A DNA stretch of 63,339 nt from Gemmatimonadota bacterium (GTDB lineage: Bacteria; Gemmatimonadota; Gemmatimonadetes; Palauibacterales; KS3-K002): NCBI GenBank assembly GCA_020350785.1, contig CP070722.1, forward strand, positions 4,020,692 through 4,084,030, written 5' to 3'. The notes beneath the pieces were generated by a model. It saw nothing but the letters and a program-made list of their open reading frames with translations, was not told the origin of the DNA and searched no databases. Numbering within the stretch: the stretch's first letter is position 1; each line of letters starts with the position of its first letter. A program made the translations under genes and the position numbers. This document shows, piece by piece, positions 1 to 63,339 of this stretch.

Positions 1-8
1 CGGAGCGA

Positions 9-953
9 GTGGAACTCTCGGTCGTAGTGCCCCTCTTCAACGAGGAGGACAGTGTCGAGCCGCTGGTCCAGGCGGTGCGGATGGCCTTGCCCCAGACAGA
101 CGATTGGGAGCTGGTGCTCGTGGATGATGGCAGCAGCGACGCGACGGTCGAGATCGCCATGCGGAGCGCCCGCGCTGATGCGCGCGTGCGCCTCGTACGG
201 CTGGCGCGCAACTACGGTCAGACGCCGGCGATGCAGGCGGGCTTCGATCAGGCGCGTGGTCGCGTTATCGTGACGATGGACGGCGACCTTCAGAACGACC
301 CGGCTGACATACCGAACCTTCTCGCGAAGTTGGAGGAGGGCTACGATCTGGTGACGGGCTACCGCTTGAGAAGGCAGGACAAGCTTATAACGCGCAAGCT
401 GCCCTCCTGGATCGCGAATCGGATAATCGCAGGTATAACCGGGGTAAAGATTAGAGACAACGGCTGCTCACTGAAGGCCTACCGGCGCGAGCTGCTCGAT
501 CGACTTCACCTGTACTCCGACATGCACCGTTTCATACCTGCGGTGGCCGCGGCGACGGCGGGGGCGCGTATCGCCGAGATCCCGGTTCGTCACCATCCCA
601 GGCGTCATGGGGTGAGCAAGTACGGGCTTTCCAGGGTGGCCAAAGTCCTCGCCGACCTGCTGACCATCAAGATGATTCGCTCTTTTCGCGAGCGCCCCTT
701 GGCCCTGTTCGCCGTCTTCGCTCTGGGGGCCGCGGTTCTGGGGGCGTTCTTTGTAGTGGCGTCTCTGGTCGCTGTCGCCACGTTTCAACCGTCCAAGGCG
801 AACGCGATCGTGTTTCCGGGAGTGGCGCTGCTTTGGTTCGGCCTCTCGTTCTATCTGCTCATGCTGGGTCTGATTGGAGAGGTTGCCCTGCGCGAGTACC
901 GGGAGAGCGACATGAAGCAACTACTTCCTGTGGTACGTGAGGAGAAATGGTGA
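9..953 (+). CDS. GT2 polyprenyl-phosphate glycosyltransferase (ArnC/GtrB/DPM-like)
   Basis: LSVVVPLFNEE N-terminus, LVDDGSSD, VTMDGDLQNDP (DxD), HRFIP, two C-terminal TM helices; GGAG upstream of the GTG start. Confidence 0.9.
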   Translation: MELSVVVPLFNEEDSVEPLVQAVRMALPQTDDWELVLVDDGSSDATVEIAMRSARADARVRLVRLARNYGQTPAMQAGFDQARGRVIVTMDGDLQNDPADIPNLLAKLEEGYDLVTGYRLRRQDKLITRKLPSWIANRIIAGITGVKIRDNGCSLKAYRRELLDRLHLYSDMHRFIPAVAAATAGARIAEIPVRHHPRRHGVSKYGLSRVAKVLADLLTIKMIRSFRERPLALFAVFALGAAVLGAFFVVASLVAVATFQPSKANAIVFPGVALLWFGLSFYLLMLGLIGEVALREYRESDMKQLLPVVREEKW

Positions 954-1948
954 AGGAGATCGCAGAACTGGAGAGTGGTGTGGCATCGGTGAAAGGCGAA
1001 AGCGAGGAGAGGCTTGCCGTCTCGGTGATCGTTCCCGTGAGCGAACGCCCGGAGGCACTCGACGAACTGTACCTCGAGTATGCCGACCCCTTCAAGAGGG
1101 CTGGCCAGGCTTTTGAATTTGTCTTCGTCGCGGAGCCATGGTATCGACAACTCACCGGAACGCTCGCCGGTCTCGCGGCGACAGGTGAACCGATTCGGGT
1201 TCTCGAGGTGGGGCAGACGGTTGGCGAAGCCGCGCTGTTGAAATTGGCTGCATCTGAGTCTCGGGCGCCGATCGTCGTGACGCTGCCATCTTATCGTCGC
1301 GTGGTGGCCTCGGCGCTACCGGAACTGATCGCACGCGTAGAAGGTGGCGCCGACGTCGCGGTAGCGCGGCGCTGGCCACGCAGCGATTCGTGGCTGAATC
1401 GTCTGCAGAGTCGTCTGTTCCACGTTCTGTTGCGGCGGCTTACGGGAGGGCGAATTCGCGACATCGCTTCCGGAGTGCGGGCCATGCGGCGCGACGTGCT
1501 GGAGGAGATGCCTCTGTACGGCGATTTCTTCCGCTTCCTCCCGCTACTGGCTATGCGCGACGGCTACAAGGTCGTGGAGGTGGATGCGCCTCAGCATCCC
1601 TCCGATGTGGGCACGCGCGTATATGCCCCCGGCATCTACCTCCGCAGAGTCATCGACGTCTTCGGACTCTTCTTCTTACTGCGTTTCACAGAGAAGCCTC
1701 TGCGTTTCTTCGGCCTCATCGGCGCCGCCCTGTCCATGGGCGGTGGCCTCATTCTGCTGGTTCTCCTGATTCAACGATTGGGAGGGCAAGGCATCGCAGG
1801 ACGCCCCCTGCTATTGCTGGGTGTCTTGCTCGTTGTGCTGGGCGTCCAGGCCATCGCGCTCGGGCTCATCGGCGAGATCATCGTACACTTGCACGCGCCG
1901 CGACGGCGGTCCTATCGTCTCGCCCGTCGGAACGACCCCCCGCGCTAA
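947..1948 (+). CDS. GT2 ArnC/GtrB-like paralog with degenerate catalytic motifs
   Basis: VSVIVPV start, FFRFLP, EVDAPQH..G..Y, KPLRFFG plus two TM helices like the upstream gene; the DxD position reads VTLPSY. Overlaps the upstream gene end. Confidence 0.8.
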   Translation: MVKEIAELESGVASVKGESEERLAVSVIVPVSERPEALDELYLEYADPFKRAGQAFEFVFVAEPWYRQLTGTLAGLAATGEPIRVLEVGQTVGEAALLKLAASESRAPIVVTLPSYRRVVASALPELIARVEGGADVAVARRWPRSDSWLNRLQSRLFHVLLRRLTGGRIRDIASGVRAMRRDVLEEMPLYGDFFRFLPLLAMRDGYKVVEVDAPQHPSDVGTRVYAPGIYLRRVIDVFGLFFLLRFTEKPLRFFGLIGAALSMGGGLILLVLLIQRLGGQGIAGRPLLLLGVLLVVLGVQAIALGLIGEIIVHLHAPRRRSYRLARRNDPPR

Positions 1949-1957
1949 GCGCGGGGG
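1937..1957 (+). terminator. GC-rich hairpin at the end of the GT2 pair
   Basis: cccccgcgc-TAA-gcgcggggg, a perfect 9-bp stem whose loop is the stop codon; no U-tract. Confidence 0.35.
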
Positions 1958-2348
1958 CGTCAACCCTACCAGCCACCCCGTCCAGTCGCGCACCTCCGGC
2001 CAGGGTAATCCTTGACGCGGGCTTGCAGTTTTTGCAGAGTAGTTAGGCCTTCGAGTAGCTCCGCCGTGTCCCAGATCCCGCCAAAGAATTGGGCATTCTC
2101 AGGGGGGCCGCACCGGGCCCGACGTTTGCGTCCATCCGGCCTGCTCAACTGCGATGCCGTCTCCCGCGAGTGGTGCTAATCGAATCGGCATCCTGAGAGA
2201 TCTCCCGCTCTGAAGGAGGGTGCGGACGGCAGCGACAATTTGTGGGCTTTCTTGCCTTATTGTCGTTGCCGAACTTTGGGGCAAGCTGGCGGTCATGCAG
2301 TTAAACTACCGATACCCCCGGGGGCAATCGGCAGAGATGAGGTGGACC

Positions 2349-3365
2349 ATGGCAAAAGCGAGCCGCCGTCGACTGGTCGAACCGGCTATCACGTGGCTCT
2401 TGGTAGTCCTTCTTACGGGGTCGTGCGCGAATGAAGCGGGTGCGCCGAACGAGCCCGAGGACAATCCACCGATCCAAGTTCCGCGCGGCGGCGTCTGGTT
2501 CCAGGAGGACTTTGCCAGCTATAGCTCGACAGAAGAGTGGCTGGAGAGTCCTATCGAGCACGCTAATGGTCGGCCAGCTTGGGATGACTATCAGGACCGT
2601 TGGCGCGGGCACTTCGCGATCCGCCAGGTGCCCTTCGAGATCGATGGGGTTCGGCAAGTCACCGATGCCCCCGGCTTCAATCGCGTTCTCGAGTTCGAGC
2701 AACCGGCCTACGTGTGCAAGAACAGCCCCAGGCCCGACGGTGAAGGCACAGCCAGCGCTGGCTACCACATCTGGCGTGACCTGGTTCTGCCCGAGCCTGC
2801 GCAGGAGGTCTGGGCCGAGTTTTACGTCCGGTTCAGCTCCAACTACAAGACCGATTTCAAGGATGAGTGCAACGGCGGTTCCGCCAATCCCGACCACAAG
2901 TTCATATTCTTCCAGCGGGCAAACCCCAACTGCGGCAGCCGCTGGCAACTGAAAGTAGGGACGTTCGGAAGTGCATACACGCTCTCCAACGCTTCGTGCG
3001 ACCCTCTCGGTCAGACCATGGAGCGGGCCGGTCACGGAGATCTTCCCAACGAGTGCTTCAACGACGTTTGGCAGCGTTGGCGCTTCCACGCAAAGCTGGC
3101 CACCGGCGAGGGACGGAGTGATGGGTTGTTCGAGTGGCGGCGCGTCGAGCTTGATGACCCCGACAAGATCGTCATCGACCGCTGCAGTCGGAATGCCGGC
3201 TCGCCCTATCAGATTCGCGTGGAGCCCATCGCGGAGACCCATCCGGAGGGCTTCGCCGAGTTGCAGTTGGGCCGAACCTTCAACGAAGGCCCGGTGGGCC
3301 AGAGCCAGTACTACTGGTGGGGTCCCATACGAGTCTGGAATTCGGATCCGGGTTGGGGATGGTAG
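2349..3365 (+). CDS. Lipoprotein with polysaccharide-lyase-like (beta-jelly-roll, PL7/PL14-like) domain
   Basis: Basic N-terminus, hydrophobic stretch and lipobox LTGS-C; WFQEDF, VWAEFYVRF, HKFIFF, WQRWRFHAKL..G..DGLFEW pattern typical of ConA-like lyase folds. Start 2349 or 2337 preferred over 2220. Confidence 0.6.
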   Translation: MAKASRRRLVEPAITWLLVVLLTGSCANEAGAPNEPEDNPPIQVPRGGVWFQEDFASYSSTEEWLESPIEHANGRPAWDDYQDRWRGHFAIRQVPFEIDGVRQVTDAPGFNRVLEFEQPAYVCKNSPRPDGEGTASAGYHIWRDLVLPEPAQEVWAEFYVRFSSNYKTDFKDECNGGSANPDHKFIFFQRANPNCGSRWQLKVGTFGSAYTLSNASCDPLGQTMERAGHGDLPNECFNDVWQRWRFHAKLATGEGRSDGLFEWRRVELDDPDKIVIDRCSRNAGSPYQIRVEPIAETHPEGFAELQLGRTFNEGPVGQSQYYWWGPIRVWNSDPGWGW

Positions 3366-3897
3366 GCCAGCGCAGCGAGCCCTGAGGTCTGGACGAGTCC
3401 GTACCGAGACGCTTCCGACAGAATGGACAACTGGAGTGCGGGTCGAGCGAGAGATCGCGCGGCCCGCTTGCCTTTTCCTGAAGGAGCACGGCGCAGTTGC
3501 CTGCCGCCGGATATCTTTGAGCGGCCTTCCTACCTTCCGCCGGTTGCCGCTGGGCAGGTGGAGCCTCAGACTGTGCTTGAGGTTAGGAAGGCGGTGGCCG
3601 GGCCGACATATGTTGCGAATGCGCAACAGTCGGGGGTCCACGGGGGTGCGGAAGTGCAGTCGGGGCATGGCATGTAGCTTGCTCCTCGGGCTGTTTCGGT
3701 TAGTTGAGCGTGTACCGTGCAGTTCTTGAGGGACCGGACGCCGTCGATATCCAGGCAGGCTACGACGATAAGATAGGGCTCGACCGGGTGGCCGAGCGGC
3801 CGACGTGCAGGCCTGGTTCGGTGGCCTGGGTCGAGCACGTTGCTGGGTGTCAAGCGCGGTGGTGGGGAAGGACTGCCGCTGGACTTCGATCTTAGAG

Positions 3898-5646
3898 ATG
3901 CTCGATAGAGAAAGCGTCGGTTTCATAAAATTCTTCGCGAAGGCGTACCCTGTACGCACCGCGATCATGGTCCCCCTCCTGATCCTCTCGGGTGTGGCCG
4001 AGGGTGTCGGGTTGGTAACGATGTTGCCGCTGCTCGAGATCGCGCTGCAGGACGGCGGTGGGGGCGAGGAGTCGCGATTGGCGGTCGCCGTCAGGGGGAT
4101 GCTCAATGCTGTGAACGTCGAGCCCACCCTGGCCGTGCTGCTTCTGGTCGTGGTAATCGGGATCACCCTCAAGAGCAGCTTTCTCTGGCTGGCGATGCGC
4201 GAGGCGGGCTATACCGTCGCTCACGTAGCCACGGATCTGCGGCTGAGGCTGATACGCACGCTGCTGCGGGCGCGCTGGAGCTACTTCACGGGTCAGCCGG
4301 CGGGTCACTTCGCAACGTCCATCGCGAGTGAGGCGAACCGGGCCTCGCAGTCCTACCGGCAGGCGTGCCTTCTGATCGCCGGTCTCATCCAAGTAGCGAT
4401 CTATCTGGGGCTGACGTTCTTGATATCATGGCGGGTCGCGTTGTTGGCGCTCGTTGCGGGCGTCGTGGTGGCTGTTCTTCTGGCACCGTTCGTTCAGATC
4501 AGTCGGCGGTCGGGCCGTAGTCAGACGACGATGATGAAGGAGCTGGTCAAGCGGCTGACGGACGCGCTCCACGGCATGAAGCCGATTAAGGCGATGGGGC
4601 GGGAAGAGCACCTGAGTCCGCTACTGGAGCGAGAGACGCAAGGCATAAACGAGGCGCAGATCCGTCATGTGCTCGCCTCGGAGTCGCTCAGGGCGATTCA
4701 GGAGCCGATCCTGGCTGTGATGCTGGCCATCGGCCTCTACTCCGGCATCGCGATCGCCGGCGAATCGTTCTCAGCGCTCCTGGTAATGGCCTTCTTGTTC
4801 TATCGATTGGTCGGCAGGGTGAATCAATTGCAGGGTCAGTATCAGACCATGGCGGTTGGCGAGAGCGCCCTGTGGTCGATGCTGGGGATCATCGAGGCGG
4901 CGGAGGTCGAGGCGGAACGCCTTCAGAGTCCCGGCAAGCTGAAGCCGCCGCCGTTGACCGAGGGCGTGAGACTGGAGAAGGTCACCTTCTCATATGGTCC
5001 AAAGAGGGTGCTCAGTGGGGTGTCACTGACGGTACCGGCTGGCCAGTTCGTGTCTGTGATCGGGCCTTCGGGAGCGGGGAAGACGACTATCGCGGATCTG
5101 ATCGTGGGCCTGCAGCGTCCCGACGCCGGAGAGGTCCTCATCGATGGCGTTCCCCTGCGGGAGATCGATCTCGTAGCCTGGCGCCACATGATCGGCTATG
5201 TGCCTCAGGAGATGTTCCTGCTGCACGACAGCGTCTACCAGAACGTTGCCCTTGGAGATCCCGAGATCAGTCGCGACGCGGTCGAGCAAGCGCTGGTGTT
5301 GGCGGGTGCCTGGGACTTCGTCGAGCAACTCAGTGACGGTATGGACACACCGATCGGGGAAGCCGGATCCAAACTCTCCGGTGGCCAGCGCCAGAGGGTG
5401 GCGATCGCCCGGGCCCTGGTTCGGCAGCCGGCGCTTCTCGTCCTCGACGAGGTGACGACCGCTCTCGATCCGAAGACGGAGAGGGCAATTTGCCGGACGC
5501 TGGCGAGCTTGCGAGGTAGGACGACACTCTTGGCCATCTCCCATCAGCCAGCTTTGATGGAAGTGGCGGACACGGTGTACCGCCTGTCCGATGGAATGGT
5601 GGCTGAAGTCGAACGCAGACGAGAGCGAGCCTCGCCGGTCCGCTGA
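3898..5646 (+). CDS. Type IV ABC exporter (fused TMD+NBD; PglK/Wzk/HepA-like)
   Basis: Six-TM N-half; Walker A GPSGAGKT, LSGGQ signature, Walker B LVLDE, TTALD D-loop, ISH switch. Start placed at ATG 3898. Confidence 0.9.
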   Translation: MLDRESVGFIKFFAKAYPVRTAIMVPLLILSGVAEGVGLVTMLPLLEIALQDGGGGEESRLAVAVRGMLNAVNVEPTLAVLLLVVVIGITLKSSFLWLAMREAGYTVAHVATDLRLRLIRTLLRARWSYFTGQPAGHFATSIASEANRASQSYRQACLLIAGLIQVAIYLGLTFLISWRVALLALVAGVVVAVLLAPFVQISRRSGRSQTTMMKELVKRLTDALHGMKPIKAMGREEHLSPLLERETQGINEAQIRHVLASESLRAIQEPILAVMLAIGLYSGIAIAGESFSALLVMAFLFYRLVGRVNQLQGQYQTMAVGESALWSMLGIIEAAEVEAERLQSPGKLKPPPLTEGVRLEKVTFSYGPKRVLSGVSLTVPAGQFVSVIGPSGAGKTTIADLIVGLQRPDAGEVLIDGVPLREIDLVAWRHMIGYVPQEMFLLHDSVYQNVALGDPEISRDAVEQALVLAGAWDFVEQLSDGMDTPIGEAGSKLSGGQRQRVAIARALVRQPALLVLDEVTTALDPKTERAICRTLASLRGRTTLLAISHQPALMEVADTVYRLSDGMVAEVERRRERASPVR

Positions 5647-5733
5647 CTGATTCCCCGAAGGCACGACCTGGCTGAGGGGTGTCCCTGCACAAGCACCGAC
5701 CTCGCCGGATGGCGGCGATATCGAGGTATTTGA

Positions 5734-6534
5734 GTGAAACGTATACACGTTGTCGGCTCCGGCCCGCGGAGCGGGACGACCCTGATGGTCGAACTTCTGG
5801 TGAACGGGTTCGAGATAGATGGCTACCCCGAGCATGAGATGGGGATCTTCAAGCGGCCAAGGGGAGATTACGGAATATTCTTGTCCAAGCGTCCTCGCGA
5901 TGTGGAGACGGTCAGACCGCTGCTCGCCGTAGATCCCGACCTCTGGGTCATCTACATGCTGCGTGATCCCAGAGATGTCGTCGTGAGCAGGCACAAGGGC
6001 GCAGACGGTATGTACTACGCGACCCTGCACATGTGGAAGATCTCGCATGCCTATGCTCGCAAGGCAGCGAACCATCCACGCTTCCTCACCGTGCGCTTCG
6101 AGGACCTGGTCAGGGAGCCGGAGCGAATCCAACGGCGTTTGATGACCGAGATGCCCTTCTTGAAGAAACGAGCCGAGTTCGCTGACTTCGATCAGGTCGC
6201 TCGGCCTTCGGAGAAGTCACGGCGTGCCTTGGGTGGTGTGCGGGCGCTCAGCTCGAGCAGGGTGGGTGCCTGGCGCGACCACAAGCCGAGGCTCGCGGCG
6301 CAGCTCGAGTTGCACGGGCCTGTAACCGACGAGCTGGTTGAGTTGGGTTATGAGAAGGACGGGAGCTGGCTGCTCGAGCTGGAAGGAGTAGTCCCGGCTC
6401 ACTATGAGAGCTACTGGCCGGATCGTTTCAGTCTGAGGAAGCGTCTGAGACGTAAGTACGGTGTTCTCAGGTCGACGGCACTCTACACCGCGCGGGTCAC
6501 GGCGCGCCGAATGATGGCAGGTGGCGGGGCATGA
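5734..6534 (+). CDS. Sulfotransferase family protein
   Basis: 5'-PSB loop GSGPRSGTT, 3'-PB motif MLRDPRDVVVSR, VRFEDLV. Confidence 0.85.
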   Translation: MKRIHVVGSGPRSGTTLMVELLVNGFEIDGYPEHEMGIFKRPRGDYGIFLSKRPRDVETVRPLLAVDPDLWVIYMLRDPRDVVVSRHKGADGMYYATLHMWKISHAYARKAANHPRFLTVRFEDLVREPERIQRRLMTEMPFLKKRAEFADFDQVARPSEKSRRALGGVRALSSSRVGAWRDHKPRLAAQLELHGPVTDELVELGYEKDGSWLLELEGVVPAHYESYWPDRFSLRKRLRRKYGVLRSTALYTARVTARRMMAGGGA

Positions 6535-6571
6535 ATGTCTTTGTGGTGGTAGCGAAGGAGTGCCCGCTCGA

Positions 6572-8014
6572 ATGGTAAACGCCAGCGGCGAGTCGAAAAG
6601 GGGTGGCGTTGCCGGCTCCGTGCAAGAGTGGCTAGGCCCTGGTCTCCTGGCGGCGATCCTGGTTGTGGCGGTGGCATTGCGCCTCTACAAACTGGGGAGC
6701 TGGCCCTTCGAACAGGACGAGCTCTACACGCTGCACGATGCGGAGGTTTTCGGGGAGTATGTCAACTTTCTGAGACCGCTGTATTACTTCTTGCAGCACC
6801 TGCTGCTTCAGGTTCTACCGGCAACGCCGCTGTTTCTGAGGCTGCCCCCCTTCGTGTTCGGGGTGCTGGGTGTGTGGCTGACCTGGAGGCTTGCGCGCCG
6901 CAATTTCGGCGTTCCGGCTGGACTGGTTGCGGCATTCCTGGCAAGCATCTCGGCCTGGCACCTCTACGCCAGCCAGTTTGCCCGCTACTGGACACTCGTG
7001 TATGCGCTCGCCGCACTCCTCTACATAGCGTTGCCTTGGGCTGTCGACAGGGACCGTCGGACCGCCTATGGGCTGGCGCTCCTGGTCATCATCCTGGGCA
7101 CTCTGACTCACCCGACCTTCGTGTTTCCGGCGGTCGGATTTATCCTCGGTGTCTTCCTGGTATCGCGAGAAGGGCGCCTCGGCTGGCAGCCGCCCTCGCG
7201 TCGTGCTTGGCTGTTTCTGTGGGGGCCGCTGGCTGCGGTTGGCGTTACCGGTTTCCTCTTCCTGTTCCTGCGCGGCTCGCTGTCGGGGCTGCAAGGCACG
7301 CGCGGATTGGCCGCTGCACTGCGTTTGGTGCCAGCAATGGTGCAGTGGGCGACTCCGGTTGTAGTAACAGTGGCGCTGATCGGTCTCCTGTATCTGTTGG
7401 GCCGGCCGGGTCCGGATCGGCGCTGGGGCCTGCTGTCCACCCTGGGGCTCGCTTCTGGACTCGGTTTGCTATTGGCCGCTGCTACCAGCAGATCTGTCTA
7501 TGCGGACTACGCCATAGCGATGCTGCCCCTCGTCTACGTCACAGTCGGAGGCGTGGTGCAACGCGTTGGGGAAACGCTTGGCACGAGATCCTACGGCTTC
7601 GTGCTGGCCGCCGCGGTGGTTCTCGCAGCGGACGTACTTCCAGGCACGGCATCACATCTATCGGATGGAACGCGATTCGACTATCGACCGGCCTACGCCT
7701 ATCTGGAGCGAACGGCTGGCGACAACCTTGTATTGGGCTGGCCCGACGTGATCCAGCGCTACTACGCGCCGGACTTGAACTTCAAGCTGCTCAGGCGCGA
7801 CATTGGCGAGCTGGACGAGACGCTAAAGCAGACGGGTGGTTTCTGGGTGGTGGGATCTTATCGGCGCTACGGCATGGTCCTCGACAACGGGCGCGTGTCG
7901 CGCTGGCTTGATGGCAACTGCCGGAGGGTCCTGAGGACGGAACGGCCGCGACTGGACTACCGTACCTATCGCGTCGAACTTCATTGGTGCGGTGCGAATC
8001 CGCCTCAAGGCTGA
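6572..8014 (+). CDS. GT-C fold membrane glycosyltransferase (GT39/GT83, PMT/ArnT-like)
   Basis: First-loop acidic motif QDELYT, multiple TM helices, SQFARYW, small periplasmic C-terminal domain. Start uncertain (6521 or 6572). Confidence 0.8.
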   Translation: MVNASGESKRGGVAGSVQEWLGPGLLAAILVVAVALRLYKLGSWPFEQDELYTLHDAEVFGEYVNFLRPLYYFLQHLLLQVLPATPLFLRLPPFVFGVLGVWLTWRLARRNFGVPAGLVAAFLASISAWHLYASQFARYWTLVYALAALLYIALPWAVDRDRRTAYGLALLVIILGTLTHPTFVFPAVGFILGVFLVSREGRLGWQPPSRRAWLFLWGPLAAVGVTGFLFLFLRGSLSGLQGTRGLAAALRLVPAMVQWATPVVVTVALIGLLYLLGRPGPDRRWGLLSTLGLASGLGLLLAAATSRSVYADYAIAMLPLVYVTVGGVVQRVGETLGTRSYGFVLAAAVVLAADVLPGTASHLSDGTRFDYRPAYAYLERTAGDNLVLGWPDVIQRYYAPDLNFKLLRRDIGELDETLKQTGGFWVVGSYRRYGMVLDNGRVSRWLDGNCRRVLRTERPRLDYRTYRVELHWCGANPPQG

Positions 8015-8039
8015 GGTTGGGTAGTAAGGGACCTAGCGG

Positions 8040-9500
8040 ATGCCCCATTATCTGGCCAGGCGCAATAGCCTCAGAGCCCTGACACCCGCGGCGCCGATGC
8101 CCGGCTCGCTCCGGCGTGGTCAGGCCCGGCGGGCCTCTCTGTCGCCGAAGGCTCAGCAGACGAGCTGGGATGTGCTGCTGATCTCTCTCGGCGCTATGCT
8201 GCTGACCTATATATGGCGCTTCCAGTCGATATTCAGCCCGCTCGCAATCCTGCAGGTGACGGCTCTCGCCTCGCTGGGAGCTTATGGGATGTACCTTCTG
8301 GATCGGGATCCGCGACGCAGACTCTCACGGCTCAAGAGCCCGATAATCTACCTGGTGTGCGCCATCCTCGCGTTGATGGTCTTCTCCATTCCAGGCAGTC
8401 TCTGGCCCGGCGGTAGCGCTGGATTCATCTATCGTCACTTCATCAAGACTTTCATCCTTACAATTCTGCTGGCCGCCAGCATACGCAGCTTTGCTGACGT
8501 CGAGCGACTCGCCGCGGTGACGGCGGTCGGTGCGACGGTGTACGCAACCAAGGTCATTATGCAGTCGTTCGTCGATCCCTCGTTCCGCACGCGCGGCCTG
8601 GGCGGCTACGATCCGAATGACTACTCGATGTTGCTCATCTGTTCGATCCCGTTGATCGTTTACTTCGTTGCCGTAGCGAAGTCCAGGCTGTTGCGCTTGG
8701 CAGCGGCAGTGGCTGTCGTAGTGGTGACGGGCGCGATCGCCAGGGGCGGATCTCGCGCCGCATTCGTCGGCTTCGTGATTGTGGGCGTCTATCTGCTCAT
8801 CGTGTTTCGCGCCTTGCCCAAGCGGGTACGTATAGGGGCGGTCGTGGTCAGTATCGCGGGGCTGAGCTTCCTGGCCAGTGATGAGTACTGGGAACGGATG
8901 AGGACCCTTCTGAATCCTCAGGAGGACTACAACTGGTCGGGCAGGTCGTACGGCGGCCGCATGGAGATCTGGAAGCGCGGTGTCAGTTACATGTTGCGGC
9001 GGCCGCTCTTGGGTGTGGGCGTCGGCCGTTTCGGCACCGCGGAGGGCAGATTGTCCGAAAGGGCACAGGGCCCCGACTTCGGGACAGGAATCAGATGGGT
9101 TAGCCCGCACAACTCGTTCGTGGAAATAGGCGCCGAGCTGGGGGTCACCGGCCTGCTGACTTTTCTGGCGCTCATCGGCATCTCGGTTCGCGCGATGTGG
9201 CGTATCATCCGAGCGCCACCCGGGGGTGGAGGCCGGTCTTCGCCGCAGGCGGCGATGGCACAGGCCCTGATCGGCACTCTGCTGGGATACGTCGTTGTAG
9301 GCTTTTTCCTGTCACAGGCCTACTCGACCTACCTATATGCCACCTTTGGCATTGTCGCGGGGTACGCGAAGTTGAGCCCGCCAAAGCGCCGGCGCCGACC
9401 GGACCGCAGGCCGACCGCCGCTCCTGCCGAGCGTCAGCCCATGGCGATGCCGCCCGCGGGTGTCGCATACCCGTATTCCAGCGATCCGGGCACCGAGTGA
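8040..9500 (+). CDS. O-antigen ligase / Wzy polymerase family protein
   Basis: About 11-12 TM helices, DPND, GGSRAAF, RMEIWK, GVGVGRF, SPHNSFVEIGAELGVTG. Confidence 0.85.
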   Translation: MPHYLARRNSLRALTPAAPMPGSLRRGQARRASLSPKAQQTSWDVLLISLGAMLLTYIWRFQSIFSPLAILQVTALASLGAYGMYLLDRDPRRRLSRLKSPIIYLVCAILALMVFSIPGSLWPGGSAGFIYRHFIKTFILTILLAASIRSFADVERLAAVTAVGATVYATKVIMQSFVDPSFRTRGLGGYDPNDYSMLLICSIPLIVYFVAVAKSRLLRLAAAVAVVVVTGAIARGGSRAAFVGFVIVGVYLLIVFRALPKRVRIGAVVVSIAGLSFLASDEYWERMRTLLNPQEDYNWSGRSYGGRMEIWKRGVSYMLRRPLLGVGVGRFGTAEGRLSERAQGPDFGTGIRWVSPHNSFVEIGAELGVTGLLTFLALIGISVRAMWRIIRAPPGGGGRSSPQAAMAQALIGTLLGYVVVGFFLSQAYSTYLYATFGIVAGYAKLSPPKRRRRPDRRPTAAPAERQPMAMPPAGVAYPYSSDPGTE

Positions 9501-9506
9501 CTGGAC

Positions 9507-10418
9507 ATGCGTGCCTCTCTGAAGCGGGCCGTCGAAAGTGTACTGGTGCGCGGCGGTGCGGCCTGGGCGGTACGGCGTCGACTGAGTGGCCGCCCGGCGA
9601 TCTTGGCCTACCACTACGTGGTACCCGACGACGTCCCGCCACAGGGAGACCGCTCTCTGCATGTGCCGTTCAAACGCTTTGCCCGGCAGCTAGATCTTCT
9701 TTGCGAGACTCACGAAGTCAGACCTCTGGACAGTTTGCGGTCCGGGGATACGGGAGCGAGTGAGCGACCTACGGCAGCGATCACCTTCGACGATGCCTAC
9801 CGCGGGGCCGTGACCCTTGCCGTCGAGGAGCTGGCCCGGCGCGGTCTTCCAGCCACGATCTTCGTCGCTCCGGGGCTGTTGGGCGACCGGTCCTTCTGGT
9901 GGGACGATCTCGCGGCCCAGGATGGGAGCGGACTCTCAGATCGTCTGCGTCGTACGGCGCTTGACGAGTTGAGCGGTCGGGAGTCGCTGATCAGGGAAAG
10001 GGCTCGGCAAGAGCGCTCTGCGGGCCGACCTTTGCCGGCTGTCATGCGGTCTGCGAGCGAAGGCGAGCTGGGCGACGCGGCCCGTCAGCCGGGAATAACT
10101 CTGGGTGCACACAGCTGGAGCCACCCAAACCTGGCGCGCTTGCGCTCCCCAGAGCTGGACTCCGAGCTTGGGGGCCCTCTGGATTGGCTGCGGTCGAATT
10201 ATTCGACGGTGATCGACTGGCTGGCCTATCCTTACGGTCGAACGTCTCCTGAGGTAGAGAGGGCGGCGAGGGCGGCGGGCTATGCCGGGTCGGTACTCAA
10301 TGACGGCGGACTTGCTCCGGGGCACGCGGTGGACCTGCTCGGGTTGCCGAGGGTGAACGTGCCGGCGGGCTTGTCCGATGATGGTTTCGTTCTCAGGTGT
10401 GCGGGACTGAGGCTCTGA
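9507..10418 (+). CDS. Polysaccharide deacetylase (CE4/NodB)
   Basis: TFDDAY, GAHSWSHPNL, LAYPYG, LPRVNV motifs. Confidence 0.9.
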   Translation: MRASLKRAVESVLVRGGAAWAVRRRLSGRPAILAYHYVVPDDVPPQGDRSLHVPFKRFARQLDLLCETHEVRPLDSLRSGDTGASERPTAAITFDDAYRGAVTLAVEELARRGLPATIFVAPGLLGDRSFWWDDLAAQDGSGLSDRLRRTALDELSGRESLIRERARQERSAGRPLPAVMRSASEGELGDAARQPGITLGAHSWSHPNLARLRSPELDSELGGPLDWLRSNYSTVIDWLAYPYGRTSPEVERAARAAGYAGSVLNDGGLAPGHAVDLLGLPRVNVPAGLSDDGFVLRCAGLRL

Positions 10419-10435
10419 TGGCAGGTGGGACGGCC

Positions 10436-11788
10436 TCAGTCGTCCAGAAGTTCTTCGATCGCCTCCACGAATTCCTCACTGATCCGGGCCTTGGTCAGCG
10501 CTGCCGTGTCATCGACCGTCCGCTCTTGTTCTAGCGCTCCCGCCTTCCAGCTCTGCACCAGGTCCGCCAGGATCGCAGCGTTGTAGCGGCCGTCGCTGTA
10601 GTCGACGCGGCGGCAGCGTGGGAACCGGCTCGCGACCCTCCAGGTCGCGCTGTCTTCACTCGCCATCACGACGACAGGATTACCGGTGCAAAGATAGTCA
10701 TACAGCTTTGTGGGGATCTGCACACTTAGATTCGGCGGTTGAGCGACGAGCAAGACCGACGGCTCCATCATCTGACTGACCGCCTCATGGAAAGGGAGCG
10801 TGGAGGTCGCCCTTATCAATATCCCGTCCGGCGGTGAAGCACAGAGGCTCTCCACTTCCTCAGCCCGACGGCCTATCAGCTCGATTGCCACCTCTCTCGG
10901 CTTTACAACCCCTTTCTCAACGAGTGACTCTATGCCGTTTATCAGTGGCATTACCGAGCGTCCTCGATATAGGTTGCCGAAGTGACTGAAACGGATCTCC
11001 GCGTGAGGTGGAATTCCGGACGCGTGTTCGCGGCGCGGCGCGTCGGATCCGTTCAGGATGGCACGAACGGGTCGCCTGCCGACTTCGCCGTAGCTCTTCA
11101 CGGCCCGCTCCATTATCGCCGGACTGTTGAAGAGGGCCAGGCTGGCCCGCCGAAGGACGCTCTTTTCCCAGCGCTTGGCTATCCAGTGACACCATTCGAA
11201 GTCGTAAGGGGTTTGGCGTCCGGTGTTTCCGGTCCAGGGATCGCGGAAATCCACGACGAGTGGACAACCCAAGCCGCGGGAAAGTCTGGCTGCGACCAGA
11301 ATGCCAGTCCAAGGTGGACCCGAGGCGAACACCGCATCGATCTTGCGAGTACGGGCCAGTTGCCGACCGACCCTTACCGCTGAGCGGTACCAGCCTCTCT
11401 GGTGATCGGGCAAGGCATCCCACGCCGCGACGGTTCTGCGCAGCAGCGTGAGCGGCGAGTGTTTGGGCTCCACGTCATGCACACGCTCCTCCTGCGGCGA
11501 GGGCGTTCCCTGAGGGCGCGAAGTGCCGGCGCCCGCAGCACCACGTCGCCGGGTGGCCAGGTAGATCTCACCTAGGGTGCGCCGGAAGTCGGAGCGGTGG
11601 ATTCGGTCGGGATAGGGGAAGATATCGTTGAGACTCGGGTCGGTTGTACGGAGCGCCTGAAGTGGCGCCGTTACCACGTGGACGTCATGGCCGTGCTCAT
11701 GTAGTGCGCGCGCGAAATGCAGCGACCTGTGTGTGCCACTGGCATTGTCCGGAGCGAAGTGGTATGCGACCATCAGGATACGATGCAT
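10436..11788 (-). CDS. Glycosyltransferase family 4-like (GT-B)
   Basis: RILMVAYHFAP..SG..R start, FASGPPW, DFRDPW, NG.D, HFGNLY.GR, PTKLYDYL. Start placed at ATG 11788. Confidence 0.85.
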   Translation of the reverse strand: MHRILMVAYHFAPDNASGTHRSLHFARALHEHGHDVHVVTAPLQALRTTDPSLNDIFPYPDRIHRSDFRRTLGEIYLATRRRGAAGAGTSRPQGTPSPQEERVHDVEPKHSPLTLLRRTVAAWDALPDHQRGWYRSAVRVGRQLARTRKIDAVFASGPPWTGILVAARLSRGLGCPLVVDFRDPWTGNTGRQTPYDFEWCHWIAKRWEKSVLRRASLALFNSPAIMERAVKSYGEVGRRPVRAILNGSDAPRREHASGIPPHAEIRFSHFGNLYRGRSVMPLINGIESLVEKGVVKPREVAIELIGRRAEEVESLCASPPDGILIRATSTLPFHEAVSQMMEPSVLLVAQPPNLSVQIPTKLYDYLCTGNPVVVMASEDSATWRVASRFPRCRRVDYSDGRYNAAILADLVQSWKAGALEQERTVDDTAALTKARISEEFVEAIEELLDD

Positions 11789-12282
11789 CGGTCGTCGCCT
11801 CGCGCCTGGCGTCGCGGCCTCCCGTTCGTGCTTTCCCAGGGTCTCGTCCAACTCGCTCAACCTCCATTGATCTGCTGTGGCCCACGAGGCTTGCTCGCTG
11901 GCGCCGCAGGAGCAGGATCGGGGCCAGAGGTCCGGGGCCATGAGGGTGGCAGCACCGCGCTTTTCCGGCAAGCCCCGGGCGCTCGGGTGACGGGGTGCTC
12001 AGGCGAAGAGAGGCCGAACGATCCGATTGTTGCTTCGACGCAACGATTCGGCCCTTCCCGCCCCGAATCGAGCCCGATCCGGGCGGGAGTGCCACCGGTC
12101 TCGGGCCGGGGCGGCCGGCCCAAAAGCCAGTAGCCACGGCCTCTTTCTTGCTCCGCAGGCGCTGAGCCGGGCCGTTGCGTACTTGCGCTAGGCGGGCGGC
12201 GCAAGTAGAGAGGAGCGGCCTCGGCTCTTGTCCGAGAGTCCGCTGTTACCGCGCCAGACTGGGAACCGGGAGACTAGGGTCG

Positions 12283-13335
12283 GTGGTCGATCAGGAGCAG
12301 GAGGCAGTATCCGAGGGGGTCGCGGCGAGAGTGCGGCCTGACCGGAGCGAGGCGCCCGTTTTCGTAGTGGGGTGCGCGCGGTCCGGCACGACCCTTCTGT
12401 ATCACATGCTGCTGTCCGCCGGTGGGTTTGCCTACTACCGAGCGGAGACTCACGTGTACAACATGCTCGTCCCACGCTTTGGTCGGCTGCGAAGCGCCGC
12501 GGCCAGGAAGAAGCTGATGGACCTGTGGCTGAAGAGCATATTCTACCGGCGGTCGGGATTGGACGCGGACGAGATCAGGGCTCGAGTGGTGAACGAGTGT
12601 CGCAGCGGGGGTGACTTTCTGCGCGCGGTGATGGGTGGTATCGCGGATCGGCAGGGTGTCGGCCGCTGGTCGGATTGCACGCCGGCGCATCTGCTACACA
12701 TGCGAGAGATTAAGGAAGAGATACCCAATGCGCTGTTCTTGCACATCATCCGTGACGGTCGGGATGTCGCGCTGTCCCTCGAGCGAGCGGGTTGGTTATC
12801 GAATTTCCCTTGGGACAAACGCCGCAGAGTCCACGTTGCGGGTCTGCACTGGGAGTGGGCGGTGACGAGGGGCCGAAGAGAGGCGCGAGCGCTTGCCTCG
12901 GACTACATGGAGGTTTCGTTCGAAGAGCTTGTGAGCGACCCTCGCGGCACGCTGAGCGGTATCGGTTCTTTTGTCGATCACGATTTGAACTATGACCACA
13001 TCTTGGAGAACGCCGTGGGCTCGTTGAAGCGACCGAACACGTCGTTTGGAACGGAAGCCAGAGATGGCGCCTTCAATCCAATCGGGCGCTGGAAGAAGGG
13101 TCTTACCGAAGACGATTTGGCGACTTTCGAGGCGCTAGTCGGGCGGACGCTGAAGGGTCTCGGCTACGAGCTTAGCAGCGGCGCGGCTGGAACGAGTAAG
13201 ACCTTGAATCCGAGGCTGGTTCGTGCGGCCTATCGATCGTATTTCTCGGCCAAGCGCTGGGCGAAGGTAAAGACACCTCTCGGTCGGTTTCTGACGGATG
13301 TCGAGATGCTGAGGGAGCAGGGAAGCTCACCCTAG
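12283..13335 (+). CDS. Sulfotransferase family protein
   Basis: FVVGCARSGTTLL, IIRDGRDVALS, FEELVSDP, IGRWKK. Start approximate (GTG 12283). Confidence 0.9.
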   Translation: MVDQEQEAVSEGVAARVRPDRSEAPVFVVGCARSGTTLLYHMLLSAGGFAYYRAETHVYNMLVPRFGRLRSAAARKKLMDLWLKSIFYRRSGLDADEIRARVVNECRSGGDFLRAVMGGIADRQGVGRWSDCTPAHLLHMREIKEEIPNALFLHIIRDGRDVALSLERAGWLSNFPWDKRRRVHVAGLHWEWAVTRGRREARALASDYMEVSFEELVSDPRGTLSGIGSFVDHDLNYDHILENAVGSLKRPNTSFGTEARDGAFNPIGRWKKGLTEDDLATFEALVGRTLKGLGYELSSGAAGTSKTLNPRLVRAAYRSYFSAKRWAKVKTPLGRFLTDVEMLREQGSSP

Positions 13336-14568
13336 ATGAAATCACTCACAAGCGTCGTGCGTGAGAGGGGCCTCGAGGGTTGGTTGAGGCGGACACGCGG
13401 CCGTCGGCCACCGGCGATCGTGCTGGGCGGGTCGGTCAATGGCCTCAGCTTCGCGCGAAGCCTGTCTCGACGTGGCGTGCCGACGCTGATGCTGGATAGC
13501 GAGCCGCTGATCGGAACCTATACGCAGCACGCCGAGACCGTGCTCTTGCCTGCGGCGGACGAGCAGCCGGAAGTCTGGGTCGAGACTCTGGAGCGCGTCG
13601 GCTCGCGGCTTGATTGTTCGGCGGCTGTCTTTGCCACGTCCGATGTCCACGGGGTTCTGCTGGCAGAGAACGAGGACGCCCTGCGGAGCTACTATCGCTT
13701 CCTCATTCCGGGTTCGCTGGCGATGGAACGTATCGTCAACAAGCGGGCGCAGTACGGGGTGGCGGAATCGGTGGGCATCCCGATCCCGCGGTCGGAATTC
13801 CCGGAGTCTGTGGAGGAGGCCGCACGGATCTCGAAGCGGTTCCCCTATCCATGTATCCTCAAGCCGTACAAGGCGCACGTCGCGCGCAAAAAAGTCCCGA
13901 AGAAGGTGGCGGTGGTGGACTCTCCTGGCCAGCTGGTTGCGGAATTCGGACGCCTGGCTTCCCCTGATGTGCCGTATATGGTGCAGGAGATCATACCGGG
14001 CGCCGATAGCGCTCTCTTCGGCTATCTCGCCTTCTGGGATGCCGAGGGCTGCGAGCGTGCCTGGCTGACCAAGCGCAAGCTGCGCCAGAACCCTCCGCAC
14101 TACGGAGACGGGTCTCTGCAGGTCAGCGCGGAAGCGCCCGAAGTCGCGGAACTGAGCCGTCGGCTTCTCGAGGCGTTCGACTATCGAGGCTTCGTTGGTG
14201 TCGAGTTCAAGTACGACGCGCGGGACGGAAGCTACAAGCTGATGGAGATCAACCCGCGCACGGTATCTGGAAATCAGCTCGCCATCAGCTCGGGCGTCGA
14301 CTTCCCCTGGCTGGGCTACCTCTACCTGACCGGCGGCGCAGCGGAGATGCCGGCTGTGAGCTTCCAGCCAGGAGTCAAGTACGTGAACGAGGAGTGGGAT
14401 CTCAAAGCGTTTCTGGCGCTGCACAAGACCGGGGATTTGACCTTACGAGACTGGGTGAGGTCCCTTGCCGGTGCGCGGGCGCGGGCGATCTGGGCGCTGG
14501 ACGACCCGCTGCCATTGCTGGTGGTAGGGTGGAGAATGCTGAAGGCGGCGGCCCGTGCTCGGCGCTAG
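13336..14568 (+). CDS. ATP-grasp carboxylate-amine ligase (D-aspartate ligase/YxbA-like)
   Basis: IVNKRAQY, PCILKP, MVQEIIPG, KRKLRQNPP..G.G, VEFKYDARDG.YKLMEINPR; starts directly after the sulfotransferase stop. Confidence 0.8.
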   Translation: MKSLTSVVRERGLEGWLRRTRGRRPPAIVLGGSVNGLSFARSLSRRGVPTLMLDSEPLIGTYTQHAETVLLPAADEQPEVWVETLERVGSRLDCSAAVFATSDVHGVLLAENEDALRSYYRFLIPGSLAMERIVNKRAQYGVAESVGIPIPRSEFPESVEEAARISKRFPYPCILKPYKAHVARKKVPKKVAVVDSPGQLVAEFGRLASPDVPYMVQEIIPGADSALFGYLAFWDAEGCERAWLTKRKLRQNPPHYGDGSLQVSAEAPEVAELSRRLLEAFDYRGFVGVEFKYDARDGSYKLMEINPRTVSGNQLAISSGVDFPWLGYLYLTGGAAEMPAVSFQPGVKYVNEEWDLKAFLALHKTGDLTLRDWVRSLAGARARAIWALDDPLPLLVVGWRMLKAAARARR

Positions 14569-14616
14569 TCCGCAGGAGGGAACTCTCGTGGGCTTGGCCC
14601 CAATTTGTCGGCGATC

Positions 14617-16551
14617 ATGTGTGGCATAGTCGGATATCTCAGGCTGAGTGGCGAAGCTGGTTTCGATCTTCGATCCGCGGTCGAGGCCGCACGCGATCGG
14701 CTAACGCACCGAGGTCCCGATGACGCCGGACTCTACGTCAGCCCGGACGGCCGCTGCGTACTTGGGCACCGCCGCCTGTCGATCCTGGATCTCTCTCCGG
14801 CCGGCCATCAACCGATGTCGAACGAAGATGGCAGTCTGTGGATCACGTTCAATGGTGAGATCTACAACTTCGCGCGCCTTCGTGAGGAGTTGATCGCCAA
14901 GGGCCACCGGTTCCGCTCGTCCACGGATACGGAGGTCATCCTACATCTCTATGAGGAAGAAGGCCCGGCGCTGGTGCACCGTCTGGACGGCATGTTCGCC
15001 TTCGTCATCTACGACGGTCCTCGACGACGGCTCTTCGGCGCGCGCGACCGATTGGGCGTCAAACCACTCTATCTGGCGGTGTCCGATCGGCGATTCGCCT
15101 TTGCGTCGGAGCCCAAAGCGCTGTTGGCGTTGCCCGACGTGAGCCCGGCCCCGCGGGCGGACGAGCTGCCAAGCTATCTCGCCTTCAACTGCCTGCCCGG
15201 CCCTGCCACCCTCTATGAGGAGATAGAGAAGCTGGGTCCCGGCATGCTGTTCGAAATCGATGTTAGCGGCAGCATCCGTCGTGAGCAGTACTGGCTGCCC
15301 GGAGTCACCGGTGAGCCGTCGGGCGATGGTTACGGGGAGCTGACGCAGAGTCTGGGCAGGCGGCTGGCCGAGGCCACCGAGAAACGGATGATCTCCGACG
15401 TACCGTTCGGCGCAATGCTGAGCGGCGGCATCGATTCCAGCTTGACCGTCGCCCTCATGAGCGAGGCGCTCGAGGAGCCAGTACGAACGTTCACGGTAGG
15501 GTATCCGGGGGATGCAGAGGATCGGGAGAGCGATCTTTCGTACGCGCGCCTGGTCGCCGGGAGGTTCGGGAGCCGACACCACGAGGTGATCCTCTCCGAC
15601 GACGAGATCTTGGCTGTTCTCGAGAGTCTTCCCGAGTTGGCCGACGACCCGATCGGCGCGCCGTCCGTTACGGCCAACCTGCAGCTTGCCCGCTTCACCC
15701 GGCGCAGCGGCGTGACCGTAGCGCAGGTGGGTGAAGGGGCGGATGAGGTGTTTTGCGGGTACGGTCCGGTACACCGGCTCTGGAAGCTGCAGCAGCGCCT
15801 CTCGATGTTTGATTCGCTCTTGCACCCCAAGCTCGCCGGCGCGTTGGCTCGGGGATTCGGACCCCTGCTCGAGCGTCTGGGTAACCCATCGCTCATCGGA
15901 TCGCTGGACGGCACGATTCAGGAGCACCTGCGCCGGCGCGCACGGGGTGAGCATGTCTTTTGGGGCTTTGGGGTTCTGTTCAACAGTCGCGAGCAGGAGA
16001 GGCTCTTTGCCCGGCGGCCGACCTCTGATCCTTACGATCACTTGCGATCGCGCCTGTGTCAGCTGAATGGCTTCGATGACCGACCCTACCTCGATCAGTT
16101 GGCGCTCATTGACATCGTCCTGGGCCTGGCCGAGCGCCTGCTAATGAGGGTCGACAAGGCTTCGATGCTATACAGCCTGGAGGCGCGGGTACCTTTTCTA
16201 GACCCGAGTGTGCTGGAGGTCGTCTTTCGGACGCCACCCGAACTGCGCGGAGCGGAAAGGAAGGCGTTTCTAAAAGCTTTTGCGCGGGACAAGTTGCCGG
16301 CGGAGGTCATCACGCGTCGTAAGGTCGGCTTCCCCACGGCTCAGAGGGTGTTCTTGGCGCCCAAGGTGGTCGGGCGGATTCGGGATAGTGTGATGGACCG
16401 ACGCTTCCTGGAATTCACGGGTTTCGACCGCGCCCGCCTGGCCGACTTCTTCAATGCGGCTCAAGGGGAGCGCTCCCCGTTCTTCTACCACATTTGGTCG
16501 CTCCACATCCTGTCCATGTGGTTTCATTGCTGGGTGGAAGGAAAGCGTTGA
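14617..16551 (+). CDS. asnB: Asparagine synthase (glutamine-hydrolysing) family amidotransferase
   Basis: MCGIVG Ntn cysteine, HRGPDD, HRRLSILD, FNGEIYN, LSGGIDSS, GEGADEVFCGY, SLEARVPFLD. Confidence 0.95.
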   Translation: MCGIVGYLRLSGEAGFDLRSAVEAARDRLTHRGPDDAGLYVSPDGRCVLGHRRLSILDLSPAGHQPMSNEDGSLWITFNGEIYNFARLREELIAKGHRFRSSTDTEVILHLYEEEGPALVHRLDGMFAFVIYDGPRRRLFGARDRLGVKPLYLAVSDRRFAFASEPKALLALPDVSPAPRADELPSYLAFNCLPGPATLYEEIEKLGPGMLFEIDVSGSIRREQYWLPGVTGEPSGDGYGELTQSLGRRLAEATEKRMISDVPFGAMLSGGIDSSLTVALMSEALEEPVRTFTVGYPGDAEDRESDLSYARLVAGRFGSRHHEVILSDDEILAVLESLPELADDPIGAPSVTANLQLARFTRRSGVTVAQVGEGADEVFCGYGPVHRLWKLQQRLSMFDSLLHPKLAGALARGFGPLLERLGNPSLIGSLDGTIQEHLRRRARGEHVFWGFGVLFNSREQERLFARRPTSDPYDHLRSRLCQLNGFDDRPYLDQLALIDIVLGLAERLLMRVDKASMLYSLEARVPFLDPSVLEVVFRTPPELRGAERKAFLKAFARDKLPAEVITRRKVGFPTAQRVFLAPKVVGRIRDSVMDRRFLEFTGFDRARLADFFNAAQGERSPFFYHIWSLHILSMWFHCWVEGKR

Positions 16552-16591
16552 TCGGTCTCGAGAGACATCGGAAAGTGGGTCATAGCTCCGG

Positions 16592-17716
16592 ATGTTGATA
16601 CAACACGTCGTGGCGCCGGCCGAAGTTGGCGGTCTCGAGCGGGTTGTGCAGGCGCTGGCCATCGGACACCGGGAGAGGGGGCACGATGTGCGCATAGTCG
16701 TCGTCCTGGACGAGGACGGGCTGGGCCATCCTTTCCTGGCGCCTTTTCGGCGCACCGGCGTTCAGGTGTTCCCGCTGCCGCTGGCACCGCGACGCTATCT
16801 CAAGGAGCGCGAGTTCGTGGCGCGGCTCTGTCAGCGCGGGAGACCCGATGTCGTGCACACGCACGGCTATCGCTGCGATGTGGTGGATTCCGGTGCGGCC
16901 CGGCGCCTCGGGATACCCACGGTCACCACGGTCCACGGCTTCACGGGCGGCGGTCCAAAGAACCGGCTGTATGAGTGGCTGCAGCGGCGCGCTTACCGGC
17001 GTTTCGACGCGGTGGTCGCCGTGTCCCGAGTGCAATTGGAGCAGCTCGCCGACTCGGGTGTGCCCCGCGAACGGCTCCAATTGCTGCCGAACGCCTGGAG
17101 CAAGACGGGTCCCCTAGCGAGCCGGGAGGAAGCCAGGCGGCGCCTGCGCATTAGGGATGGAGGCTTTCAGATAGGTTGGGTAGGACGTCTCAGCCGCGAA
17201 AAGGGTTTGGATGTCCTGCTGCAGGGGCTCACCAAGCTGGAAGACCTTGCATGGGAGTTGTCGGTGCTTGGTGTGGGTCGCGAAGAGGAAGGGCTGCGCA
17301 GCATCGTCCGGAGCTTGGGTCTGGAGGACAGGGTCGGGTGGCTGGGCAACGTGCGCGATGCGGGACGCCTGTTCGGGGCATTCGATCTTTTCGTGCTGAG
17401 CTCGCGGACTGAAGGGGTTCCCATGGTTCTATTCGAGGCGATGGCGGCTGAGACGCCGATCGTTGCGACGCGGGTCGGCGGCGTACCGGACGTTGTCTCG
17501 GACCAGGAGGCGCTTCTCGTTGCAGCGGAGGATCCGGCGGCCCTAGCGACCGCGATCCGCGCGGCTCACGACGACAGGGTCGCGGCATCGACACGGGCGG
17601 CGGCCGCGCGTCGGCGGCTGGACGAAGAATTCGCAGTCGAGCCCTGGCTCGAGCGATACGAGACTCTCTATCGCCGTCTCAACGATCCGGTGGAGACTGC
17701 TGTCGGCCGCTCATGA
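16592..17716 (+). CDS. Glycosyltransferase family 4
   Basis: GGLER, HTHG, TVHG, GRLSREKG, SSRTEGVPMVLFEAMA. Confidence 0.92.
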   Translation: MLIQHVVAPAEVGGLERVVQALAIGHRERGHDVRIVVVLDEDGLGHPFLAPFRRTGVQVFPLPLAPRRYLKEREFVARLCQRGRPDVVHTHGYRCDVVDSGAARRLGIPTVTTVHGFTGGGPKNRLYEWLQRRAYRRFDAVVAVSRVQLEQLADSGVPRERLQLLPNAWSKTGPLASREEARRRLRIRDGGFQIGWVGRLSREKGLDVLLQGLTKLEDLAWELSVLGVGREEEGLRSIVRSLGLEDRVGWLGNVRDAGRLFGAFDLFVLSSRTEGVPMVLFEAMAAETPIVATRVGGVPDVVSDQEALLVAAEDPAALATAIRAAHDDRVAASTRAAAARRRLDEEFAVEPWLERYETLYRRLNDPVETAVGRS

Positions 17717-18900
17717 AAGACCTGGCGTTGATTCTGATCGGGATAGCCGTGGCCTTCGTCGGCTATACGTACCTGGGCTATCCCCTCCTCCTCAAGGCGC
17801 TGGCGTGGATTCGGGGAACACGTCCGGCACGCGAGCCCGCGCCGCAGACCCCCAGGATCACCATCACGCTGGCGGCGTACAACGAGGCCGCCGCGATTCG
17901 CGGAACCTTGGAGAATCTGCTCGCCTTGGATTATCCGGCGGAACGTCGACAGGTCCTGGTGATCTCCGATGCATCCACCGACAATACCGACGAGATCGTA
18001 GCCGAGTTTGCGGACAGAGGGGTCCAGCTGTTGCGCTTGCCGCAGCGGTCCGGAAAGACGGCAGCGGAGAACGCGGCTCTGGAACACGTAAGCGGTGACA
18101 TCATCGTCAATACCGATGCTTCGGTCCGTGTCGAGCGCAATGCTCTGAGGCATCTGATTGCGGCCTTCGATGATCCCTCGGTAGGCCTGGCGTCGGGCCG
18201 CGACGTGAGCGTGGCGAACCTCGAAGGCGAGACTAACCTTGGTGAGTCCGACTACGTCGGATACGAGATGTGGCTGCGCGAGCAGGAAACACGGGTCTGG
18301 GGGATTATCGGTGCATCCGGCTGCTTCTACGCGATCCGGGCTGACCTGCACAGGTCCGAGATTCCTGCCGGGCTGAGCCGGGACTTCGCGGCGGCTCTCT
18401 ATACCAGAGAGCAGGGTTTTCGTTCGGTGTCTGTGAACGAGGCTCGCTGCTTCGTGCCGCGCGCGGCGTCTCTCCGGACCGAGTATCCGCGCAAGGTACG
18501 AACGCTGGCGCGGGGCCTCAGGACTCTCTTCTACAAGCGGGCGCTACTGAACCCATTTCGGTATGGTCTATTTGCCTGGATGCTGATCAGCCACAAGTTG
18601 TGCCGCTGGCTGGTCCCCTGGGCTCTGGCACTTGGCCTGCTGGGTGTCGTGCTGTTGGGCGCGCTGGAACCGTGGGGGGTCTGGTTGCTGGGCGCGGTGG
18701 CGCTGGGCCTGGGCGCGGCGGTGGTGGGCTGGGTCTGGCCCGGCGAGGGAGAGATAGGACGGATACTGGCTCTGCCGGCTTACCTGGCGGCTGGCAATCT
18801 CGCGGCCTTGCATGCCTGGATTCGCGTGCTGCGCAGGCGTGCGGACGCGGTGTGGGAGCCGACACGCCGTGGCAGCCGGGGCGCGTTCGATGCGAGCTGA
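17713..18900 (+). CDS. Glycosyltransferase family 2 (membrane-anchored)
   Basis: N-terminal TM, AAYNEA, SDASTD, GKTAAEN, NTDA (DxD-like), GASGCFYAIR, C-terminal TMs; ATGA overlap with the upstream gene. Confidence 0.92.
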   Translation: MKDLALILIGIAVAFVGYTYLGYPLLLKALAWIRGTRPAREPAPQTPRITITLAAYNEAAAIRGTLENLLALDYPAERRQVLVISDASTDNTDEIVAEFADRGVQLLRLPQRSGKTAAENAALEHVSGDIIVNTDASVRVERNALRHLIAAFDDPSVGLASGRDVSVANLEGETNLGESDYVGYEMWLREQETRVWGIIGASGCFYAIRADLHRSEIPAGLSRDFAAALYTREQGFRSVSVNEARCFVPRAASLRTEYPRKVRTLARGLRTLFYKRALLNPFRYGLFAWMLISHKLCRWLVPWALALGLLGVVLLGALEPWGVWLLGAVALGLGAAVVGWVWPGEGEIGRILALPAYLAAGNLAALHAWIRVLRRRADAVWEPTRRGSRGAFDAS

Positions 18901-18963
18901 ATCGGTCCGCGACCCGAGCTGGGGCTCGGCGGAAAGAACGCGAGCACGGGGGAGGTAGACGCT

Positions 18964-20187
18964 GTGGTGGTGGATCTCACCGCGGGTGGGCACGAGCTGG
19001 CGGACGGCGCGGTCAAGGCAAAGCTGGCGGTAGTAGGCGACCTGATGCTGGGCGCCGGCGTGGCCCAGGCGATGTCGGAACACGGTGCGGGCCACACCTT
19101 CCGGCAGGTGAAAGGTTTGCTGGGGGAGGCAGACATTCGATTCGCCAACCTCGAGTGGCCGCTGACCGCCACCGGCCGCCGGCACCCGGTGATCCGGCAC
19201 AGAGCCCGGTGCGTGCCTATGAGGGCTATCGAGGCGGTCACGGACGCCGGGTTCACGGTGGTAAGCGTTGCCAATAATCACATCTTCGACTGTATAGACG
19301 AAGGGCTGGCCGACACGATTCGGTTGCTGCGTGAGCATGGGATCGCGTGGACGGGGGGCGGCGCCTCGCTAGCCGCGGCTCGAACTCCCGCCATCCAGGA
19401 GTCGCACGGAATTCGGTTCGGTTTCCAGGCCTACACGTTCCAGCTACACCAGATCGCCGGTGTCGACTTCCCAGGCTGCGCTCCCAGTGATCCAAAGCTC
19501 ATGCTCGAGGATGTGCGGCGACTCAAAGACCAGGTCGACCATGTCATTGTCTCGCTTCACACCGGGCCGGACGCCGGTGAAGAATTCTTCTTCTACCCAA
19601 CGGTCCGGCGCCAGCGAACCTGTCGAATGCTCATCGATGAGGGGGCAACAGCAGTATTCTGTCATCACTGTCATGTGCCTCAAGGCATCGAGATTTACGG
19701 CGGCGGACTGATCGCGCACGGACTGGGCAGTTTCATCACGGACATTCACGACTGGTACTTTCAGTCTGCGCAGCCGCCGTTCATTGACTACATCGACCGA
19801 ACGATGTTACTGCGGCTCGACCTCGATTCTACGAGGTTGTTGAGCTTCTCTGTTCATCCGACACGCGTCGGAGAGGATCTTGCGGTTCGACCTCTCGAAG
19901 GTGATGAACGCGTAGCGTTCCTGAGATTTCTGCAAGACATATCCGCGCTTCTCTACGATCCTGCCGCGCTGGCGCGGCAGACGCCGAGCCGTGCCCTGTC
20001 GGCGAAGTTGGCCAGGCTGTTGCGAAAGGCGAGAAAGAACGGCATAAGAAGCCTGGCGGGTGAACTCTTGAGGGATACGCTGGGCCGCCTGGATGGCTTG
20101 TTCCTCGAGCCGGGCCGCGTTCGGGCCCTGGAGCAGCAACTCCGGTCGCGAGCGAGCGATTTCGATGAGCGAGCAGGTCTACGGTAA
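18964..20187 (+). CDS. CapA/PGA_cap family metallophosphoesterase-like protein
   Basis: VGDLMLG, FANLE, VANNHIFD, VSLH.G, HH.HVPQ motifs; GGAGG upstream. Confidence 0.85.
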   Translation: MVVDLTAGGHELADGAVKAKLAVVGDLMLGAGVAQAMSEHGAGHTFRQVKGLLGEADIRFANLEWPLTATGRRHPVIRHRARCVPMRAIEAVTDAGFTVVSVANNHIFDCIDEGLADTIRLLREHGIAWTGGGASLAAARTPAIQESHGIRFGFQAYTFQLHQIAGVDFPGCAPSDPKLMLEDVRRLKDQVDHVIVSLHTGPDAGEEFFFYPTVRRQRTCRMLIDEGATAVFCHHCHVPQGIEIYGGGLIAHGLGSFITDIHDWYFQSAQPPFIDYIDRTMLLRLDLDSTRLLSFSVHPTRVGEDLAVRPLEGDERVAFLRFLQDISALLYDPAALARQTPSRALSAKLARLLRKARKNGIRSLAGELLRDTLGRLDGLFLEPGRVRALEQQLRSRASDFDERAGLR

Positions 20188-21319
20188 CCTGCCGCGCCGG
20201 GTTCTCTTTCTGGCCGACGATGTGGGTGGTGGGACCGGGAACCACCTGTTCGCTCTGCTCGAGCATTGGGACAGGTCGCGTTGGCGGGCGCGGGTTGTCA
20301 GCCAGGCGCGCCGTTACGACGGTCGTCTAAGCCCCGACAGCACGGTTGAATATGCCCCGGCCCCGCAATGGTACGACCGTTATCCCTTGGCGCAGGTGAG
20401 GCGCCTGCTCCAACTCCGGCGCTCGATAGTCGCCGACCCTCCGGATCTCGTTCACACCTATTTCTTCTGGTCGATCATCTACGGCCGGCTGCTCAAGCGT
20501 CTCGGTGTGATTCGCGCCCTGGTGGAGAATCGCGAGGACATGGGGTTCAGTTGGGGGCCGCGGGAGTACCGGCTGCTTCGGCTCACGGCGGGCATACCTG
20601 ACAGGGTGATCTGCGTCGCCGAGGCTGTGAGGCAGGTCGTGCTGGAGAGGGAGCGTGTGGAGCCGGCGCGGGTGGTGGTGCTACGTAACGGAGTCGAGCC
20701 AGTGGCGGCAGCCTCCGAGGAGCGAGCCGCGGTGCGCAGCGAATTCGGCCTCGGCGACGAGCATCTCGTCATTGGGATGGTTGCCAATCTCAACCGCGCT
20801 GTCAAAGGTGGTACCTACTTCCTCGAGGCGATACCGACCATCGTGCGAGAGGTACCCAACGCGCGCTTCCTCATCATCGGACGGGTGGAGGGGGAAGAGG
20901 AATTGCGGGCCAAGGCGCGAGCGCTTGGAATCGAGGGCTACCTCACCTTGGCTGGTTATCGCGGCGACATCGCGAGCTGCTACGAGATCATGGATCTGTC
21001 GGTTCTGACCTCGCTGTCGGAGGGTCTCTCGATAACCTTGCTGGAGTCGATGAACCACGGTGTCCCTGTCGTGGCCACTCGTGTAGGAGGCAACCCGGAG
21101 GTCGTGATCGAGGGGGAAACGGGGTTCCTGGTGCCACCGCGCGACGTCCCGGCGTTCGCCGGGCGGGTGGTTCAAGTGCTAAGGGACCCGGCCCTGCGCG
21201 GCCGGATGAGCGATGCCGCCCGCGCGCGGATCAGGCAGGAGTTTCAGATCCGTTCCGTCGCGGCACGCTATCTAGATATCTATGAGGACGTGTTTCGGAA
21301 CGCGAACCCGACAGGCTGA
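20165..21319 (+). CDS. Glycosyltransferase family 4
   Basis: GGGTGNH, VHTY, NGVE, VANLNRAVKG, SLSEGLSITLLESM, VATRVGGNPE. Start ATG 20165. Confidence 0.92.
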   Translation: MSEQVYGNLPRRVLFLADDVGGGTGNHLFALLEHWDRSRWRARVVSQARRYDGRLSPDSTVEYAPAPQWYDRYPLAQVRRLLQLRRSIVADPPDLVHTYFFWSIIYGRLLKRLGVIRALVENREDMGFSWGPREYRLLRLTAGIPDRVICVAEAVRQVVLERERVEPARVVVLRNGVEPVAAASEERAAVRSEFGLGDEHLVIGMVANLNRAVKGGTYFLEAIPTIVREVPNARFLIIGRVEGEEELRAKARALGIEGYLTLAGYRGDIASCYEIMDLSVLTSLSEGLSITLLESMNHGVPVVATRVGGNPEVVIEGETGFLVPPRDVPAFAGRVVQVLRDPALRGRMSDAARARIRQEFQIRSVAARYLDIYEDVFRNANPTG

Positions 21320-22373
21320 GCTCCCCCGTCCTCACCAACTGGCTTTTCTCCCCACGAACCACATCCTTCACGCGCTGGAATCCGCTAACGAATTGAGCGA
21401 CGTGCGGCAAGCTGTCTGCGTTGCCGAAGCGCCGAAGCATGTAGCGGGCGTCGGGATTGGCTCGAAACCAGGACGAATCGTTGTAGCCCGTCTCGGTGGC
21501 GACGGCCCCCATGAAACCCAGGGACTTGAGAACATCGATCTCACGCCTTCCAAAGTCTTGGAGCCGGCCATTGGGGTAGGCCATTATCGGAATCGGGCGG
21601 TAGGCTTCGTCACACAGGCGCCTCCACGAATCCTCGATCTCGCGCCGCGCCTGCTCTGCGGAGGCCTGTGACAGCACCGGATGGTTGACTGTGTGCGGGG
21701 CGAAGGTCATCACGCCCTCCTCGCAGGCGCGCAACTGATCCCATGACATCGGGGAGTACTTGGGAGGGGCGCGGTCTGGGAGCTCGACTTCGGCGCTGGC
21801 AGCGAGAGACTGGATAGCCGCGTCCTTGTCGGCGTCGCGCACCGCCTTGCAGCGTTCCTTGAAGTCTTCGCGTGCCCGATTGCGGTGCTGGATGTCTTCC
21901 CAGTAGTAGCGCAACTCGGAATCCCCGATGATGAGGCGCAGATCCCTGCGAGGTGTATGGTCGAAGACGTAGGTGATCTTATCCCACCAAAACCACATCT
22001 TCTGGTCCAGGAAACCTGTCGTGACAAAAGTGGTAACGGGGCAGTCGAACTCGGCGAAGAGCGGTGCTCCGACCGTCGCCTGGTCGAAGTAGCCATCGTC
22101 AATCGTCACGGCGACGGCGCGGCGCAGCGGCCGCCCATCGCCCGCCAAGCGGTGAATCATCTCCACGAGAGTGAGGAGCTCGTAGCGCTCGCGTCGGAGG
22201 AACTCGAGGACTCGGCGCAATGCCTGGGGGTCACGGCCGTCGATTCCCAGCTCGGCATCACGAAATCTGTGGAGTCGAAGGATGACTCCGCGGTCATGGA
22301 CTAGTGGCGTAAACAGCGCGCCAACGGACGGGAGTGATATTACGCTGCCAACGGCTTTCCCGATCACACTCAC
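21231..22373 (-). CDS. Polysaccharide deacetylase (CE4/NodB)
   Basis: VTIDDGYFD, FAPHTVNHPVL, MAYPNG, LRRF. Start placed at GTG 22373, which overlaps the upstream stop as GTGA. Confidence 0.88.
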   Translation of the reverse strand: MSVIGKAVGSVISLPSVGALFTPLVHDRGVILRLHRFRDAELGIDGRDPQALRRVLEFLRRERYELLTLVEMIHRLAGDGRPLRRAVAVTIDDGYFDQATVGAPLFAEFDCPVTTFVTTGFLDQKMWFWWDKITYVFDHTPRRDLRLIIGDSELRYYWEDIQHRNRAREDFKERCKAVRDADKDAAIQSLAASAEVELPDRAPPKYSPMSWDQLRACEEGVMTFAPHTVNHPVLSQASAEQARREIEDSWRRLCDEAYRPIPIMAYPNGRLQDFGRREIDVLKSLGFMGAVATETGYNDSSWFRANPDARYMLRRFGNADSLPHVAQFVSGFQRVKDVVRGEKSQLVRTGELSLSGSRSETRPHRYLDSVPRRNGSETPA

Positions 22374-23344
22374 GACTTTCGCACCCTTTTCTTTCGGCGC
22401 CTTCTCTGTCTCAACTTCTGCCAGAAGAGATCGCGAGCCCAGCGCCATTGCATGGATCTCCACTCGCGTGGCGGTAGCGAGTCGGTAACGTGTTGCTCGC
22501 GGAGCCAATCGAGCAGCTCGCTGACGGTGGGAAACCAGCCGTCGCGACGAGCCAGGTCCTCGAGCTGTCGGCGGGTAGTTGGATTCACCTCCCCATCTTG
22601 AACGAAGCCTTTTCCGAAATGGGTAGCCACGATGCAGAAACCGCGCTCTGCCTCCAGCCGGGCCACGTTGTCCTGTCGAAGCAGGCTGTTGAACTCGAAA
22701 CGGTCCTCCGCATCGGCGGCGGAAAACCACCAGCGAACCAGGGGGCGGGACGGGTCATGGTACGGCATCGACGGGTTGACCTTCGCCAGGTTGATTTCCC
22801 GGAAGGTCAGATTGCGAACGTAAGCTACGTGTTGGCCACAGAAATCGCCCCACCAGTACGGCGAGCCCTCCACGTGCCCCAGGTAGTAATCGGCCGGACG
22901 GCCATTGAAGCGACGGTACAAGGCGTTCACCACCAGCTGATCCACCCGATCTGCACCCCAGTACAGGTTCTCGCGATTGAAAGCGTGGTTCGCGTGGACT
23001 CGCGGGTAGGCGCCGAAGAGATCTGCCAGGCGCCGGAAACCGGCCAGCGTTCGCTCGCGCTTGCTCGACTCCATGGTCGCGCCGTGTGAGGCGACCTCGA
23101 ATCCTCGACGCTGCAGGTCCAGCGCGAATTCGCGGTACGCGGGATCTTCCAACGTCTCCGAGCTGGAGAAGTTCCGGCTGCCCTCCGGACAGTCCAGCGG
23201 CCAGACGGTCTTTGTCGTCCGCATGTCCAGTCGCTCGAGAAGGCGGTAGACCGGCTCCACGTTCTCCACCGTGGCGACGTCGGTATCGTCGATGACGGTG
23301 AAGGCGAAGCTCTTGCCGCCCGGATAGACTAGGGGGCCTGCCAT
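22370..23344 (-). CDS. Divergent polysaccharide-deacetylase-like protein
   Basis: FTVIDDTD (motif-1-like), FEVASHGA, HANH, IVATHFG; NodB-like barrel pattern but atypical motifs. Confidence 0.6.
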   Translation of the reverse strand: MAGPLVYPGGKSFAFTVIDDTDVATVENVEPVYRLLERLDMRTTKTVWPLDCPEGSRNFSSSETLEDPAYREFALDLQRRGFEVASHGATMESSKRERTLAGFRRLADLFGAYPRVHANHAFNRENLYWGADRVDQLVVNALYRRFNGRPADYYLGHVEGSPYWWGDFCGQHVAYVRNLTFREINLAKVNPSMPYHDPSRPLVRWWFSAADAEDRFEFNSLLRQDNVARLEAERGFCIVATHFGKGFVQDGEVNPTTRRQLEDLARRDGWFPTVSELLDWLREQHVTDSLPPREWRSMQWRWARDLFWQKLRQRRRRKKRVRKS

Positions 23345-23368
23345 CGGGTTCCGGATTGACTCGTAATC

Positions 23369-23378
23369 TTGTTAACAA
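23369..23378. promoter_or_regulatory. Perfect palindrome TTGTTAACAA, possible operator
   Basis: AT-rich 10-bp palindrome 25 nt upstream of the 23344 start in otherwise GC-rich DNA. Confidence 0.3.
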
Positions 23379-23710
23379 TTGCCTGCATGCGGGCCAACCA
23401 CGGCGGGGCAGGCGGTCCGCCGGGGTAGACTGGCCCCGCCGTCCGCCGTGCTGCGGCAGCCTCTGGGGGAGAGGCAACCTCAAAAATTGCAAATATTGTA
23501 CGTGTCCGCCAGACCCGCGGGCCGGAACGGAACCCGTTGCAGTAGGGGGTCTGGAGCGCTGCCCGGGGGACGCGTCTCGTCGCGTGTGTGTTGGCTTGTT
23601 GCGCGCTCGCCGCAGCGGCTGCGACGCTTCGCTTGAATTGAGCGAGCTGGCGGACTGCGGTGCCGCCGGCGTGAACGCGAGGGGTTGCGGCGTCGGGACA
23701 CTTGGCCGGC

Positions 23711-25066
23711 TCAGGCATCGCGGTGCCGACGAGCCGGTCGGGGGCCGGCGTCTGCGCGAGCCCTGACGAGCGACTCTCCGTAGGGGCGGAAGCCTGCCTG
23801 CCTGACGACCGTCCAACCGATCGCCGCACCGGCCGCGGCAACCAGGACGTCGGTTATGTCGAAGAACCGCTCGGCCACGAGAATCTGTCCGAGCTCCAAT
23901 ACCATTGCGAGTTCGAGGGCTGGTAGGAAGCCACGCAGAGCGCCCTGGCGCCGCAGCGGCCAGACGGCGAGCAGAGCTCCGGCCGGTAGGTAGAGGAGGA
24001 AGGAGGCGATCACGTCGCTGACGCTGAAGAGGTCGACGCGAGGGGCGTGGGAGGCGAGCGGTATCCAGCGGGTGATGGAGAACTGCTCGGCGATCGTGGC
24101 GAGATTCAGCTCGGGTAAGAAGGGTCGCCAGGCCCAGACGATCAGGAGCGCTGCATAGGCGAAGGCCAGCGCCAGCGGGCGATTCGGCCCACGCAGAATG
24201 CGCGTCAGTTTCGGGATGTAGGCGCGGGCGGCCCAGGCGCCGGCGGCAATTGCCGCTGCATGTATGACGATCGCGCCCAGCTCGATGGTCTGACCGAAGA
24301 AGCCATGCCCGATCTCGGCACCCACCGCGAGGGCGAGACCGCCCACGGCCGTGCTGCGTGCCGCCGCGGCGTAGCTCCAACCGAGCTCGACCAGGGCGGC
24401 CACAGCGAGGGCGCCGACGGGTATGAAGATCAAGATGTCCAGTACGGGGATGGCGAAAAGAGATTCAGCGCTGAAGGAATCGAGCACGGCACCGAACCGG
24501 CTCAACGGCCCGCCGTAAACGCCAGGGAGCGGCTCGCTTCTGAACAACGGCAATAGCGCTTCCAAGAAGGCGGCGCAGCCGTAAGCGCCGGCGAACAAGA
24601 AGGCGGGCATCCCGACAAAGGAGCGCCGTCCCCGCGCGCCGCGCACCGCCTCGGTGAGAAGCGCGATGGTCACCGATCCCAAGAGCGCGCCACCGCTATT
24701 GGTGAGCAGATCGAGAGCGCTGGCATTGCGCGCAGCCGAGAAGAGTTGCAGGGTCTCGATGCCGAGGCTCAATAAGACGCCCGTCAGCGTCGCCTGGGCG
24801 ATCGCGCTGCGAGCCCTCGCCACAGCGCTCGTCGCCATCCAGAGTGCTCCCCAGCCGGCGAACAAGGCGACGTTGCGAACCGCGTCCACGGCGTCTCGGG
24901 CACTGACTACGGGTTGGAAAGCCCGGATGAGGCGCTCGGCTACGGCGGCGAAATCGGGGTCGGCCCGGAACGGCACGAGAGTCGCCAGAGCGAGCACGCC
25001 TATGTATGCGAGGCGCGCTGCCCTCACTCTCGTGGTGCCCGACGCGTTTCCTGCGGTAGAAGGCAT
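23711..25066 (-). CDS. Multi-repeat VanZ-like integral membrane protein
   Basis: VanZ-type pattern N..LF..G / E..Q....R....D...N..G..LG repeated along the protein. Start ATG 25066 or TTG 25087. Confidence 0.75.
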   Translation of the reverse strand: MPSTAGNASGTTRVRAARLAYIGVLALATLVPFRADPDFAAVAERLIRAFQPVVSARDAVDAVRNVALFAGWGALWMATSAVARARSAIAQATLTGVLLSLGIETLQLFSAARNASALDLLTNSGGALLGSVTIALLTEAVRGARGRRSFVGMPAFLFAGAYGCAAFLEALLPLFRSEPLPGVYGGPLSRFGAVLDSFSAESLFAIPVLDILIFIPVGALAVAALVELGWSYAAAARSTAVGGLALAVGAEIGHGFFGQTIELGAIVIHAAAIAAGAWAARAYIPKLTRILRGPNRPLALAFAYAALLIVWAWRPFLPELNLATIAEQFSITRWIPLASHAPRVDLFSVSDVIASFLLYLPAGALLAVWPLRRQGALRGFLPALELAMVLELGQILVAERFFDITDVLVAAAGAAIGWTVVRQAGFRPYGESLVRARADAGPRPARRHRDA

Positions 25067-25114
25067 CGATCCTACGGAGTCAACCAACTTGCCATTCGCG
25101 GGAAGCTCGCGGGC

Positions 25115-26296
25115 TCAGAAGACCTCATCTGCGCTGCTGTCACCACGTGTCAACCACCATCTGTCGAGCTGGGGCGCCAGCTCGACGTTCGGCCAGCGCA
25201 CCAGGGCATGAACGTTACCCGGCAAGCGAAGAAAGGCGCGACGGCGCAGGAGCGGACCGATAGCGAAATGGCTGGCGCTGCACAACAGGGCGTCGGCGCC
25301 GAGCTGACGGGCGAGCCGCTCGGCCGTGGCGAGCAGGGCGAGGCCGACGTCGGAGCGGTCCGGCGGGAAAAGCAGATCAGAGAGGGTCGCCACTCGGAGC
25401 CCGGCAAGCCTGGGGTCGCCGTTGCGGCGCGGCCGGCGAACGAAGACGATCCCCTGGAGGCCGGAGTCGTCATGAACGGTCCCGGCCAGGTAGCGGTCCG
25501 TCTCGCTCTTGTGGTATCGCCAGCGATAGTAAGAGCCGTCGCGCGCGGGTGCCGCCTCGATCTGACCGCGGCTGCGGATCCAGAGCTGATCGCAGGCGTT
25601 CTCATCGATCTCCGCGGGTGCGTGCGTGACCAGGCCACTTGTGCGGCCGGTGCGGGCCACCAGCCAAAGCCCCGTTGCCGCCGCCACCAGCGCGCCGCCG
25701 AGCGAGGCCAAGCCCGAGCGCTGGGCCAACCGCAGGGCCGTGTGCACCCAGCGCGGAACACTGGCCAGGCCGACACCGTCGAGGTCGAGGCGCCTGGCGA
25801 ATTGCGCTGGGTTGAGGATTCTGATGTGATTGGGCAGCGCACCGAGATCGGTGAAACCGAGCGCTTGAAACAGCTTCCGAGGAGCGGGCTGCACGACCAT
25901 GGCCAACGCCGTGTCGAGCCGATTTACTGCTTCCTTCAGCACCATGAAGCCGACGGGTCCGTTGCGATGCTCCGGCAGGACCATCAGGCCCTTGATCCAG
26001 TGAGCCGGTGTGAGTTCGCCGGCATGCCAGAGACGGATTGGGATGGTCGTCACGTGCCCGAGGGCGCGCCCGGCGGAAAGAAGTAGAAATGTGGGCGGCT
26101 CTTGGCCTCCGGCGGCCGGGTTCTCGGTCGCCGCGAAGCTGCGCGCTTTGCGCAAACCCGCGGCGCTGGCGTTGGGATCCCAGGTCTGTGCGATGAATTC
26201 GGCAAGCGCAGGCAGATGGTGATCAGCCACGCGGACGACTTCGGTTCTTGCGCCCTGTCCGTTCATCGGAGCTGTCGGGCTCTCCGAGATTACCAA
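25115..26296 (-). CDS. Tandem-GNAT-fold acyltransferase
   Basis: GHVTTIP..L......W...LMVLPEHRNGPVG (GNAT motif A-like), second-domain ARDGSYYRWRY; follows an ACP gene directly. Confidence 0.7.
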   Translation of the reverse strand: MVISESPTAPMNGQGARTEVVRVADHHLPALAEFIAQTWDPNASAAGLRKARSFAATENPAAGGQEPPTFLLLSAGRALGHVTTIPIRLWHAGELTPAHWIKGLMVLPEHRNGPVGFMVLKEAVNRLDTALAMVVQPAPRKLFQALGFTDLGALPNHIRILNPAQFARRLDLDGVGLASVPRWVHTALRLAQRSGLASLGGALVAAATGLWLVARTGRTSGLVTHAPAEIDENACDQLWIRSRGQIEAAPARDGSYYRWRYHKSETDRYLAGTVHDDSGLQGIVFVRRPRRNGDPRLAGLRVATLSDLLFPPDRSDVGLALLATAERLARQLGADALLCSASHFAIGPLLRRRAFLRLPGNVHALVRWPNVELAPQLDRWWLTRGDSSADEVF

Positions 26297-26517
26297 GAGG
26301 CGCCCCGGCTTTGAAGTATCCGCTTGATGGTCGCGACGTTGGTCATCTGGAGGGCGTCATCAGGCGAGAGCGAGACTCCGTAGGTGGACTCGAGCTCCAT
26401 TATGAGGTTCACGTGCCCCATCGAGTCCCACTCCTCGAGTGTGGTGTTGGACGTAGTGTCGTCGATCTTGCCGGGATTCACGCCGAAGATCCGGCCGATG
26501 ATCTGCTCCGGTGCCAT
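26290..26517 (-). CDS. Acyl carrier protein (ACP-B)
   Basis: 75 aa, acidic, WDSMGHVNLI phosphopantetheine serine motif; start overlaps the FkbH stop as TGATG. Confidence 0.9.
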   Translation of the reverse strand: MAPEQIIGRIFGVNPGKIDDTTSNTTLEEWDSMGHVNLIMELESTYGVSLSPDDALQMTNVATIKRILQSRGASW

Positions 26518-28775
26518 CAAGAGACCTCCAGACGAATCCACTTTGGCGGAACCGTCAGCTCATCCGCCAGTGATCTCTGCCAGCGGGTCGCCTGGCCCTG
26601 GGCGCCGAGCTCGGTGAAGCCGTGGCGCGGGTAGAAGTCACGGGCCGGGGCGTTTTTCGCGGTCTCAATGTACTCGCCGATCAACTCCTTGGCACCGGCG
26701 GCCCGGGCGTCCTCGCTGAGGGTGGCCAGAAGTGCCGTCTCGACGCCGTATCCGATTACGCGGCAGCTCATTAGGAAGCTGTCGACGATCCATGTGCCAT
26801 TCTCGGTCCGGACAAGGGCGGTGGCTACGAGACCGTGGTCGCCGAACCGGTCGCGGGCCTTCAACGCGTAGAGTCGGCAGGTCGGATCCCTGGCTACGGC
26901 ACCGAGCTCTCCAGCCGTGTATCGACGAGTAGTGAGATTGAATTGGTTGGTCCGCTGAAAGAGCTGGTGAACGCGAGCCAGGCTGGCTTCGTCCACCTGT
27001 CCGATGCTGACGGCGATCTCCAGCGATTCCAGGTACTCGTCCAGCGATCCGGCGCCCAAACGCGTCTGGTCGCGCTGGCGTTTGGCGCGGTAGAGCTGGG
27101 TCCGGGTTCGGTCCTCCTCGGTGACGGTCAACTTCTGCAGCTGGGGTAGCGCTTCCACGGTGGACCGATAGAGCGACGGATCATTGGGCATCTCGGGCAC
27201 TAACACTTGCGGTAGAGCCTGCCGCATGATCGCACGCTCGTTCGGGTTGTCATCGATGAATATCAACGAGTCGATACCGATGTTCAGCTCTTCGGCAAGG
27301 CTCTTCATGTTCTCTGGCTTGGGGAGCCAGTTGATACGCATCGCGCTGAACACGTCTTCGCGAAGGACCATCGCTTCGTGGGAGCGGACGACTTCTAGAG
27401 CGTCCTCCGGGTTGTTCTTCGAGTTGATTGCGAGAAGAAAGCCGCGCTCGGTCAGTGAGAGCAAGAAGCGCTGGAATTCCTGATACTCGGAGCCCGGTGA
27501 GGTTCCACCCAGCCTGATGCCGTGGGGCCCGTCCTCCCCGACGATCCCGCCCCACAGCGTGTTGTCGAGGTCCAGAACGACGCACTTCCGCGTCAGCCCT
27601 TTGGCCGGAGCGATGTAACGCGTGTAGGCGCGTGCCACCTCACCCACCACCGGTCCGCAGAGCCGCATGGACGCCATGTGACGCATCTTGGGGTTGTCGT
27701 AGCTGCCACCGGGCCGCCGCGCGAAGATCTCGGCCATGTTCAACAGGAACGCGCGAGGAAATCGGCTCAGCCCCTCGGCCAGTTCGGCGTCCAGATCAGC
27801 CAGCCAGGCTGATCTGGACTTGCCGGCACGCCCCCCCAGGATTCCATACGGGTCGGCGAAGGCCGAATGGAAGCCGTGGACGACCAGGACCCCGTCGGAC
27901 CAATCTGAGAATTGGGACGCCGCTGCCAAGATACGCCCGACGGCGGTCGCGCCGGCCTCGTCGAGTTGAGCTTGCGCCGGGGATCCGCTCGTCTCGGTGA
28001 TCAGATCATCGATCGCGACCGAGAGAAAAGCCACCTCGGGATCGAAGCGTCGAAGCCCTGAGTCTTCGCCGATGATCTCCTGCGCCCAGGAGTTGAACGG
28101 TGTGACGTAGATCTCGGGCTCCAGACCCAGGCCGCGGCATTCCAGGTCGAGATAGTGCGCCAAAGGGTCGACGGTAAACGAGCTCATGAAGGCGACCCGA
28201 ACGGGCGGTCCCCCGGACGGCTGGAGGGAGCCGCGCCTGCGCCAGATATAGTGGAGCGTGGCCTGGCTGTCGTCGGCACGGCCCAACTCCGTCAGCAGTC
28301 GATGGGCTTCCGCCGAATCGTGCCCCCGCAAGGCTCGATCGACTGCTGCGCGCAAGAGCCCGGCGTGCCCGGGCTGACGCTCCAGCACACGAGCCAGGGT
28401 CTCCTTGACGCCAGCACCTGGCTTCTCGTAAGGAAGCTCGACGGCCAGTGCGGCGACGGTGTCGGCACCCACGATGTCCGCGTAGCGGCTGGCCAGCTGC
28501 GCCAAGTTGCTGACCCGGGCACCGTTCGAATCTCCCAGACTGGCTCGCACCACCGTATCGACCAGCTTCCCCAACTCGCCGGCCGGGCAAAGCGCCCGCG
28601 CCAATTGCTCGTTGACGAGGAGCCAGGCCACCGCTTCGGAGGGATCCAGCTCCGCGAGCGCCGCGATCGCCTGAGGCGCCGTGGACGCTTTGGTGGCGGC
28701 TTTGACCAGCTGCTCGAGCAGGTCACTCGGCAGCCCGCCCAGGCGACTATCTGTAAGATCTCGTACACTGCTCAC
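26517..28775 (-). CDS. FkbH-like HAD-IIIC glyceryl-ACP forming phosphatase/transferase with N-terminal extension
   Basis: DLDNTLWGG, SKNN, INWLPK, FIDDNP.ER, RTNQFNLTT, DRFGDHG, MSCRV (acyl-carrying Cys). Confidence 0.92.
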   Translation of the reverse strand: MSSVRDLTDSRLGGLPSDLLEQLVKAATKASTAPQAIAALAELDPSEAVAWLLVNEQLARALCPAGELGKLVDTVVRASLGDSNGARVSNLAQLASRYADIVGADTVAALAVELPYEKPGAGVKETLARVLERQPGHAGLLRAAVDRALRGHDSAEAHRLLTELGRADDSQATLHYIWRRRGSLQPSGGPPVRVAFMSSFTVDPLAHYLDLECRGLGLEPEIYVTPFNSWAQEIIGEDSGLRRFDPEVAFLSVAIDDLITETSGSPAQAQLDEAGATAVGRILAAASQFSDWSDGVLVVHGFHSAFADPYGILGGRAGKSRSAWLADLDAELAEGLSRFPRAFLLNMAEIFARRPGGSYDNPKMRHMASMRLCGPVVGEVARAYTRYIAPAKGLTRKCVVLDLDNTLWGGIVGEDGPHGIRLGGTSPGSEYQEFQRFLLSLTERGFLLAINSKNNPEDALEVVRSHEAMVLREDVFSAMRINWLPKPENMKSLAEELNIGIDSLIFIDDNPNERAIMRQALPQVLVPEMPNDPSLYRSTVEALPQLQKLTVTEEDRTRTQLYRAKRQRDQTRLGAGSLDEYLESLEIAVSIGQVDEASLARVHQLFQRTNQFNLTTRRYTAGELGAVARDPTCRLYALKARDRFGDHGLVATALVRTENGTWIVDSFLMSCRVIGYGVETALLATLSEDARAAGAKELIGEYIETAKNAPARDFYPRHGFTELGAQGQATRWQRSLADELTVPPKWIRLEVS

Positions 28776-28987
28776 GTGTCTAACACCCGCCTCGGTATTG
28801 TCATGCCCATCACGAGACCTGCCCTAATCCAGCGCAAGCTCGGCATGCAAGGTTTATACAAGCGGCGGAGCCAGTAAGAGCCCGGTACATCGATGGGAAT
28901 CGTTGATCTGACGCCAAGATCGAGGGTCCAAGAATCGTCGGTTCCCGGTCATGTTGCAAGGCTGCAACAGCCGGAACCGTGGTGTCG

Positions 28988-30469
28988 TCAGTCGCCGGCC
29001 CGGTCCGCGCCGAGCAGGGCGAGCAATTCGCGGCGTTTGGCCTTTCCGGATGCCGTGCGAGGCAGCTGGTCGACCTCGAAGACCTCTCTGGGCCACTTGT
29101 ATTCAGGGAGCTTGCCCCTGAGGTGTTTGCGCACTTGAGGCAGGGGGGGTGCCGTGCCCTTGAGGAAGCAAGCTACGATGACCTCGCCCCAGGTTTCATG
29201 GGGCGCCCCGACGACGACGCACTCGTGGATGCCGTCCATCTCGACGATGGCTTCTTCGACCTCCTTGGGGTGAACCCTGTAGGCTCCGGTCTTGATGAGG
29301 TCGCTGCGGCGGCCGGTGATGAATATGAACCCGTCTTCGTCCACCATCGCCAGATCGCCGGTCCAGAGCTTGCCGTCCACGATGACGGCGGCGGTGGCTT
29401 CGGGATCATTCCAGTAACCTGTCATGAGGTTCTCACCCGAAGCTACGATCTCTCCCTCCTCCCCCGGGCTGATGGGCCGTCCGTCCTCCGCCAGCACCTC
29501 CAAAGTCACGCCCGGCATGCCCGTACCGATACTGTTGGGCCGTCCGCGCAACTGTTGAGGTGGCAGGTAGCTGAGCCGTGCACTCGCCTCCGTCTGTCCA
29601 TACATCAGGAAGACTTTGACGTCAGGGAAGAGTCGCTGCAGGCGGTGCAGGTTGGCCGTTGGGAGCGCGCCGCCGGCGCACGTCAGATAGCGCAGCGACG
29701 GTAGCGAGTGGTTCTCCAGGTGGCCCCGCTGAAGTAACAGCGCGAACGTCGAGGGAACACCGCTGAGGCCGGTGCAGGCTCTCTGCTCCAGGCGTTCGGC
29801 GACGTTGACGGGGAAGGCCATGCTACCCAACAGAGCCAGGCTGCCGCCCACTCGGCAATGTGTCTGAAGCAGCGAATTGCCGTAGCTGTAGACGAAGTCG
29901 AGTACCACGCCCACGCGGTCGCTGGCGGTCAGCTCGAGGTACTCGACAATTCCGTCCGTATTGGCTCGTAGAGCCGCGTGGCTCAGTGTTACGCCCTTCG
30001 CTTTGCCGGTGGTGCCGCTGGTGTAGATGATCTGGGCGATATCGGTGCCACCGCCGGCGGGAGACTCTTCGAGTGGGGCTGCCCGACTGAGCTCTTCCAC
30101 CGGGTGGCGCGCCAGATCGGAGAGCTCGGGAGTTGCGCCGCGGCCTGGATCGACGACCAGCAGCTTGGGCTGGCAGTTTGCGGTCACGTGCTCGAGCGCC
30201 CTTGTGGTCGTCCCGGGCTGCAGCCCGACGGCGATCGCACCGACCAGGAGAGTGCCGTAGTAGGCCGCCAGGTAGTCTATCCCGTTTGGAAGCAGCAGCA
30301 AGACACGGTCGCCGGGCTGGATGCCGCTTTCAATCAAGCCGCCCGCGAATCGGCGTGCCCGTCCGAGCACTTCGCCGTAGGTGTATGTCTGGCCGGACTC
30401 CTCGGTGATGAACGGCGACTCCGGGCCCTCTCGCGCCCAGCGGATCAGGTCTTCGGCGATGTGTCTCAT
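28988..30469 (-). CDS. Adenylate-forming acyl ligase (AMP-binding, ANL superfamily)
   Basis: YTSGTTGKAKG, MYGQTEA, TGDLA, GRRSDLIK, PRTASGK; ATGA overlap with the larA-like gene. Confidence 0.92.
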   Translation of the reverse strand: MRHIAEDLIRWAREGPESPFITEESGQTYTYGEVLGRARRFAGGLIESGIQPGDRVLLLLPNGIDYLAAYYGTLLVGAIAVGLQPGTTTRALEHVTANCQPKLLVVDPGRGATPELSDLARHPVEELSRAAPLEESPAGGGTDIAQIIYTSGTTGKAKGVTLSHAALRANTDGIVEYLELTASDRVGVVLDFVYSYGNSLLQTHCRVGGSLALLGSMAFPVNVAERLEQRACTGLSGVPSTFALLLQRGHLENHSLPSLRYLTCAGGALPTANLHRLQRLFPDVKVFLMYGQTEASARLSYLPPQQLRGRPNSIGTGMPGVTLEVLAEDGRPISPGEEGEIVASGENLMTGYWNDPEATAAVIVDGKLWTGDLAMVDEDGFIFITGRRSDLIKTGAYRVHPKEVEEAIVEMDGIHECVVVGAPHETWGEVIVACFLKGTAPPLPQVRKHLRGKLPEYKWPREVFEVDQLPRTASGKAKRRELLALLGADRAGD

Positions 30470-31740
30470 GCGCTTTCCTGTGGTCCAAGCTGGCAGGAGC
30501 CCGCCGGAAAGATGCCGACTCGTGCGCCGTCCCCATGCCTGTTCAGCAGGGCGTGGATGAGCTCATCCCAGTCTCGGTAATGGGGGTAGCCACTCCAGTG
30601 TGTCACGTGGCAATCATTCTCGCTGATACCCGGGGCGAATACGTGGAGGGCCCTGTTGCCCAGGTAGCGTTTGGGCCCGCGAGGCACCCGGTGGAGCGGC
30701 ATGCCCTCGTCGAAGAGGCCGTGATGCCCGCGGCCCTGATGGCAAGCGGCCATGAGCACGGCGCTACCTTCACCCGCCAGGAACTGGGCGCCGCCGGTGC
30801 GCAAAGGGCTGTAGCCGTTCTCGGCCTGAAGAAATTCGCCATCCTTCGGGTACGCATTGCAGATGAGAACATCGAAGCGGCCGGACATGGGAGTTGCGTA
30901 GGCCGAGCGTGCTCTTTGGCAACCCCGCTGGTGCGACTCAAGGGGATCTCCGTAGTAGATCTCACGGATGCGTCGGCTCGTGTCTACGAGACAGTTCACC
31001 GAGAGGTGAAGCGGCAGTTCTCGGGCGACGCGATCGACCTCCATGCGGATCCGATTCCCGTGCAGTTTAGCCACTCCACCGAAGCCCATCATGCCGAGCT
31101 TGTGAAGCCACTCCAGTGCCTCGCGCGCCGCGAGACCTGGAAGTACGATCTTGCCGCCGCCGGAGAATCCGGCGAATGGATTGGGTATGATCGTGCCCAC
31201 GCCAATGCGGATGTCCGCTGCGAGGAAGGGGGGGTCGATGCGCAGCGGGATCTCGCCGAGCATGAGGCTGCTGGTCGCCAGCTCGCCCTGCATATCGTGG
31301 AGGCGGACTCGATAGCGATCGGCTATGGCACCGCCGACCTTGGCCCGGACTTCATCCGGCCGTGGCGCACGGTGCGCGCCCAGCGCCATGACCAGGTCGA
31401 TTGCCGCGGGGTCGATCCCACCCTCGAGGAGCCCGGTCTCAACGGCCGCCAGCACCGCTTCTAGCGCAGCGGGCCGCGTCGGGTCGTCTACGGCGATGGA
31501 GACGCTCGCGCCGGGCGCGACCAATCGGCGCACCGCTTCCCTGAGGCCATCGAGGTCAGGTTCGGCTTCCGCTCCCCAGCCGCTCATCTCGAGGCGCTCG
31601 ACGTCCCACCCGGGCGGAAAGCCGAACCTCTCTGTCTCGGGCGCGCCCTGCCAGGCCCGCCAGGGCAATTCGAGTGACTGATGGTCGGCCGGCCAGCGAT
31701 TCACCCCTCTGCCGCTCCCTGGGGAATCCTCAGATGTCAC
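30466..31740 (-). CDS. LarA-superfamily (nickel-pincer lactate racemase-like) protein
   Basis: VDDPTRP, ALGAHR, P.PFAGFSGGGK..LPG, WLH, YPKD...Q motifs. Confidence 0.85.
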   Translation of the reverse strand: MTSEDSPGSGRGVNRWPADHQSLELPWRAWQGAPETERFGFPPGWDVERLEMSGWGAEAEPDLDGLREAVRRLVAPGASVSIAVDDPTRPAALEAVLAAVETGLLEGGIDPAAIDLVMALGAHRAPRPDEVRAKVGGAIADRYRVRLHDMQGELATSSLMLGEIPLRIDPPFLAADIRIGVGTIIPNPFAGFSGGGKIVLPGLAAREALEWLHKLGMMGFGGVAKLHGNRIRMEVDRVARELPLHLSVNCLVDTSRRIREIYYGDPLESHQRGCQRARSAYATPMSGRFDVLICNAYPKDGEFLQAENGYSPLRTGGAQFLAGEGSAVLMAACHQGRGHHGLFDEGMPLHRVPRGPKRYLGNRALHVFAPGISENDCHVTHWSGYPHYRDWDELIHALLNRHGDGARVGIFPAGSCQLGPQESA

Positions 31741-31987
31741 CGCTGGACCCGCCGAGCTTCCGCTCGATCAGGGCGGCGATAGCCTCGACCGTCTCGAAGT
31801 TGTCGGGCAGCAAGTCATCGTCCTGGACCTCGATTCCGAAGGCGGCTTCCAGGAACGTCACCAGCTCCTCCATCCCCAGGCTGTCGATGAGGCCGGTCTG
31901 AAGCAGAGGTGTCTGGGTGTCTACTTGGAAGTCGTCCGGTAGACCTTTGGACTCTGCCAGGTATGCAATGACCTTCTCCGCAATCAC
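31730..31987 (-). CDS. Acyl carrier protein (ACP-A, DltC-like)
   Basis: GLIDSLGMEEL serine motif, FGIEV..DDLLPDNFET; AGGAG RBS. Confidence 0.92.
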   Translation of the reverse strand: MIAEKVIAYLAESKGLPDDFQVDTQTPLLQTGLIDSLGMEELVTFLEAAFGIEVQDDDLLPDNFETVEAIAALIERKLGGSSGDI

Positions 31988-32016
31988 GGAATACTCTCCT
32001 TGAAGTTGTATCGATC

Positions 32017-33012
32017 TCAGATATCGCGATCGCCGATCGTCATGTACCAGTTCGCTACGTCCTCGACTCGCGCCTTGCCGAAGAAACCTGCGCCGCCGTA
32101 GCTGACCGTGGCTTGCTCCTCGTCACGCTCCCAGAAGCCCAGGCTTTGGAGGGCGGGGGTCCCCGGGAATGCCTTCTGGACTACGACATTCAAGCTTTGT
32201 GCCCCGGTCGCCGCGGCCCGGCGGGCGGCCGCCAGCAATAGCGCCCTCTCGACGCCGAGGCCGGGGATGCAGGCCATGTCCCGGACCTTCGCGGTGGGCA
32301 CGCCCGGCTCGCTGACGAGATAGCCGACGAGGACCCCATCAACGGATCGCCGGGCCTCGAGCACTGTCGCCGCCACAGCCGGCTGTCGAAGAAAGCGCCA
32401 GCGCAGGAAGCTCGCGGTGCGCCGACCGATCACCGGGTACTGCTGACCCAGCTCCAGATCCAGATCATCGTAATCGGCGCTGAAGTCATCGACTTCCTGG
32501 ATATCGAAGCGCCGACCCCTTGTACCCTGCAAGATCCTGCGGGCTCGCAGGCCGGAGTCCGCTACGGGTGCGAGTAGTCGCGCGAGCCCGCGACCCAGCC
32601 GGCGTTCCAGGATCGCGCCCGCCCGCAAGGGGTAGACCCAACGCTCCATCGTCGAGAGCTGAGCGTGACCCACACGCCGGTGAACGGCCAGCATCGCAGG
32701 CAGGGGGTGGGCGTAGAGAAAAGCATACACGCCCGCATCGACCAGACTCTTGGCGGGGCGCCTCAGCATCAGGGCCGGCCCGAGGCTGCGATGGCCCGCT
32801 GCCACGCTGAAGTCCCCACAATTGAGGGCAGTGACCACTTCGCCATCTACCCAGAAGGCGCGGGGGTAACCAGAAGTGAATCCGACCGGCTCGCCGGAAG
32901 GTTCCTTCAAGATCCAGATTCGGGCCGCGCCGGCTGGGTTGTCATGGTAGAGCCAGCTGAAGCGCGCGCCGGACTCCTGCACGCCTCGGATATCACGAAA
33001 TAGCCGAACCAC
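32017..33012 (-). CDS. Tandem-GNAT-fold acyltransferase
   Basis: VGFTSGYP, DFSVAAGHRSLGPALML, second-domain GRRTASFLRWRF; same family as 25115-26296. True start may be a little upstream. Confidence 0.75.
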   Translation of the reverse strand: MVRLFRDIRGVQESGARFSWLYHDNPAGAARIWILKEPSGEPVGFTSGYPRAFWVDGEVVTALNCGDFSVAAGHRSLGPALMLRRPAKSLVDAGVYAFLYAHPLPAMLAVHRRVGHAQLSTMERWVYPLRAGAILERRLGRGLARLLAPVADSGLRARRILQGTRGRRFDIQEVDDFSADYDDLDLELGQQYPVIGRRTASFLRWRFLRQPAVAATVLEARRSVDGVLVGYLVSEPGVPTAKVRDMACIPGLGVERALLLAAARRAAATGAQSLNVVVQKAFPGTPALQSLGFWERDEEQATVSYGGAGFFGKARVEDVANWYMTIGDRDI

Positions 33013-33364
33013 GAGATCCAGATCGCGAGTCTCGCCTACACTGTAGGTTGCCAGGCTAGCCCCTCACTAGGTTCGTGGCGCCCATTCGTGGATCGCGCCG
33101 GGTTGCGAGTCGTCGTGCCCGGAGCTCGACATTGGCCCTCACGCCGCCCGCGGAGCTTTGGGCGGATGATAATTGACAGCGAAGCCATCGGACTCGCAAA
33201 CACTGCCGCCAGGGTTCGCTGTCAGGAACAGGGCCTCCGGGCTCGCTGTGCATGGGCAGGCCACTGGAGGCTGCCCGGCAGCGAACTCAATTGATGCAGG
33301 GAATAGTGGGCGTGACCTTGCAGCTCAGACCATCAGCCAGCGCACTGGTGAGGTTTGCCGCCGC

Positions 33365-34129
33365 CTACCAGGCTCCGCGCCGGAACAGCATGACCGGCAG
33401 CGTCCGGACCATGATCTTGATGTCCTCAATGGCGGAGCGCCGCTGAATGTACTGCAGGTCGAGGGCGAGCTTCGCCACGACGTCGTCCATCGAGCTGTCG
33501 TAGCGCAGGTTGATTTGAGCCCAGCCCGTGATGCCGGGTCGCACACGCTGACGCTCTCCGTAGCGGTCGACGTGCTCGCGCAGGCGAGCGAATATCTTCG
33601 GCTGTTCGGGGCGCGGTCCCACCAGATTCATGTCGCCGCGCAAGACGTTCAACAATTGCGGCAACTCGTCCAGACGGTACTTACGGAGAATTCGGCCTAC
33701 GGGCGTCACGCGCGGATCGTCCGGCTTTGCCCACACCTGATCGCCCGGCCGATCGTTCACGTACATCGTCCGGAACTTGTACATGCGGAACGGCCTGCCG
33801 CCGCGGTCGTATCGCCGCTTGCAACCCGCCGTCGCTCTGGGGCCGTTGCGTCGATCGAGGCCGACCCGCTGCTGCACGAACAGCATCGGACCCCGCGACG
33901 TCAGCTTGACTATGACACCGATCACCAGCATCAGCGGAAGCGCGGGGATCAAAAGCAGGGCGGCTGCAGCCAAATTGACCATGCGTCGCGCAACCTCTGA
34001 ACCTCGTGTGCCCTGTCTCACACCGGGACGCGCATCCCGTGCCCTGCCATTGCGGTAGCCTGTCCGGGCGTGCGCGGCCCGCACGAGTTCAACCGGGTGA
34101 CGTGTGGTCTGGATGGTCGATGCTTCCAT
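33365..34129 (-). CDS. Priming phosphoglycosyl transferase (bacterial sugar transferase, small monotopic type)
   Basis: Single re-entrant helix, [50 protein letters not shown]. Start 34129 or 34174. Confidence 0.93.
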
Positions 34130-34226
34130 TAGCTCTCTATTTCTTGCCGCACGCTTGGCGACTTTCATTCTCACAGTGTAAGCCAGCTGTCGCTGTTGTT
34201 ACTTTGAGGGCGCACCGCGCTCCGGC

Positions 34227-34301
34227 CTGGCACATAGCAAAGGATGTGCAGCTTGTGCCAGATCGACGCCCTTTTTGTAAGCTGTTGTGATACAATAAGT
34301 T
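34227..34301. promoter_or_regulatory. Inverted repeats upstream of the sugar transferase
   Basis: CTGGCACA-N19-TGTGCCAG (34227-34261) and AAGCTG-TTGT-GAT-ACAA-TAAGTT (34279-34301) in an AT-richer intergenic patch. Confidence 0.35.
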
Positions 34302-34650
34302 AGAGGTGAGGCCGCCGGGGCGGGGCGCGGTCGCCTGTCGCAGCGCGCCCGCTATTGTTGGGGGATTGCTACAGCAAACTCAGGACCTTTGCGCCGGGAA
34401 GTCAGGCTTTGGCCGGCACTTCGGCGGACAATCCGGCCGCGTACCCCAGCCGGTGCAGGTCAAGAGTTCCCCTTGAGAAGGGAGCATGCGGCAGATGGCC
34501 ACAGTCCCAAACTCGTGCCGGAATAGTAGCATCCCTTACGATGGGGCTCGCGTTGCAGGACCTGCTAGAGGTTTGACAGAGGGTCGGGCTTGATACCCGG
34601 GCCCGGGTCACAAAATCGCGGACGGATTCGGAGAGGCAGGGGCTGGGCGC

Positions 34651-36189
34651 TCATTCGTTGTTGGTGACGAGTGCGCCACGCTGGAGCCCGTGCTTCTCCA
34701 TCAGGCGATAGATGGTGGTGCGGTCTATCCCGGCGATGCGAGCGGCCTTCGACATGTTGCCTTCGGCACGGCTCACCACCCAGGTCAAGTAGCGTCGCTC
34801 GAATTCCGCAGTGATTCGGTCGCGGGCTTCGTGGTACGGCTCTTCCACCATGTCGAAAGCGAAAGGCATGGTACCCTCGATCGGCTTCTCGCCGTCTATC
34901 GACGGGATGTCCTCGGGTCCGATGTCCATCCCCGGATCGAGGAATACGACGGCGTGCTCGATCGCGTTCTGCAGCTCGCGGACGTTGCCGCGCCAGGGCC
35001 TGGATTGCATCGCCTGGACGGCGGTGGGCGCGAACTTCGGCAGGGGGGTTCCGCGATCCCGATGCTTCTTCCAATAGTGGGCGAGGAAATGCTTCGCCAG
35101 GATCGGGATATCCTCGGGACGCTCCCGGAGCGGCGTCACGCGAATCGGTACGACCCGGAGCCTGTAGTAGAGGTCCTGTCGCAGGTTTCCGTTCTCGACC
35201 GCCTCTTCCGGATCTTGATTGGTCGCGGCGATGAACCGGACATTCACCACAGCATCGGTCTTGGTGCTGCCGATCCGGCGAACCACGCCGTCCTGGATGA
35301 CCCGTAGCAGCTTGGCCTGGATCGCCTGCGACATCTCGGTGATCTCGTCCAGGAACATGGTGCCGCCGTTGGCGATCTCCAACAGGCCGGGCTTATCTCG
35401 GATGGCTCCCGTAAACGAGCCTTTGACGTGCCCGAACATCTCGGATTCCAGAAGCGTCTCCGGCAGGGCCGCGCAGTTCAGCGGTACGAGCGGCTTGCGG
35501 TTCCTGCGGCTATGGTGGTGTATGAACTGAGCGATGAGCTCTTTTCCGCTCCCACTCTCGCCGGTGATGAAGACCGACGCGTCGGTGGGTGCCACCCGTC
35601 GCGAGACTTCCATTACCCGCTGGAAGGCTGGGGAGATTCCCAGCACGGTCACCTTTTCGCTGTGTCCGTGCTCCTTCTTGAGCTCAGTTTGAATCTCACG
35701 CGTCTGGCGGGCTGCCAGCACGACGTGCGATGCCCGCCCCAGCAACACCTGCAACTGAGTGGCGGAGAACGGCTTGGGCAGATAGTCCCAGGCTCCGGCG
35801 TTCAACGCTTCCATGCTGGAAGCCACGCTGGGCTTACCTGTGATCACTATCGCCACCAGATCCGAATTGGCCTCGAGACCGGCACGCAACAACTCGAGCC
35901 CGGTGACCTCCGTCATGAAGAGGTCGATCAGAGCGATATCGAATTTCCGCCGCCGGAGCATGTCGAGCGCCTCACCGCCTCGACTGCAGACGGCGACATC
36001 GTAACCCTCCAGGTTGAGAATGCTGGTGCAGCTCTCCCGCAGGGTATGATCGTCGTCGATGATCAGAATGCGTAAGCTGGACTTCACTTCCGGGGCGAGT
36101 CCCGCGGTAGCCGACGGGAAATCCTCAGCGACCCCATTTGGCGGAGTTCCGGAACCGCCAGAGTTGCCGGACAGGGCACGACTACGCAC
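34651..36189 (-). CDS. Sigma-54-dependent response regulator (REC-AAA+-Fis HTH; NtrC/PrsR-like)
   Basis: ILIIDDD..LIDLFM..KPF receiver; GESGSGKE, ESEMFGHVKGSFTGA, FLDEI, GNVRELQN; AARIAGIDRTTIYR HTH; GGAGG RBS. Confidence 0.95.
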   Translation of the reverse strand: MRSRALSGNSGGSGTPPNGVAEDFPSATAGLAPEVKSSLRILIIDDDHTLRESCTSILNLEGYDVAVCSRGGEALDMLRRRKFDIALIDLFMTEVTGLELLRAGLEANSDLVAIVITGKPSVASSMEALNAGAWDYLPKPFSATQLQVLLGRASHVVLAARQTREIQTELKKEHGHSEKVTVLGISPAFQRVMEVSRRVAPTDASVFITGESGSGKELIAQFIHHHSRRNRKPLVPLNCAALPETLLESEMFGHVKGSFTGAIRDKPGLLEIANGGTMFLDEITEMSQAIQAKLLRVIQDGVVRRIGSTKTDAVVNVRFIAATNQDPEEAVENGNLRQDLYYRLRVVPIRVTPLRERPEDIPILAKHFLAHYWKKHRDRGTPLPKFAPTAVQAMQSRPWRGNVRELQNAIEHAVVFLDPGMDIGPEDIPSIDGEKPIEGTMPFAFDMVEEPYHEARDRITAEFERRYLTWVVSRAEGNMSKAARIAGIDRTTIYRLMEKHGLQRGALVTNNE

Positions 36190-36446
36190 TGGAAATCCTC
36201 CGTTTTTCTCGATTCGATGCCGCGAGATCGCAGCGCGTCATACGGCGGGAGGTCTCGATCGACCGGCTGTGCGGGGCTGTTGCACGTATCGGGCCTGAAA
36301 AAGTGGCCCGCCCACAACAGGTAGGCAGCTCCAGGATATCACAGTAGCGGCGCGGTGTCAACGCTGCTGAGGGCGCTGTCAACCGTGCTGGGCCGCTCAG
36401 GCGTTGTGCTGTTGCCACGATGCGGCTCACAGTCTGGGCTTTCATG

Positions 36447-36462
36447 GTTGCACAGATGCAAC
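36447..36462. promoter_or_regulatory. Palindrome GTTGCA-N4-TGCAAC between the divergent regulator and wzc
   Basis: Perfect 6+4+6 inverted repeat in the divergent promoter region. Confidence 0.35.
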
Positions 36463-36680
36463 ATTCAACGGCGGCCGGGGTCTTGCAAGGGCAACACCCG
36501 CTTGCCGATCCTGAGGGCGTCGCTTGGGTCGGATCGCGAGCGCCGATGCGGCGGCGGGGAACACCGTCGAGTTCGAACGGTATCGGGTTTGCTGAGAGGT
36601 CTTTAAATTGGAAGTTTGCGTTCGTGTCACCGTGCCCCGAACGAGCGAGGGCGCCTCATTCAAGGAGTCTGCTAGCAAAG

Positions 36681-39602
36681 ATGTCAAGCAACCTCCCGGC
36701 CGTTGACCCGCCGAGCAGCAGGGGATCTGTTCCCTCACCGGAGCCTTTCGACGCACAGAGGGGCTACGCTGCGGGGCTGATGTCAGCGGAGGCGCCGTTT
36801 GGAGATGGTGGCTTCGATTGGCGGAGGTACGTGGCGGCCCTGCTGCGGTACAAGTGGTTGGTCGTACTTGTCACCGTGGTGGGCACTGCGGTGGGTATAG
36901 GGGCGACCCGGCTGATCGATCCCGAGTATGAAGCTCAGGCGAAGGTACTGATCGAGTCGCGCGATCGAAACGATTTGCGCACGGGCGCGATTCGACCCAG
37001 CGAGCTGTTTCAGTCGCAAGCGGGCTACATAGAGCTTCTGTACACGACGGACCTGGTTCTGAGTCCTGTAGCGGAGCAACTCCAGCTTTATTTGCGCTAC
37101 ACGATCCCGGGCGATTCGCTGGTATTGGGACCGCTGCGGGTGAAGCAGGGTCTGGTGCCCGGCCGATACCGCTTGGTGGTCGATGATGGGGGGCGAAGCT
37201 ACGAGCTTTGGGACGAGGCCGGGGAGATGGTGGTCGAGCGGGGGGCTGTCGGCGATTCGATTGGGCGGTCCTTAGGGTTCGAGTGGGCCCCGCAGGCCGA
37301 GCTTTTGGGCCCGGGCCGGGAGATCCAGTTCGGCTTGTCAACGATCAGGGATGTAGCCGAGGGGTTGGGTCGGAGAATCAGCACCAGCTCGGAGGGCAGT
37401 GGGAACTTCTTGACGCTGACAATGCGGGGCGGCAACCCGGAGCGCGTCGCGGCCATCTTGAACGCCGTCTGCGAGCGCTTTGTGCGGGTGGCCTCGGAGC
37501 TCAAGAACGCCGAGTTGAATGAGGAGATCAGGTACTTAGAGGAGCAGCTCGGGATAGCGAAGCGCGATCTGGAACAGAAGGAGGGTTCGCTTCAAAGGCT
37601 ACGGGTCGAGACGATAACTCTCCCGCGGGAAGGCACGCCGGTGGCGCCTGGGGTGCAGGGCACGACGGGCCCGGCGGAGGACCACTACTTCGGACTCCGG
37701 TATCAGAGAGATCGACTGCAGCACGAGCGTGCCGAGATCCAGAGGGTGCTGGCCGCGGCCGGCGATTCAGGCATCGCGGTAGGTGCGTTGTCGTTTGTTC
37801 CGTCCGTCCAGAACTCGCCGGACATGATGGCGGCGCTTCAGGAGCTTACGCAGAGGCGGCAGGAGCTACGGGTCTACAAGTACGATTACACGGACGAGCA
37901 TCCAGCGGTCCAGTCGATCATGCAGCGCATCGCGACGCTGGAGCGAGTGGAGATTCCCAGGCTGGCCAGCGCTCTGTTGAGCGAGCTGGAGTCACAGCAG
38001 GGAGTGTTGGGCGGCCAGATCGAGTCGGCCTCTCGTGAGCTGCGCCGGATTCCCAGCGTATCGATCGAGGAGTCGCGGCTGGAGCGGGACGTCGACATCG
38101 CGGAAGGCCTCTACACGAACCTGCAGGGCCGCTACGTGGAGCGGCAGCTGGCGATGAAGAGCACGAGTGCCGATGTGCGCGTTCTCGACGATGCTGCGGT
38201 ACCGCGGACGCCGATAAACGGGCAACAGCGCCCGCGTATAATGATCGTCGCATTCATGCTCAGCTTCGGTCTCGGCGTTCTTGGCGCCGTGCTTCTGGAC
38301 CGGATCGACCCGAAGGTGCGCTATCCCGAGCAGGTCAGCCACGAGCTCGGCATACCGATTCTGGGGACGGTGCCACACGCTCCGAGCAGGGACGGCCGGG
38401 TGAGCGAGATCGACATGCGGCCGTTGGTCGAGGCCTTCCGGGGCATCCGGCTGAGCCTGATTCACACCTACGGCACGGCAGGCCCCGTGCTCATTACCGT
38501 CAGTAGTCCGGGGGCCGACGACGGCAAGACCTTTGTGGGCGCTAATCTGGCGTTGGCCTTCGCGGATCTGGGACAGCGCACCTTGGTCATCGACGGCGAC
38601 GTGCGCCGTGGCTGCCTGCACACCAGGCTGGGTGGGTTCCGCAAGCCGGGGCTCATCGACTACCTGGCGGGTCGTACTTCGCGTGAGCAGATCATCCAGT
38701 CCACCGGATACGCGTCGGTAGACCTGATCGCGTCGGGCACCCGAATGCAGAACGCTCCCGAGCTGCTGCAGTCGGCAAACATGTCGTCCCTGATCGCGCG
38801 GCTACGCTCCGATTACGACGTGATCCTGATCGACAGTCCGCCGTTGGCGGCTGGTGTCGATCCACTGGTCTTGGCTACGCTGACCGGCAACCTGCTGCTC
38901 GTGCTTCGCACGGGATCGACCGACCGCGAGTTGCTGGAAGCGAAGCTCGACATGCTCGCCCCACTGCCGATTCGGCTGCTGGGCGCCGTGCTCAACGGCG
39001 TACAGCCCAAGGGCTCGTATCGCTACTACTCGTACTACTACTCGTACCTACCGGGATACGAGTCGCAGGACGAGCAGGAGGCCTTCATCATCAGCAAGCA
39101 GCTCGAGGGGGGCGGCAAACACGCCGCCAGCGAGAATGCTGATGACTGGGAGAGCAGTGACGATCCGTCTCGCTGGGATGGTGGTCGCGCGACTGAGGGC
39201 GGATTCTCCGAGGGCGGGGCGGCTCATCGGGGGGACGCGCGGCCAGAAGCCGACCGCGAGTACAATCGCGACCGGGACCCGAGCGCGGATCCGAAGTGGA
39301 CGTCCAAGGCGAAGAGATCGACCGGGTCTCTATCCGAGAGGGCTGCCGCCGGTCGGCGGCAAGCAGGGCCGGCGGAAGGCTCCGCCATCCGCGATGAGGA
39401 TCTCGGAGAAGATCCCACGGAGTCGATGAAGGGCGAGACTTACCGGGTGGATAGGCGGCCGTCAGAGCGGACACGGTCCGAGGGAATCGCAGACCCGGAT
39501 GCCATAGCCGCCTTGGCCGACGACGACGAGGTCGAGGCCCCCGGCGGCAGAGTGGGCGATGAGAGAGCGAGCCGTGGCGGCCGACGCCGCCATCGGAGCT
39601 GA
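36681..39602 (+). CDS. wzc: Polysaccharide co-polymerase / BY-kinase (Wzc) with long C-terminal tail
   Basis: Two TM helices flanking a coiled-coil periplasmic domain; EAFRGIR, Walker A SPGADDGKT, A' VIDGDVRR, B LIDSPP, Tyr cluster YRYYSYYYSY; AAGGAG before ATG 36681. Confidence 0.92.
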   Translation: MSSNLPAVDPPSSRGSVPSPEPFDAQRGYAAGLMSAEAPFGDGGFDWRRYVAALLRYKWLVVLVTVVGTAVGIGATRLIDPEYEAQAKVLIESRDRNDLRTGAIRPSELFQSQAGYIELLYTTDLVLSPVAEQLQLYLRYTIPGDSLVLGPLRVKQGLVPGRYRLVVDDGGRSYELWDEAGEMVVERGAVGDSIGRSLGFEWAPQAELLGPGREIQFGLSTIRDVAEGLGRRISTSSEGSGNFLTLTMRGGNPERVAAILNAVCERFVRVASELKNAELNEEIRYLEEQLGIAKRDLEQKEGSLQRLRVETITLPREGTPVAPGVQGTTGPAEDHYFGLRYQRDRLQHERAEIQRVLAAAGDSGIAVGALSFVPSVQNSPDMMAALQELTQRRQELRVYKYDYTDEHPAVQSIMQRIATLERVEIPRLASALLSELESQQGVLGGQIESASRELRRIPSVSIEESRLERDVDIAEGLYTNLQGRYVERQLAMKSTSADVRVLDDAAVPRTPINGQQRPRIMIVAFMLSFGLGVLGAVLLDRIDPKVRYPEQVSHELGIPILGTVPHAPSRDGRVSEIDMRPLVEAFRGIRLSLIHTYGTAGPVLITVSSPGADDGKTFVGANLALAFADLGQRTLVIDGDVRRGCLHTRLGGFRKPGLIDYLAGRTSREQIIQSTGYASVDLIASGTRMQNAPELLQSANMSSLIARLRSDYDVILIDSPPLAAGVDPLVLATLTGNLLLVLRTGSTDRELLEAKLDMLAPLPIRLLGAVLNGVQPKGSYRYYSYYYSYLPGYESQDEQEAFIISKQLEGGGKHAASENADDWESSDDPSRWDGGRATEGGFSEGGAAHRGDARPEADREYNRDRDPSADPKWTSKAKRSTGSLSERAAAGRRQAGPAEGSAIRDEDLGEDPTESMKGETYRVDRRPSERTRSEGIADPDAIAALADDDEVEAPGGRVGDERASRGGRRRHRS

Positions 39603-40079
39603 CCGCCAGTCTTGCGGGTCAGTCGAGAGGTAGGGAATCCTAGCGCTGGCCCCGGAAGCGCCTGATGGGTGATATATCGGGCGCTGCCTGAGATTGCCGC
39701 AACGCCCGCCAGCAAGGCGGTGGGCTGGACGCCGGCCGCCCGAAAGTCACTTACCGCATCGTAACCGAGAGCAAGAGTTTGATCGCCGGGTCGCTCGCCT
39801 CGTCACCTTGAGCGGCGGGGGCTGCGTCTGGCGCCCCGACCCCTTCGGGTGAAGCGGAGCCCGAATCCGGGCGTTCTGTGTCGCGGCGGCACCACGCCCG
39901 GTCAATTCGACCGTGTGGCGGTCCATTTGGCCTTATTCGTAAGTGTCAGCGGAGCAGCGTGTTGCGGTTGCCGGTCGGGATCGATTCGGCTCCGGCCTCA
40001 AACTTGAAGCCTGTCCTACGTTCGTCGGCCGGTTTTGCGTCCGGCGCGGCGCAAGTTAACATTAGCGCGGAGAAACTCG

Positions 40080-40220
40080 ATGGGTCGCGCAGGTACCCTA
40101 TTCATCATTCTGGCCGCGCTCTTCGGCGCTGCCTTCGCCGCCTGGTTGACCCGGCGGGCGCCTGTGGATTCTGAGGAAGCCCGACTCGACTACCGTGCGG
40201 CCGAACTGGCTGAGATATGA
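40080..40220 (+). CDS. Small single-TM membrane protein (46 aa)
   Basis: MGRAGTLFIILAALFGAAFAAWLTRR..; GGAG upstream; stop overlaps the next start as ATGA. Confidence 0.5.
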   Translation: MGRAGTLFIILAALFGAAFAAWLTRRAPVDSEEARLDYRAAELAEI

Positions 40221-41020
40221 GACGAATCTGCATAGCCGTCGTAGCTCTTTGCGCACTGGCGGTCCTTCCGGACCTTCATGCCCAGCAGAGCGAATGGAAT
40301 CCGGCGCTGGTGGGAGCGACGCGCCAATATCTCGAGGAGTTGCGCTCAAACCTCGAGAACGCCTCGCGCTCACAAGCTTACAGCGAAGATCTGCGCGCCC
40401 GTGCCCGGGCGGAGGCCGAGCGAGTGAGGACGAGGTTGGAGGAGGGCGACTTCCGCGTCGGCGACAGAGTCATTCTCCGGTCGGACAGGCCCAGGCCTGC
40501 GACGGACGTGACGGGTACGGGTCCGGTGATCGACACGCTGGCGGTGGAGCCCGGCCTGTTGCTGGACCTTCCAGAGGTCGGTCGTGTGCCTCTGAGGGGA
40601 GTGTTGCGGTCTGAGCTCGAGTCGTATCTAACCGATCAGATGTCACGATTTGTGAACGAGCCGAACGTGCGTGCTCAGAGTTACATCCGGGTCTCGATAC
40701 TCGGTGAGGTGGCGCAGCCGGGGTTTCACCTGATTCCACCGGAAACGCCGCTTGCGGACGCCCTGATGACCGTTGGTGGGCCGACCCAGATGGCCGACTG
40801 GACACGGGTGCGGGTGGAACGAGACCAGCGTGTCGTCTTGGATGGGGGGCAGCTGCAGACGGCGCTCCATACGGGGATGACGTTGGGCGAGATCGAGATG
40901 CGCGCGGGTGATGTGATTGTCGTACCGAGACGGGCGCGATTCTCATTGAATGAGATTCTGGGCTTCGTCGCGGTGATCGCCGGAACCGTCTTTGCCCTCC
41001 AGCGAATTGGGATAATCTGA
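40217..41020 (+). CDS. SLBB-domain polysaccharide export protein (Wza/OPX-like)
   Basis: Signal peptide, F.VGDRVIL, LPEVG.V.LRG, VSILGEV..PGF, L.DAL...GG, GDVIVVP, C-terminal hydrophobic helix. Confidence 0.85.
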   Translation: MRRICIAVVALCALAVLPDLHAQQSEWNPALVGATRQYLEELRSNLENASRSQAYSEDLRARARAEAERVRTRLEEGDFRVGDRVILRSDRPRPATDVTGTGPVIDTLAVEPGLLLDLPEVGRVPLRGVLRSELESYLTDQMSRFVNEPNVRAQSYIRVSILGEVAQPGFHLIPPETPLADALMTVGGPTQMADWTRVRVERDQRVVLDGGQLQTALHTGMTLGEIEMRAGDVIVVPRRARFSLNEILGFVAVIAGTVFALQRIGII

Positions 41021-41042
41021 GGCGCGCCCGCTTCCAGGCTGT

Positions 41043-42137
41043 ATGATGAAGCGAGTATTACACGTGGCGGGCGCGCGCCCGAACTTCATGAAGATCGCGC
41101 CGGTGATGTCGGCGCTGCGCGCCTACCCACAGGTCTCACAGACACTGATCCATACCGGACAGCACTACGACGAGGCGCTGTCGAAGGTCTTCTTCGACGA
41201 ACTCGAGCTGCCCCGGCCGGATGAGGACTTGGGCGTCGGTTCGGGTTCTCATGCCGAGCAGACCGCCAAGGTGATGCTCGCATTCGAAGGTGTCTGTCTC
41301 AGGCGTGAGCCCGACGCGGTCGTGGTGGTTGGGGATGTAAACTCGACCGTGGCCTGCTCCCTGGTCGCCGCCAAGCTCGGCATCACGCTGGCGCATGTGG
41401 AGGCTGGTCTCCGTTCCTTCGACTGGAGCATGCCTGAAGAGATCAATCGGGTGGTCACCGACCGCTTGTCCGATCTGCTATTCACGACTGAGCGCAGCGC
41501 CAACGAGAATCTGCTGGCGGAAGGCACCCCGGCGCAGCGGATCCATTTCGTCGGCAACGTAATGATCGACACCCTGTTGGCCCATCGCCGTCGCGCCGCG
41601 GCGGGCGCGGCTCTGGAGCGGTTCGGACTTGCGGCACGGCGCTACGCGCTCGTCACCCTGCACCGTCCATCCAACGTTGACAGCCCCCAGTCGCTCGCCC
41701 CGATCCTCGAGGGTCTGGCCCGGGTCGCGGCAGAGATGCCGGTACTTTTTCCGGCCCATCCGCGGACCCGCCAGCGGCTCGAGACTTTCGGCCTACAGGA
41801 CCGTCTGGGCGGGATCAGGGTCATCGACCCCCTCGGCTACCTGGACTTCTTGGCTCTGATGGCCGAGGCTGCCATCGTGCTCACCGACTCCGGTGGCATT
41901 CAGGAGGAGACCACTGTCTTGGGTGTCCCCTGTCTGACTTTGCGCCCGAACACGGAGCGACCGGTGACTCTGACGGAGGGCACCAACCAGTTGGTCGCGC
42001 TCGAGGCGGACGCGATCGTCGATGCGGCTTCGCAGGCGGCTCGCGAGCGGAATGGCGTGCGACCGCCCGAGAGGGTTCCCGAGCTGTGGGATGGGAGCGC
42101 CGCGACCCGGATCGCTCAGATCATCGCCGAGGCGTAG
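41043..42137 (+). CDS. wecB: UDP-N-acetylglucosamine 2-epimerase (non-hydrolysing)
   Basis: GARPNFMK, HTGQHYD, VVGDVNST, HVEAGLRS..MPEEINR, VTLHRPSNVD, TDSGGIQEE. Confidence 0.95.
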   Translation: MMKRVLHVAGARPNFMKIAPVMSALRAYPQVSQTLIHTGQHYDEALSKVFFDELELPRPDEDLGVGSGSHAEQTAKVMLAFEGVCLRREPDAVVVVGDVNSTVACSLVAAKLGITLAHVEAGLRSFDWSMPEEINRVVTDRLSDLLFTTERSANENLLAEGTPAQRIHFVGNVMIDTLLAHRRRAAAGAALERFGLAARRYALVTLHRPSNVDSPQSLAPILEGLARVAAEMPVLFPAHPRTRQRLETFGLQDRLGGIRVIDPLGYLDFLALMAEAAIVLTDSGGIQEETTVLGVPCLTLRPNTERPVTLTEGTNQLVALEADAIVDAASQAARERNGVRPPERVPELWDGSAATRIAQIIAEA

Positions 42138-42165
42138 GAGACCGGGGCGGTGGAGCGCGGCCGGG

Positions 42166-43254
42166 CTATCCTGCGGCCATTGACTTGCGCGGCGGCTCTT
42201 CCTGGGCCGACGGCTGTCGATCCGGCCCTGTCAGGGGAGTGGCCGACCGGCCGGGAGGCCGGCGCCGTTTGAAAAAGCGCTCCAGCAGCATCTCCCGGTT
42301 ATCGGCCAGGAAATCGGCGAGGGTCTTCTCTGTATTTGCGCGCGTCGAGATGTAGCAGCTTTCACACGTGTTGTTCGCTGTGAACTCACGCAGCATGTCC
42401 CGCTGTGAGCGGTACTTGGCCCATACCATGGCACAGGGCGTGAGCGCCCCGTCGGGATTGATGACGAGGAAGCGTCTGCCCGCCTGGCAGCCGGGGATGC
42501 CGCGCTCCGTGAAGAAGCGATAGTACTTCCACATGACGCGCTCGGAGCTGTAGACCGGGAAGCCCGCTTTCTTCATGTCGATCACTCTCTGGAAACAGTC
42601 GCGCACCTCCTGAAGCTGGTCGGGGCGCGGCAGGCCGTTCTCGTCGTTGACGCGGAGCGGGCTGTAGACCGAGAAATTGATGCTGGTGTTCCAGCGGCGA
42701 GCCAGTTCCACCATGGCTGGAAGATCGCGGTAGTTCCAGGCGGTGATACAGGAATTCAAAGACAAATCACCGTTCCCCAGAGCGGTGATCTCGGGAATCA
42801 CGCGGTCCATCTTCTCGAATAGACCGGGGATGCGCCGAAACTCGCTATGCCGTTCGTCCGGGAAGTCGAGGGAGATCGAGAACTGATTAATGCCCGCCTC
42901 GCGCAGCTTCCAGTACTTGTCTACGGTCAAGGCGGCGGCGTTGCTGACTAGCACCATCCATGGCAGATCTCCCGGGTTGGCCATGGCGCGCGCGATCTCG
43001 TAGACGTCGCCCCGGGCAAGCGGCTCACCTCCGGAAATGTGGGATACCGCGGGTCGCAGCTCCCTACATATTGCCGCGTAGTCCTCCGCCTGCAGCCGGC
43101 TCTCCCCTTTCACTGGGCCGCCCCAGTTGCAGTGCCAGCAGTTGGCCGTGCAGTAGTGAGTGACCTCGAACGACACTGAGAGCGGAAGCTGTGCGAATTT
43201 ATTGCGTATGCCGCGGGCCAACATCTTAAGTGCCAAGCGAGCGGTGATATTCAT
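42166..43254 (-). CDS. Radical SAM protein with Twitch/SPASM-like auxiliary domain
   Basis: CTANCWHC, SGGEPL, ISLD, C-terminal CQAG..F..INPDG.LTPC and CESC. Confidence 0.9.
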   Translation of the reverse strand: MNITARLALKMLARGIRNKFAQLPLSVSFEVTHYCTANCWHCNWGGPVKGESRLQAEDYAAICRELRPAVSHISGGEPLARGDVYEIARAMANPGDLPWMVLVSNAAALTVDKYWKLREAGINQFSISLDFPDERHSEFRRIPGLFEKMDRVIPEITALGNGDLSLNSCITAWNYRDLPAMVELARRWNTSINFSVYSPLRVNDENGLPRPDQLQEVRDCFQRVIDMKKAGFPVYSSERVMWKYYRFFTERGIPGCQAGRRFLVINPDGALTPCAMVWAKYRSQRDMLREFTANNTCESCYISTRANTEKTLADFLADNREMLLERFFKRRRPPGRSATPLTGPDRQPSAQEEPPRKSMAAG

Positions 43255-43970
43255 TCAGCAGCCCCTTTGCCCTGATCCAAAGATTCACGCGCACTGGACC
43301 ACGTGCCTCTCCGTTGCTTGAAGTGAGTCCAGGCCATCGGCACGGCCCGGACTGCGTACGTAGCGAAGATCACGATGACCGCAGAGATCAACATCCAGGT
43401 CGGTATTCCGAGAGCCGCGCCGGCCCAAGCCAGCAGCCAGTAGCGAGGAAAACGCGATACGGACAGTGCCAGCAGGTATCGCCAGAGCGGGTAGTGAATC
43501 GAGAAACAGAGAAACTTGAACGGCCAGAAGGGAATGGGCGTGAACCCGGTCGCGACCAGCGTGGCGAACGGGTATCGCATGAATAGGTCGGTCGACTTTC
43601 TATAGAAGCGATTCTCTTTGTAAGAAGTGATCTTCTGATAGTTGAGTACCGGCACAAAGACCTGGTGGTCTAGCCAGCCGGCGATCAGGGTGCCGCCGGT
43701 GGCCGCCGCGGCAGACAGCCACCAATTGGCGAACTTGCCGTAGTAGATCAGGACAGGCTCGTGGGGGAAGAGAGAGATCGCCGAGTTGGACGGTATGGAG
43801 TAGAAGAACAGGTAGGCGTAACCGTCCCTTTGCGCCATCGTGGTCATCAGTACAAAAGTGACCACGCCGATTAAGACCATCAGAGCGCCAAGCCACCAAA
43901 CGCGTGGTGGCAGTTTCTCGTATTCCGTTGGCGTCAGAGGGGTCCTAGCCAGTGTAGTAGAGTCGGTCAC
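43251..43970 (-). CDS. DedA/VTT (SNARE-associated) family membrane protein
   Basis: Hydrophobic, FPHEP re-entrant segment, TGFTPIPFWPFK, RFPRY; ATGA coupling to the radical SAM gene. Confidence 0.75.
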   Translation of the reverse strand: MTDSTTLARTPLTPTEYEKLPPRVWWLGALMVLIGVVTFVLMTTMAQRDGYAYLFFYSIPSNSAISLFPHEPVLIYYGKFANWWLSAAAATGGTLIAGWLDHQVFVPVLNYQKITSYKENRFYRKSTDLFMRYPFATLVATGFTPIPFWPFKFLCFSIHYPLWRYLLALSVSRFPRYWLLAWAGAALGIPTWMLISAVIVIFATYAVRAVPMAWTHFKQRRGTWSSARESLDQGKGAAE

Positions 43971-44149
43971 GTTCTCCGCGCATCCGGCTGCCTGAACCTG
44001 TATATTGTATAGTTACCTTGGGCTTGGCCGTCGCCCGGGCGCCGGCTGGGTCGCAAGCTATGCGCGAGCTTGGCGGCGGGGCAAGGGCGGCCCGTCCGGA
44101 TCCCATAAGTAGTTGTGCCAGGAAATGACCCGCTCTAGGAGATCCACCG

Positions 44150-44389
44150 ATGGATTGCGCTATTTGTGGCGCCGACCTGCACATAGATGCACTCAAATGC
44201 CTGACCTGTGGGGCGCCGGCCGATGACCGAGCGACTTCAGGCGAGCGGTCGCAATGCTCGCTCTGTCGGGAGGTGCTCTGGTCGCTCGCCGAGACCTGCG
44301 TGCACTGCAAGGCCAGAGGCTACCCCGCACTGCGACCAAGGTTGGGCGACAAGAGTCGCGGCGCTCCGGAGGACGAGATCGGCGCGTAG
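44150..44389 (+). CDS. Double zinc-ribbon small protein (79 aa)
   Basis: Two C-x2-C-x10-C-x2-C units (CAIC/CLTC and CSLC/CVHC); AGGAG RBS. Confidence 0.75.
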   Translation: MDCAICGADLHIDALKCLTCGAPADDRATSGERSQCSLCREVLWSLAETCVHCKARGYPALRPRLGDKSRGAPEDEIGA

Positions 44390-44529
44390 CCCCATCCTGC
44401 AGAGTGTCACAATCATCCAAGTATAGACGTCGTTCCAGTGGGGATGGCGATTGCGCTACGAGGGTTGGGCGCCTCGTGTTTGGAGGCCGCCGCGCTCTCT
44501 TTGGAAGTGGAAGCTGCAGTGGAGGAACC

Positions 44530-45777
44530 ATGAGAACAATAATCGCTTTGGGCACGACCTTATGGGTGGCAGCGCTGACGACGAGCTGCGGCAGTGACCC
44601 CGTTGGGCCCCAGGAGATCACCCAGCTGCCGCGCGACCTGGAAGTAGCGGAGGTCGAGCTCATCGCAGCGGACAACGCTTTCGGCTTGAAGCTCTTCCGC
44701 CAGATCCAGGCGGAGACCGCTGACGGCAACATCTTCGTCTCGCCGCTCAGCGTGGCCATGGCGTTGGGCATGACCTACAACGGCGCGGCGGGCTCGACGC
44801 TGTCGGCGATGCAAGAGACGCTGGAATTGCAGGGACTCACGCTGGAGCAGGTAAACCGGTCTTACCGTAGCCTTATCGATCTACTTGCCGGCTTGGACCC
44901 GTCCGTCGAGTTCATCCTGGCCAACTCGATCTGGTACCGCCAGGGCTTTCCGGTGGAGCAGAGCTTCCTCGACGTTAATCGGGAGTACTTCGATGCGGAG
45001 GTCGCGGCTCTCGACTTCGCCAGCCCGGGAGCGGCGACGACGATCAATGACTGGGTGGCAGAGAAGACCAACGGGCGGATCGACGAAATCGTGGACAGCC
45101 CCATCGATCCGATCCTCGTCATGTTTCTGATCAACGCCATCTACTTCAAGGGCGATTGGACCTATCAGTTCGACCGAGATCTTACCAGGGACGCGCCGTT
45201 TTTCCTGGAGAGTGGTAGCGAGAAGCTGGTTCCCACGATGGCTTACGGTGAACCAGTCGAGGTGGGCTACTACAAGGACTCGGAGATCGAGGCTGTGGAT
45301 CTGCCCTACGGTGGCAAGGCCTATAGTATGACGATCATGCTGCCGGTGGGTGAAGGTAATGTCGGTGCTCTGGTGGAGTCTCTCGATGGAGCCCGCTGGG
45401 CGCAAGTAGTGGGAGGCATGGCCGTACTGGAGGCCGAGGTGCGGATGCCGAAGTTCACCCTGGAGTACGAGCTGGAGCTTAACGATGCACTCAAGGCCCT
45501 GGGCATGGAGGTAGCCTTCGATCAAGGGGCGGCGGACTTCTCCAAGATCTATCCGGGCCCCGAGCGCCTGTTCATCAGCAAGGTCAAGCACAAGACTTTC
45601 GTCGACGTGAACGAGGAGGGTACCGAGGCTGCGGCGGTCACGTCGGTCGAGGTCGGGCTGACCTCCGCGCCCCCCGTCATCAGTGTCGACAGGCCGTTCG
45701 TCTTCGTGATACGCGAGAGGCTCTCCAGCACCATTCTGTTCATGGGCCTGATCACGGATCCGGCCGGCGCGGCTTGA
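44530..45777 (+). CDS. Serpin family lipoprotein
   Basis: GGAGG RBS; lipobox LTTS-C; NIFVSPLSV..AL, ANSIW, LINAIYFKG.W, LPY, MPKF, VDVNEEGTEAAAVT hinge, DRPFVFVI. Confidence 0.95.
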   Translation: MRTIIALGTTLWVAALTTSCGSDPVGPQEITQLPRDLEVAEVELIAADNAFGLKLFRQIQAETADGNIFVSPLSVAMALGMTYNGAAGSTLSAMQETLELQGLTLEQVNRSYRSLIDLLAGLDPSVEFILANSIWYRQGFPVEQSFLDVNREYFDAEVAALDFASPGAATTINDWVAEKTNGRIDEIVDSPIDPILVMFLINAIYFKGDWTYQFDRDLTRDAPFFLESGSEKLVPTMAYGEPVEVGYYKDSEIEAVDLPYGGKAYSMTIMLPVGEGNVGALVESLDGARWAQVVGGMAVLEAEVRMPKFTLEYELELNDALKALGMEVAFDQGAADFSKIYPGPERLFISKVKHKTFVDVNEEGTEAAAVTSVEVGLTSAPPVISVDRPFVFVIRERLSSTILFMGLITDPAGAA

Positions 45778-46335
45778 GAGGCCTTGCCAGTAACATTGGC
45801 CACCTTCCGCCTCTGTATGTCGGCGGCCGAGGGCCGGGTGCCGAGACCGGTCAGGCATCCGGCCTCGCTAGTGGCACCCTCGCGACGGTCAAGAGAGCGG
45901 CCGCCAGCGAAGCTCCATAACTCCAGCCATCCCCCAATCCAAGCCGTGAGCCGTTAGCGGCAATACCATCTCGCAAGCCCGAACCAGTCGAGCAGTGAAC
46001 TGGGCTGCAGTTCGCGGGATCGATCCGGGCGCCGTCCCAGGTGGTGCGGTGGCGGCGGCAGAGGAGGCGTGCAGGCACGAGCGTGGCGGCGATGCTGCAA
46101 CGCCCCCGGACGAGGCGTCGATAGTTGCGCAGCTGCAACATACCGGGTCGGGAATGGGCGGCGAAAGCTGTTGCTGGGCGGGACGGAGAGCCGAATCCAA
46201 TGTGGCGCTTGAGGATAGCCCGTGCGAGCCGGCAGGCGCACCCCTGACCCCGAACGTGTACGAACCTTGCGTCCCCGCGAGGCGCTGGAGCAGTGGAGGT
46301 GGATACTTGAACGGAATTGGCTGGGAGGAAGGCAA

Positions 46336-49300
46336 ATGCTAAGTGTTGCAAGGTCTCAGTGGCGTCGGATCCTCGCGGTCCTGGTCGTGGCCGCAGTCTT
46401 CAGCTGCGGCGATGATAGCGGTCCGACCGACCCGACGACCTCCGCCTCGAAGCTGGCGTTCGGGGTGCAGCCGCCGAATGGAACGGCGGGGGAGGAACTC
46501 GCGCCGGCGGTGACCGTGCTGATCCAGGACGACGACGGGAACACGATCAGCGACGCCACGAACGCCGTCACCGTCGCGCTCGACGCGAACCCGGGTTCGG
46601 GAACGTTGTCGGGAGCCAGGACGGTCAATGCGGTGAACGGCGTCGCGACATTCGGCGACCTCTCAATCGGTGAGGCGGCGAATGGCTACAGCCTTCGCGC
46701 CACTGCCAGCGGATTAGCCGCAGCGACGAGCAGCACCTTCAACATCCAGCCGGCGGCGGCAGCGAGGCTGGTGTTCACCGTTCAGCCGTCGGCGGCGACG
46801 ATTGGCGCTGCCATCGCGCCTGCCGTCGAAGTGTCGATCCAGGACGCTCTGGGGAACTTGGTGACGAGTGCCACCAACCAAGTGACGATCGCGCTGGGCG
46901 CGAATCCGGGCGGCGCCACTCTGTCTGGGGCCAGGACGGTCAACGCGGTCAGTGGCGTCGCGACGTTTGACGAGCTGAAGCTCGATCAGGTGGCAAACGG
47001 ATACACGCTGACGGCGACGGCCTCCGGCCTGACGGGGGCGACGAGCATCGCTTTCAATATCTTGAGCGGCCAGCTGGCGTTCTCGGTGCAGCCGAGCGAC
47101 GCTGCCGCGGGAGCCGCTATCTCGCCGGCAATCCAGGTCGAGGTGCGTGATCAGTCGGGCAACCTGATCTCGGGCGCGAGTAATTCGGTCACGGTCGCGA
47201 TCGGCGACAACCCGGGAGGCGGAACGTTGTCAGGTGCCGCGACCGTCAACGCGGTCAACGGCGTAGCCACGTTCAGCGACCTGTCGATCGAGAAGGCGGG
47301 TGTTGGTTACACGCTGACGGCCACCAGCGCGGATCTGGTGAGCGCGACGAGCGAGGCGTTTGACATCGGCGGGGGCGCGCCGTTCCGCCTCGCCTATCGG
47401 ATCGAGCCGAGCGACGCCGCGGCCGGCGCGGCTATCTCGCCGGCGATCGAGGTGGAGATCCGAGACGAGTTCGATAACCTGGTGGGTACGGCGACGGACG
47501 CGGTGACGCTTGCCATCGACTCGAATCCAAGTGGTGGCACGCTCACGGGTACGGAGACACAGAACGCGGTCAACGGCATAGCGACGTTCAGCGACCTGTC
47601 GATCGATAAGGCGGGCCCTGGCTATACACTCCTCGCAAGTGCCAGTGGGCTGAGCGACGCGACCAGCGCCGGGTTCGAGATCACCGCTGCGGAGCCGACT
47701 CAGCTTGGCTTTTCGATCCAGCCGAGCGATGCTGGCGCCGGTATCGTGATAGCGCCTGCGGTCGAGGTGGAGGTTCTGGATGGCTTCGGTAACCGGGTGA
47801 CGACGGCTACCGATGCGGTGACCGTCGCCATCGGCACCAACCCGGGCTCGGGCGCGTTGTCGGGCACGAAGACGGCCAACCCGGTCTTGGGCGTGGCCAC
47901 CTTCGATGACCTCTCTATCGACAAGGCGGGCGTCGGCTACACGCTGACGGCGAGTGCCAGTGGTCTGACGGGCGACACGAGCGATGCGTTCGAGATTACG
48001 GGCGGTGATGCAACCAGGCTCGTATTCATCGTGGACCCCAGCGATGCGACCGCCGGTGAGCTGATAGCGCCGGCTGTCCAAGTGCAGGTGCAGGATGGCT
48101 TTGGCAACCCGGTCGGCACGGCGACGAACTCGATCACGCTGGCCATCGGGACGAACCCGGGCGGCGGCAACCTGTCGGGCACGATCACGAAGAGCGCGTC
48201 GGGTGGCGTGGCGACGTTCAGTGACCTGTCGATCGAGAAGTCGGGCACTGGCTACACGCTGGTGGCGAGCGCGACCGATCTGACCGACGGGGAGAGCGCT
48301 GGCTTCGATATCAGCGCGGCGGACGCGACCAAGCTCGCCTTCACCGCGCAGCCAGGCGAGTCGGAGGTCAACCTACCGATCCAGCCGGATGTCGTGGTAC
48401 AGGTTCAGGATCAGTTCGGTAACGTTGTTCCGGGCTCGACCCACTTGATCACGATCAGCATTGGGACCAATCCAGGAGGGGGCACCCTTTCGGGCACGGA
48501 CATGGAGAACGCCGTGGGCGGTGTTGCCGCCTTCGACTCGCTCGTGATCGACAAGCGGGGCAACGGCTACACTTTGAGAGCGACGGCGGCCGGTATCTCC
48601 AGCGCCACGTCGGCGAGCTTCGACCTCGTCTTCTTCTGGAATATGGTGGAGGGGGGTAACGAGCATGCCTGCGGCCTGACCGAGGGCGGCGCTCTCTACT
48701 GCTGGGGTGACAACACCTTCGGCCAGCTGGGCGACGGCACGAATCTCGACAGCAACGTTCCGGTCCGTGTGGCGGGCGGCCTGCTGTTCACCCAGGTCGA
48801 TGCGGCCGAGACGCACACCTGTGCATTGACCGCTGACGGCGATTCCTACTGTTGGGGCGACAACACGCTGGGCCAGCTGGGTGACGGCACGAACACGGCC
48901 AGCAACGTACCGGTGCAGGTCGCGGGTGGCCGGACGTTCGCCTGGATCAACGCAGCGAACCACGGATTCCACACTTGTGGAGTGACCGTGAACAATGCTG
49001 CCTATTGCTGGGGCGATAACGACTTCGGCCAGCTGGGCGACAATTCCACGACGCCCGCGAATACGCCGCAGGCCGTCTCTGGTGGGATCTCGTTCGACAT
49101 GGTGAGCGGTGGCCTCGACCATACCTGCGGCGTGTCCAGCAACGGTACGGGGTACTGCTGGGGCCGCAACTCGGCGCGCCAGTTGGGCAACGGCACCAAC
49201 ACCGACAGCTCGGTGCCGGTGGAGATCTCCGGCGGCCTGGTGTTCGCCGAGATCTGGGCGGGCAGGTTCCATACGTGCAGCATGACGACCGGCAGCGAGG

Positions 49301-49692
49301 CCTACTGCTGGGGCACTAACGGCGACGGCCAGTTGGGCGATGGCACGAACCTGCAGAGCGGCGTGCCGGTATTGGTCGCCGACAGCCACGTCTGGGAGTC
49401 CACGGTGGTGGGGGCCAACCACAGCTGCGGATTGGAGACCGGTGGCGTGGGCTATTGCTGGGGAGACAACGGCGACGGGCGCTTGGGTAACGGTACGACC
49501 ACGAGCGCGAACATCCCGACGCTGATCTCTGGTGGACTACTGTTCTCGCAGATCATGGGCGGCCGGGCGCATACCTGTGGCGTGACGACCGTCGGTGATG
49601 CGTACTGCTGGGGTAGTAACGTGGACGGCCAGCTGGGTAACGGCACCAACTCCCGCAGCTTGACACCCAGCAAGGTGAACGACCCGTTCTAG
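46336..49692 (+). CDS. Surface lipoprotein with seven Ig-like repeats and a C-terminal RCC1/BLIP-II seven-bladed propeller
   Basis: Lipobox VFS-C; seven ~104-aa repeats (L.F..QP....G..I.P.V.V..QD..GN ... GVATF.DL.I...G.GYTL.A...); seven H.C......YCWG.N..GQLG.G repeats. Start ATG 46336. Confidence 0.9.
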   Translation: MLSVARSQWRRILAVLVVAAVFSCGDDSGPTDPTTSASKLAFGVQPPNGTAGEELAPAVTVLIQDDDGNTISDATNAVTVALDANPGSGTLSGARTVNAVNGVATFGDLSIGEAANGYSLRATASGLAAATSSTFNIQPAAAARLVFTVQPSAATIGAAIAPAVEVSIQDALGNLVTSATNQVTIALGANPGGATLSGARTVNAVSGVATFDELKLDQVANGYTLTATASGLTGATSIAFNILSGQLAFSVQPSDAAAGAAISPAIQVEVRDQSGNLISGASNSVTVAIGDNPGGGTLSGAATVNAVNGVATFSDLSIEKAGVGYTLTATSADLVSATSEAFDIGGGAPFRLAYRIEPSDAAAGAAISPAIEVEIRDEFDNLVGTATDAVTLAIDSNPSGGTLTGTETQNAVNGIATFSDLSIDKAGPGYTLLASASGLSDATSAGFEITAAEPTQLGFSIQPSDAGAGIVIAPAVEVEVLDGFGNRVTTATDAVTVAIGTNPGSGALSGTKTANPVLGVATFDDLSIDKAGVGYTLTASASGLTGDTSDAFEITGGDATRLVFIVDPSDATAGELIAPAVQVQVQDGFGNPVGTATNSITLAIGTNPGGGNLSGTITKSASGGVATFSDLSIEKSGTGYTLVASATDLTDGESAGFDISAADATKLAFTAQPGESEVNLPIQPDVVVQVQDQFGNVVPGSTHLITISIGTNPGGGTLSGTDMENAVGGVAAFDSLVIDKRGNGYTLRATAAGISSATSASFDLVFFWNMVEGGNEHACGLTEGGALYCWGDNTFGQLGDGTNLDSNVPVRVAGGLLFTQVDAAETHTCALTADGDSYCWGDNTLGQLGDGTNTASNVPVQVAGGRTFAWINAANHGFHTCGVTVNNAAYCWGDNDFGQLGDNSTTPANTPQAVSGGISFDMVSGGLDHTCGVSSNGTGYCWGRNSARQLGNGTNTDSSVPVEISGGLVFAEIWAGRFHTCSMTTGSEAYCWGTNGDGQLGDGTNLQSGVPVLVADSHVWESTVVGANHSCGLETGGVGYCWGDNGDGRLGNGTTTSANIPTLISGGLLFSQIMGGRAHTCGVTTVGDAYCWGSNVDGQLGNGTNSRSLTPSKVNDPF
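46450..48627 (+). repeat. Seven tandem ~310-nt Ig-like domain coding repeats
   Basis: Recurrent DNA such as gtcaacgcggtcaacggcgt..cgacgttcagcgacctgtcgatcga.aaggcggg. Confidence 0.85.
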
Positions 49693-49760
49693 CGGGCCAG
49701 GGCGCGAATCGCGGTCGCGGAGCATAGCGGACCTGTCGGTTGCGCGGCAGTGACAGGTAG

Positions 49761-49799
49761 GACACGAGGGGCGGTGGCTTGGCCACCGCCCCTCGTGTC
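49761..49799. terminator. Bidirectional hairpin terminator between convergent genes
   Basis: gacacgaggggcggtggc-ttg-gccaccgcccctcgtgtc, a perfect 18-bp stem. Confidence 0.75.
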
Positions 49800-49836
49800 G
49801 ATGGGATTGCGTCCAGGGCCGACGTGAGCTTCCGGG

Positions 49837-52800
49837 TCAGGGTGTCCGAGCGACCCTCGCATTCAGCGCAGCGATGAACTTGGGGAGCGTCTTGAAGAGA
49901 TCGCCGACCACCGGGTAGACTTTGGGACGCTCGCGCCGCTGGTTCAACGTCATTAGCGGCGCCTGGGGGTCCATGTTGAAGGCGAAGATCACGGCGCGGT
50001 CGCCAACCCAGTCCAGGTGTTGAGGCGCGCCGGAGACGCCGAGCGCGATCATGACGCGCGGGTTCACTCGCACACCGGTCTGACCGATTTGATGCTCGTC
50101 GGGCAGCCAGCTCAGGTCCATCGTCACCTTGCGGGTGGCGCCGATCAAGACGTGCGGGGCGCCCAGCCGGATGAGCGTTTGGCGGAGGGGCTCGACCAAC
50201 GTCTCCAAGTTGTCGACCGAACCCAGACCCGCTCCCACATCGATGACGAACTCGGCATTCTGGAGGCTGACGACGCCAAGGGCCTCCTTGGCCTCAGCCA
50301 GCGCCCGGGCGATCCTGTCGCGCTCGGGGTCGTAGTCGAGTCTGAGCTGGATGGTGAGAACCTCGGCCTGCGCGGCCGCTAGCCTGCCGCTTTCGGCAGC
50401 ACTGACCTCCGGCTCACACCACAGAATACGCATACCGTTTCCGCGCGCTGGCCGGTGCCGCGTTGCCCGCAAGCGGCGCTCGTGTACCGGCCTGACAAAC
50501 GCGATGCCGTCCCCATCGCCGTAGTCCACACGGTTTACTCCGGGCACCTCCTCGGCGGACAAGCCCGCAGCGCGCAGCGCGTCCCCCAGAGCTGGCAAGG
50601 CATCGGCCAACCAAGCAGAGGTCAGCAGATAGTCGGGCCGCGTATGCGTGTCGGGCCCCAGGAGTTGGATCAGCGCCTCGGCGTATGCCGGCTGTGCGCT
50701 GCTTCCCAGGGCGGCATGCTCGGCGAAGACCAGTCGCGTCAGGGGCGCCAGAGCCAGGAGCTGCCCGGCGGCAGCTCGCCGCTGCGCATCGGATAGGGGC
50801 TGGCTGAGAACGAGAACGCTGAGCGGCGCATCGTTGTGGGCGGCGATAGACTCGGCCGCGGCCAGGGGCGCGCGGGCACTGCGAGCCAACTCCTCGTCCT
50901 CCAGCTCGGCGATGAATAGGACACCGCTCCAGTCCAGCGACTCGGCGGCGGCCTCTCGAATGCCGTCCCGATAGGGCGTCCCCGCAGTCGCCCTCGTGCC
51001 ATCGCCCAGATCGCCGACCTCGATGAGCACCGCGGCCGCCCGGTCACGGTCGACGCTGCCCGAGTCCTCGGCGCGCTCGATCCCGGCCGTGGCCGCCGCG
51101 CCTGCCAGCAACTCGTCCGACCGCTCGGCCTGCGCGGGGAAGGAGGCGACGTGGACAGGCTGTTCCAGGGCACGGTTGAACCCGAGTGTGTCGAAGTCCC
51201 AGTTCGAGTGTGCTCCAGTGCCGGACACGGCTCCCACACAAGGGAGGTCCAGGCGAATGATGTCGGGGAAGCGGTCGCTGGCGCAGGTGAGTGCGCCGCC
51301 CCCCACCCAAAGATCGGTGACCCCCGGTGCCCGCTGAAGGGCGAGCAGGTCGGCGAGCCGCAGGCCGAGGCGGCCTTCGCTGGGGCCATCTTCAGAAGCG
51401 CTGGCGAGCAGCAGATGCAACTCGATGCCGCGAGCGCGAAGCAGATCCACGATCGCTGCGGCCGCCGCCTGCTCCGAGTAGGATTCGCCGCCGGTGTCGA
51501 GCAGGATGGCTTCGTCCGCGCCTGCGGCCAGTGCAAAACGCAGCGAGTCCTCGGCGACCAATGGCGCTGCACAGACCAGGGTCACACGCACGCGTTCCGG
51601 CGCCGCTCGCTTCAGCTCGAGCGCCAATTTCAGGGCACGCCGATCGCCGGCGCTGAACTTAAAGACGTGTTCGACCAGGCGCCCGGCTTCGAGGCGCGGC
51701 CGCGGGGCCAGCGCGGGCGTCAATTCTGGAACGAGTACGATCTTGAGGTCCTGATCAATGGCGTCGCGAGGGACAGCGTCAGTCGTGGTCGGGGCGCTGG
51801 GAGCCGCGTCGGACTCGTCGAAGACGGTCTCGGCCAGGCGCAGCTCTGCCGTTCGACCGCAGGTTGTCAACGTCTCGACGTCGCGGTCGAAGGATCGCAC
51901 CAGACGCGAGAACTCACGACGCGCATGTGAAACGAATCCGCGTGCCGCGCCGTCACACCACGCCCGCCGTACGGCGTCTCCCTCAGCGGTCAAGTTTCCA
52001 GAGATCCAATCAGCGCGGCGGATAACGGTGTCCACGGCCTTGATCACGGCCACCATCCGCGACAGTCGGAAGAAGATCGGCTGTAGCAGCGCGCGCTGCC
52101 AGGCGGCACTCTTGTAGCGGCCGCGTGTGAGCTTCACGCGTTCGTGCAGAGCACTCAACATCTCATTGAATATTTCGATCTCACTCTTGTAAGGAGAATC
52201 GCTGACCACCGGGGCAAGGCCTTCGAGCTTCTCTATCGCCGGCCCGATCATATCGACCAGGTCCTTGAGAAGCAGGAACTGCTGGATCTCGTTCGTGCCC
52301 TCGTAGATGGTCATCACGCGCGCGTCGCGGCGGTCCTTCTCGATGCGGTACCTCTGCAGCTGGCCCTGAATACCGTAGAGCGGCTCCAGGTAGTGCAGAT
52401 TACGGTGCAGGCCATCGGTGCCGAACAGCTTGCCGACCGACGATTCGATGCGAGGCATGTCGCTCGTCTTGTCGTCGTAGAGGCCGATCAAGTCGTACGC
52501 CAATGACTCGATGACGAACATCTCCTCGAGGGCGAGGCCGAGGCGGTAGCGAGCCCAGCCCTGTGATTTACGCGGAAGATCCGCCAGGTATGCGGTGACG
52601 TCACCGATGGCCTGCTGAATGCTTGCAGCGGATGAGATACAGAGGCCGGTTCTCCCGACATTGAGAGTTTCGAGAGCGTTCTCTTGGCCGCGTCCCTCGA
52701 TCCCGATCACGCACTCTCGCGGGATGCGGACGTTCGTCAGAGTGATCTCGTTGGTGCAGGAGCCGCGCTGCCCTGTCTTCTCCTCGTCCTTGCCGACGAG

Positions 52801-55800
52801 GAATCCTTCGGTGAGGGCGTCGACCATGAATCCGGTCACGCCTACGGGAGTACGCGCGTAGATCGCCTCCACGGCGGCGATGTGGGCATTGGTGATCCAC
52901 ATCTTGGCACCGTTGAGCACGTAGAACTCGTAGTACTCGGCGCCGTCGCGTTCGCGGATCAGGGCCATGTCGTGGATATCGATGCGCCGGTCGCCGATCG
53001 TGAAATAGCGGTACTTTTCCTCGCCTTCGTCGTAGCTGAACTCCAGCGATTGGACCTCGGCGGGCTCGGCAGCATCGCTGTATCGGTAGAGTATCTTCGA
53101 GCGGTCGAACTCGAAGCGCTGCAACTCGGCGATGTTGCGGCGGCCTTCCTCCGCTTCTTCGTCGAGATAGAAGTACTTCACACCGTCGGCATCGGTGTGC
53201 ACGCGCCGCGAGTCGAGATGGGCATCCGTGCGTATGCGTGCCGTGTCGGATCCGGCGCTGGGCTCGGTGAGGGCGAAGGCCGAAATCGCGCGCGCCGAGA
53301 TGAGGCGAAGGTAGAACTCGTGAGCCAGCCGGCGGCGCGGCATCTCGGCGAGCTCGGCGGAGGCACGCTCCTGCCAGCCCTCGAGGGCGGCCAGCGCCTT
53401 CTCCAGGCCCTTTGCGAAGCCGTGGAGGTCGCCCTTCAAACCGGCCATCCCACCCTTCTGCCACGACGACAAGAACTTGCTGAAGACGACCTTCTTGAGG
53501 ATGCGGCTTCTGCTTAGCTTGCCGCGGACCTCTTTGTCCAGGGCGATGTAGGCCTGCTTCAGCTGCTCGAAGTCGGGCCGTTTCATCATCGCCAGGATCC
53601 TCCGGATACCGTCGGCGATTTCCTGAACGGCCGCCGGTTGGTCGACCGCCGCCTGCAAGTCGCGCTCGGCCACCTTGACCTCGTCGAGGCCGAGCAGCAT
53701 CGGGGTAGTACCGATGCTGTATGATGCCTGGATGGTCAGGGTGTTGCTAATGTCTGCTAGGCGCTTGGCTACCATGCAGAGGTTATAGTAATCGGCCTTC
53801 CAGCGGCCCTGGCCCCCGTATTCCTGCGGAATAGGCACGCGGAAGTGGCCCTGCTCCAGGCTCCAGTCGATCTCCTCGCGCGGGATGTAATGGAGCCGCT
53901 CGACGTAGCGCTCGAAGGATGGCTGCCATGCAGCTTCGACGTAGCGGCGACGAAAGAGCTGTAGGTACTCCTCGTATTGAGAGCGCAGCGATGTGTCGGC
54001 CCAGAGCAGCTCGGGCAGGTAGCGCCTCTCCTCCAGATTTAGCGGCTCGAGCAAGAACGCACCGGAACGATATCCGCGCTGGCCCCCCACGATGTCGCGC
54101 TGGTAGTCGAAATCCAAATCGTCGGTCGCGACGGGCGTGTCGGGGTAACCGTCGAGTTGGAAAGCCAGGCCGCCCAGCTCCACGCGGCCGGCCACCGCAG
54201 CCAGCTCATCATCGAGATCGACCAGGCGCTCTTCGACGAGATCGGCCCAGAGTTGCGCCGCTTCGACATGGCGCTGGGCCGGGAGCGCGCCCTCCAGGCG
54301 GCGATGGGCACGGACCAGAAGGCGAGCCCAGATGTACAGGCTCGTGGCCACTTCGCCGACGATGTCGTGCACGGCCTGGCGAGCGCTAGGGACGTCGGCT
54401 TGCTCCAAGGCCTGGCGCAGCGCGCGGCTGAGCTCCGTCTCGGCTGCTCGAATTCGCCGCGCCTCGAAGTCGAGTATCGGTTTGCGCTCCATAACGTCGA
54501 GGGCGGCGGGGATGTCGCTCGCGATGGTCCCCAGCAGCGGGCCTGCACCGGCCGAGAGGCATTCGCCGATCTCGATCTGTAAGAGGGGGTTCTCTCGGAT
54601 ATAGTGCGGGAGTACCGAGCTGTCGCGATAGATCTTTGAGAAGACGTCGTCTTCCGAGAACGCGGTGCCTCCGATGACCTGACCGGCACGGTAGGTGATG
54701 CTCGGCATATCGGGGCCGAAGATGGTCGTGACGGCCACCTTGCCCAGCAGCATTTCTAGAACTGGGTCGAGATCGGCCCAGGGCGTATCCAACAGGAGAG
54801 TCTCCAAAGCCAGGCGGCCGGCCTCGATGTGGGCGATGTGAGCGCGCACCGCACCGAACTTGCCGATCGCGTCACGGCCATCGACGTCCTGGAACATGTC
54901 GGGGAACTGGATCCTGCCACGGGCATGATCCACCGTGCGCTCGGAAAGCAATGAACCGGCGCCGTATGCGATTGATGCCACGTCGCGCGCGCGTAGACCG
55001 AACAGGGCCGCTTCGTCGGACGGCGACCAGTCCGCTTCCCACACCGGACGAGCACTTGCGAGGGTGACGCATCCGATTGCCGCACCCGTCAGGCCGATTG
55101 CGGGTGTCTGTTCGGTCGTTACGGCGGTGTCACCAAACTCGAATAGGGCGACGCGACCGCCGCCCCGCGCCACGATGCTCTCGGCGACTGCCAGCGGCAC
55201 AAAGGGAAGCTCGCCCTGCCAACCGTCAACCCCGGGCTCCGCTTCAACTTCGAACGCGACGGCCGTGAGCCGATCGCCGCTGCGGAGGGTTCTTAGGAGA
55301 TGATCGGGTGCGCCGCCGCGTTCAAGGGCTTCCACGCCGGCCAGGTGAGCGGCGACGATCGTAGCCATCGAGGAGTCAACCCGCGCCAGCTCGGCCAGCA
55401 CATCCTGGCGCGCCACGAACTGCCAACGAGCCGCCGCTTCGTGCTCGATGGCGCCGAGACCCAAGCGGGCGATGAAGCGCAGCAGTTCGATCTCTGCCTG
55501 CTCGAGAGTTCCACCGTGCTCGAGTCGACGTACGGCCAGGCGATCGAATCCGGCGGCCAGCCGCTCGCGCAGGGCTTGGCGTCCCGCTTCGCGCTCGGCT
55601 GAGGGGACCTCTAAAGAACGCAGCTCGGTTACGGGGTCCGGGTATTCTTCCGGGATCAGGCAGGCTCCGGCGATGCGTTCGATGCATGTTTTCATGCCCC
55701 GGAGATGGTGATCGCGTATTTGACGCGCGTCGGCGACTGCCGCGAAGAACCGATTCGCGCTGGCGTGCTGGCGCACGTTCGCCGTTGCCGCCTCGAGATC

Positions 55801-58305
55801 TCGCTTCAGCTGGAGCAGCTCCACGTGGGCCGCGTTCATTTCGCGGTCGACGAGCCAAACTTCTATGGGTTCGGCGAGGGCGGCGGCGGCGGCCTCCTCG
55901 GCAAGATCTGCGAAGTATTCGATCGCGCCGCGATACCAGTTAACCTGGCCGGCTTCCAGTACGCGCGCCCCATTCCAGACATTGTCGTGCAGCTCCCAGC
56001 ACTTCGCCTCCACCGTCCGAATAGCCCTTCGTGCGTCGCTGATGGCGTCGACCATCATCGCGGCGGCCGGCTCGACCCGCTCGCCTGTGCAGATATCTGC
56101 CATGGCGACATGCCAGTAGCTCTCCGCGATGCCGGGGACCGCTTTAAGTTTTCTTTCGGAGAGGACCCGGCGTAGCGCTCCGTCCGCCTCGGTATACACC
56201 TCGTAGGTCAAACGATGTTTGCCGAATCGCGTCCAATCCACATGCTGCGGCTCGATGCGCCAGCACGTCTCGCACTTCACGCAGTTCTCGAAGTTCACCG
56301 TCACGGAGGCGTGCAGTGTGCGATCGACGTTGATCTGATAGACCGCCGCCGGGCACACGGTCCAGAGTGCCGAGCGGCTTGGATCCTCAAGCTTCCCGGG
56401 CTCCTCAGGAGGGAAGAACACTTTGATGTGCGAGCCGTGCTCGCCTTCGTAGCTTATCTCGCCGAGCTTAGCGTCGTGCGTCTTGGCGATGGGGAGGCGA
56501 CCGGGCGTCATATCGGTGTGGGCGCGCCAGGCGGTCATCCAGCCGCCGTAGAACGTGGCCTCCTTCGCCGCAGGGACGAGCTTGCTTCGGCGGTGTCGTA
56601 TGACTTGGCTGAGGTTCTGGGCGGCGCGGGTCAGCGGAAGCCCGATCGCGCCCACGGCCGCGCCGAGTAGCTCCCAAAGCGAGAGGCGCCGCATGACGAT
56701 TCCCACGCAGCGATCCAGCTTCTGGGCGATCGGGACGCCGTCGTTGGAGTATAGTACGCCGGCAGCCCTGGAGAGCGCCGGCGTGAGGCGGGCGCCCAGC
56801 CAGCGCTTGTACCACGGCAGTTGCCCGGTCTTTTCGTCCTTGACCCAGAGGCTGAAGGTCAGATGGCCGTCAGCGCGGCCCCAGGCGAACGGTAGGAGTG
56901 CGAGCAACGTGTTGGGGATCGAGAGCAGCATTGCCAGCGGGGCGTGCTTCAGGACGAAGCGGCCCAGGTGCAGGGCTTTGGCGCCGCGGTTGAGGTCGCG
57001 ATAAGTGGCGAGCCAGTTACCCCTAAGCGTCTCGTAGAGCATGCGGGTGAGTTCCCACCACTTACGTGGGAGATTGAGCTGTGGACGGGTCAGGGTGTAA
57101 AGGGATCCGTTCAAGACGTCGATCTGTCGTCCGAAGAGGGCCTCGCTGTGCTCGATGAAGGCGGGCCAGTCTTGCAGGTGCTCGACGTCCTTGAAGTAGT
57201 TGCTGGACTTGACGCGATCGACGTACAACTGTTCTAGGCGCTCTCTGGATGGAGGCTGGTCGGCGGCGTGCAACTCGATGACGGCCTCGGCAAAGAGCTT
57301 GCCCATGGCGCAGGCCGGCCCTGTAAAATTGGGGTAGGGGAAGTCCACGCCGATGCCGGTGGCCGCGCCGCCGACGGCCACGCCGTCGTCCACCAACTCG
57401 GGCAACTCCTTGATGCCGCCGCCGCGAATGATTTTTGCTCCGTACGATGTGGACTCCCCGCCCTCGATGAGACGCTTAATCGGCGGCAGCCCCTTGTACC
57501 ACTCCATCAAGCTGTTGTAGTCGCCACCGAAGTGAGCGAGGTTGTCGAGGGGTAGGACGAGGCCCAATGAGATGCTGGAGCGGTTGGTGTAGATGAAGCC
57601 GGCCATATTGAGGCGAACCGTCTTGCCATCCAGAGCGCCGTTCCGCAGAAGAACTTCGTAACAGGCGCCCTCATCATTGCGGAGGTCGAAGCGTTCCTCG
57701 ATGATGCGCGGGTCGAGCTGGATGACCTCCTTTACCCCTTGAAGAAAGGCAGGCTGCCCGCTCTGCTTGGAGCGAACGTAATCGCGCTCGAACCCCTCCT
57801 TGCTGACGAGATGCGCGGCATCGCCCTCGGCGAGGAACACGACATCGCTGTAGAGGGGTCCGCGGTCCGTGTTCACCCCGATCACGCGGCCGGCGCGGCG
57901 GATCAGCCCGTCGACGGTGGTTTCGGTGAGCAAGGTGACACCGAGTTGGCGGGCGCGTTCGGCCAGGTAGCGGTCGTAGACGGGGCGCAGTACGGTGTAG
58001 CAGTGGCGGAAAGCCTCGGGATTGCGGTATACGGCGCCGGCGAGCGTGAGTCCGTTGGTGGCGAAGAAGCCGCGCTTGACGACGCGTCGCTCGTACGGCG
58101 CCGCCAGCAACTCGGCTTCGCCGAATACGTTGGGATCAGCCAGCCCCTCGGCGAAATACACGGCGCCCGACCAGTTCTCGGCACCCGGGTAGACGGCGGC
58201 CTCTACGACCAGGACGTCCAGCTTCTGACGTGCGGCCCGCAGCGCAGCGGTGACGCCGGCGGGTCCGCCCCCGACGACGATGATATCCCACAGCTTCTTG
58301 CCCAT
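49837..58305 (-). CDS. 2822-aa fusion: FixC/ETF-QO-like flavoprotein + [4Fe-4S] ferredoxin + degenerate acyl-CoA dehydrogenase + acyl-CoA dehydrogenase + EtfB + EtfA
   Basis: IIVVGGGPAG and FLAEG (FixC); CPAAVY..CVKCETC (C651, C675/678/681); R.QF and Q..GG (ACAD1); AFALTEPSAGSD, LNGAKMWITN, IYEGTNEIQ (ACAD2); DRRALKLAL, ALAAGAD (EtfB); GATR..W....QIGQTG..V.P....LGVSGAPQH (EtfA). Confidence 0.9.
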   Translation of the reverse strand: MGKKLWDIIVVGGGPAGVTAALRAARQKLDVLVVEAAVYPGAENWSGAVYFAEGLADPNVFGEAELLAAPYERRVVKRGFFATNGLTLAGAVYRNPEAFRHCYTVLRPVYDRYLAERARQLGVTLLTETTVDGLIRRAGRVIGVNTDRGPLYSDVVFLAEGDAAHLVSKEGFERDYVRSKQSGQPAFLQGVKEVIQLDPRIIEERFDLRNDEGACYEVLLRNGALDGKTVRLNMAGFIYTNRSSISLGLVLPLDNLAHFGGDYNSLMEWYKGLPPIKRLIEGGESTSYGAKIIRGGGIKELPELVDDGVAVGGAATGIGVDFPYPNFTGPACAMGKLFAEAVIELHAADQPPSRERLEQLYVDRVKSSNYFKDVEHLQDWPAFIEHSEALFGRQIDVLNGSLYTLTRPQLNLPRKWWELTRMLYETLRGNWLATYRDLNRGAKALHLGRFVLKHAPLAMLLSIPNTLLALLPFAWGRADGHLTFSLWVKDEKTGQLPWYKRWLGARLTPALSRAAGVLYSNDGVPIAQKLDRCVGIVMRRLSLWELLGAAVGAIGLPLTRAAQNLSQVIRHRRSKLVPAAKEATFYGGWMTAWRAHTDMTPGRLPIAKTHDAKLGEISYEGEHGSHIKVFFPPEEPGKLEDPSRSALWTVCPAAVYQINVDRTLHASVTVNFENCVKCETCWRIEPQHVDWTRFGKHRLTYEVYTEADGALRRVLSERKLKAVPGIAESYWHVAMADICTGERVEPAAAMMVDAISDARRAIRTVEAKCWELHDNVWNGARVLEAGQVNWYRGAIEYFADLAEEAAAAALAEPIEVWLVDREMNAAHVELLQLKRDLEAATANVRQHASANRFFAAVADARQIRDHHLRGMKTCIERIAGACLIPEEYPDPVTELRSLEVPSAEREAGRQALRERLAAGFDRLAVRRLEHGGTLEQAEIELLRFIARLGLGAIEHEAAARWQFVARQDVLAELARVDSSMATIVAAHLAGVEALERGGAPDHLLRTLRSGDRLTAVAFEVEAEPGVDGWQGELPFVPLAVAESIVARGGGRVALFEFGDTAVTTEQTPAIGLTGAAIGCVTLASARPVWEADWSPSDEAALFGLRARDVASIAYGAGSLLSERTVDHARGRIQFPDMFQDVDGRDAIGKFGAVRAHIAHIEAGRLALETLLLDTPWADLDPVLEMLLGKVAVTTIFGPDMPSITYRAGQVIGGTAFSEDDVFSKIYRDSSVLPHYIRENPLLQIEIGECLSAGAGPLLGTIASDIPAALDVMERKPILDFEARRIRAAETELSRALRQALEQADVPSARQAVHDIVGEVATSLYIWARLLVRAHRRLEGALPAQRHVEAAQLWADLVEERLVDLDDELAAVAGRVELGGLAFQLDGYPDTPVATDDLDFDYQRDIVGGQRGYRSGAFLLEPLNLEERRYLPELLWADTSLRSQYEEYLQLFRRRYVEAAWQPSFERYVERLHYIPREEIDWSLEQGHFRVPIPQEYGGQGRWKADYYNLCMVAKRLADISNTLTIQASYSIGTTPMLLGLDEVKVAERDLQAAVDQPAAVQEIADGIRRILAMMKRPDFEQLKQAYIALDKEVRGKLSRSRILKKVVFSKFLSSWQKGGMAGLKGDLHGFAKGLEKALAALEGWQERASAELAEMPRRRLAHEFYLRLISARAISAFALTEPSAGSDTARIRTDAHLDSRRVHTDADGVKYFYLDEEAEEGRRNIAELQRFEFDRSKILYRYSDAAEPAEVQSLEFSYDEGEEKYRYFTIGDRRIDIHDMALIRERDGAEYYEFYVLNGAKMWITNAHIAAVEAIYARTPVGVTGFMVDALTEGFLVGKDEEKTGQRGSCTNEITLTNVRIPRECVIGIEGRGQENALETLNVGRTGLCISSAASIQQAIGDVTAYLADLPRKSQGWARYRLGLALEEMFVIESLAYDLIGLYDDKTSDMPRIESSVGKLFGTDGLHRNLHYLEPLYGIQGQLQRYRIEKDRRDARVMTIYEGTNEIQQFLLLKDLVDMIGPAIEKLEGLAPVVSDSPYKSEIEIFNEMLSALHERVKLTRGRYKSAAWQRALLQPIFFRLSRMVAVIKAVDTVIRRADWISGNLTAEGDAVRRAWCDGAARGFVSHARREFSRLVRSFDRDVETLTTCGRTAELRLAETVFDESDAAPSAPTTTDAVPRDAIDQDLKIVLVPELTPALAPRPRLEAGRLVEHVFKFSAGDRRALKLALELKRAAPERVRVTLVCAAPLVAEDSLRFALAAGADEAILLDTGGESYSEQAAAAAIVDLLRARGIELHLLLASASEDGPSEGRLGLRLADLLALQRAPGVTDLWVGGGALTCASDRFPDIIRLDLPCVGAVSGTGAHSNWDFDTLGFNRALEQPVHVASFPAQAERSDELLAGAAATAGIERAEDSGSVDRDRAAAVLIEVGDLGDGTRATAGTPYRDGIREAAAESLDWSGVLFIAELEDEELARSARAPLAAAESIAAHNDAPLSVLVLSQPLSDAQRRAAAGQLLALAPLTRLVFAEHAALGSSAQPAYAEALIQLLGPDTHTRPDYLLTSAWLADALPALGDALRAAGLSAEEVPGVNRVDYGDGDGIAFVRPVHERRLRATRHRPARGNGMRILWCEPEVSAAESGRLAAAQAEVLTIQLRLDYDPERDRIARALAEAKEALGVVSLQNAEFVIDVGAGLGSVDNLETLVEPLRQTLIRLGAPHVLIGATRKVTMDLSWLPDEHQIGQTGVRVNPRVMIALGVSGAPQHLDWVGDRAVIFAFNMDPQAPLMTLNQRRERPKVYPVVGDLFKTLPKFIAALNARVARTP

Positions 58306-58495
58306 TGGCGCTCGATCTGTTGAGGGTGCGACGCAGGCTTCCCGCTTGGCCGGGGGAAGCGCGGGGGCCGGACGAGGTCAGTATCAAGTCGGTCGGGGCG
58401 GGATCGCGCCGCCCTGCGCGGCGCGCCGCGATGCTACCAAACTAGGGAATCTGTGGCTGGCGGCCAATATCGACTTCGCCAGGCCGGGTCGCGCT

Positions 58496-59005
58496 TTATC
58501 GTGGCCGAGTCGCGGCCGAGCCTGCCGGTACCGGCTCGCGGATCAGTGAGTCGCTAACTTTGCCGAGCTCCCGAGCGATGTCGAGGGCGGAATCAGCGAC
58601 TTGATTGTGGAGGGCGACGATATCACGACAGGCTTGCCAGTGAGACCTCAAGGTGTCGCCTGCCGCAGCCCGGGCCGGAATTCCACGGTTGTAAGCCCGA
58701 AAGGCTTGCAGGTAGGAGTCGTAGCTCTCGGCCGGCACTCCGGCTGGATCGAGACCTTCGTAGTGCTCGATGAGGTTACGGAGCGAGTCGAACCGGGCAT
58801 CGCTGGCGCGCAGCTGTTCCTCCTCCAGTTCCAGGGCCGCGAGACAGGAGTCGGCGGCGGTGCGCAGGTTTGAGAGTTCCTCGCGCAGGAGGCGGAGGCG
58901 TTGAGCAGGTGGAACAGGCGTCAGCAGGTCGATCGTGACGATAGCGACGAACACGACCACGGAGATCGTGAGCATCACGACAAACGGTCTTGAGGGTGCT
59001 GGCAT
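58496..59005 (-). CDS. Hypothetical protein with N-terminal TM anchor and coiled coil
   Basis: FVVMLTISVVVFVAIVTIDLL TM followed by heptad-rich LRLLREELSNLR..LELEEEQL; start ATG 59005. Confidence 0.6.
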   Translation of the reverse strand: MPAPSRPFVVMLTISVVVFVAIVTIDLLTPVPPAQRLRLLREELSNLRTAADSCLAALELEEEQLRASDARFDSLRNLIEHYEGLDPAGVPAESYDSYLQAFRAYNRGIPARAAAGDTLRSHWQACRDIVALHNQVADSALDIARELGKVSDSLIREPVPAGSAATRPR

Positions 59006-59119
59006 ATTGGTCTTTGATAGTTTCCAACTGGACTTCCGGTTGCACAAATAGCGCCGGGCTTCGGCTCATGCGCAACCCCGGGCGGAGAACTGCGAGCGGG
59101 CGGCCAGAGGAGGCGGGAT

Positions 59120-59821
59120 TTGAGTAAGGTGGTGACGAGGGAACTCGAGGAACTGCAGTCACGAATCGTGCGCTGCCGGCGCTGCGCGCGCCTGGTGTCC
59201 TGGCGTGAGGAGGTGGCGCGGCAGAAGCGTGCCGCGTTCGCAGATTGGGAGTACTGGGGCCGACCGGTGCCGGGGTTCGGTGATCCGGTGGCTTGGCTGC
59301 TGATCGTGGGGCTGGCTCCCGCCGCGCACGGCGCCAATCGCACCGGCCGCATGTTCACGGGCGACCGTTCCGGTGATTTCCTCTACGCCGCGTTGCATCG
59401 GGCCGGCCTGGCGAGCCAGGCCGAGTCGAAGAGCCGCGACGATGGTCTCGAGTTGAGTGGCGTCTATATCACCGCGACCTTGCGCTGCGCTCCGCCCGCC
59501 AATCGGCCTGCGGCGCAAGAGCGCGACAACTGTCGAGACTTCTTGGAGCGCGAGCTCGACCTTCTGGGCGGAACGAGGGTAATACTCGCTCTGGGCGGTT
59601 ACGCGTTTGATCAAGTCCTGCGCGTGCTCCGAGGGCGCGGCAGCGAGTTGCCGTCGCCGCTGCCCGGGTTCGCCCACGGCCGCACGGTCGAAGTGGGCCC
59701 GGTCGGCCCGTTGATCATCGCCAGCTACCATCCAAGCCAACAGAACACGTTCACGGGCAAGCTAACGCCACGAATGCTCGACGAGGTCTTGGTAAGAGCG
59801 AAAGCAGCGGCGGAAGGATGA
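59120..59821 (+). CDS. udgB: Uracil-DNA glycosylase family 5 (UdgB-like, Fe-S)
   Basis: CRRCARL, GLAPAAHGANRTGRMFTGD.SG, CAPPAN, NC, SYHPSQQNT; GGAGG before the TTG start. Confidence 0.92.
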   Translation: MSKVVTRELEELQSRIVRCRRCARLVSWREEVARQKRAAFADWEYWGRPVPGFGDPVAWLLIVGLAPAAHGANRTGRMFTGDRSGDFLYAALHRAGLASQAESKSRDDGLELSGVYITATLRCAPPANRPAAQERDNCRDFLERELDLLGGTRVILALGGYAFDQVLRVLRGRGSELPSPLPGFAHGRTVEVGPVGPLIIASYHPSQQNTFTGKLTPRMLDEVLVRAKAAAEG

Positions 59822-60043
59822 GCGACGGGGCTCGTGGGTCGGATCGAGCCACAAAATCGGCGCTGAACGTGAGAGGCCCCGGCGGCGTATCAAGAAGAGA
59901 TGTCGTTGCGGCCCGGTTTGCCCGAGCGTGCGCGGAAACGTAGTGGGCAGCGATATTCAGGCAGGGCTCCGCGAGGTCGCGCGACCCGGAGCTGGCTGTC
60001 AGACCTAGGCGTTCGGGCTCTTAATCGAGATGGCAATGGAGAA

Positions 60044-62563
60044 ATGAGCAGCGAAGAGAGGGTTCAGGAAGACAAGTCCGGTCGCAAGGTACCGCGCTGG
60101 ATTCTGTTCGTGGCCGGTGTTTTTGCGGTACTCGTACTCGCTGGATTCGCGGCGGCGAAGTTGCTTTTTCCGCCTGAGAGGCTGCGAGCGATGGTCGTGC
60201 CGCGCATCGAGGCGCGCATAGGGCGGCAGGTCGAGCTATCGGCGATCCGGCTACGCTTGTTGCCTCGCGTCGCCGTCCGCCTGGAAGATCTGGCGATCGC
60301 CAGCCCACCCGAGTTCGGGCCGGAGCCGGCGCTGCGTATGGAGGCGCTGGACCTGCAGTTGAGAGTGCTTCCCTACCTGCTCCGCCGCGAGGTAGTGCTT
60401 GACCGGCTGCGAGTGCGGCGCCCGGAGATCCGCTACGTAGTGCTCTCCGACGGTCTCAGCAATTTCACGGGCCTGGGCCCGGCGGCGGCGGAGTCGGCGG
60501 AGGCGGAGGGCGGAGCGTCTGGCGCGGGTCTGGTGGTCAGTGACCTCAGGCTGGAAGAGGGAACGATCGAGTATCTCGATCAGCGGACGGGCCGCTCGGC
60601 GCGCCTGAATGTCGATGCACGAGTCTCGGCGGATCGTGATCCGGCCGAGCCGCGGGGGTTGCGGAGCCGTGGCGCGATCGAACTGAGCTCACTGCGCGCT
60701 TTGGCCCCCAATTTCGGATCGGACACGCTCCATCTGCCTGATTTGGAGATCACGTATGGCCTGCTGGCAGATCTTGCCGGGGATAGTGCCGCGCTTCAGG
60801 AGCTCGAAGTGCTTGCCGGTGGGCTGCCGCTGAGAGGTGGCGGTGCACTGAGAGGTCTGCGTGGCGACAGGGAGATCGATTTCAGGATGGAATCGGGAGA
60901 GGTCGATATCGCGAGAATCTTGGGGAGCCTTCCGCCGACGCTCAGACGCGAGGATCTGCAAGCTTCGGGTCTGGCGCGGGTGTCGGTCCGTGTCTTCGGT
61001 CGGCTGGCCGGGGGTGCGAAGCCGGAGGTCGACGGGACGATCGATCTGCAGGAAGTCGCGGCCGGCCTGGCGGATCGCGGGACTATTCTGACGAACGGTT
61101 CAGGAACCATAGGATTTGACGCGGGCGCACTGTCTTTGCCGAGTTTCAAGGGTGATCTACTGGGCCGCCCTTTCACGCTACGCATGGACGTGTCCAATTT
61201 TTCGGCCCCCAAGGTCGAGGGACACGTAACCGGAGGGGTGGCGCTGGCGCAGCTGGCGGAGCTACGCGGGCAGGCCATGCCGGCTGAAGGTGACATCACC
61301 TTCGACGTCGACTTCGCCGGACCGGTTCGCGAGCCGAGCGCTCTGCGCGTGACGGGTCCCATAGGGCTGCGCGAGGTGCAGTACCGGACCGAGGCGCTGG
61401 CCGTACCCGCTCGCATCCCGGCGGCGACCGTGCGCCTGACGGGGACGGGTATCGCTGCCGAGGGCATGGCGATCCAGCTCGGCCGCAGCGATCTCACGCT
61501 GACGTTCAACGGCCCAGGCCTGCTGGCCTATGCGTTGAGCGATGAGCAGGTCGGCAGCGTACCGGCCATCGAGTTCTCGATGCGATCGCGGCTCCTTGAT
61601 GCCGGCGAGCTGCTTTCCGACACGGCTGTGGGTTACGGAGCCCTGTTCGCGGCGCGCCTCGCGGGCAAGCGGATCGACGGAAGAGATCCCCGTGAAATAG
61701 CCCGCGAGCGCTACAAGGTGCCGGACCTCACCAGACTGCGTGCCAGCGGTCACATCGAGATCGCCGAGCTGCTGAACCCGCCTACGCGCGGTGAGAACCT
61801 CAGCCTTGACCTCGAGCTAGCCGGCGGCGTGCTGGAGGCGAAGAACCTGGCCGGGCGCCTCTATGACGGCGAGTTGGGCGGCGGTCTGAGCATCGACCTG
61901 AGCGACGCGGCGGGACCGTACCCGGCGCGCTACGACATCCGGCTGAGCGGCGCGCGGGCCGGCGCCTTCCTGGAGCGCTGGACGCGGTTGGGACAGGCCG
62001 TGACCGGGCAGCTGGATCTCTTGATCAGGGGCAGCGCGCCCCTGGAGGAAGGACTGCTTCCGACGGCTGAGGCGATCGAGGCAGCTGGGAGGGCGACGGT
62101 GAGCGAGGGGCGTCTCGGGGAGCTGCCTCTGGCTCGGATGTTGATCGACAAACTCAAGTTCGATGCGCAGACTTTGTCTGACTTTACGCAGCTGGGTGGC
62201 GGTTTCACGATCGAGAATGGTGCGTTCGTGCTGGATGATTGGGGATACGCGGCTGAGGACCTCAGCGCGACGATCACGGGATCCGCGGGGTTGGACGGTC
62301 GGCTGAGCCTGGGTCTGAACATGGAGGTACCTCCATCGTTGCTCCAGAGAGCGGGTCTAGTGGAGAGCGGCGGGCCCCTCGGCGATGCTTTGCGAGCGCT
62401 GGTGGGTGAGGACCAGGCGTTTCAACTTGCCGTTGGTGTCGGCGGCACCATGGCGAACCCGGCGGTTCAGGTCGACACCGAGGCGCTCCAATCCGAGCTG
62501 GAGAGACGGCTGCAGGGGGAAGGCAAAGATCTGCTGCGGCGTTTAATCAAGCCTCCCAAGTAG
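60044..62563 (+). CDS. AsmA-like family protein
   Basis: N-terminal TM then IE..IGRQV....I.LRLLP.V.V.LEDLAI; repeated beta-taco segments; C-terminal LSATITGSAGLDG.L.L. Start ATG 60044. Confidence 0.85.
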   Translation: MSSEERVQEDKSGRKVPRWILFVAGVFAVLVLAGFAAAKLLFPPERLRAMVVPRIEARIGRQVELSAIRLRLLPRVAVRLEDLAIASPPEFGPEPALRMEALDLQLRVLPYLLRREVVLDRLRVRRPEIRYVVLSDGLSNFTGLGPAAAESAEAEGGASGAGLVVSDLRLEEGTIEYLDQRTGRSARLNVDARVSADRDPAEPRGLRSRGAIELSSLRALAPNFGSDTLHLPDLEITYGLLADLAGDSAALQELEVLAGGLPLRGGGALRGLRGDREIDFRMESGEVDIARILGSLPPTLRREDLQASGLARVSVRVFGRLAGGAKPEVDGTIDLQEVAAGLADRGTILTNGSGTIGFDAGALSLPSFKGDLLGRPFTLRMDVSNFSAPKVEGHVTGGVALAQLAELRGQAMPAEGDITFDVDFAGPVREPSALRVTGPIGLREVQYRTEALAVPARIPAATVRLTGTGIAAEGMAIQLGRSDLTLTFNGPGLLAYALSDEQVGSVPAIEFSMRSRLLDAGELLSDTAVGYGALFAARLAGKRIDGRDPREIARERYKVPDLTRLRASGHIEIAELLNPPTRGENLSLDLELAGGVLEAKNLAGRLYDGELGGGLSIDLSDAAGPYPARYDIRLSGARAGAFLERWTRLGQAVTGQLDLLIRGSAPLEEGLLPTAEAIEAAGRATVSEGRLGELPLARMLIDKLKFDAQTLSDFTQLGGGFTIENGAFVLDDWGYAAEDLSATITGSAGLDGRLSLGLNMEVPPSLLQRAGLVESGGPLGDALRALVGEDQAFQLAVGVGGTMANPAVQVDTEALQSELERRLQGEGKDLLRRLIKPPK

Positions 62564-62678
62564 AGGCCGCGAAGGTTGCGAGAGGGGAGGGGCCAGCCCA
62601 TCTTGCGCAGTTTATCGGCCGGCCCTGCGGGCCCGGCGCCGTGCGGTGTTGATCAGGAGATCAAGGAGATTAACAACG

Positions 62679-63035
62679 ATGAACGACACCTGGCTACGTG
62701 AACTGCTGGCCGCGATCGATGCCAAGGATCCCGACGGTTTCGTCTCGTTCCTCACCGATGAGGCGATTTTCCGCTACGGAAGTCAGGAACCCGTTCGCGG
62801 AAAGCCGGCGGTCCGGGAGTATGTTGCCGGTTTCTTCGGCATGGTGGAGGCGCTACAGCACAGCGTGTTGCGCACGTGGAATGGAAAGGACTCTCTCGTC
62901 TGCCAGGGCGAAGTTACCTACACCAAGCACGGTGGGGAGAAGGTTACCGTGCCGTTCACCAACATCTTCGATCTTGAAGGCGATAAGGTCAGGGACTACC
63001 TGATCTATGTCGATCCGTCCCCGCTGATGGGCTGA
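62679..63035 (+). CDS. SnoaL-like / NTF2-fold protein
   Basis: AIDAKD.DGF..FLTDEA.F.YG...PV.G, FTNIFDLEGDKV..Y.IY.D; AAGGAG RBS. Confidence 0.85.
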   Translation: MNDTWLRELLAAIDAKDPDGFVSFLTDEAIFRYGSQEPVRGKPAVREYVAGFFGMVEALQHSVLRTWNGKDSLVCQGEVTYTKHGGEKVTVPFTNIFDLEGDKVRDYLIYVDPSPLMG

Positions 63036-63064
63036 GTCCGGTTTTCTGGGAGAGTGAGACTTGG

Positions 63065-63097
63065 CGGCGGCCCGGGCGCGTGAGGCCCGGGCCGCCG
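63065..63097. terminator. Hairpin between convergent genes
   Basis: cggcggcccgggc-gcgtgag-gcccgggccgccg, a perfect 13-bp stem. Confidence 0.65.
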
Positions 63098-63133
63098 TGT
63101 CTCTTGAGAGCCTCGAGCTGGGCTCGTCGAGCC

Positions 63134-63337
63134 CTAGAAGTTCTTGTCGCCGCTGGCGCCTGCCGCGCCGGCGTTGCCACCGGCAGCCGCCGTACCGCCC
63201 GCTCCGCCGTTGCCAGCCGTGAGCGCGCTGGAGGCATCGATCTGAATGGTCGAGCTGCCTGAGCGGTAGACGGCGTAGGAGACACCACCGCCGCCGCCGC
63301 CACCGGGGCCGCCCGCGCCGCCGGAGCCGCCTGCGAT
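63134..63337 (-). CDS. 3' end of a glycine-rich (PGRS-like) protein, truncated by the window edge
   Basis: Manual translation: IAGGSGGAGGPGGGGGGGVSYAVYRSGSSTIQIDASSALTAGNGGAGGTAAAGGNAGAAGASGDKNF-stop; not in the ORF track. Confidence 0.75.
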   Translation of the reverse strand: MAGGSGGAGGPGGGGGGGVSYAVYRSGSSTIQIDASSALTAGNGGAGGTAAAGGNAGAAGASGDKNF

Positions 63338-63339
63338 TC

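Follow-up and report, generated by a model that had tools for sequence, protein, structure and literature searches.

The Dlt pathway (DltA, DltC, DltB and DltD) D-alanylates teichoic acids, and in the NodB/NodA/NodF system chito-oligosaccharides are de-N-acetylated and then N-acylated in an ACP-dependent manner. The exosortase A-associated ligase of family TIGR03098 belongs to a set with an ACP, a decarboxylase and two hydrolases, and V. cholerae O1 carries the tetronate genes rfbK-O. For Flavobacterium psychrophilum wfpD/wfpG, it has been predicted that UDP-4-amino sugars are N-acylated in a PglD-type reaction with an O-antigen-specific ACP as the acyl source (PMC6519341). The initial annotation of the locus described here held that its combination of a LarA homolog with a ligase, an ACP and a GNAT was undescribed, and our literature searches likewise found no account of this combination; in the LarA literature consulted, no mention of a LarA homolog in an ACP/ligase glycan context was found.

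The window analysed was a stretch of 63,339 nucleotides from a Gemmatimonadota bacterium (GCA_020350785.1 CP070722.1:4020692-4084030), to which all positions refer. Seven predicted ORFs, all on the minus strand, were located between 25115 and 33012 and formed two coupled blocks of co-oriented genes, as had been annotated. Cassette A consisted of G1, a soluble tandem-GNAT acyltransferase of 331 aa and the proposed transferase of this cassette (32017..33012), ACP-A, a dedicated carrier protein of 85 aa with a DSL serine (31730..31987; PP-binding 7e-6), a LarA homolog (LarAH), which is a putative nickel-pincer-nucleotide (NPN) enzyme (30466..31704; Lar_N 6e-27), and an ANL-family adenylating ligase, the proposed loader of ACP-A (28988..30469; AMP-binding 3e-71 plus AMP-binding_C). 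Cassette B consisted of an FkbH-domain protein of 752 aa (26517..28775; TIGR01686), which is proposed to be a glyceryl-S-ACP synthase, ACP-B, a dedicated carrier protein with a DSM serine (26290..26517; PP-binding 4e-6), and G7, a tandem-GNAT acyltransferase of 383 aa (25115..26266), which is proposed to be the transferase of cassette B. The ligase and FkbH genes were separated by a gap of 212 nt (28776..28987) in which no terminator-like or sigma-70-like site was found. The stop codon of the LarAH gene overlapped the start codon of the ligase gene (ATGA), and those of the FkbH and ACP-B genes overlapped by 1 nt (TGATG). Shine-Dalgarno-like sequences preceded the ACP-A gene (AAGGAG, with a GTG start) and the ACP-B gene (GGAGG). 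The longest ORFs of LarAH, ACP-B and G7 began at 31740, 26541 and 26296, respectively; the called start of LarAH at 31704 is probably right, ACP-B probably starts at the ATG at 26517, and the start of G7 was called at 26266.

The seven genes were part of a 12-gene co-directional array (36189 to 21231), which also held a sugar-phosphate transferase, a VanZ-like membrane protein and two CE4-type proteins. The gene of the initiating sugar-phosphate transferase (Bac_transf, 33365..34174, minus strand; PF02397 2.6e-59) was the first structural gene of the array, a position that it also had in the related locus L015. The gene for the polytopic VanZ-like protein (23711..25087, minus strand; VanZ 5.7e-25) recurred beside cassettes of both kinds, in L015, L019 and L022. 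The conserved CE4-like protein w324 (22370..23344, minus strand) had no Pfam or NCBIfam match, and its AlphaFold (AF2) model was of low confidence (pLDDT 62), with the CE4 deacetylase 3rxz (7.8e-6) and ArnD as best Foldseek matches; it was 59-66% identical to a gene adjoining G7 homologs in L022, L023 and L024. A CE4 polysaccharide deacetylase of 380 aa (21231..22373, minus strand; Polysacc_deac_1 6e-11), a candidate provider of free amine, was encoded after w324, likewise in L015. Domain scans of the seven proteins and flanking genes revealed no KS, condensation or thioesterase domains, in agreement with the initial annotation. Neither NeuB nor NeuA was present among the window genes scanned, and no MBOAT or DltD family member was found among the large ORFs of 1-46 kb of the window. 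None of the seven proteins had a signal peptide, and the only TM-like segment in them was one hydrophobic stretch of G7 (aa 185-204).

A neighbourhood search showed that the combination of ACP, LarAH, ligase and acyltransferase recurs in polysaccharide loci of distant genomes, namely Gemmatimonadota-like, KSB1, Cytophagia and Elusimicrobia genomes, and on metagenome contigs. In L015, LarAH was 84% identical and the order of 11 genes was unchanged, and in L028 (G049) LarAH was 62% identical. The other loci with cassette A were those of a Gemmatimonadota MAG (L016), in which G1-ACP-LarAH-ligase adjoined Bac_transf and a CE4 gene, of KSB1 (L017; Wzx, Wzy, ACP-LarAH-ligase-WecB) and of Cytophagia (L009, a polysaccharide locus), together with L018 (ACP-LarAH-ligase-Wzx-CE4) and L019 (sulfotransferase, GT2, FemAB-like, G1-ACP-LarAH-ligase, GT4, VanZ, PEP-CTERM). 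In L021 of Elusimicrobia, NeuB, a DegT aminotransferase, ACP, ligase, LarAH and a PglD-like N-acyltransferase were encoded along with a LarC fragment and a CMP-transferase. The KSB1 and Cytophagia cassettes had no adjacent G1-type transferase, and a heparinase-like protein took its place. Cassette B (G7, w324, ACP and FkbH) recurred in EPS loci of the exosortase, Wzy and CE4 type, and exosortase and PEP-CTERM genes accompanied cassettes in L019 and L023. No FkbH gene was found near cassette A in L016, L017, L018, L019 and L021, and cassette B occurred without LarAH in L022-L024. The two cassettes were adjacent in only three related genomes (the window, L015 and L028), and they were divergent in one relative. 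Because the cassettes lie mostly apart and were once divergent, the 'twin mirror-image' arrangement noted initially is not a conserved design, and the two blocks are best explained, on the evidence of gene neighbourhoods, as independent, horizontally mobile cassettes. The broader idea of two carrier-protein-dependent acyl-supply modules of a polysaccharide pathway gained support from their recurrence in distant genomes, within loci for EPS, O-antigen or nonulosonic acid.

The FkbH protein matched TIGR01686 at aa 395-721 (324.9 bits vs a cut-off of 146.65) and the HAD-IIIC subdomain TIGR01681 (72.9 bits vs 35.75). The motifs DLDNTLWGG, SKNN, DDNP and MSCRV were conserved, with DLDNT and MSCRV present in five homologs, and the MSCRV Cys presumably has the role described for OzmB. 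These matches and the retained HAD motif and cysteine support its proposed role as a loading enzyme, and its pairing with an ACP was also seen in L015, L023, L024 and L028. The protein has ca. 390 additional N-terminal residues; residues 1-392 had no Pfam assignment, and residues 294-540 matched uncharacterised BF1531 of B. fragilis (PDB 3slr, 7e-39). The best NCBIfam match of the ligase was TIGR03098 (316.3 bits vs a cut-off of 592.35), and the ligase scored below the cut-off of every curated family. Similarly, every NCBIfam ACP match of ACP-A was under its cut-off, and the DltA and DltC equivalog scores of the ligase and ACP were far under theirs. The two ACPs are dedicated carriers, and a canonical AcpP, 64% identical to that of E. 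coli and distinct from ACP-A, is encoded elsewhere in the genome. ACP-A and ACP-B shared 35% identity over just 37 residues.

G1 had no Pfam or NCBIfam match, and G7 had a weak match to Acetyltransf_1 (17.5 vs a gathering score of 20.7). The AF2 model of G1 (pLDDT 90.9) contained two GNAT halves, and its best Foldseek matches in PDB were N-myristoyltransferases and the Eis-like acetyltransferase 3n7z (E 1e-13). According to this model, G1 folds as an Eis/N-myristoyltransferase-like double GNAT. Pairwise comparison of G1 and G7 gave no visible paralogy (BLASTP E 0.063), and profile-profile comparison with hhalign gave a probability of 98.4% (E 8e-15, 324 columns). Judged by their profiles, G1 and G7 are remote paralogs, with homology along the whole of G7, and hhalign and the domain assignments agree with the annotated view that each block has its own loading enzyme, ACP and paralogous tandem GNAT. 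In relatives, the N half matched Acetyltransf_1 or Acetyltransf_9 and the C half matched Acetyltransf_17; the G1 profile retrieved 1622 representative clusters at E<=1e-30, and the G7 family comprised at least 196 clusters at 90% identity. G1 orthologs were encoded immediately upstream of ACP-LarAH-ligase in L015, L016, L019 and L028, and G7 homologs adjoined FkbH and ACP in L023, L024 and L028. In one relative, a GT4 glycosyltransferase and a G1-like domain were fused, and a distant G1 relative, L024_319, had weak matches to NodA and to FeeM, an N-acyl amino acid synthase. Double GNATs of the Eis/MshD type are also known to acylate the amines of sugars. The two GNATs of the window lie next to ACP and CE4 genes, from which we infer that they would use an acyl-ACP donor and a sugar-amine acceptor; acyl-CoA could be the donor instead.

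LarAH scored 94.6 bits against Lar_N (PF09861; E 6e-27, gathering cut-off 23.3), and its closest PDB match was the malate racemase Mar2 (6d6z, 2.6e-26). The best curated equivalog, LarAH6 malate racemase, was not reached (156.9 bits vs a cut-off of 500), and no LarA_C match (PF21113) was called anywhere in the LarAH clade. In the tree, six of the seven context-checked ACP-linked LarAHs fell into one clade (support 96/97). LarAH retains the equivalents of Lys184 (thioamide link), His108 (catalytic), His200 (Ni ligand) and Arg75, within the motifs DDPTRP, GAHR, SGGGK and WLH; the cofactor Lys, both His residues and the DxTRP Arg were invariant across 40 aligned sequences. The genome encodes LarC (381.6 bits), LarE (313.5) and LarB (283.7), all above their cut-offs and in scattered genes, and LarAH is its sole Lar_N-domain protein, so it is plausible that LarAH is an NPN enzyme. 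The position of the second catalytic residue, His174, is occupied by Asn in LarAH, where it lies in IIPNPFAGFSGGGK, and in the eight aligned sequences nearest to LarAH, and by His in the remainder of the LarAH clade. This Asn was conserved in the nine sequences down to 52% identity, and PNPFAG replaced PH.FAG in P0001-P0015. Since Asn cannot act as an acid/base, which in the published mechanism rules out two-base racemisation, and since LarAHs of this kind (group 17) showed no lactate racemase activity (PMC12611868), two-base racemisation by LarAH is not assured. The 'racemised D-lactyl' group of the initial annotation was a guess and is not supported by this Asn. In LarA, the substrate carboxylate is contacted by Tyr294, Gln295 and Lys298 (PMC11851776). 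LarAH reads FLQAEN at this site, with Gln295 kept, Tyr294 replaced and Lys298 changed to Asn, and the replacement of Tyr294 and Lys298 extends over the whole NAYPKD clade. Their loss might suggest a thioester substrate, but it does not discriminate for one, as it is also seen in LarAH relatives that have no ACP or ligase gene beside them.

Based on these results, we hypothesise with moderate confidence that each cassette loads a short hydroxyacyl group on its private ACP, from which the soluble tandem GNAT decorates an EPS sugar. In cassette B, FkbH would take 1,3-bisphosphoglycerate, which would be dephosphorylated on its HAD domain; the conserved cysteine would pass the glyceryl group to ACP-B, and G7 would move it to the acceptor. 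In cassette A, the ligase would adenylate a small 2-hydroxy acid and charge ACP-A, LarAH, with the cofactor made available by LarB, LarC and LarE, would set the configuration at C2 on either the free acid or the carrier-bound thioester, and G1 would transfer the product. Most likely, an amino sugar accepts the acyl group through its amino group, which the CE4-type deacetylases of the array may expose on a cytoplasmic intermediate linked to a nucleotide or a lipid. The net outcome would be replacement of N-acetyl by N-glyceroyl and N-(2-hydroxyacyl) groups. In this scheme, we infer all substrates, the acceptor, N- as opposed to O-acylation, and the LarAH step. Its carrier-dependent transfer has a counterpart in a published prediction, in which an ACP specific to the O-antigen supplies a PglD homolog with its acyl group (PMC6519341). 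A more specific proposal, which we put forward only tentatively and regard as doubtful, is that LarAH acts on the carrier-tethered 2-hydroxyacyl thioester and thereby fixes the stereochemistry of a polysaccharide N-acyl decoration, with the cassette distributed across at least four named phyla. If so, LarAH would be the first enzyme of the NPN type to act on a protein-bound substrate that is not a carboxylate, and it would give the nickel-pincer cofactor its first assigned role in glycan biosynthesis. The Asn-for-His subclade of this genome would in that case represent a naturally occurring one-base variant, to which the downstream transfer lends direction.

Two other readings concern LarAH itself. 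It may epimerise a repeat-unit sugar or sugar acid, with ligase, ACP and GNAT forming a separate, plain acylation route. LarA-family enzymes that act on sugar acids do exist (PMC7583248), LarAHs of the gluconate 2-epimerase type being an example, the Elusimicrobia locus with LarAH has NeuB and a CMP-transferase, and the carboxylate-binding Lys298 is missing. However, LarAH lies between ACP and ligase, or right after the ligase, in nine loci, three from a single family and the whole set spanning several phyla, with stop and start codons that often overlap. This arrangement would be hard to explain if LarAH served another branch, and neither NeuB nor NeuA was found among the window genes scanned; we thus consider this reading improbable. 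It is also unlikely that LarAH is no racemase here and serves as a one-enantiomer NPN enzyme (e.g. a hidden-redox isomerase) or as a non-catalytic partner, the acid being transferred as supplied. The PNPFAG motif, the unfitness of Asn as an acid/base and the inactivity of group 17 LarAHs on lactate would agree with such a role. On the other hand, the conserved Asn together with the full retention of cofactor residues speaks for a working LarAH under selection, no other Lar_N protein is present that larB, larC and larE of that genome could serve, and sister cassettes of the same gene order (L017, L018 and L019) retain His.

Instead of the polysaccharide, the acyl groups may be transferred to another acceptor: a protein (secreted or of the PEP-CTERM type), the head group of a lipid, or a small metabolite that becomes N-acylated. 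Foldseek ranked protein N-acyltransferases as the best matches of G1, L024_319 weakly resembles NodA and FeeM, and exosortase/PEP-CTERM genes occur in L019 and L023. Against these points, every context-checked locus with LarAH, ACP and ligase has polysaccharide-assembly neighbours (glycosyltransferases, Wzx/Wzy, CE4 deacetylases, an aminotransferase or WecB), and both the GT4 fusion to a G1-like domain and the known sugar-amine substrates of Eis/MshD-type double GNATs point to a glycan, so that we give this reading little weight. Less probable still is that the cassettes work in series on one unit, e.g. with LarAH inverting the glyceryl-ACP made by FkbH and the ligase salvaging glycerate. Their adjacency in three related genomes despite rearrangement would fit, but each cassette has a separate ACP and transferase, the two ACPs are little alike, and each cassette occurs elsewhere without the LarAH or FkbH of the other.

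Like characterised LarA, LarAH has Lar_N, the DxTRP Arg, the His108 equivalent, the SGGxK Lys and the Ni-binding His, in a genome with larB, larC and larE. It differs in its equivalog score (157 bits vs 500), in Asn at the position of His174, in the replaced Lys298 and Tyr294 contacts, and in the location of its gene, which sits between those for an ACP and an adenylating ligase within glycan loci. The glyceryl-S-ACP synthases FkbH, OzmB and Tmn16 share with cassette B an FkbH domain above the cut-off, DxDxT, the MSCRV Cys and an ACP encoded directly downstream. In contrast to their polyketide systems, no ketosynthase, methoxymalonyl-ACP tailoring or tetronate genes were found among the window genes scanned, a tandem GNAT and CE4-type proteins are encoded after ACP-B within an EPS locus, and FkbH carries its N-terminal extension. 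The TIGR03098 set and rfbK-O likewise place a ligase and a private ACP within EPS or O-antigen loci, but their PLP decarboxylase and hydrolases, or alcohol dehydrogenase and LuxE-like enzymes, are missing here, and LarAH is present.

With Dlt, the locus shares an adenylating ligase with a small dedicated carrier protein, the predicted decoration of a surface polymer and a predicted change of stereochemistry in acyl supply. Unlike in Dlt, no MBOAT (DltB) or DltD was found in the locus, the acyl group is predicted to be a hydroxy acid, the putative isomerase is of the NPN and not the PLP type, and transfer by a GNAT is predicted to be cytoplasmic. Hence, of the 'Dlt-like two-channel system' first suggested, the acyl-supply modules for a polysaccharide stand, and the likeness to Dlt is loose. 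Given the CE4 deacetylases and the lack of MBOAT, DltD and signal peptides, a cytoplasmic exchange of N-acyl groups, on the pattern of NodB/NodA or PglD, is the better fit. In F. psychrophilum wfpD/wfpG, too, a private ACP of the glycan locus is predicted to feed an N-acyltransferase, and L021 uses a PglD-like transferase after a DegT aminotransferase; KS and KR build the chain in that organism, whereas ready-made loading by a ligase and passage through LarAH are proposed here, and in the window the place of a left-handed beta-helix enzyme such as PglD is taken by a GNAT. The predicted logic is also that of NodB/NodA/NodF, in which a CE4 deacetylase frees the sugar amine and a dedicated ACP feeds a soluble N-acyltransferase. 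Unlike in that system, the acyltransferases here are Eis-like tandem GNATs and not of the NodA family, short hydroxy acids presumably take the place of fatty acids as acyl groups, and loading would be carried out by FkbH or an ANL ligase instead of the enzymes of fatty acid synthesis.

The seven genes are all encoded on the minus strand, from 33012 down to 25115, and fall into two cassettes. Cassette A consists of G1 (32017-33012; 331 aa), a tandem GNAT without a curated family, ACP-A (31730-31987; 85 aa, PP-binding with a DSL serine), a LarA homolog (LarAH; 30466-31740, 424 aa as the longest ORF, Lar_N at 6e-27) and an AMP-ligase (28988-30469; 493 aa, AMP-binding at 3e-71 plus a C-terminal domain). 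Beyond an intergenic gap of 212 nt (28776-28987), cassette B comprises FkbH (26517-28775; 752 aa, TIGR01686 at 324.9 bits against a cut-off of 146.65, aa 395-721), ACP-B (26290-26541; 83 aa as the longest ORF, PP-binding with a DSM serine) and the tandem GNAT G7 (25115-26296; 393 aa as the longest ORF, GNAT match below threshold). Judging from gene calls in databases and from the sequence at the junctions, LarAH (31704), ACP-B (ATG at 26517) and G7 (26266) probably begin later than their longest ORFs. The TGA of LarAH overlaps the ATG of the ligase, the TGA of FkbH overlaps the ATG of ACP-B, and both ACP genes are preceded by Shine-Dalgarno-like sequences. Family scans detected no ketosynthase, condensation or thioesterase domain in the seven genes or their neighbours. 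The ORFs, the family scans and the absence of these domains thus confirm the seven-gene layout described in the initial annotation. Scanning 24.9-34.7 kb for promoters and terminators gave no site in the 212-nt gap and a total not above that of shuffled sequence, and no convincing sigma-54 -24/-12 element was seen by eye in either intergenic region.

The seven genes belong to an array of 12 co-directional genes. A Bac_transf initiating transferase (33365-34174) and a sigma-54 response regulator (34651-36189) lie on one side, and a VanZ-like membrane protein (23711-25087 (-)), the 324-aa protein w324 (22370-23344 (-)) and a co-directional CE4 deacetylase (21231-22373) on the other. The array is embedded in an EPS locus of ~42 kb, which encodes GT2 and GT4 glycosyltransferases, Wzy, PMT_2, WecB, a third CE4, two sulfotransferases, an ABC exporter, AsnB, an ATP-grasp enzyme, a PGA_cap protein, Wzz/tyrosine kinase and Poly_export. 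The VanZ-type neighbour is a double-VanZ polytopic membrane protein that lies next to cassette A or B in the window, L015, L019 and L022, four loci from different lineages. Just outside the EPS locus are genes for a serpin (PF00079, 1e-109), a radical SAM protein and a VTT-domain protein (44254-45777 (+), 42166-43970 (-)), which as far as we can see have no relation to the cassettes.

Both cassettes also occur in other genomes. About 66 clusters of LarAH relatives carry Lar_N without a LarA_C call, and the neighbourhood census, a subset of this LarAH clade, comprises nine ACP-linked loci. In this census, G1-ACP-LarAH-ligase, with the G1 ortholog directly upstream of the ACP gene, also stood in L015, L016, L019 and L028. 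In L015 (LarAH 84% identical), 11 genes stand in the same order as in the window; in L028/G049, from another genus of the same family (62%), cassettes A and B adjoin and are divergently transcribed; L016, from a Gemmatimonadota MAG (60%), has no FkbH, and CE4 and Bac_transf genes lie alongside. In L019 (35%), the cassette stands in the series sulfotransferase, GT2, FemAB-like, UDP-sugar dehydrogenase, G1-ACP-LarAH-ligase, GT4, VanZ and PEP-CTERM protein. The KSB1 locus L017 (40%) has Wzx, Wzy and ACP-LarAH-ligase-WecB, the Cytophagia locus L009 (39%) shows the same arrangement with an inserted T9SS protein, and L018 (37%) carries ACP-LarAH-ligase-Wzx-CE4. The Elusimicrobia locus L021 (32%) encodes NeuB, a DegT aminotransferase, ACP, ligase, LarAH, a PglD-like N-acyltransferase, a LarC fragment and a CMP-transferase. 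A maximum-likelihood tree included seven of the context-checked ACP-linked LarAHs, and six of these group in a single clade (support 96/97). More distant LarAH relatives (L020, L029, L030 and the Chloroflexi loci L010-L014) have other neighbours; ACP and ligase are absent from the Chloroflexi loci, and L010 has an aminotransferase and amidohydrolase context and therefore a different function.

Several features of these loci deserve mention in their own right. The 820-855-aa proteins encoded upstream of ACP in KSB1 and Cytophagia were considered as enlarged transferases and rejected, since they are heparinase II/III-like (L017:7180-9642 and L009:4885-7452; HepB 127 bits, below the cut-off) and not GNATs. 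In L021, a 235-aa Ni_insertion (LarC-type) gene (11716-12423) lies 2.4 kb downstream of LarAH, so that a cofactor-maturation gene accompanies the cassette within a nonulosonic acid-like NeuB/DegT/CMP-transferase cluster. Where the window has FkbH, cassette A of L016 is flanked by a 601-aa protein (12743-14548 (-)) in which a kinase-like region with weak LanL/LanKC and Pkinase matches is fused to a methyltransferase domain. Genes near the LarAH of L030 (1781-8236; 31% identity) encode an AMP-binding ligase, a CoA_transf_3 CoA-transferase and a NifU-like protein; this LarAH may belong to another pathway, as a LarA homolog linked to CoA thioesters.

Cassette B recurs in three distant EPS loci (L022-L024) as a G7-type GNAT, a w324 homolog, ACP and a 570-581-aa FkbH protein, together with exosortase, Wzy, PMT_2, CE4, FemAB and AsnB genes. 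Both cassettes are rare in the window's phylum: of 401 genomes, 3 have a member of the LarAH clade and 11 a member of the G7 family. The initial annotation had assigned the genes to polysaccharide decoration, and both cassettes indeed recur in glycan loci of other genomes. From this recurrence we conclude that both are genuine functional units, conserved in connection with glycan loci and independent of each other. The "mirror-image twin" design proposed at first is thus a local juxtaposition, as the cassettes recur apart and are divergent in L028/G049. The window FkbH carries an Ala/Leu-rich N-terminal extra segment of ~180 aa (aa 1-190) without family assignment. The FkbH proteins of L015 and G049 have this segment too, and those of L023 and L024 (570-581 aa) lack it. 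No family was assigned to w324 by Pfam and NCBIfam scans; it is 59-66% identical to the product of the gene directly after the G7-type GNATs in L022-L024, and probably belongs to cassette B as its fourth component. Its structural model resembles CE4 deacetylases and ArnD, and since the pLDDT is only 62, the CE4-like assignment is tentative.

LarAH is the sole Lar_N protein of the genome, in which LarC, LarE and LarB homologs, all above curated cut-offs, are scattered. In 40 aligned LarAH sequences, four residues never vary: the Lys tethering the nickel-pincer cofactor, the His that binds Ni, the first catalytic His and the Arg of DxTRP. The maturation genes, the single Lar_N protein and the invariant residues speak for a working nickel-pincer enzyme. 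In departure from canonical LarA, the equivalent of His174 is Asn in the window LarAH and its eight closest relatives in the alignment (identity at least 52%), and His in the other ACP-linked LarAHs. LarAHs with this His-to-Asn change are a known, uncharacterised group with no known substrate, and Asn cannot serve as an acid/base (PMC12611868). In canonical LarA, Tyr294 and Lys298 contact the substrate carboxylate (PMC11851776), and both are replaced across the wider LarAH clade. We rejected the argument that a missing Lys298 points to a thioester substrate: the replacements also occur in LarAH relatives that have no ACP or ligase beside them, and so are no proof of one.

The AlphaFold model of G1 (pLDDT 90.9, pTM 0.88) consists of two GNAT halves, and among PDB structures it best matches N-myristoyltransferases and the Eis-like acetyltransferase 3n7z (E ~1e-13, TM 0.65). 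Pairwise BLASTP between G1 and G7 gave no significant similarity, while their family profiles aligned over 324 columns with a probability of 98.4% and have a C-terminal W..T.GD motif in common. G1 and G7 are remote paralogs whose homology is visible only profile-to-profile. The G1 family of ~345-aa tandem GNATs is very large: in a profile search of 1.8 billion proteins, it amounts to 1622 representative clusters at a limit of E<=1e-30, rising to 7080 at E<=1e-10, and members match Acetyltransf_1 or _9 with their N half and Acetyltransf_17 with their C half. G1 itself is recognised by no curated model, and of its 11 closest homologs a single one has a precomputed Pfam call. The gene context described here suggests a function for the G1/G7 family, which has no curated model. 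The same profile search yielded P0298 (805 aa), a GT4 glycosyltransferase fused to a G1-like tandem GNAT; this fusion is a Rosetta-stone hint that the large uncurated family acts on glycans. No signal peptide or TM-like segment was detected in G1, ACP-A, ACP-B, LarAH, the ligase, FkbH or w324, and G7 has one hydrophobic stretch (aa 185-204).

The conversion of 1,3-bisphosphoglycerate to glyceryl-S-ACP is the established reaction of FkbH and OzmB-type enzymes, and the FkbH motifs are retained in the window protein. In the scheme that we infer, with all its substrates and acceptors, FkbH would form glyceryl-S-ACP-B in this way and G7 would then move the glyceryl group. In cassette A, the ligase would load a short 2-hydroxy acid on ACP-A, LarAH would set the C2 configuration and G1 would pass the product on. 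The PDB and NCBIfam neighbours of the ligase are too mixed for a substrate call, with NRPS A-domains alongside feruloyl-, malonyl-, oxalyl- and fatty-acyl-CoA ligases. Since the housekeeping AcpP is encoded elsewhere in the genome, ACP-A and ACP-B are dedicated carriers. A sugar amine is the most likely acceptor. In the window, the CE4-type proteins of the array, among them w324 as CE4-like at low confidence, would free this amine, and in Elusimicrobia (L021) the DegT aminotransferase would make it directly.

Bacterial polysaccharides owe part of their antigenicity and physical character to unusual N-acyl groups such as glyceroyl, lactoyl and malyl. A 2017 paper on Tannerella nonulosonic acid described the basis of N-glyceroylation as unknown and its enzymology as a major challenge (PMC5378307). 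Cassettes A and B are concrete, small sets of soluble enzymes, and we regard the whole as a variant of carrier-protein-dependent glycan acylation, with cassette A as the novel part. The LarA-superfamily literature searched contains no mention of an acyl carrier protein, ligase or polysaccharide. Searches for LarA or lactate racemase and nickel-pincer with acyl carrier protein, and for FkbH/HAD-IIIC with polysaccharide, found nothing relevant in a literature that omits most subscription-journal papers. Known nickel-pincer enzymes are racemases and epimerases of free 2-hydroxy acids (PMC12611868); cassette A would widen the family past such substrates, and gives the whole LarAH clade a substrate hypothesis drawn from gene context. 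The cassettes had initially been read as Dlt-like. However, Dlt follows an extracytoplasmic logic, and neither MBOAT nor DltD turned up in the large ORFs of 1-46 kb; the logic proposed for the cassettes is instead that of NodB/NodA and PglD.

Follow-up and report, generated by a model that had tools for sequence, protein, structure and literature searches.

An Asn-type relative of nickel-dependent lactate racemase in an acyl carrier protein-linked cassette that probably tailors a hydroxy acid for a surface polysaccharide

The characterised enzymes that depend on the nickel-pincer cofactor (NPN) are all racemases or epimerases, and each uses two histidines to act on a free 2-hydroxy acid. In the lactate racemase of Isosphaera pallida (LarA-Ip), Arg73, Gln295, Lys298 and both histidines hold the carboxylate and Tyr294 binds the 2-hydroxyl group, and Lys298 is counted among the LarA catalytic residues in published work. 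LarA homologs in which His174 is replaced by Asn have already been published as Group 17 (Desguin 2020; signature D-K-H-N-P-Y-K-H...N), which includes LarABw and LarASp (PDB 9Q3J, 9Q3K and 9Q2U; Gatreddi et al. 2025, PMC12611868), octameric proteins of ~500 aa that carry Lys for Arg75 and are encoded beside glycolytic or sugar genes. Lactate racemase activity was not detected for LarABw and LarASp, and one-directional catalysis has been speculated for them (PMC12611868), an idea also raised for the present gene in an initial annotation; the role of the one-histidine form is the question left by these 2025 structures. His174 is also missing from LarAH14/15/16 (NF052592, 'NPN-dependent hydroxyacid isomerase'; Desguin groups 14-16), proteins of ~520 aa with a gap at this position that are found with NDP-sugar epimerase and phosphoserine phosphatase genes and without an acyl carrier protein (ACP); of these, group 15 is linked to an AMP-forming acyl-CoA synthetase.

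The locus described here shares its ligase-carrier-transferase logic with DltA/DltC, with rfbKLMNO and with the exosortase-A-associated ligase TIGR03098. In DltA/DltC D-alanylation, a stand-alone adenylating enzyme loads a dedicated carrier with D-Ala supplied by alanine racemase, and the acyl group ends on a cell-surface polymer, while rfbKLMNO of Vibrio cholerae O1, the tetronate N-acylation genes, form another ligase-carrier-transferase decoration system. In FkbH polyketide pathways, ACP-bound 2-hydroxyacyl groups are tailored by NAD- or FAD-dependent enzymes before they reach the PKS. To our knowledge, no LarA-type enzyme belongs to the DltA/DltC, rfbKLMNO or TIGR03098 decoration systems.

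The window, meaning the whole 63,339-nt stretch of Gemmatimonadota DNA that was analysed, contains at 30466..31740 (minus strand, as for all features located below) a LarA-superfamily gene related to nickel-dependent lactate racemase. It is intact and maintained by selection, with one of the two catalytic histidines replaced by Asn. Its product scores 94.6 bits with Pfam Lar_N (PF09861; cut-off 23.3) and belongs to the Asn-type branch of an ACP-linked subfamily. The reading frame comprises 424 aa counted from the first GTG; the likelier translation start is GTG 31704, which has GGGAG ahead of it and the ACP stop 25 nt before it, and which gives the 412 aa of the public protein P0001. Pfam LarA_C is undetected in the window protein and in ~66 subfamily members, while the AF2 model (pLDDT 95.5) aligns over ~440 columns covering both domains, and Foldseek likens both predicted domains to holo LarA-Lp and LarA-Ip at TM 0.76-0.78. 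All NCBIfam LarA equivalogs stay far under their cut-offs (LarAH6 157/500, LarAH5 144/462 and LarA 138/460 bits), as does NF052592 (17.2 bits against 740). Compared with LarA (L. plantarum 5HUQ/6C1W; I. pallida 9EIA/9EID) and Mar2 (6D6Z), the protein shares the NPN-binding set and, in its predicted structure, the two-domain fold, but identity is only 18-23%, and His174, Lys298 and Tyr294 correspond to Asn, Asn and Leu.

The initial annotation had recognised a LarA homolog with a kept cofactor-binding set, and the Lar_N match, the motifs (DDPTRP, GAHR, PNPFAGFSGGGK, WLH and FLQAEN) and the alignments bear this out. Equivalents of Asp72, Arg75, the first catalytic histidine (His108; codon 31372-31374), the Lys184 tether (codon 31150-31152), the nickel ligand His200 (codon 31102-31104) and Gln295 are all retained. 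The annotation had also assigned the Asn of PNPFAG to the His174 position and that of QAEN to the Lys298 position. Residue alignment to solved LarA-family structures agrees, pairing the former (AAT, 31180-31182) with the second catalytic histidine (Mar2 'leLHykAGySGGhK', LarA-Ip 'iePHlmAGySGGrK') and the latter (AAC, 30817-30819) with the Lys of Q..K ('lyQAqKg'), and MAFFT and profile alignments concur at both positions. Judged by the two histidines that mark the racemase and epimerase groups (LarA, Mar, Hgr, Plr and GntE), His108 is present and His174 absent. No histidine occurs in the window protein sequence within 10 residues either way of the Asn, which rules out the retention of His174 at a shifted sequence position, although histidines newly fixed in the Asn-type clade could compensate for it in space. 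Posterior confidence is low where the profile aligns the substrate loop to LarA-Ip, and the segment around that loop (LarA W358) is shorter in the window protein than in LarA.

The window protein shows all the traits of its subfamily, namely a length of ~410 aa, the motifs AYPKDxE[FL]LQ and GRGHHG, and no Lys298. This subfamily is monophyletic with respect to canonical LarAs (clade support 100), and all of its members stem from uncultured MAGs of about ten phyla. Equivalents of D72, R75, H108, K184, H200 and Q295 are conserved without change in 64-66 of 66 members, while Lys occupies position 298 in 0/66 and Tyr294 is replaced by Leu or Ile. The hallmark motifs were not found in the accessible part of the sequence table of Desguin 2020, no LarA homolog linked to an ACP, a thioester or a polysaccharide locus was found in the literature searched, and within that literature the ~410-aa ACP-linked subfamily is apparently undescribed.

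The two substitutions have separate histories and do not form one event. Basal clades from Caldilineaceae and Thermotogota, whose genes adjoin peptidases or sugar-acid dehydratases and lack a nearby ACP, are also without Lys298 and Tyr294; the loss of both residues thus defines the whole subfamily and predates the ACP link, and the missing Lys298 alone cannot be read as a thioester signature. The replacement of His174, by comparison, is restricted to a Gemmatimonadota clade, and the phylogeny in which the initial annotation had wished to see the protein placed nests this clade among His-bearing, ACP-linked relatives. It is a single derived event, independent of Group 17 (LarABw/LarASp). A phylum-wide comparison of subfamily and LarC occurrence was uninformative: subfamily-level matches came from only 2/301 sampled genomes, and the other 14 matches score like canonical LarAs.

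With Group 17 the window protein shares Asn at the His174 and Lys298 positions and the Pro that follows the first of them, but its 412 aa, its Arg75 and the origin of its Asn inside a His-bearing, ACP-linked clade set it apart. The sequence of 9q3j matches the window protein at a phmmer E of 0.19 and scores 95 bits by profile, against 200-234 bits for canonical LarAs, while Foldseek likens the predicted model to the LarABw/LarASp structures at E 1e-15 with 12-14% identity. The shared Asn is convergence in a separate lineage, and represents a second, independent His-to-Asn replacement in the LarA superfamily. As the histidine persists in close relatives that share the cassette, these form with the Asn type a natural His/Asn pair for probing a one-histidine nickel-pincer enzyme.

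With two LarA catalytic residues replaced and LarA_C undetected, the gene could be taken for a decaying copy or for a pseudoenzyme that has lost both catalysis and its need for the cofactor, a reading that is very improbable given its conservation and its genomic setting. The Lar_N gene is under purifying selection (dN/dS 0.14-0.20) with its frame intact, and the Asn is fixed across 15 clusters of proteins (52-100% identity), which encode it by the synonymous codons AAT or AAC; moreover, none of the cofactor ligands varies and the fold is predicted with confidence. The initial annotation was right that larB, larC and larE are absent from the window, and the genome search that it called for recovered all three at separate places in the source genome (LarC 382 bits; LarB 284, cut-off 175; LarE 313, cut-off 150), where the window gene is the only Lar_N gene. 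Selection, the fixed Asn and the presence of larBCE together show that the gene is not decaying. It is predicted to encode a functional NPN enzyme of the LarA superfamily that would be loaded with NPN.

The same supply accompanies the subfamily elsewhere. Searches of the entire genomes that supplied the loci found LarC in 33/40 genomes that carry the cassette, and of 15 cassette genomes in which the subfamily member is the sole Lar_N gene, 11 have LarB, LarC and LarE together. The genes larE-larB-larC directly adjoin the cassette in two loci (L027 and L046) and lie ~1.8 kb from it in a third (L014). All three are missing in four cassette-bearing Calditrichota MAGs; because they are clustered in related genomes, this may reflect one unbinned contig, although it could be a real absence.

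In the window, the gene is flanked by an ACP, a ligase and an acyltransferase in a glycan locus, as opposed to the lactate metabolism that surrounds LarA. Directly upstream lies ACP1 (31730..31987; 85 aa, Ser35 in a DSL motif; PP-binding 26.6 bits). Beyond it is U331 (32017..33012), a tandem-GNAT acyltransferase of 331 aa identified by family HMM matches and by AF2 and Foldseek: the window member itself has no Pfam match, whereas the family contains Acetyltransf_9 in 14/24 and Acetyltransf_1 in 9/24 members, and the predicted U331 model (pLDDT 94.2) resembles Eis-like 3n7z (TM 0.64) and N-myristoyltransferases. On the other side, an adenylate-forming ligase of 493 aa (28988..30469; AMP-binding 240 bits plus AMP-binding_C), presumed to load ACP1, overlaps the Lar_N stop with its start by 4 nt. 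Its core motifs (SGTTGKAKG, YGQTE, GDL and PRTASGK) are intact, and its best NCBIfam match is TIGR03098 (316 bits, under the cut-off of 592). The window order is thus GNAT, ACP, Lar_N gene and ligase, and a polyprenyl-phosphate sugar phosphotransferase (33365..34174; Bac_transf 200 bits, TIGR03025 253 bits) marks the locus as one of polysaccharide biosynthesis.

A second carrier module adjoins the ligase. It consists of an FkbH-domain protein of 752 aa (26517..28775; TIGR01686 324.9 bits, cut-off 146.65), presumably the glyceryl-ACP loader of the module, of ACP2 (26290..26541; 83 aa, DSM motif; ACP models at E ~6e-6), which shares 35% identity with ACP1 around the Ser, and of U393 (25115..26296; 393 aa), presumed to be the acyltransferase of the module. 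U393 matches the U331-family HMM at 4.5e-7 and its ortholog in locus L012 does so at 2.9e-9, while BLASTP between U393 and U331 is not significant (E=0.06); by these sequence comparisons, the two are distant paralogs only. FkbH glyceryl-ACP modules of methoxymalonyl-ACP and tetronate pathways offer an earlier example of a 2-hydroxyacyl group on a stand-alone ACP, but unlike the polyketide pathways, the present locus lacks a KS or PKS, has GNATs as partners and holds a nickel-pincer protein as the candidate tailoring enzyme.

Neighbourhoods were counted over 70 subfamily loci, with 18 other Lar_N paralogs of the same genomes as controls. In 52/70 loci the Lar_N gene has an ACP no more than 3 kb away, as against 0/18 controls (Fisher p=4e-9), and no ligase occurs near any of the 18 either. 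The U331 family is found within 700 bp in 34/70 loci, and an AMP-ligase within 10 kb in 46/70. The Lar_N gene and its ACP usually sit inside Wzx/Wzy polysaccharide loci together with the tandem-GNAT acyltransferase and the AMP-ligase, and genes for GT4, Wzy, Wzx, GT2, polysaccharide deacetylase, DegT and Epimerase_2 recur around them. Locus L014, for instance, is ordered DegT - ACP - ligase - Lar_N - PglD-like N-acyltransferase. No ACP-Lar_N fusion was found among the subfamily loci; the long reading frames in L072, L078, L035 and L086 are either over-extended or carry unrelated extensions. The ACP-bound thioester that the initial annotation had suggested as a possible altered substrate is favoured by context, with an ACP adjacent in most loci and beside none of the controls, although not by the loss of Lys298. 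The conserved neighbours suggest a substrate type new to NPN enzymes, a carrier-bound acyl group, and a new role in the stereodefined hydroxyacyl decoration of surface polysaccharides.

The LarA homolog, then, probably tailors the hydroxy acid that decorates a surface sugar polymer. We put at about even odds (roughly 0.5) the reading in which it acts as an NPN enzyme that sets the C2 stereochemistry of a 2-hydroxyacyl group, probably ACP-bound, before amino-sugar N-acylation in a four-gene cassette; we infer from the locus the identity of the acyl group, the substrate, the reaction, the choice between ACP-bound and free acid, and the effect of the Asn. The four genes (tandem GNAT, ACP, LarA homolog and adenylating ligase) would operate within a Wzx/Wzy-type polysaccharide locus. 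The ligase would activate a 2-hydroxy acid and load it onto holo-ACP1; the tethered NPN of the LarA homolog would take the C2 hydride to give a transient 2-oxoacyl group and return it, fixing the C2 configuration, most likely with the acyl group still held as a thioester on ACP1; and the GNAT would move the acyl group to a sugar free amine exposed by deacetylases or aminotransferases of the locus. The transferase would thus be a cytoplasmic tandem GNAT, as against the MBOAT of ligase-carrier decoration systems. The cassette is small, comprising four genes and larBCE, and is directly testable in vitro.

Alternatively, the enzyme could racemise or epimerise a soluble 2-hydroxy acid and supply the ligase with the enantiomer destined for ACP1, the ACP link then reflecting a shared pathway with no direct contact; this is a real possibility, though on balance an unlikely one. 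Gene adjacency cannot separate action on acyl-ACP from the supply of a free enantiomer to the ligase. All characterised LarA homologs use free 2-hydroxy acids (PMC7583248, PMC11770544), Arg75 and Gln295 are kept as two carboxylate ligands, and the basal clades without an ACP share the same Lys298 and Tyr294 replacements. However, Lys298 is never present in the subfamily and Tyr294 is lost, no other Lar_N paralog of the same genomes lies near an ACP or a ligase, and the link of the gene with the ACP is closer than that with the ligase: within 100 bp, an ACP is commoner (39/70 loci) than a ligase (24/70), and the Lar_N gene still adjoins the ACP in loci where the ligase is >5 kb off.

It is quite unlikely that the substrate is instead a sugar acid or an activated sugar of the polysaccharide pathway, which would make the protein a sugar-acid epimerase. 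The superfamily does include hexonate epimerases such as gluconate 2-epimerases (PMC7583248), and basal Thermotogota members adjoin ILVD/EDD and enolase-superfamily dehydratases. Furthermore, one subfamily member, P0152, is fused to a CMP-sugar-type cytidylyltransferase, and locus L014 contains NeuB. This fusion partner and the glycan genes are equally compatible with acyl decoration, while a sugar-acid substrate leaves unexplained both the near-obligate, often overlapping ACP neighbour of the crown clade and the absence of ACPs beside the other Lar_N paralogs.

For the Asn clade, C2 tailoring of a carrier-bound group raises the matter of the second proton. Only His111, the equivalent of LarA His108, would act on the substrate hydroxyl, from the face that serves D-substrates in LarA-Ip, and the proton for the other face would have to come from water or another residue. 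A bolder form of the main reading, which we regard as speculative and fairly improbable, makes this the first NPN enzyme to act on a carrier-bound acyl thioester, with the Asn clade carrying out a single-base stereospecific reaction on D-2-hydroxyacyl-S-ACP to yield an unusual polysaccharide decoration. The reaction might then be an internal redox isomerisation or C3 chemistry via the 2-oxo intermediate, with the newly fixed His338 in the substrate loop perhaps assisting.

The Asn clade may instead be non-racemising, with an NPN hydride shuttle and a single base serving another reaction on a D-2-hydroxyacyl substrate, such as internal redox isomerisation with hydride transfer to an adjacent carbon, C3 epimerisation or beta-elimination via the 2-oxo intermediate; this is a rather doubtful proposal, in which the substrate might be the glyceryl-ACP of the neighbouring FkbH module. 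Desguin et al. put forward chemistry of this kind for homologs without His174 or Lys298, and an FkbH gene lies 1.6-1.7 kb downstream in 4/6 Asn-type loci as opposed to a single His-type locus. Yet the Asn-type loci L009 and L010 have no FkbH, and in the Asn clade an ACP, a ligase and a GNAT of its own are arranged as in the His-type relatives, which suggests the same pathway role. The clade has a long stem (1.08 substitutions per site) and about 25 fixed changes specific to it, which is consistent with altered chemistry, and these changes include four new histidines, at P0001 positions 233, 322, 338 and 369. Among these, His338 (codon 30691-30693) is also present in some basal His-type members and is therefore not purely compensatory.

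The open reading frame at 30466..31740 on the minus strand was confirmed as real, and a start at GTG 31704, giving a LarA homolog of 412 amino acids (P0001), is favoured both by the public gene call and by the sequence upstream; GGGAG lies ahead of this codon, and the stop of the ACP gene falls 25 nt before it. All motifs quoted for the homolog in the initial annotation were found in this frame, together with the two substitutions described there. In phmmer alignments to PDB chains, 'iiPNpfAGfSGGGK' pairs with 'leLHykAGySGGhK' of Mar2 and 'iePHlmAGySGGrK' of LarA-Ip, placing Asn (AAT, 31180-31182, minus strand) at the position of His174 in LarA-Lp numbering, and 'flQAeNg' pairs with 'lyQAqKg', placing a second Asn (AAC, 30817-30819, minus strand) at that of Lys298. 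MAFFT and profile alignments gave identical columns for both sites, and no His lies within 10 residues of the first Asn, which speaks against a histidine retained at a shifted position. D72, R75, H108, K184, H200, and Q295 are kept, and Y294 is replaced by Leu. The AlphaFold2 model, built with 46 homologs (pLDDT 95.5, pTM 0.93), aligns with the holo structures of LarA-Lp and LarA-Ip along ~440 columns (TM 0.76-0.78), so the C-terminal domain is predicted to have the LarA fold, although Pfam LarA_C finds no match in it.

Homolog searches returned about 66 full-length relatives set apart from canonical LarAs, proteins of ~410 amino acids carrying Lar_N as their only domain and the hallmarks AYPKDxE[FL]LQ and GRGHHG. 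Across this subfamily the cofactor residues are invariant, the Lys298 position is never Lys (Asn in 43, Ala in 9, Thr in 6, and others), the Tyr294 position is Leu or Ile, and the His174 position is His in 51 and Asn in 15. These 15 Asn-type members are the nearest relatives of the window protein (52-100% identity), every one reading PN[PA]FAGFSGG. A tree was built with 86 subfamily genes, all taken from named genomes, and five canonical outgroups. It recovers the subfamily as monophyletic (support 100) and groups the Asn-type genes in a single Gemmatimonadota clade (support 100), whose stem is long, at 1.08 substitutions per site. Because His-type clades of Planctomycetota and Vicinamibacterales enclose this one, the His-to-Asn change was one derived event, with a history separate from that of the Lys298 loss. 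The same stem carries ~25 further fixed positions, including four new histidines (P0001 residues 233, 322, 338, and 369). One subfamily representative, P0152 (668 aa), is a natural fusion of a CMP-sugar-type CTP_transf_3 cytidylyltransferase (7-142) with a full-length member (240-648).

LarA homologs with Asn for His174 have been published before, as Group 17 (Desguin et al. 2020) and in the 2025 structures of LarABw and LarASp, ~500-aa octamers with Lys for Arg75, glycolytic and sugar gene neighbours, and no known substrate (PMC12611868). The window homolog lies outside this published Asn subfamily: phmmer against 9q3j gave E=0.19, the subfamily profile scored 9q3j at 95 bits versus 200-234 bits for canonical LarAs, and Foldseek with the homolog's model ranked 9q3j and 9q3k far under LarA at 12-14% identity. 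Group 17 resembles the window clade in two further features, an Asn where LarA has Lys298 and a Pro next after the first Asn (Desguin 2020 Table S3). Since these features recur in unrelated lineages, Group 17 and the window clade (30817-31182) have converged on similar replacements, and their arrival at both Asn residues hints that the His174 and Lys298 replacements are functionally coupled. ACP, thioesters, and polysaccharide loci are not mentioned in Desguin et al. 2020, its context table, or a 2024 survey (PMC11770544), and the hallmark motifs are absent from the accessible part of the Desguin 2020 sequence table. Full-text literature searches returned no paper on the ACP-linked LarA subfamily, and the His-to-Asn change in Gemmatimonadota is independent and fixed.

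The genomic context was compared across 80 loci from named genomes, all of them MAGs (Gemmatimonadota, KSB1/Zhuqueibacter, Calditrichota, Planctomycetota, Acidobacteriota, Nitrospirota, Chloroflexota, Thermotogota, and others), and 7 loci from metagenome contigs. Neighbours were scored with HMMs made from the window's own partners and counted on the 70 loci whose flanks both reach 3 kb or more. An ACP lies within 100 bp of the Lar_N gene in 39 loci, within 700 bp in 41, and within both 3 kb and 10 kb in 52; the corresponding counts are 1, 34, 39, and 40 for the U331 family and 24, 26, 34, and 46 for the AMP-ligase. The 15 loci with neither ACP nor ligase are mostly basal (10 Caldilineaceae, 2 Thermotogota, plus L015 and L095). 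As a control, 20 other Lar_N genes were taken from the same genomes. ACP, ligase, and U331 were found beside 0 of the 18 non-subfamily Lar_N paralogs within the DNA retrieved around each (ACP context versus subfamily loci, Fisher p=4e-9), and all three were detected at the one true subfamily locus in this batch. Wzy is immediately downstream in 28 loci, and GT4, a Wzx-type flippase, GT2, polysaccharide deacetylase, DegT aminotransferase, UDP-GlcNAc 2-epimerase, and a FemAB-like GNAT also recur; the Elusimicrobia locus L014 reads NeuB - DegT - ACP - ligase - Lar_N - PglD-like N-acyltransferase. KSB1/Zhuqueibacter-type loci (L021:7140-9647; L011:5180-7642) have, in U331's place upstream of the ACP, an 820-835 aa protein without Pfam match. 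Among basal members, that of Caldilineaceae (L089:6382-14682) neighbours two flanking S9 peptidases, a class-III aminotransferase, and a beta-lactamase-fold protein, and that of Thermotogota (L066:6930-12788) adjoins an ILVD/EDD dehydratase, an enolase-superfamily enzyme, and RidA.

In the window, the homolog is co-oriented on the minus strand with U331, a tandem GNAT (32017-33012), ACP1, with its Ser in a DSL motif (31730-31987), and an adenylating ligase containing every core motif (28988-30469). No Pfam or NCBIfam model matches the window's U331; its family, ~350 aa long, well conserved, and present at ~40 loci (e.g. L019:535-1596), belongs to the GNATs, with Acetyltransf_9 matching 14 of 24 members and Acetyltransf_1 matching 9 of 24. 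The U331 model (pLDDT 94) has the tandem GNAT fold of Eis-like acetyltransferases and N-myristoyltransferases, and the family appears to be a group of acyltransferases that serves such cassettes specifically and has no model yet. After a gap of 212 nt, a second carrier module follows directly downstream of the ligase (25115-28775, minus strand), comprising an FkbH-domain protein of 752 aa (325 bits, cut-off 147) whose ~390-aa N-terminal extension has no family match, a second ACP, and a 393-aa distant paralog of U331. This module should produce glyceryl-S-ACP in a locus without any PKS, which suggests a glyceroyl decoration of the polysaccharide. Around both modules are a priming sugar transferase, a Wzz/tyrosine-kinase protein, polysaccharide deacetylases, and VanZ.

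In LarA-Ip, Arg73, Gln295, Lys298, and the two histidines hold the carboxylate of the substrate, whose 2-OH forms a hydrogen bond with Tyr294. The subfamily is without the cationic Lys and the Tyr and keeps all residues that hold and tether the nickel-pincer nucleotide (NPN). Given these losses, the retained NPN residues, and the conserved cassette, the most economical reading is a three-step scheme. The ligase would put a 2-hydroxy acid onto ACP1; the LarA homolog would fix the C2 configuration via the usual hydride shuttle (C2-H to NPN C4, giving a transient 2-oxoacyl, then return of the hydride), most likely while the acyl group is bound to the ACP as a thioester; and the tandem GNAT would N-acylate a sugar amine freed by the deacetylases or DegT aminotransferases of the same loci. 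The cassette is small enough for in vitro reconstitution. The interpretation given in the initial annotation is supported in part. The thioester substrate, already raised there as a possibility, is favoured weakly, at roughly 50:22, over action on the free acid, because the Lar_N gene has a tighter link to the ACP than to the ligase, stays next to the ACP even at loci with the ligase more than 5 kb off, and has a context that no other Lar_N paralog shares. This conserved adjacency is not decisive, and the Lys298/Tyr294 loss is older than the ACP link, since basal clades without ACP have the same loss, as would suit an enzyme of free acids, and those clades probably use other substrates despite it.

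For the Asn clade, the sole remaining acid/base would be His111, the equivalent of His108, and in LarA-Ip this histidine serves the D-enantiomer. On the other face, proton transfer would have to rely on water or a different residue, for which the clade-specific histidines are candidates, especially His338, which a low-confidence alignment places in a shortened loop replacing the W358 substrate loop of LarA. A viable alternative for this clade is a hydride reaction other than racemisation, possibly tied to the FkbH glyceryl-ACP module, which 4 of 6 Asn-type loci contain.

The genome search for larBCE proposed with the initial annotation found all three genes in the source genome (one 4.09-Mb contig), at three separate places: LarC at 382 bits, LarB at 284 bits (cut-off 175), and LarE at 313 bits (cut-off 150). 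The homolog, the only Lar_N gene there, evolves with a dN/dS of 0.14-0.20 versus three orthologs, among which the Asn codon at the His174 site varies synonymously between AAT and AAC; a decaying gene in a genome devoid of larBCE is thus contradicted on both counts. LarC occurs in 33 of the 40 genomes bearing the ACP-linked form. Of the 15 among these genomes with no Lar_N gene besides the subfamily member, 11 have LarB, LarC, and LarE together, both other Asn-clade genomes among them, and 4 lack all three, the Calditrichota MAGs G324, G329, G333, and G334 (loci L051, L058, L068, and L070). A single unbinned contig could explain this absence, since the three genes share one contig in related Calditrichota; alternatively, the loss may be real and the enzyme run without the known NPN pathway. 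At two Nitrospirota MAG loci, larE-larB-larC lies directly upstream of U331-ACP-Lar_N-ligase (L027:6418-8685, L046:2860-5153), and in the Elusimicrobia MAG, larB-larC-larE lies ~1.8 kb downstream of the cassette (L014:11045-13220). The LarC proteins at these three loci are short, with 235-260 aa that match the 375-position profile up to about position 230.

Follow-up and report, generated by a model that had tools for sequence, protein, structure and literature searches.

One 2822-aa chain carrying FixC-, ferredoxin-, acyl-CoA dehydrogenase- and ETF-type modules: a putative acyl-CoA:quinone oxidoreductase from a Gemmatimonadota bacterium

The window, that is, the whole stretch of 63,339 nucleotides of Gemmatimonadota DNA analyzed here, contains a single uninterrupted ORF on its minus strand, which starts with ATG and encodes 2822 aa according to both the ORF listing and the translation. 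The N-terminus of the product, MGKKLWDIIVVGGGPAG, agrees with the start positions of its homologues. The original prediction had described an unbroken 8469-nt frame of flavoprotein, ferredoxin, acyl-CoA dehydrogenase (ACAD) and ETF domains, isolated from other β-oxidation genes and ending at an 18-bp hairpin, and each of these elements was recovered. Based on Pfam, NCBIfam and profile matches and on invariant cysteines, all the named domains are present, in the order FixC-like, helical insert, ETF-QO-type Fe-S, helical linker, ACAD1, ACAD2, EtfB, and EtfA. The adjoining genes in the window, which encode an RCC1-repeat protein, a uracil-DNA glycosylase, an AsmA-like protein, and a serpin, are unrelated. 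The hairpin, a perfect inverted repeat with a 3-nt loop, lies 38 nt beyond the stop codon between convergent genes; it has no T-run, was not scored as an intrinsic terminator, and was rejected as one. The features of the locus are as follows.

49837..58305, minus strand: whole ORF including the stop codon; estimated mass of the product ~310 kDa
57106..58305, minus strand: FixC-like FAD flavoprotein, the putative quinone-reducing module (aa 1–400); NCBIfam FixC 1e-46 over aa 2–400, which falls below that model's full-length cut-off; 7koe_C 1e-55
56386..57105, minus strand: family-specific helical insert (aa 401–640) separating the FixC and Fe-S modules
56629..56685, minus strand: hydrophobic helix LSLWELLGAAVGAIGLPLT (aa 541–559); family-averaged Kyte-Doolittle hydropathy 1.85 over 19 aa
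56191..56385, minus strand: ETF-QO/FixX-type ferredoxin domain with one predicted [4Fe-4S] (aa 641–705); Pfam Fer4_ETF_QO at aa ~645–695
55594..56190, minus strand: helical, gap-rich linker (aa 706–904), poorly conserved by the conservation profile; pLDDT < 50
53986..55593, minus strand: ACAD1, VLCAD-type pseudo-ACAD by its motifs (aa 905–1440); family profile against VLCAD 8ca1_B 8e-16
51826..53985, minus strand: ACAD2, VLCAD-type with large inserts (aa 1441–2160); Pfam PF02771, PF02770, and PF00441 (N/M/C) over cut-off
51016..51759, minus strand: EtfB-like module, ETF domain III and arm (aa ~2183–2430); profile against 4kpu_B 4e-26, 1o94_C 1e-24, and 1efv_B 4e-22
49861..50937, minus strand: EtfA-like module, domains I and II (aa ~2457–2815); Pfam ETF_alpha 1.5e-17 (PF00766 over cut-off)
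49761..49799, no strand: perfect 18-bp inverted repeat (arms 49761–49778 and 49782–49799)
58496..59047, minus strand: 183-aa ORF directly upstream of the fusion gene; no Pfam family

Approximately 80 homologues (79 listed) were found, most of them near full length and 33–68% identical. A relative is present in 205 species-representative genomes, which span at least eight phyla (among them Gemmatimonadota, Acidobacteriota, Planctomycetota, Verrucomicrobiota, and Nitrospirota), and most relatives keep an intact frame of 2500–2950 aa; all fusion hosts are uncultured MAGs. The full-length fusion recurs in many independent genomes, and it is real, because an intact frame conserved across dozens of independent assemblies excludes misassembly. 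The probability that the gene is a chimera or a read-through of adjacent genes is close to nil, since the same architecture appears in assemblies from different phyla, studies, and assemblers (closed chromosomes included), the inter-domain regions are conserved, and the AF2 model spanning the junction is confident. Current databases label members of the family only as 'FAD-binding protein' or 'acyl-CoA dehydrogenase family protein'. The suspicion that the architecture had not been described held up: a full-text literature search found no paper on this single chain.

The N-terminal module has the ETF-QO/FixC fold. Gly12, Gly14, and Gly17 of its FAD Rossmann motif (GxGxxG) are invariant, and the AF2 model of the region superimposes on 7koe_C with a TM score of 0.88 and an rmsd of 2.8; it also aligns with ETF-QO (2gmh) over ~750 columns. 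By profile, the flavoprotein core is nearer to FixC (7koe_C, 1e-55) than to ETF-QO (1.6e-21), and the Pfam family ETFQO_UQ-bd (PF21162) gives only a weak match (E 0.046). AF2 models the insert that follows as helices with pLDDT values of ~85–95, and neither profile nor structure alignment shows a counterpart in 7koe_C. The hydrophobic helix of aa 541–559 is conserved across the family and represents a candidate membrane anchor. A pair of transmembrane helices in the insert was rejected, as only one hydrophobic segment is conserved family-wide. This helix is more likely monotopic or buried than membrane-crossing, because a single crossing would leave the membrane between FixC and the Fe-S domain. 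One hydrophobic helix is the evidence for the probable binding of the protein to a membrane.

In the Fe-S domain, Cys651, Cys675, Cys678, and Cys681 are the only four cysteines invariant among 65 homologues. They form the C...CxxCxxC pattern of a [4Fe-4S] domain and align with the cysteines of porcine ETF-QO 2gmh (CPAGVY...NCVHCKTC) and of 7koe_D, whereas the extra Cys of Thermotoga maritima EtfX (RIVCP) is replaced here by WRIEP. The eight cysteines of the two-cluster FixX/EtfX class were not found, only these four being conserved. The ferredoxin named in the original prediction is therefore present, with one predicted cluster as in ETF-QO rather than two as in FixX. T. maritima EtfX carries two [4Fe-4S] clusters, and EtfABCX bifurcates from NADH (PMC10734219). 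The linker behind this domain is shortened in Verrucomicrobiota.

The two ACAD modules share the ACAD fold and match each other by hhalign with a probability of 93.5%. Alignments cover a VLCAD/ACAD9-type C-terminal helical domain in both, and VLCAD and ACAD9 are the best Foldseek matches. ACAD2 is an acyl-CoA dehydrogenase by domains and motifs: TEPSAGSD (1680–1687), MWITN (1802–1806), and Y2001-E2002-G-T are invariant, Glu2002 being the predicted catalytic residue, and its PDB matches comprise CarC (8e-58), Bcd, VLCAD, and ACAD9, as well as 2z1q and 3owa. It has lost RxxFG and QxxGG and contains two large family-specific inserts (aa ~1540–1675 and ~1695–1790). Conversely, ACAD1, whose region has no Pfam match and whose profile matches include 4x28_D, retains R1131-x-Q1133-F1134 and Q1209-x-x-G1212-G1213 in the motif table and lacks the catalytic and flavin-side motifs, that is, TEPxAGSD, WITN, and the catalytic Glu, the position of which is Leu/Ile or variable. 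Because the fold is kept and these motifs and the Glu are missing, ACAD1 is, by its motifs, a pseudo-enzyme: a catalytically dead partner subunit predicted to bind only the ADP part of its partner's FAD. Both modules proposed originally are thus ACADs in fold, and the idea of a second active dehydrogenase was rejected by the motif analysis.

A similar division of labor is found in the mycobacterial α2β2 ACADs (ChsE4-ChsE5, 4x28; ChsE1-ChsE2). In ChsE4-ChsE5, one subunit provides the catalytic Glu and holds the substrate and the isoalloxazine, whereas the FAD contacts of the other are confined to the ADP-ribose (PMC11153573). The motifs of ACAD2 and ACAD1 complement each other in this α/β manner, and the two modules should form a one-active-site pseudo-heterodimer like ChsE4-ChsE5. 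Modeled together, they appear as one rigid body (AF2 pLDDT 90.2, pTM 0.89), and it is this pTM that suggests that they pack physically against each other. In contrast to the ChsE enzymes, which are encoded by two genes, the halves lie on one chain, β-like and then α-like, and both are VLCAD-type with C-terminal extensions. Furthermore, no steroid side-chain operon was found at the fusion loci, where the neighbors are unrelated or fad genes.

The EtfB and EtfA modules match their counterparts over the full length of the chains. The profile matches of EtfA are CarE (7e-37), 5ol2_A, 7koe_B, and human 1efv_A, and the residues of the ET-FAD site are invariant (Arg2725, Lys2726, Gln2739, Gly2741, Gln2742, Gly2744, Ser2758–His2763, Asn2777, and Asp2779).

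With regard to genomic context, in Gemmataceae and a few other MAGs fadD-fadA-fadB lie directly upstream on the same strand and the fusion closes the operon, which points to β-oxidation. This arrangement is limited to 8 of ~55 informative loci, which counts against the reading preferred below. In the window's genome and in most clades, the fusion gene stands alone, and no neighborhood beyond clade-level synteny is shared across phyla. The window's genome also encodes a full conventional β-oxidation pathway elsewhere. As this genome retains an ETF, an ETF-QO, and five other ACADs apart from the fusion, the latter constitutes a dedicated route in addition to the conventional diffusible ETF system.

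As originally proposed, the chain from ACAD through ETF to ETF-QO/FixCX is complete, with all parts present and the cofactor-binding residues conserved. With a probability of approximately 0.6, we consider the gene product to be an acyl-CoA:quinone oxidoreductase that is complete on a single chain and probably associated with the membrane. The electron path is drawn from homology, and we infer the substrate, the quinone type, the membrane binding, and the domain motion, as well as the single dedicated substrate and the oxidative direction put forward at first. A fatty acyl-CoA would be oxidized at the sole active site of ACAD2 (FAD and Glu2002), with the dead ACAD1 completing this FAD site in trans through ADP-ribose contacts in an intramolecular α/β pseudo-heterodimer. 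One by one, the electrons would then move on to the ET-FAD of the C-terminal EtfA head, a domain that may be held on the EtfB/EtfA base and be free to swing. From the head they would reach the single [4Fe-4S] of the N-terminal ETF-QO-type domain and, through the FixC FAD, a membrane quinone. Three FAD and one [4Fe-4S] are predicted per chain. Menaquinone is the likely quinone in the carrier phyla, and acyl-CoA oxidation with menaquinone is slightly uphill, which counts against this direction. The futalosine-pathway marker PF02621 is absent from the window's genome.

Acyl-CoA oxidation, ETF, and quinone reduction are usually divided among five or six proteins. The fusion matches the mitochondrial and proteobacterial relay of ACAD, ETF (1efv), and ETF-QO (2gmh) in its set of redox modules and in the path predicted for the electrons, and it shares with this relay the ligand pattern of the single [4Fe-4S], C-x(23–24)-C-x2-C-x2-C, the conserved ET-FAD residues, and the VLCAD type of ACAD fold, extended by C-terminal helices. 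It differs in carrying all modules on a single chain of 2822 aa, in a flavoprotein core nearer to FixC, in the helical insert of 240 aa between its FAD and Fe-S modules, in an ACAD predicted to be a one-site pseudo-heterodimer, and in an ETF base whose AMP site is not conserved. Similarly, the FixC-like fold (TM 0.88), the EtfB and EtfA modules, the ferredoxin-like domain homologous to EtfX, and the presumed quinone partner recall FixABCX and T. maritima EtfABCX (7koe). Unlike the two-cluster, NADH-bifurcating EtfABCX, the fusion has one predicted cluster, no conserved bifurcating-FAD signature, and a built-in ACAD pair, in the order C-X-ACAD-ACAD-B(etf)-A(etf). Escherichia coli YdiO with YdiQRST and CaiA with FixABCX presumably represent the same five protein types (ACAD, EtfB, EtfA, FixC, and FixX) encoded together; unlike the fusion, these are separate polypeptides, anaerobic, and without a pseudo-ACAD partner. 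It had been argued that a permuted domain order speaks against the fusion of an operon. This argument is weak, because we take ACAD-EtfB-EtfA to be collinear with the bcd-etfB-etfA and carCDE operons and the whole to be a cyclic permutation of ydiO-ydiQRST.

No sequence feature that fixes the direction of the electrons was found in the fusion. The wire might run in reverse, as a (mena)quinol-dependent enoyl-CoA reductase that passes electrons from quinol to the FixC FAD, the [4Fe-4S], the ET-FAD, the ACAD2 FAD, and finally enoyl-CoA, and serves anaerobic electron disposal or reverse β-oxidation. We regard this as unlikely, although several observations argue for it. Among solved structures, those most closely related to ACAD2 and EtfA belong to the reductive, bifurcating CarCDE (CarC/CarE) and Bcd-EtfAB, which counts against oxidation; the nearest relative of the FixC core is T. 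maritima EtfC, which is menaquinone-linked; the step from menaquinol to enoyl-CoA is downhill; and the genome already holds a conventional oxidative ACAD/ETF/ETF-QO set. In E. coli, CaiA with FixABCX and YdiO with YdiQRST have likewise been proposed to run towards enoyl-CoA reduction. Against reversal, the Gemmataceae operon, which also encodes FadB, a thiolase, and the acyl-CoA synthetase of fadD, points to the degradation of free fatty acids, and the carrier phyla are mostly aerobic heterotrophs.

Equally improbable in our view, the enzyme would act on another thioester, such as an acyl-ACP or a specialized lipid or secondary-metabolite acyl-CoA, as a dedicated desaturating or modifying dehydrogenase wired straight to the quinone pool. 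The monocistronic gene of most clades, without fad neighbors, the full β-oxidation pathway elsewhere in the host, and the two large ACAD2 inserts are consistent with such a substrate. However, the fadD-fadA-fadB-fusion operon of the 5–8 loci and the VLCAD/ACAD9-type fold and sequence favor a β-oxidation intermediate.

A further possibility, which we consider very unlikely, is an EtfABCX-type enzyme that bifurcates or confurcates electrons and has an integral ACAD and a second (bifurcating) FAD in the ETF base, which would couple NADH, ferredoxin, quinone, and acyl-CoA/enoyl-CoA. Among solved structures, the neighbors of the fusion are indeed the bifurcating complexes 6fah, 5ol2, and 7koe, and Bcd-EtfAB and CarCDE (5ol2, 6fah) give the best sequence matches for ACAD2 and EtfA. 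Unlike the fusion, these two are soluble, NADH- and ferredoxin-linked complexes without a quinone reductase, and their ACADs are homo-oligomers. The similarity scores of EtfB do not discriminate between bifurcating and canonical chains (4e-26 vs 1e-24). We examined the nucleotide site of the ETF base. In canonical ETFs, the domain-I Arg is present in 447/449 and the first zipper Asp in 100%; the zipper is conserved to a comparably high degree in bifurcating ETFs, whose signature is DGDTAQ with the domain-I Arg (PMC8958531). Across our family, the columns of the zipper vary or contain gaps, the domain-I Arg occurs in 6/38, EtfA domain I has no invariant residue, and the zipper loop is deleted outright in Verrucomicrobiota. 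In the window protein, this loop is divergent (aa 2305–2312, EDGPSEGR). Accordingly, the canonical (group 1) AMP site, the zipper DDDxNQ with the domain-I Arg, was not found across the family, and the bifurcating (FixAB/group 2) signature is absent from the window protein and not conserved in the family. Judged from these alignments, the AMP/bifurcating-FAD site is not conserved, and electron bifurcation is unlikely for this reason; the one predicted [4Fe-4S], against two in EtfX, also argues against it. Nevertheless, Acidobacteriota and some Planctomycetia keep a D-T-x-Q loop similar to the bifurcating signature, and a nucleotide in the ETF base of the window protein is possible because its own clade retains the domain-I Arg (Arg2605) and a D-G-x-S loop.

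Returning to the acyl-CoA:quinone oxidoreductase, the family may constitute a distinct, undescribed class of membrane-anchored single-chain acyl-CoA:(mena)quinone respiratory dehydrogenases in which covalent fusion has reshaped each part, a proposal that we make tentatively and at somewhat less than even odds. If so, the ACAD would have become an intramolecular one-active-site pseudo-heterodimer, the ETF would have been reduced to an internal head that swings on a base for which neither AMP nor a second FAD is required any longer, and a new helical membrane insert would join FixC to a one-cluster ferredoxin. In several abundant and mostly uncultured phyla of soils and sediments, such a class would provide the main link from fatty acid oxidation to the quinone pool. 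The ACAD-ETF-ETF-QO relay is the textbook illustration of how electrons move via transient protein complexes, and its human defects cause MADD. Because the head domain of ETF moves back and forth between its partners, the working geometry of the relay is hard to capture. A natural single chain fixes the stoichiometry of donor, shuttle, and acceptor and offers a ready object for cryo-EM and for kinetics of the whole path. It also tests whether the AMP of ETF is mere subunit 'glue' made dispensable by fusion, and it would give one-active-site ACAD heterodimers a second example, independent of the first. Ecologically, electrons from lipids may enter the respiration of Gemmatimonadota, Acidobacteriota, Planctomycetota, Verrucomicrobiota, and Nitrospirota by way of the fusion.

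The 183-aa ORF directly upstream of the fusion keeps its position in 11 Gemmatimonadota loci and is a possible, unproven accessory gene. Its orthologue at locus L001 shows one hydrophobic stretch, as judged by eye.

The original prediction of one uninterrupted ORF carrying a FixC-type flavoprotein, a ferredoxin (Fd), two acyl-CoA dehydrogenase (ACAD) modules, EtfB, and EtfA was borne out in all points by ORF listing, translation, Pfam, NCBIfam, and family profiles. The G+C content of the ORF (0.61–0.70) is similar to that of the surrounding DNA. As also predicted, the gene is isolated from β-oxidation genes, its neighbors being unrelated (an RCC1-repeat protein, a uracil-DNA glycosylase, an AsmA-like protein, and a serpin), and a hairpin lies past it; this hairpin has no T-run, and intrinsic-terminator scoring was negative.

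Features of the giant gene and its surroundings
49837–58305 (−): single ORF, ATG start, 2822 aa
N-terminus: FAD Rossmann domain (Pfam, single sequence)
aa 2–387: FixC (NCBIfam, 1e-46)
aa 649–691: Fer4_ETF_QO (weak Pfam match, single sequence)
aa 1453–2009: ACAD N/M/C domains (Pfam, single sequence)
aa 2681–2764: ETF_alpha FAD domain (Pfam, single sequence)
49761–49799: perfect 18-bp hairpin, 38 nt beyond the stop
58496–59047 (−): 183-aa ORF directly upstream, no Pfam family
46222–49692 (+): RCC1-repeat protein, 1156 aa, convergent to the giant gene
44254–45777 (+): 507-aa bacterial serpin

The 183-aa ORF is kept at its position in 11 Gemmatimonadota loci, and its orthologue at one homologue locus (L001) contains, by eye, one hydrophobic stretch; its product may serve as an accessory subunit or an anchor. 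In the RCC1-repeat protein, a glycoside-hydrolase family 2 C-terminal domain and an invasin domain were also matched, but weakly and below threshold.

For the N-terminal quinone-reductase module (aa 1–705), the family profile matched Thermotoga maritima FixC/EtfC (7koe_C, 1e-55 over aa 4–421) and porcine ETF-QO (2gmh, 1.6e-21). The AlphaFold2 model of aa 1–900 is confident for 1–720 (block means mostly 80–97); it superposes on 7koe_C with a TM of 0.88 and an rmsd of 2.8 Å and aligns with ETF-QO over ~750 columns. Among 65 full-length homologues, the only invariant cysteines are C651, C675, C678, and C681. Their counterparts in ETF-QO are the cluster cysteines (CPAGVY...NCVHCKTC), and they also align with part of EtfX. 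T. maritima EtfX, which holds two [4Fe-4S] clusters (PMC10734219), has a further Cys-Pro in RIVCP, whereas the fusion has RIEP and ETF-QO has DIKDP at this position. Judged from these residues, the Fe-S domain of the fusion can bind one cluster, as in ETF-QO. Additionally, a family-specific 240-aa helical insert separates the FixC core from the Fe-S domain. It contains one hydrophobic helix (aa 541–559; mean hydropathy 1.85), conserved family-wide, which is a candidate monotopic membrane anchor. Residues 706–904 form a poorly conserved helical linker.

The two ACAD modules differ in kind. The ACAD1 segment alone (aa 880–1440) has no Pfam match; its family profile matched VLCAD (8e-16), butyryl-CoA dehydrogenase (1e-12), and ChsE (4x28_D), and its alignment to the profile of ACAD2 had an hhalign probability of 93.5%, which identifies it as an ACAD. 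Both families were aligned to a canonical ACAD of the same genome.

ACAD motifs in the two modules
TEPxAGSD (flavin side): absent in ACAD1; TEPSAGSD, aa 1680–1687, in ACAD2
WITN (flavin side): absent in ACAD1; MWITN, aa 1802–1806, in ACAD2
Catalytic Glu in YEGT: absent in ACAD1 (Leu/Ile or variable); Y2001-E2002-G-T in ACAD2
R-x-Q-F (ADP side, partner): R1131, Q1133, F1134 in ACAD1; deleted in ACAD2
Q-x-x-G-G (ADP side, partner): Q1209, G1212, G1213 in ACAD1; lost in ACAD2

In MCAD-type enzymes, R-x-Q-F and Q-x-x-G-G bind the ADP moiety of the FAD held by the partner subunit. The motif sets of the two modules are complementary, so that ACAD2 is alpha-like and ACAD1 beta-like, as in mycobacterial ChsE4-ChsE5, in which the isoalloxazine, the catalytic Glu, and the substrate sit on one subunit and the other contacts just the ADP-ribose of FAD (PMC11153573); this division implies one FAD and one active site for the pair. 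The AlphaFold2 model of aa 905–2104 has a mean pLDDT of 90.2 and a pTM of 0.89, and the modules are thus predicted to form one rigid body, for which Foldseek ranked VLCAD, ACAD9, and other long ACADs highest.

In the ETF module (aa 2161–2822), the family profiles matched EtfB chains (4kpu_B, 4e-26; 1o94_C, 1e-24; human 1efv_B, 4e-22) and EtfA chains (CarE, 7e-37; 5ol2_A; 7koe_B; human 1efv_A) over their full length. The site of the electron-transfer FAD is invariant (R2725, K2726, Q2739, G2741, Q2742, G2744, S2758–H2763, N2777, and D2779). We propose that ACAD2 would oxidize acyl-CoA through Glu2002 with an FAD completed by ACAD1. Single electrons would then pass to the electron-transfer FAD on the C-terminal EtfA head, which would swing to the ETF-QO-type cluster, and on through the FixC FAD to quinone; the predicted content is three FAD and one [4Fe-4S]. 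The presence of the modules with conserved residues, the retention of the fusion across genomes, and the fad context are shown here; we infer the direction of flow, the substrate range, the quinone type, membrane binding, and the head motion. Operation in reverse, as a quinol:enoyl-CoA reductase, is what is proposed for CaiA/FixABCX and YdiO/YdiQRST, and we consider it unlikely for the fusion.

Gene neighborhoods are conserved only within clades, with one informative exception. Eight homologue loci (Gemmataceae L038, L049, L056, and L063; Planctomycetota L054; and L025, L039, and L066) have a FadB-type enoyl-CoA hydratase/3-hydroxyacyl-CoA dehydrogenase upstream of the fusion and on its strand, directly adjacent in seven of them. 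At L063, genes for acyl-CoA synthetase, thiolase, and FadB precede the fusion in that order, with gaps of ~10–240 bp (28 bp before the fusion); this is a complete β-oxidation operon with the fusion in the place of FadE/ETF/ETF-QO. A thioester substrate outside β-oxidation is improbable, to a similar degree as reversal. Elsewhere, the window genome, a single 4.09-Mb contig, has an EtfB-EtfA pair separate from the fusion, an ETF-QO-like protein of 617 aa, five further ACADs, and several genes of the FadB type. In this genome, the fusion thus adds a dedicated route to a conventional set. A canonical ACAD match at C1:3517318–3517767 (+) has one in-frame TGA within a 438-aa frame, for which sequencing error, pseudogenization, and recoding are all conceivable causes.

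As reported for the nucleotide site of the ETF base, the sequence of the EtfB "zipper" is DGDTAQ in ETFs that bifurcate and DDDSNQ in canonical ones, and a domain-I Arg, present in 447/449 canonical ETFs, is required for binding AMP or the bifurcating FAD (PMC8958531). Aligned to the canonical EtfB and EtfA of the window genome, the family has variable, gapped zipper columns and the Arg in just 6 of 38 sequences. Gemmatimonadota, including the window, have the loop EDGPSEGR and retain the Arg (R2605); Acidobacteriota and some Planctomycetia have a D-T-x-Q-like loop, and Verrucomicrobiota lack the loop through deletion. Given this variation, the nucleotide site is labile in evolution, and the function shared by the family cannot depend on it, which argues against electron bifurcation, a very unlikely reading. 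Covalent fusion may have relaxed the need for AMP as "glue."

The full-length homologues sought in other genomes were found: 79 proteins among 5.8 billion, mostly 2300–2970 aa, 33–68% identical, with the same precomputed Pfam set in most, and relatives in 205 genomes (one per species), every carrier being a MAG. Their database names are generic ("FAD-binding protein," "acyl-CoA dehydrogenase family protein"). The best 80 loci belong to Gemmatimonadota (closest, 60–69%), Acidobacteriota, Planctomycetota/Gemmatales, Verrucomicrobiota, Nitrospirota/Leptospirillia, Armatimonadota, Lentisphaeraceae, and two MAGs labelled Alcaligenaceae, and the frame is intact over 2500–2950 codons where the contig permits. 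Misassembly was rejected as untenable because the architecture is conserved across homologues, and the chance of an artefact is negligible. At L058, L061, L065, and L078, the longest frame is just 1500–2200 aa though the contig runs on, which may reflect frameshift, pseudogene, assembly error, or a true split gene. Verrucomicrobiota L055, L057, L059, L069, L070, L071, L074, and L075 carry short forms (~2480–2580 aa) with deletions in the linker (aa 720–840), the ACAD1 N/middle domain (1000–1040), the ACAD1 C-extension (1280–1360), and the zipper loop, retaining the ACAD1 core (1121–1240); L060 clusters with them yet has a 2883-aa frame. The Alcaligenaceae-labelled loci (L025 and L066; 32–34% identical to the window's fusion) share the FadB-fusion arrangement of Gemmataceae and are either horizontal transfers into Betaproteobacteria or mis-binned contigs.

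The fusion is therefore real and conserved; it is also undescribed, since a literature search found no published account of the FixC-Fd-ACAD-ACAD-EtfB-EtfA architecture, in agreement with the original prediction. Its chemistry is that of the known ACAD–ETF–ETF-QO relay and its parts come from known families; what is new is the placing of the complete architecture on a single chain, the fusion of a beta-like and an alpha-like ACAD into a pseudo-dimer, the joining of FixC to a one-cluster ferredoxin with a helical insert, and the degenerate ETF base. We take the module order to be a cyclic permutation of ydiO-ydiQRST, its C-terminal part presumably collinear with bcd-etfBA, and operon fusion is thus a plausible origin. 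Among 1.84 billion representatives, the ACAD1 profile matched 103 clusters at E ≤ 1e-30, mostly 2300–2900-aa fusions. It also matched, through its helical extension part only, FixC-like proteins of 1400–1700 aa (P0154, P0200, and P0216, one of which has an ETF domain close to its C-terminus) and ~730-aa proteins with no Pfam match (P0155 and P0217); these may represent the system in a split or ancestral state. An unrelated giant fusion, P0219 (2974 aa), joins methylmalonyl-CoA mutase, a B12-binding domain, a VLCAD-type ACAD, an HpcH/citrate-lyase-like aldolase, and a MaoC dehydratase on one chain, and resembles a pathway for acyl-CoA carbon skeletons fused into a single protein.
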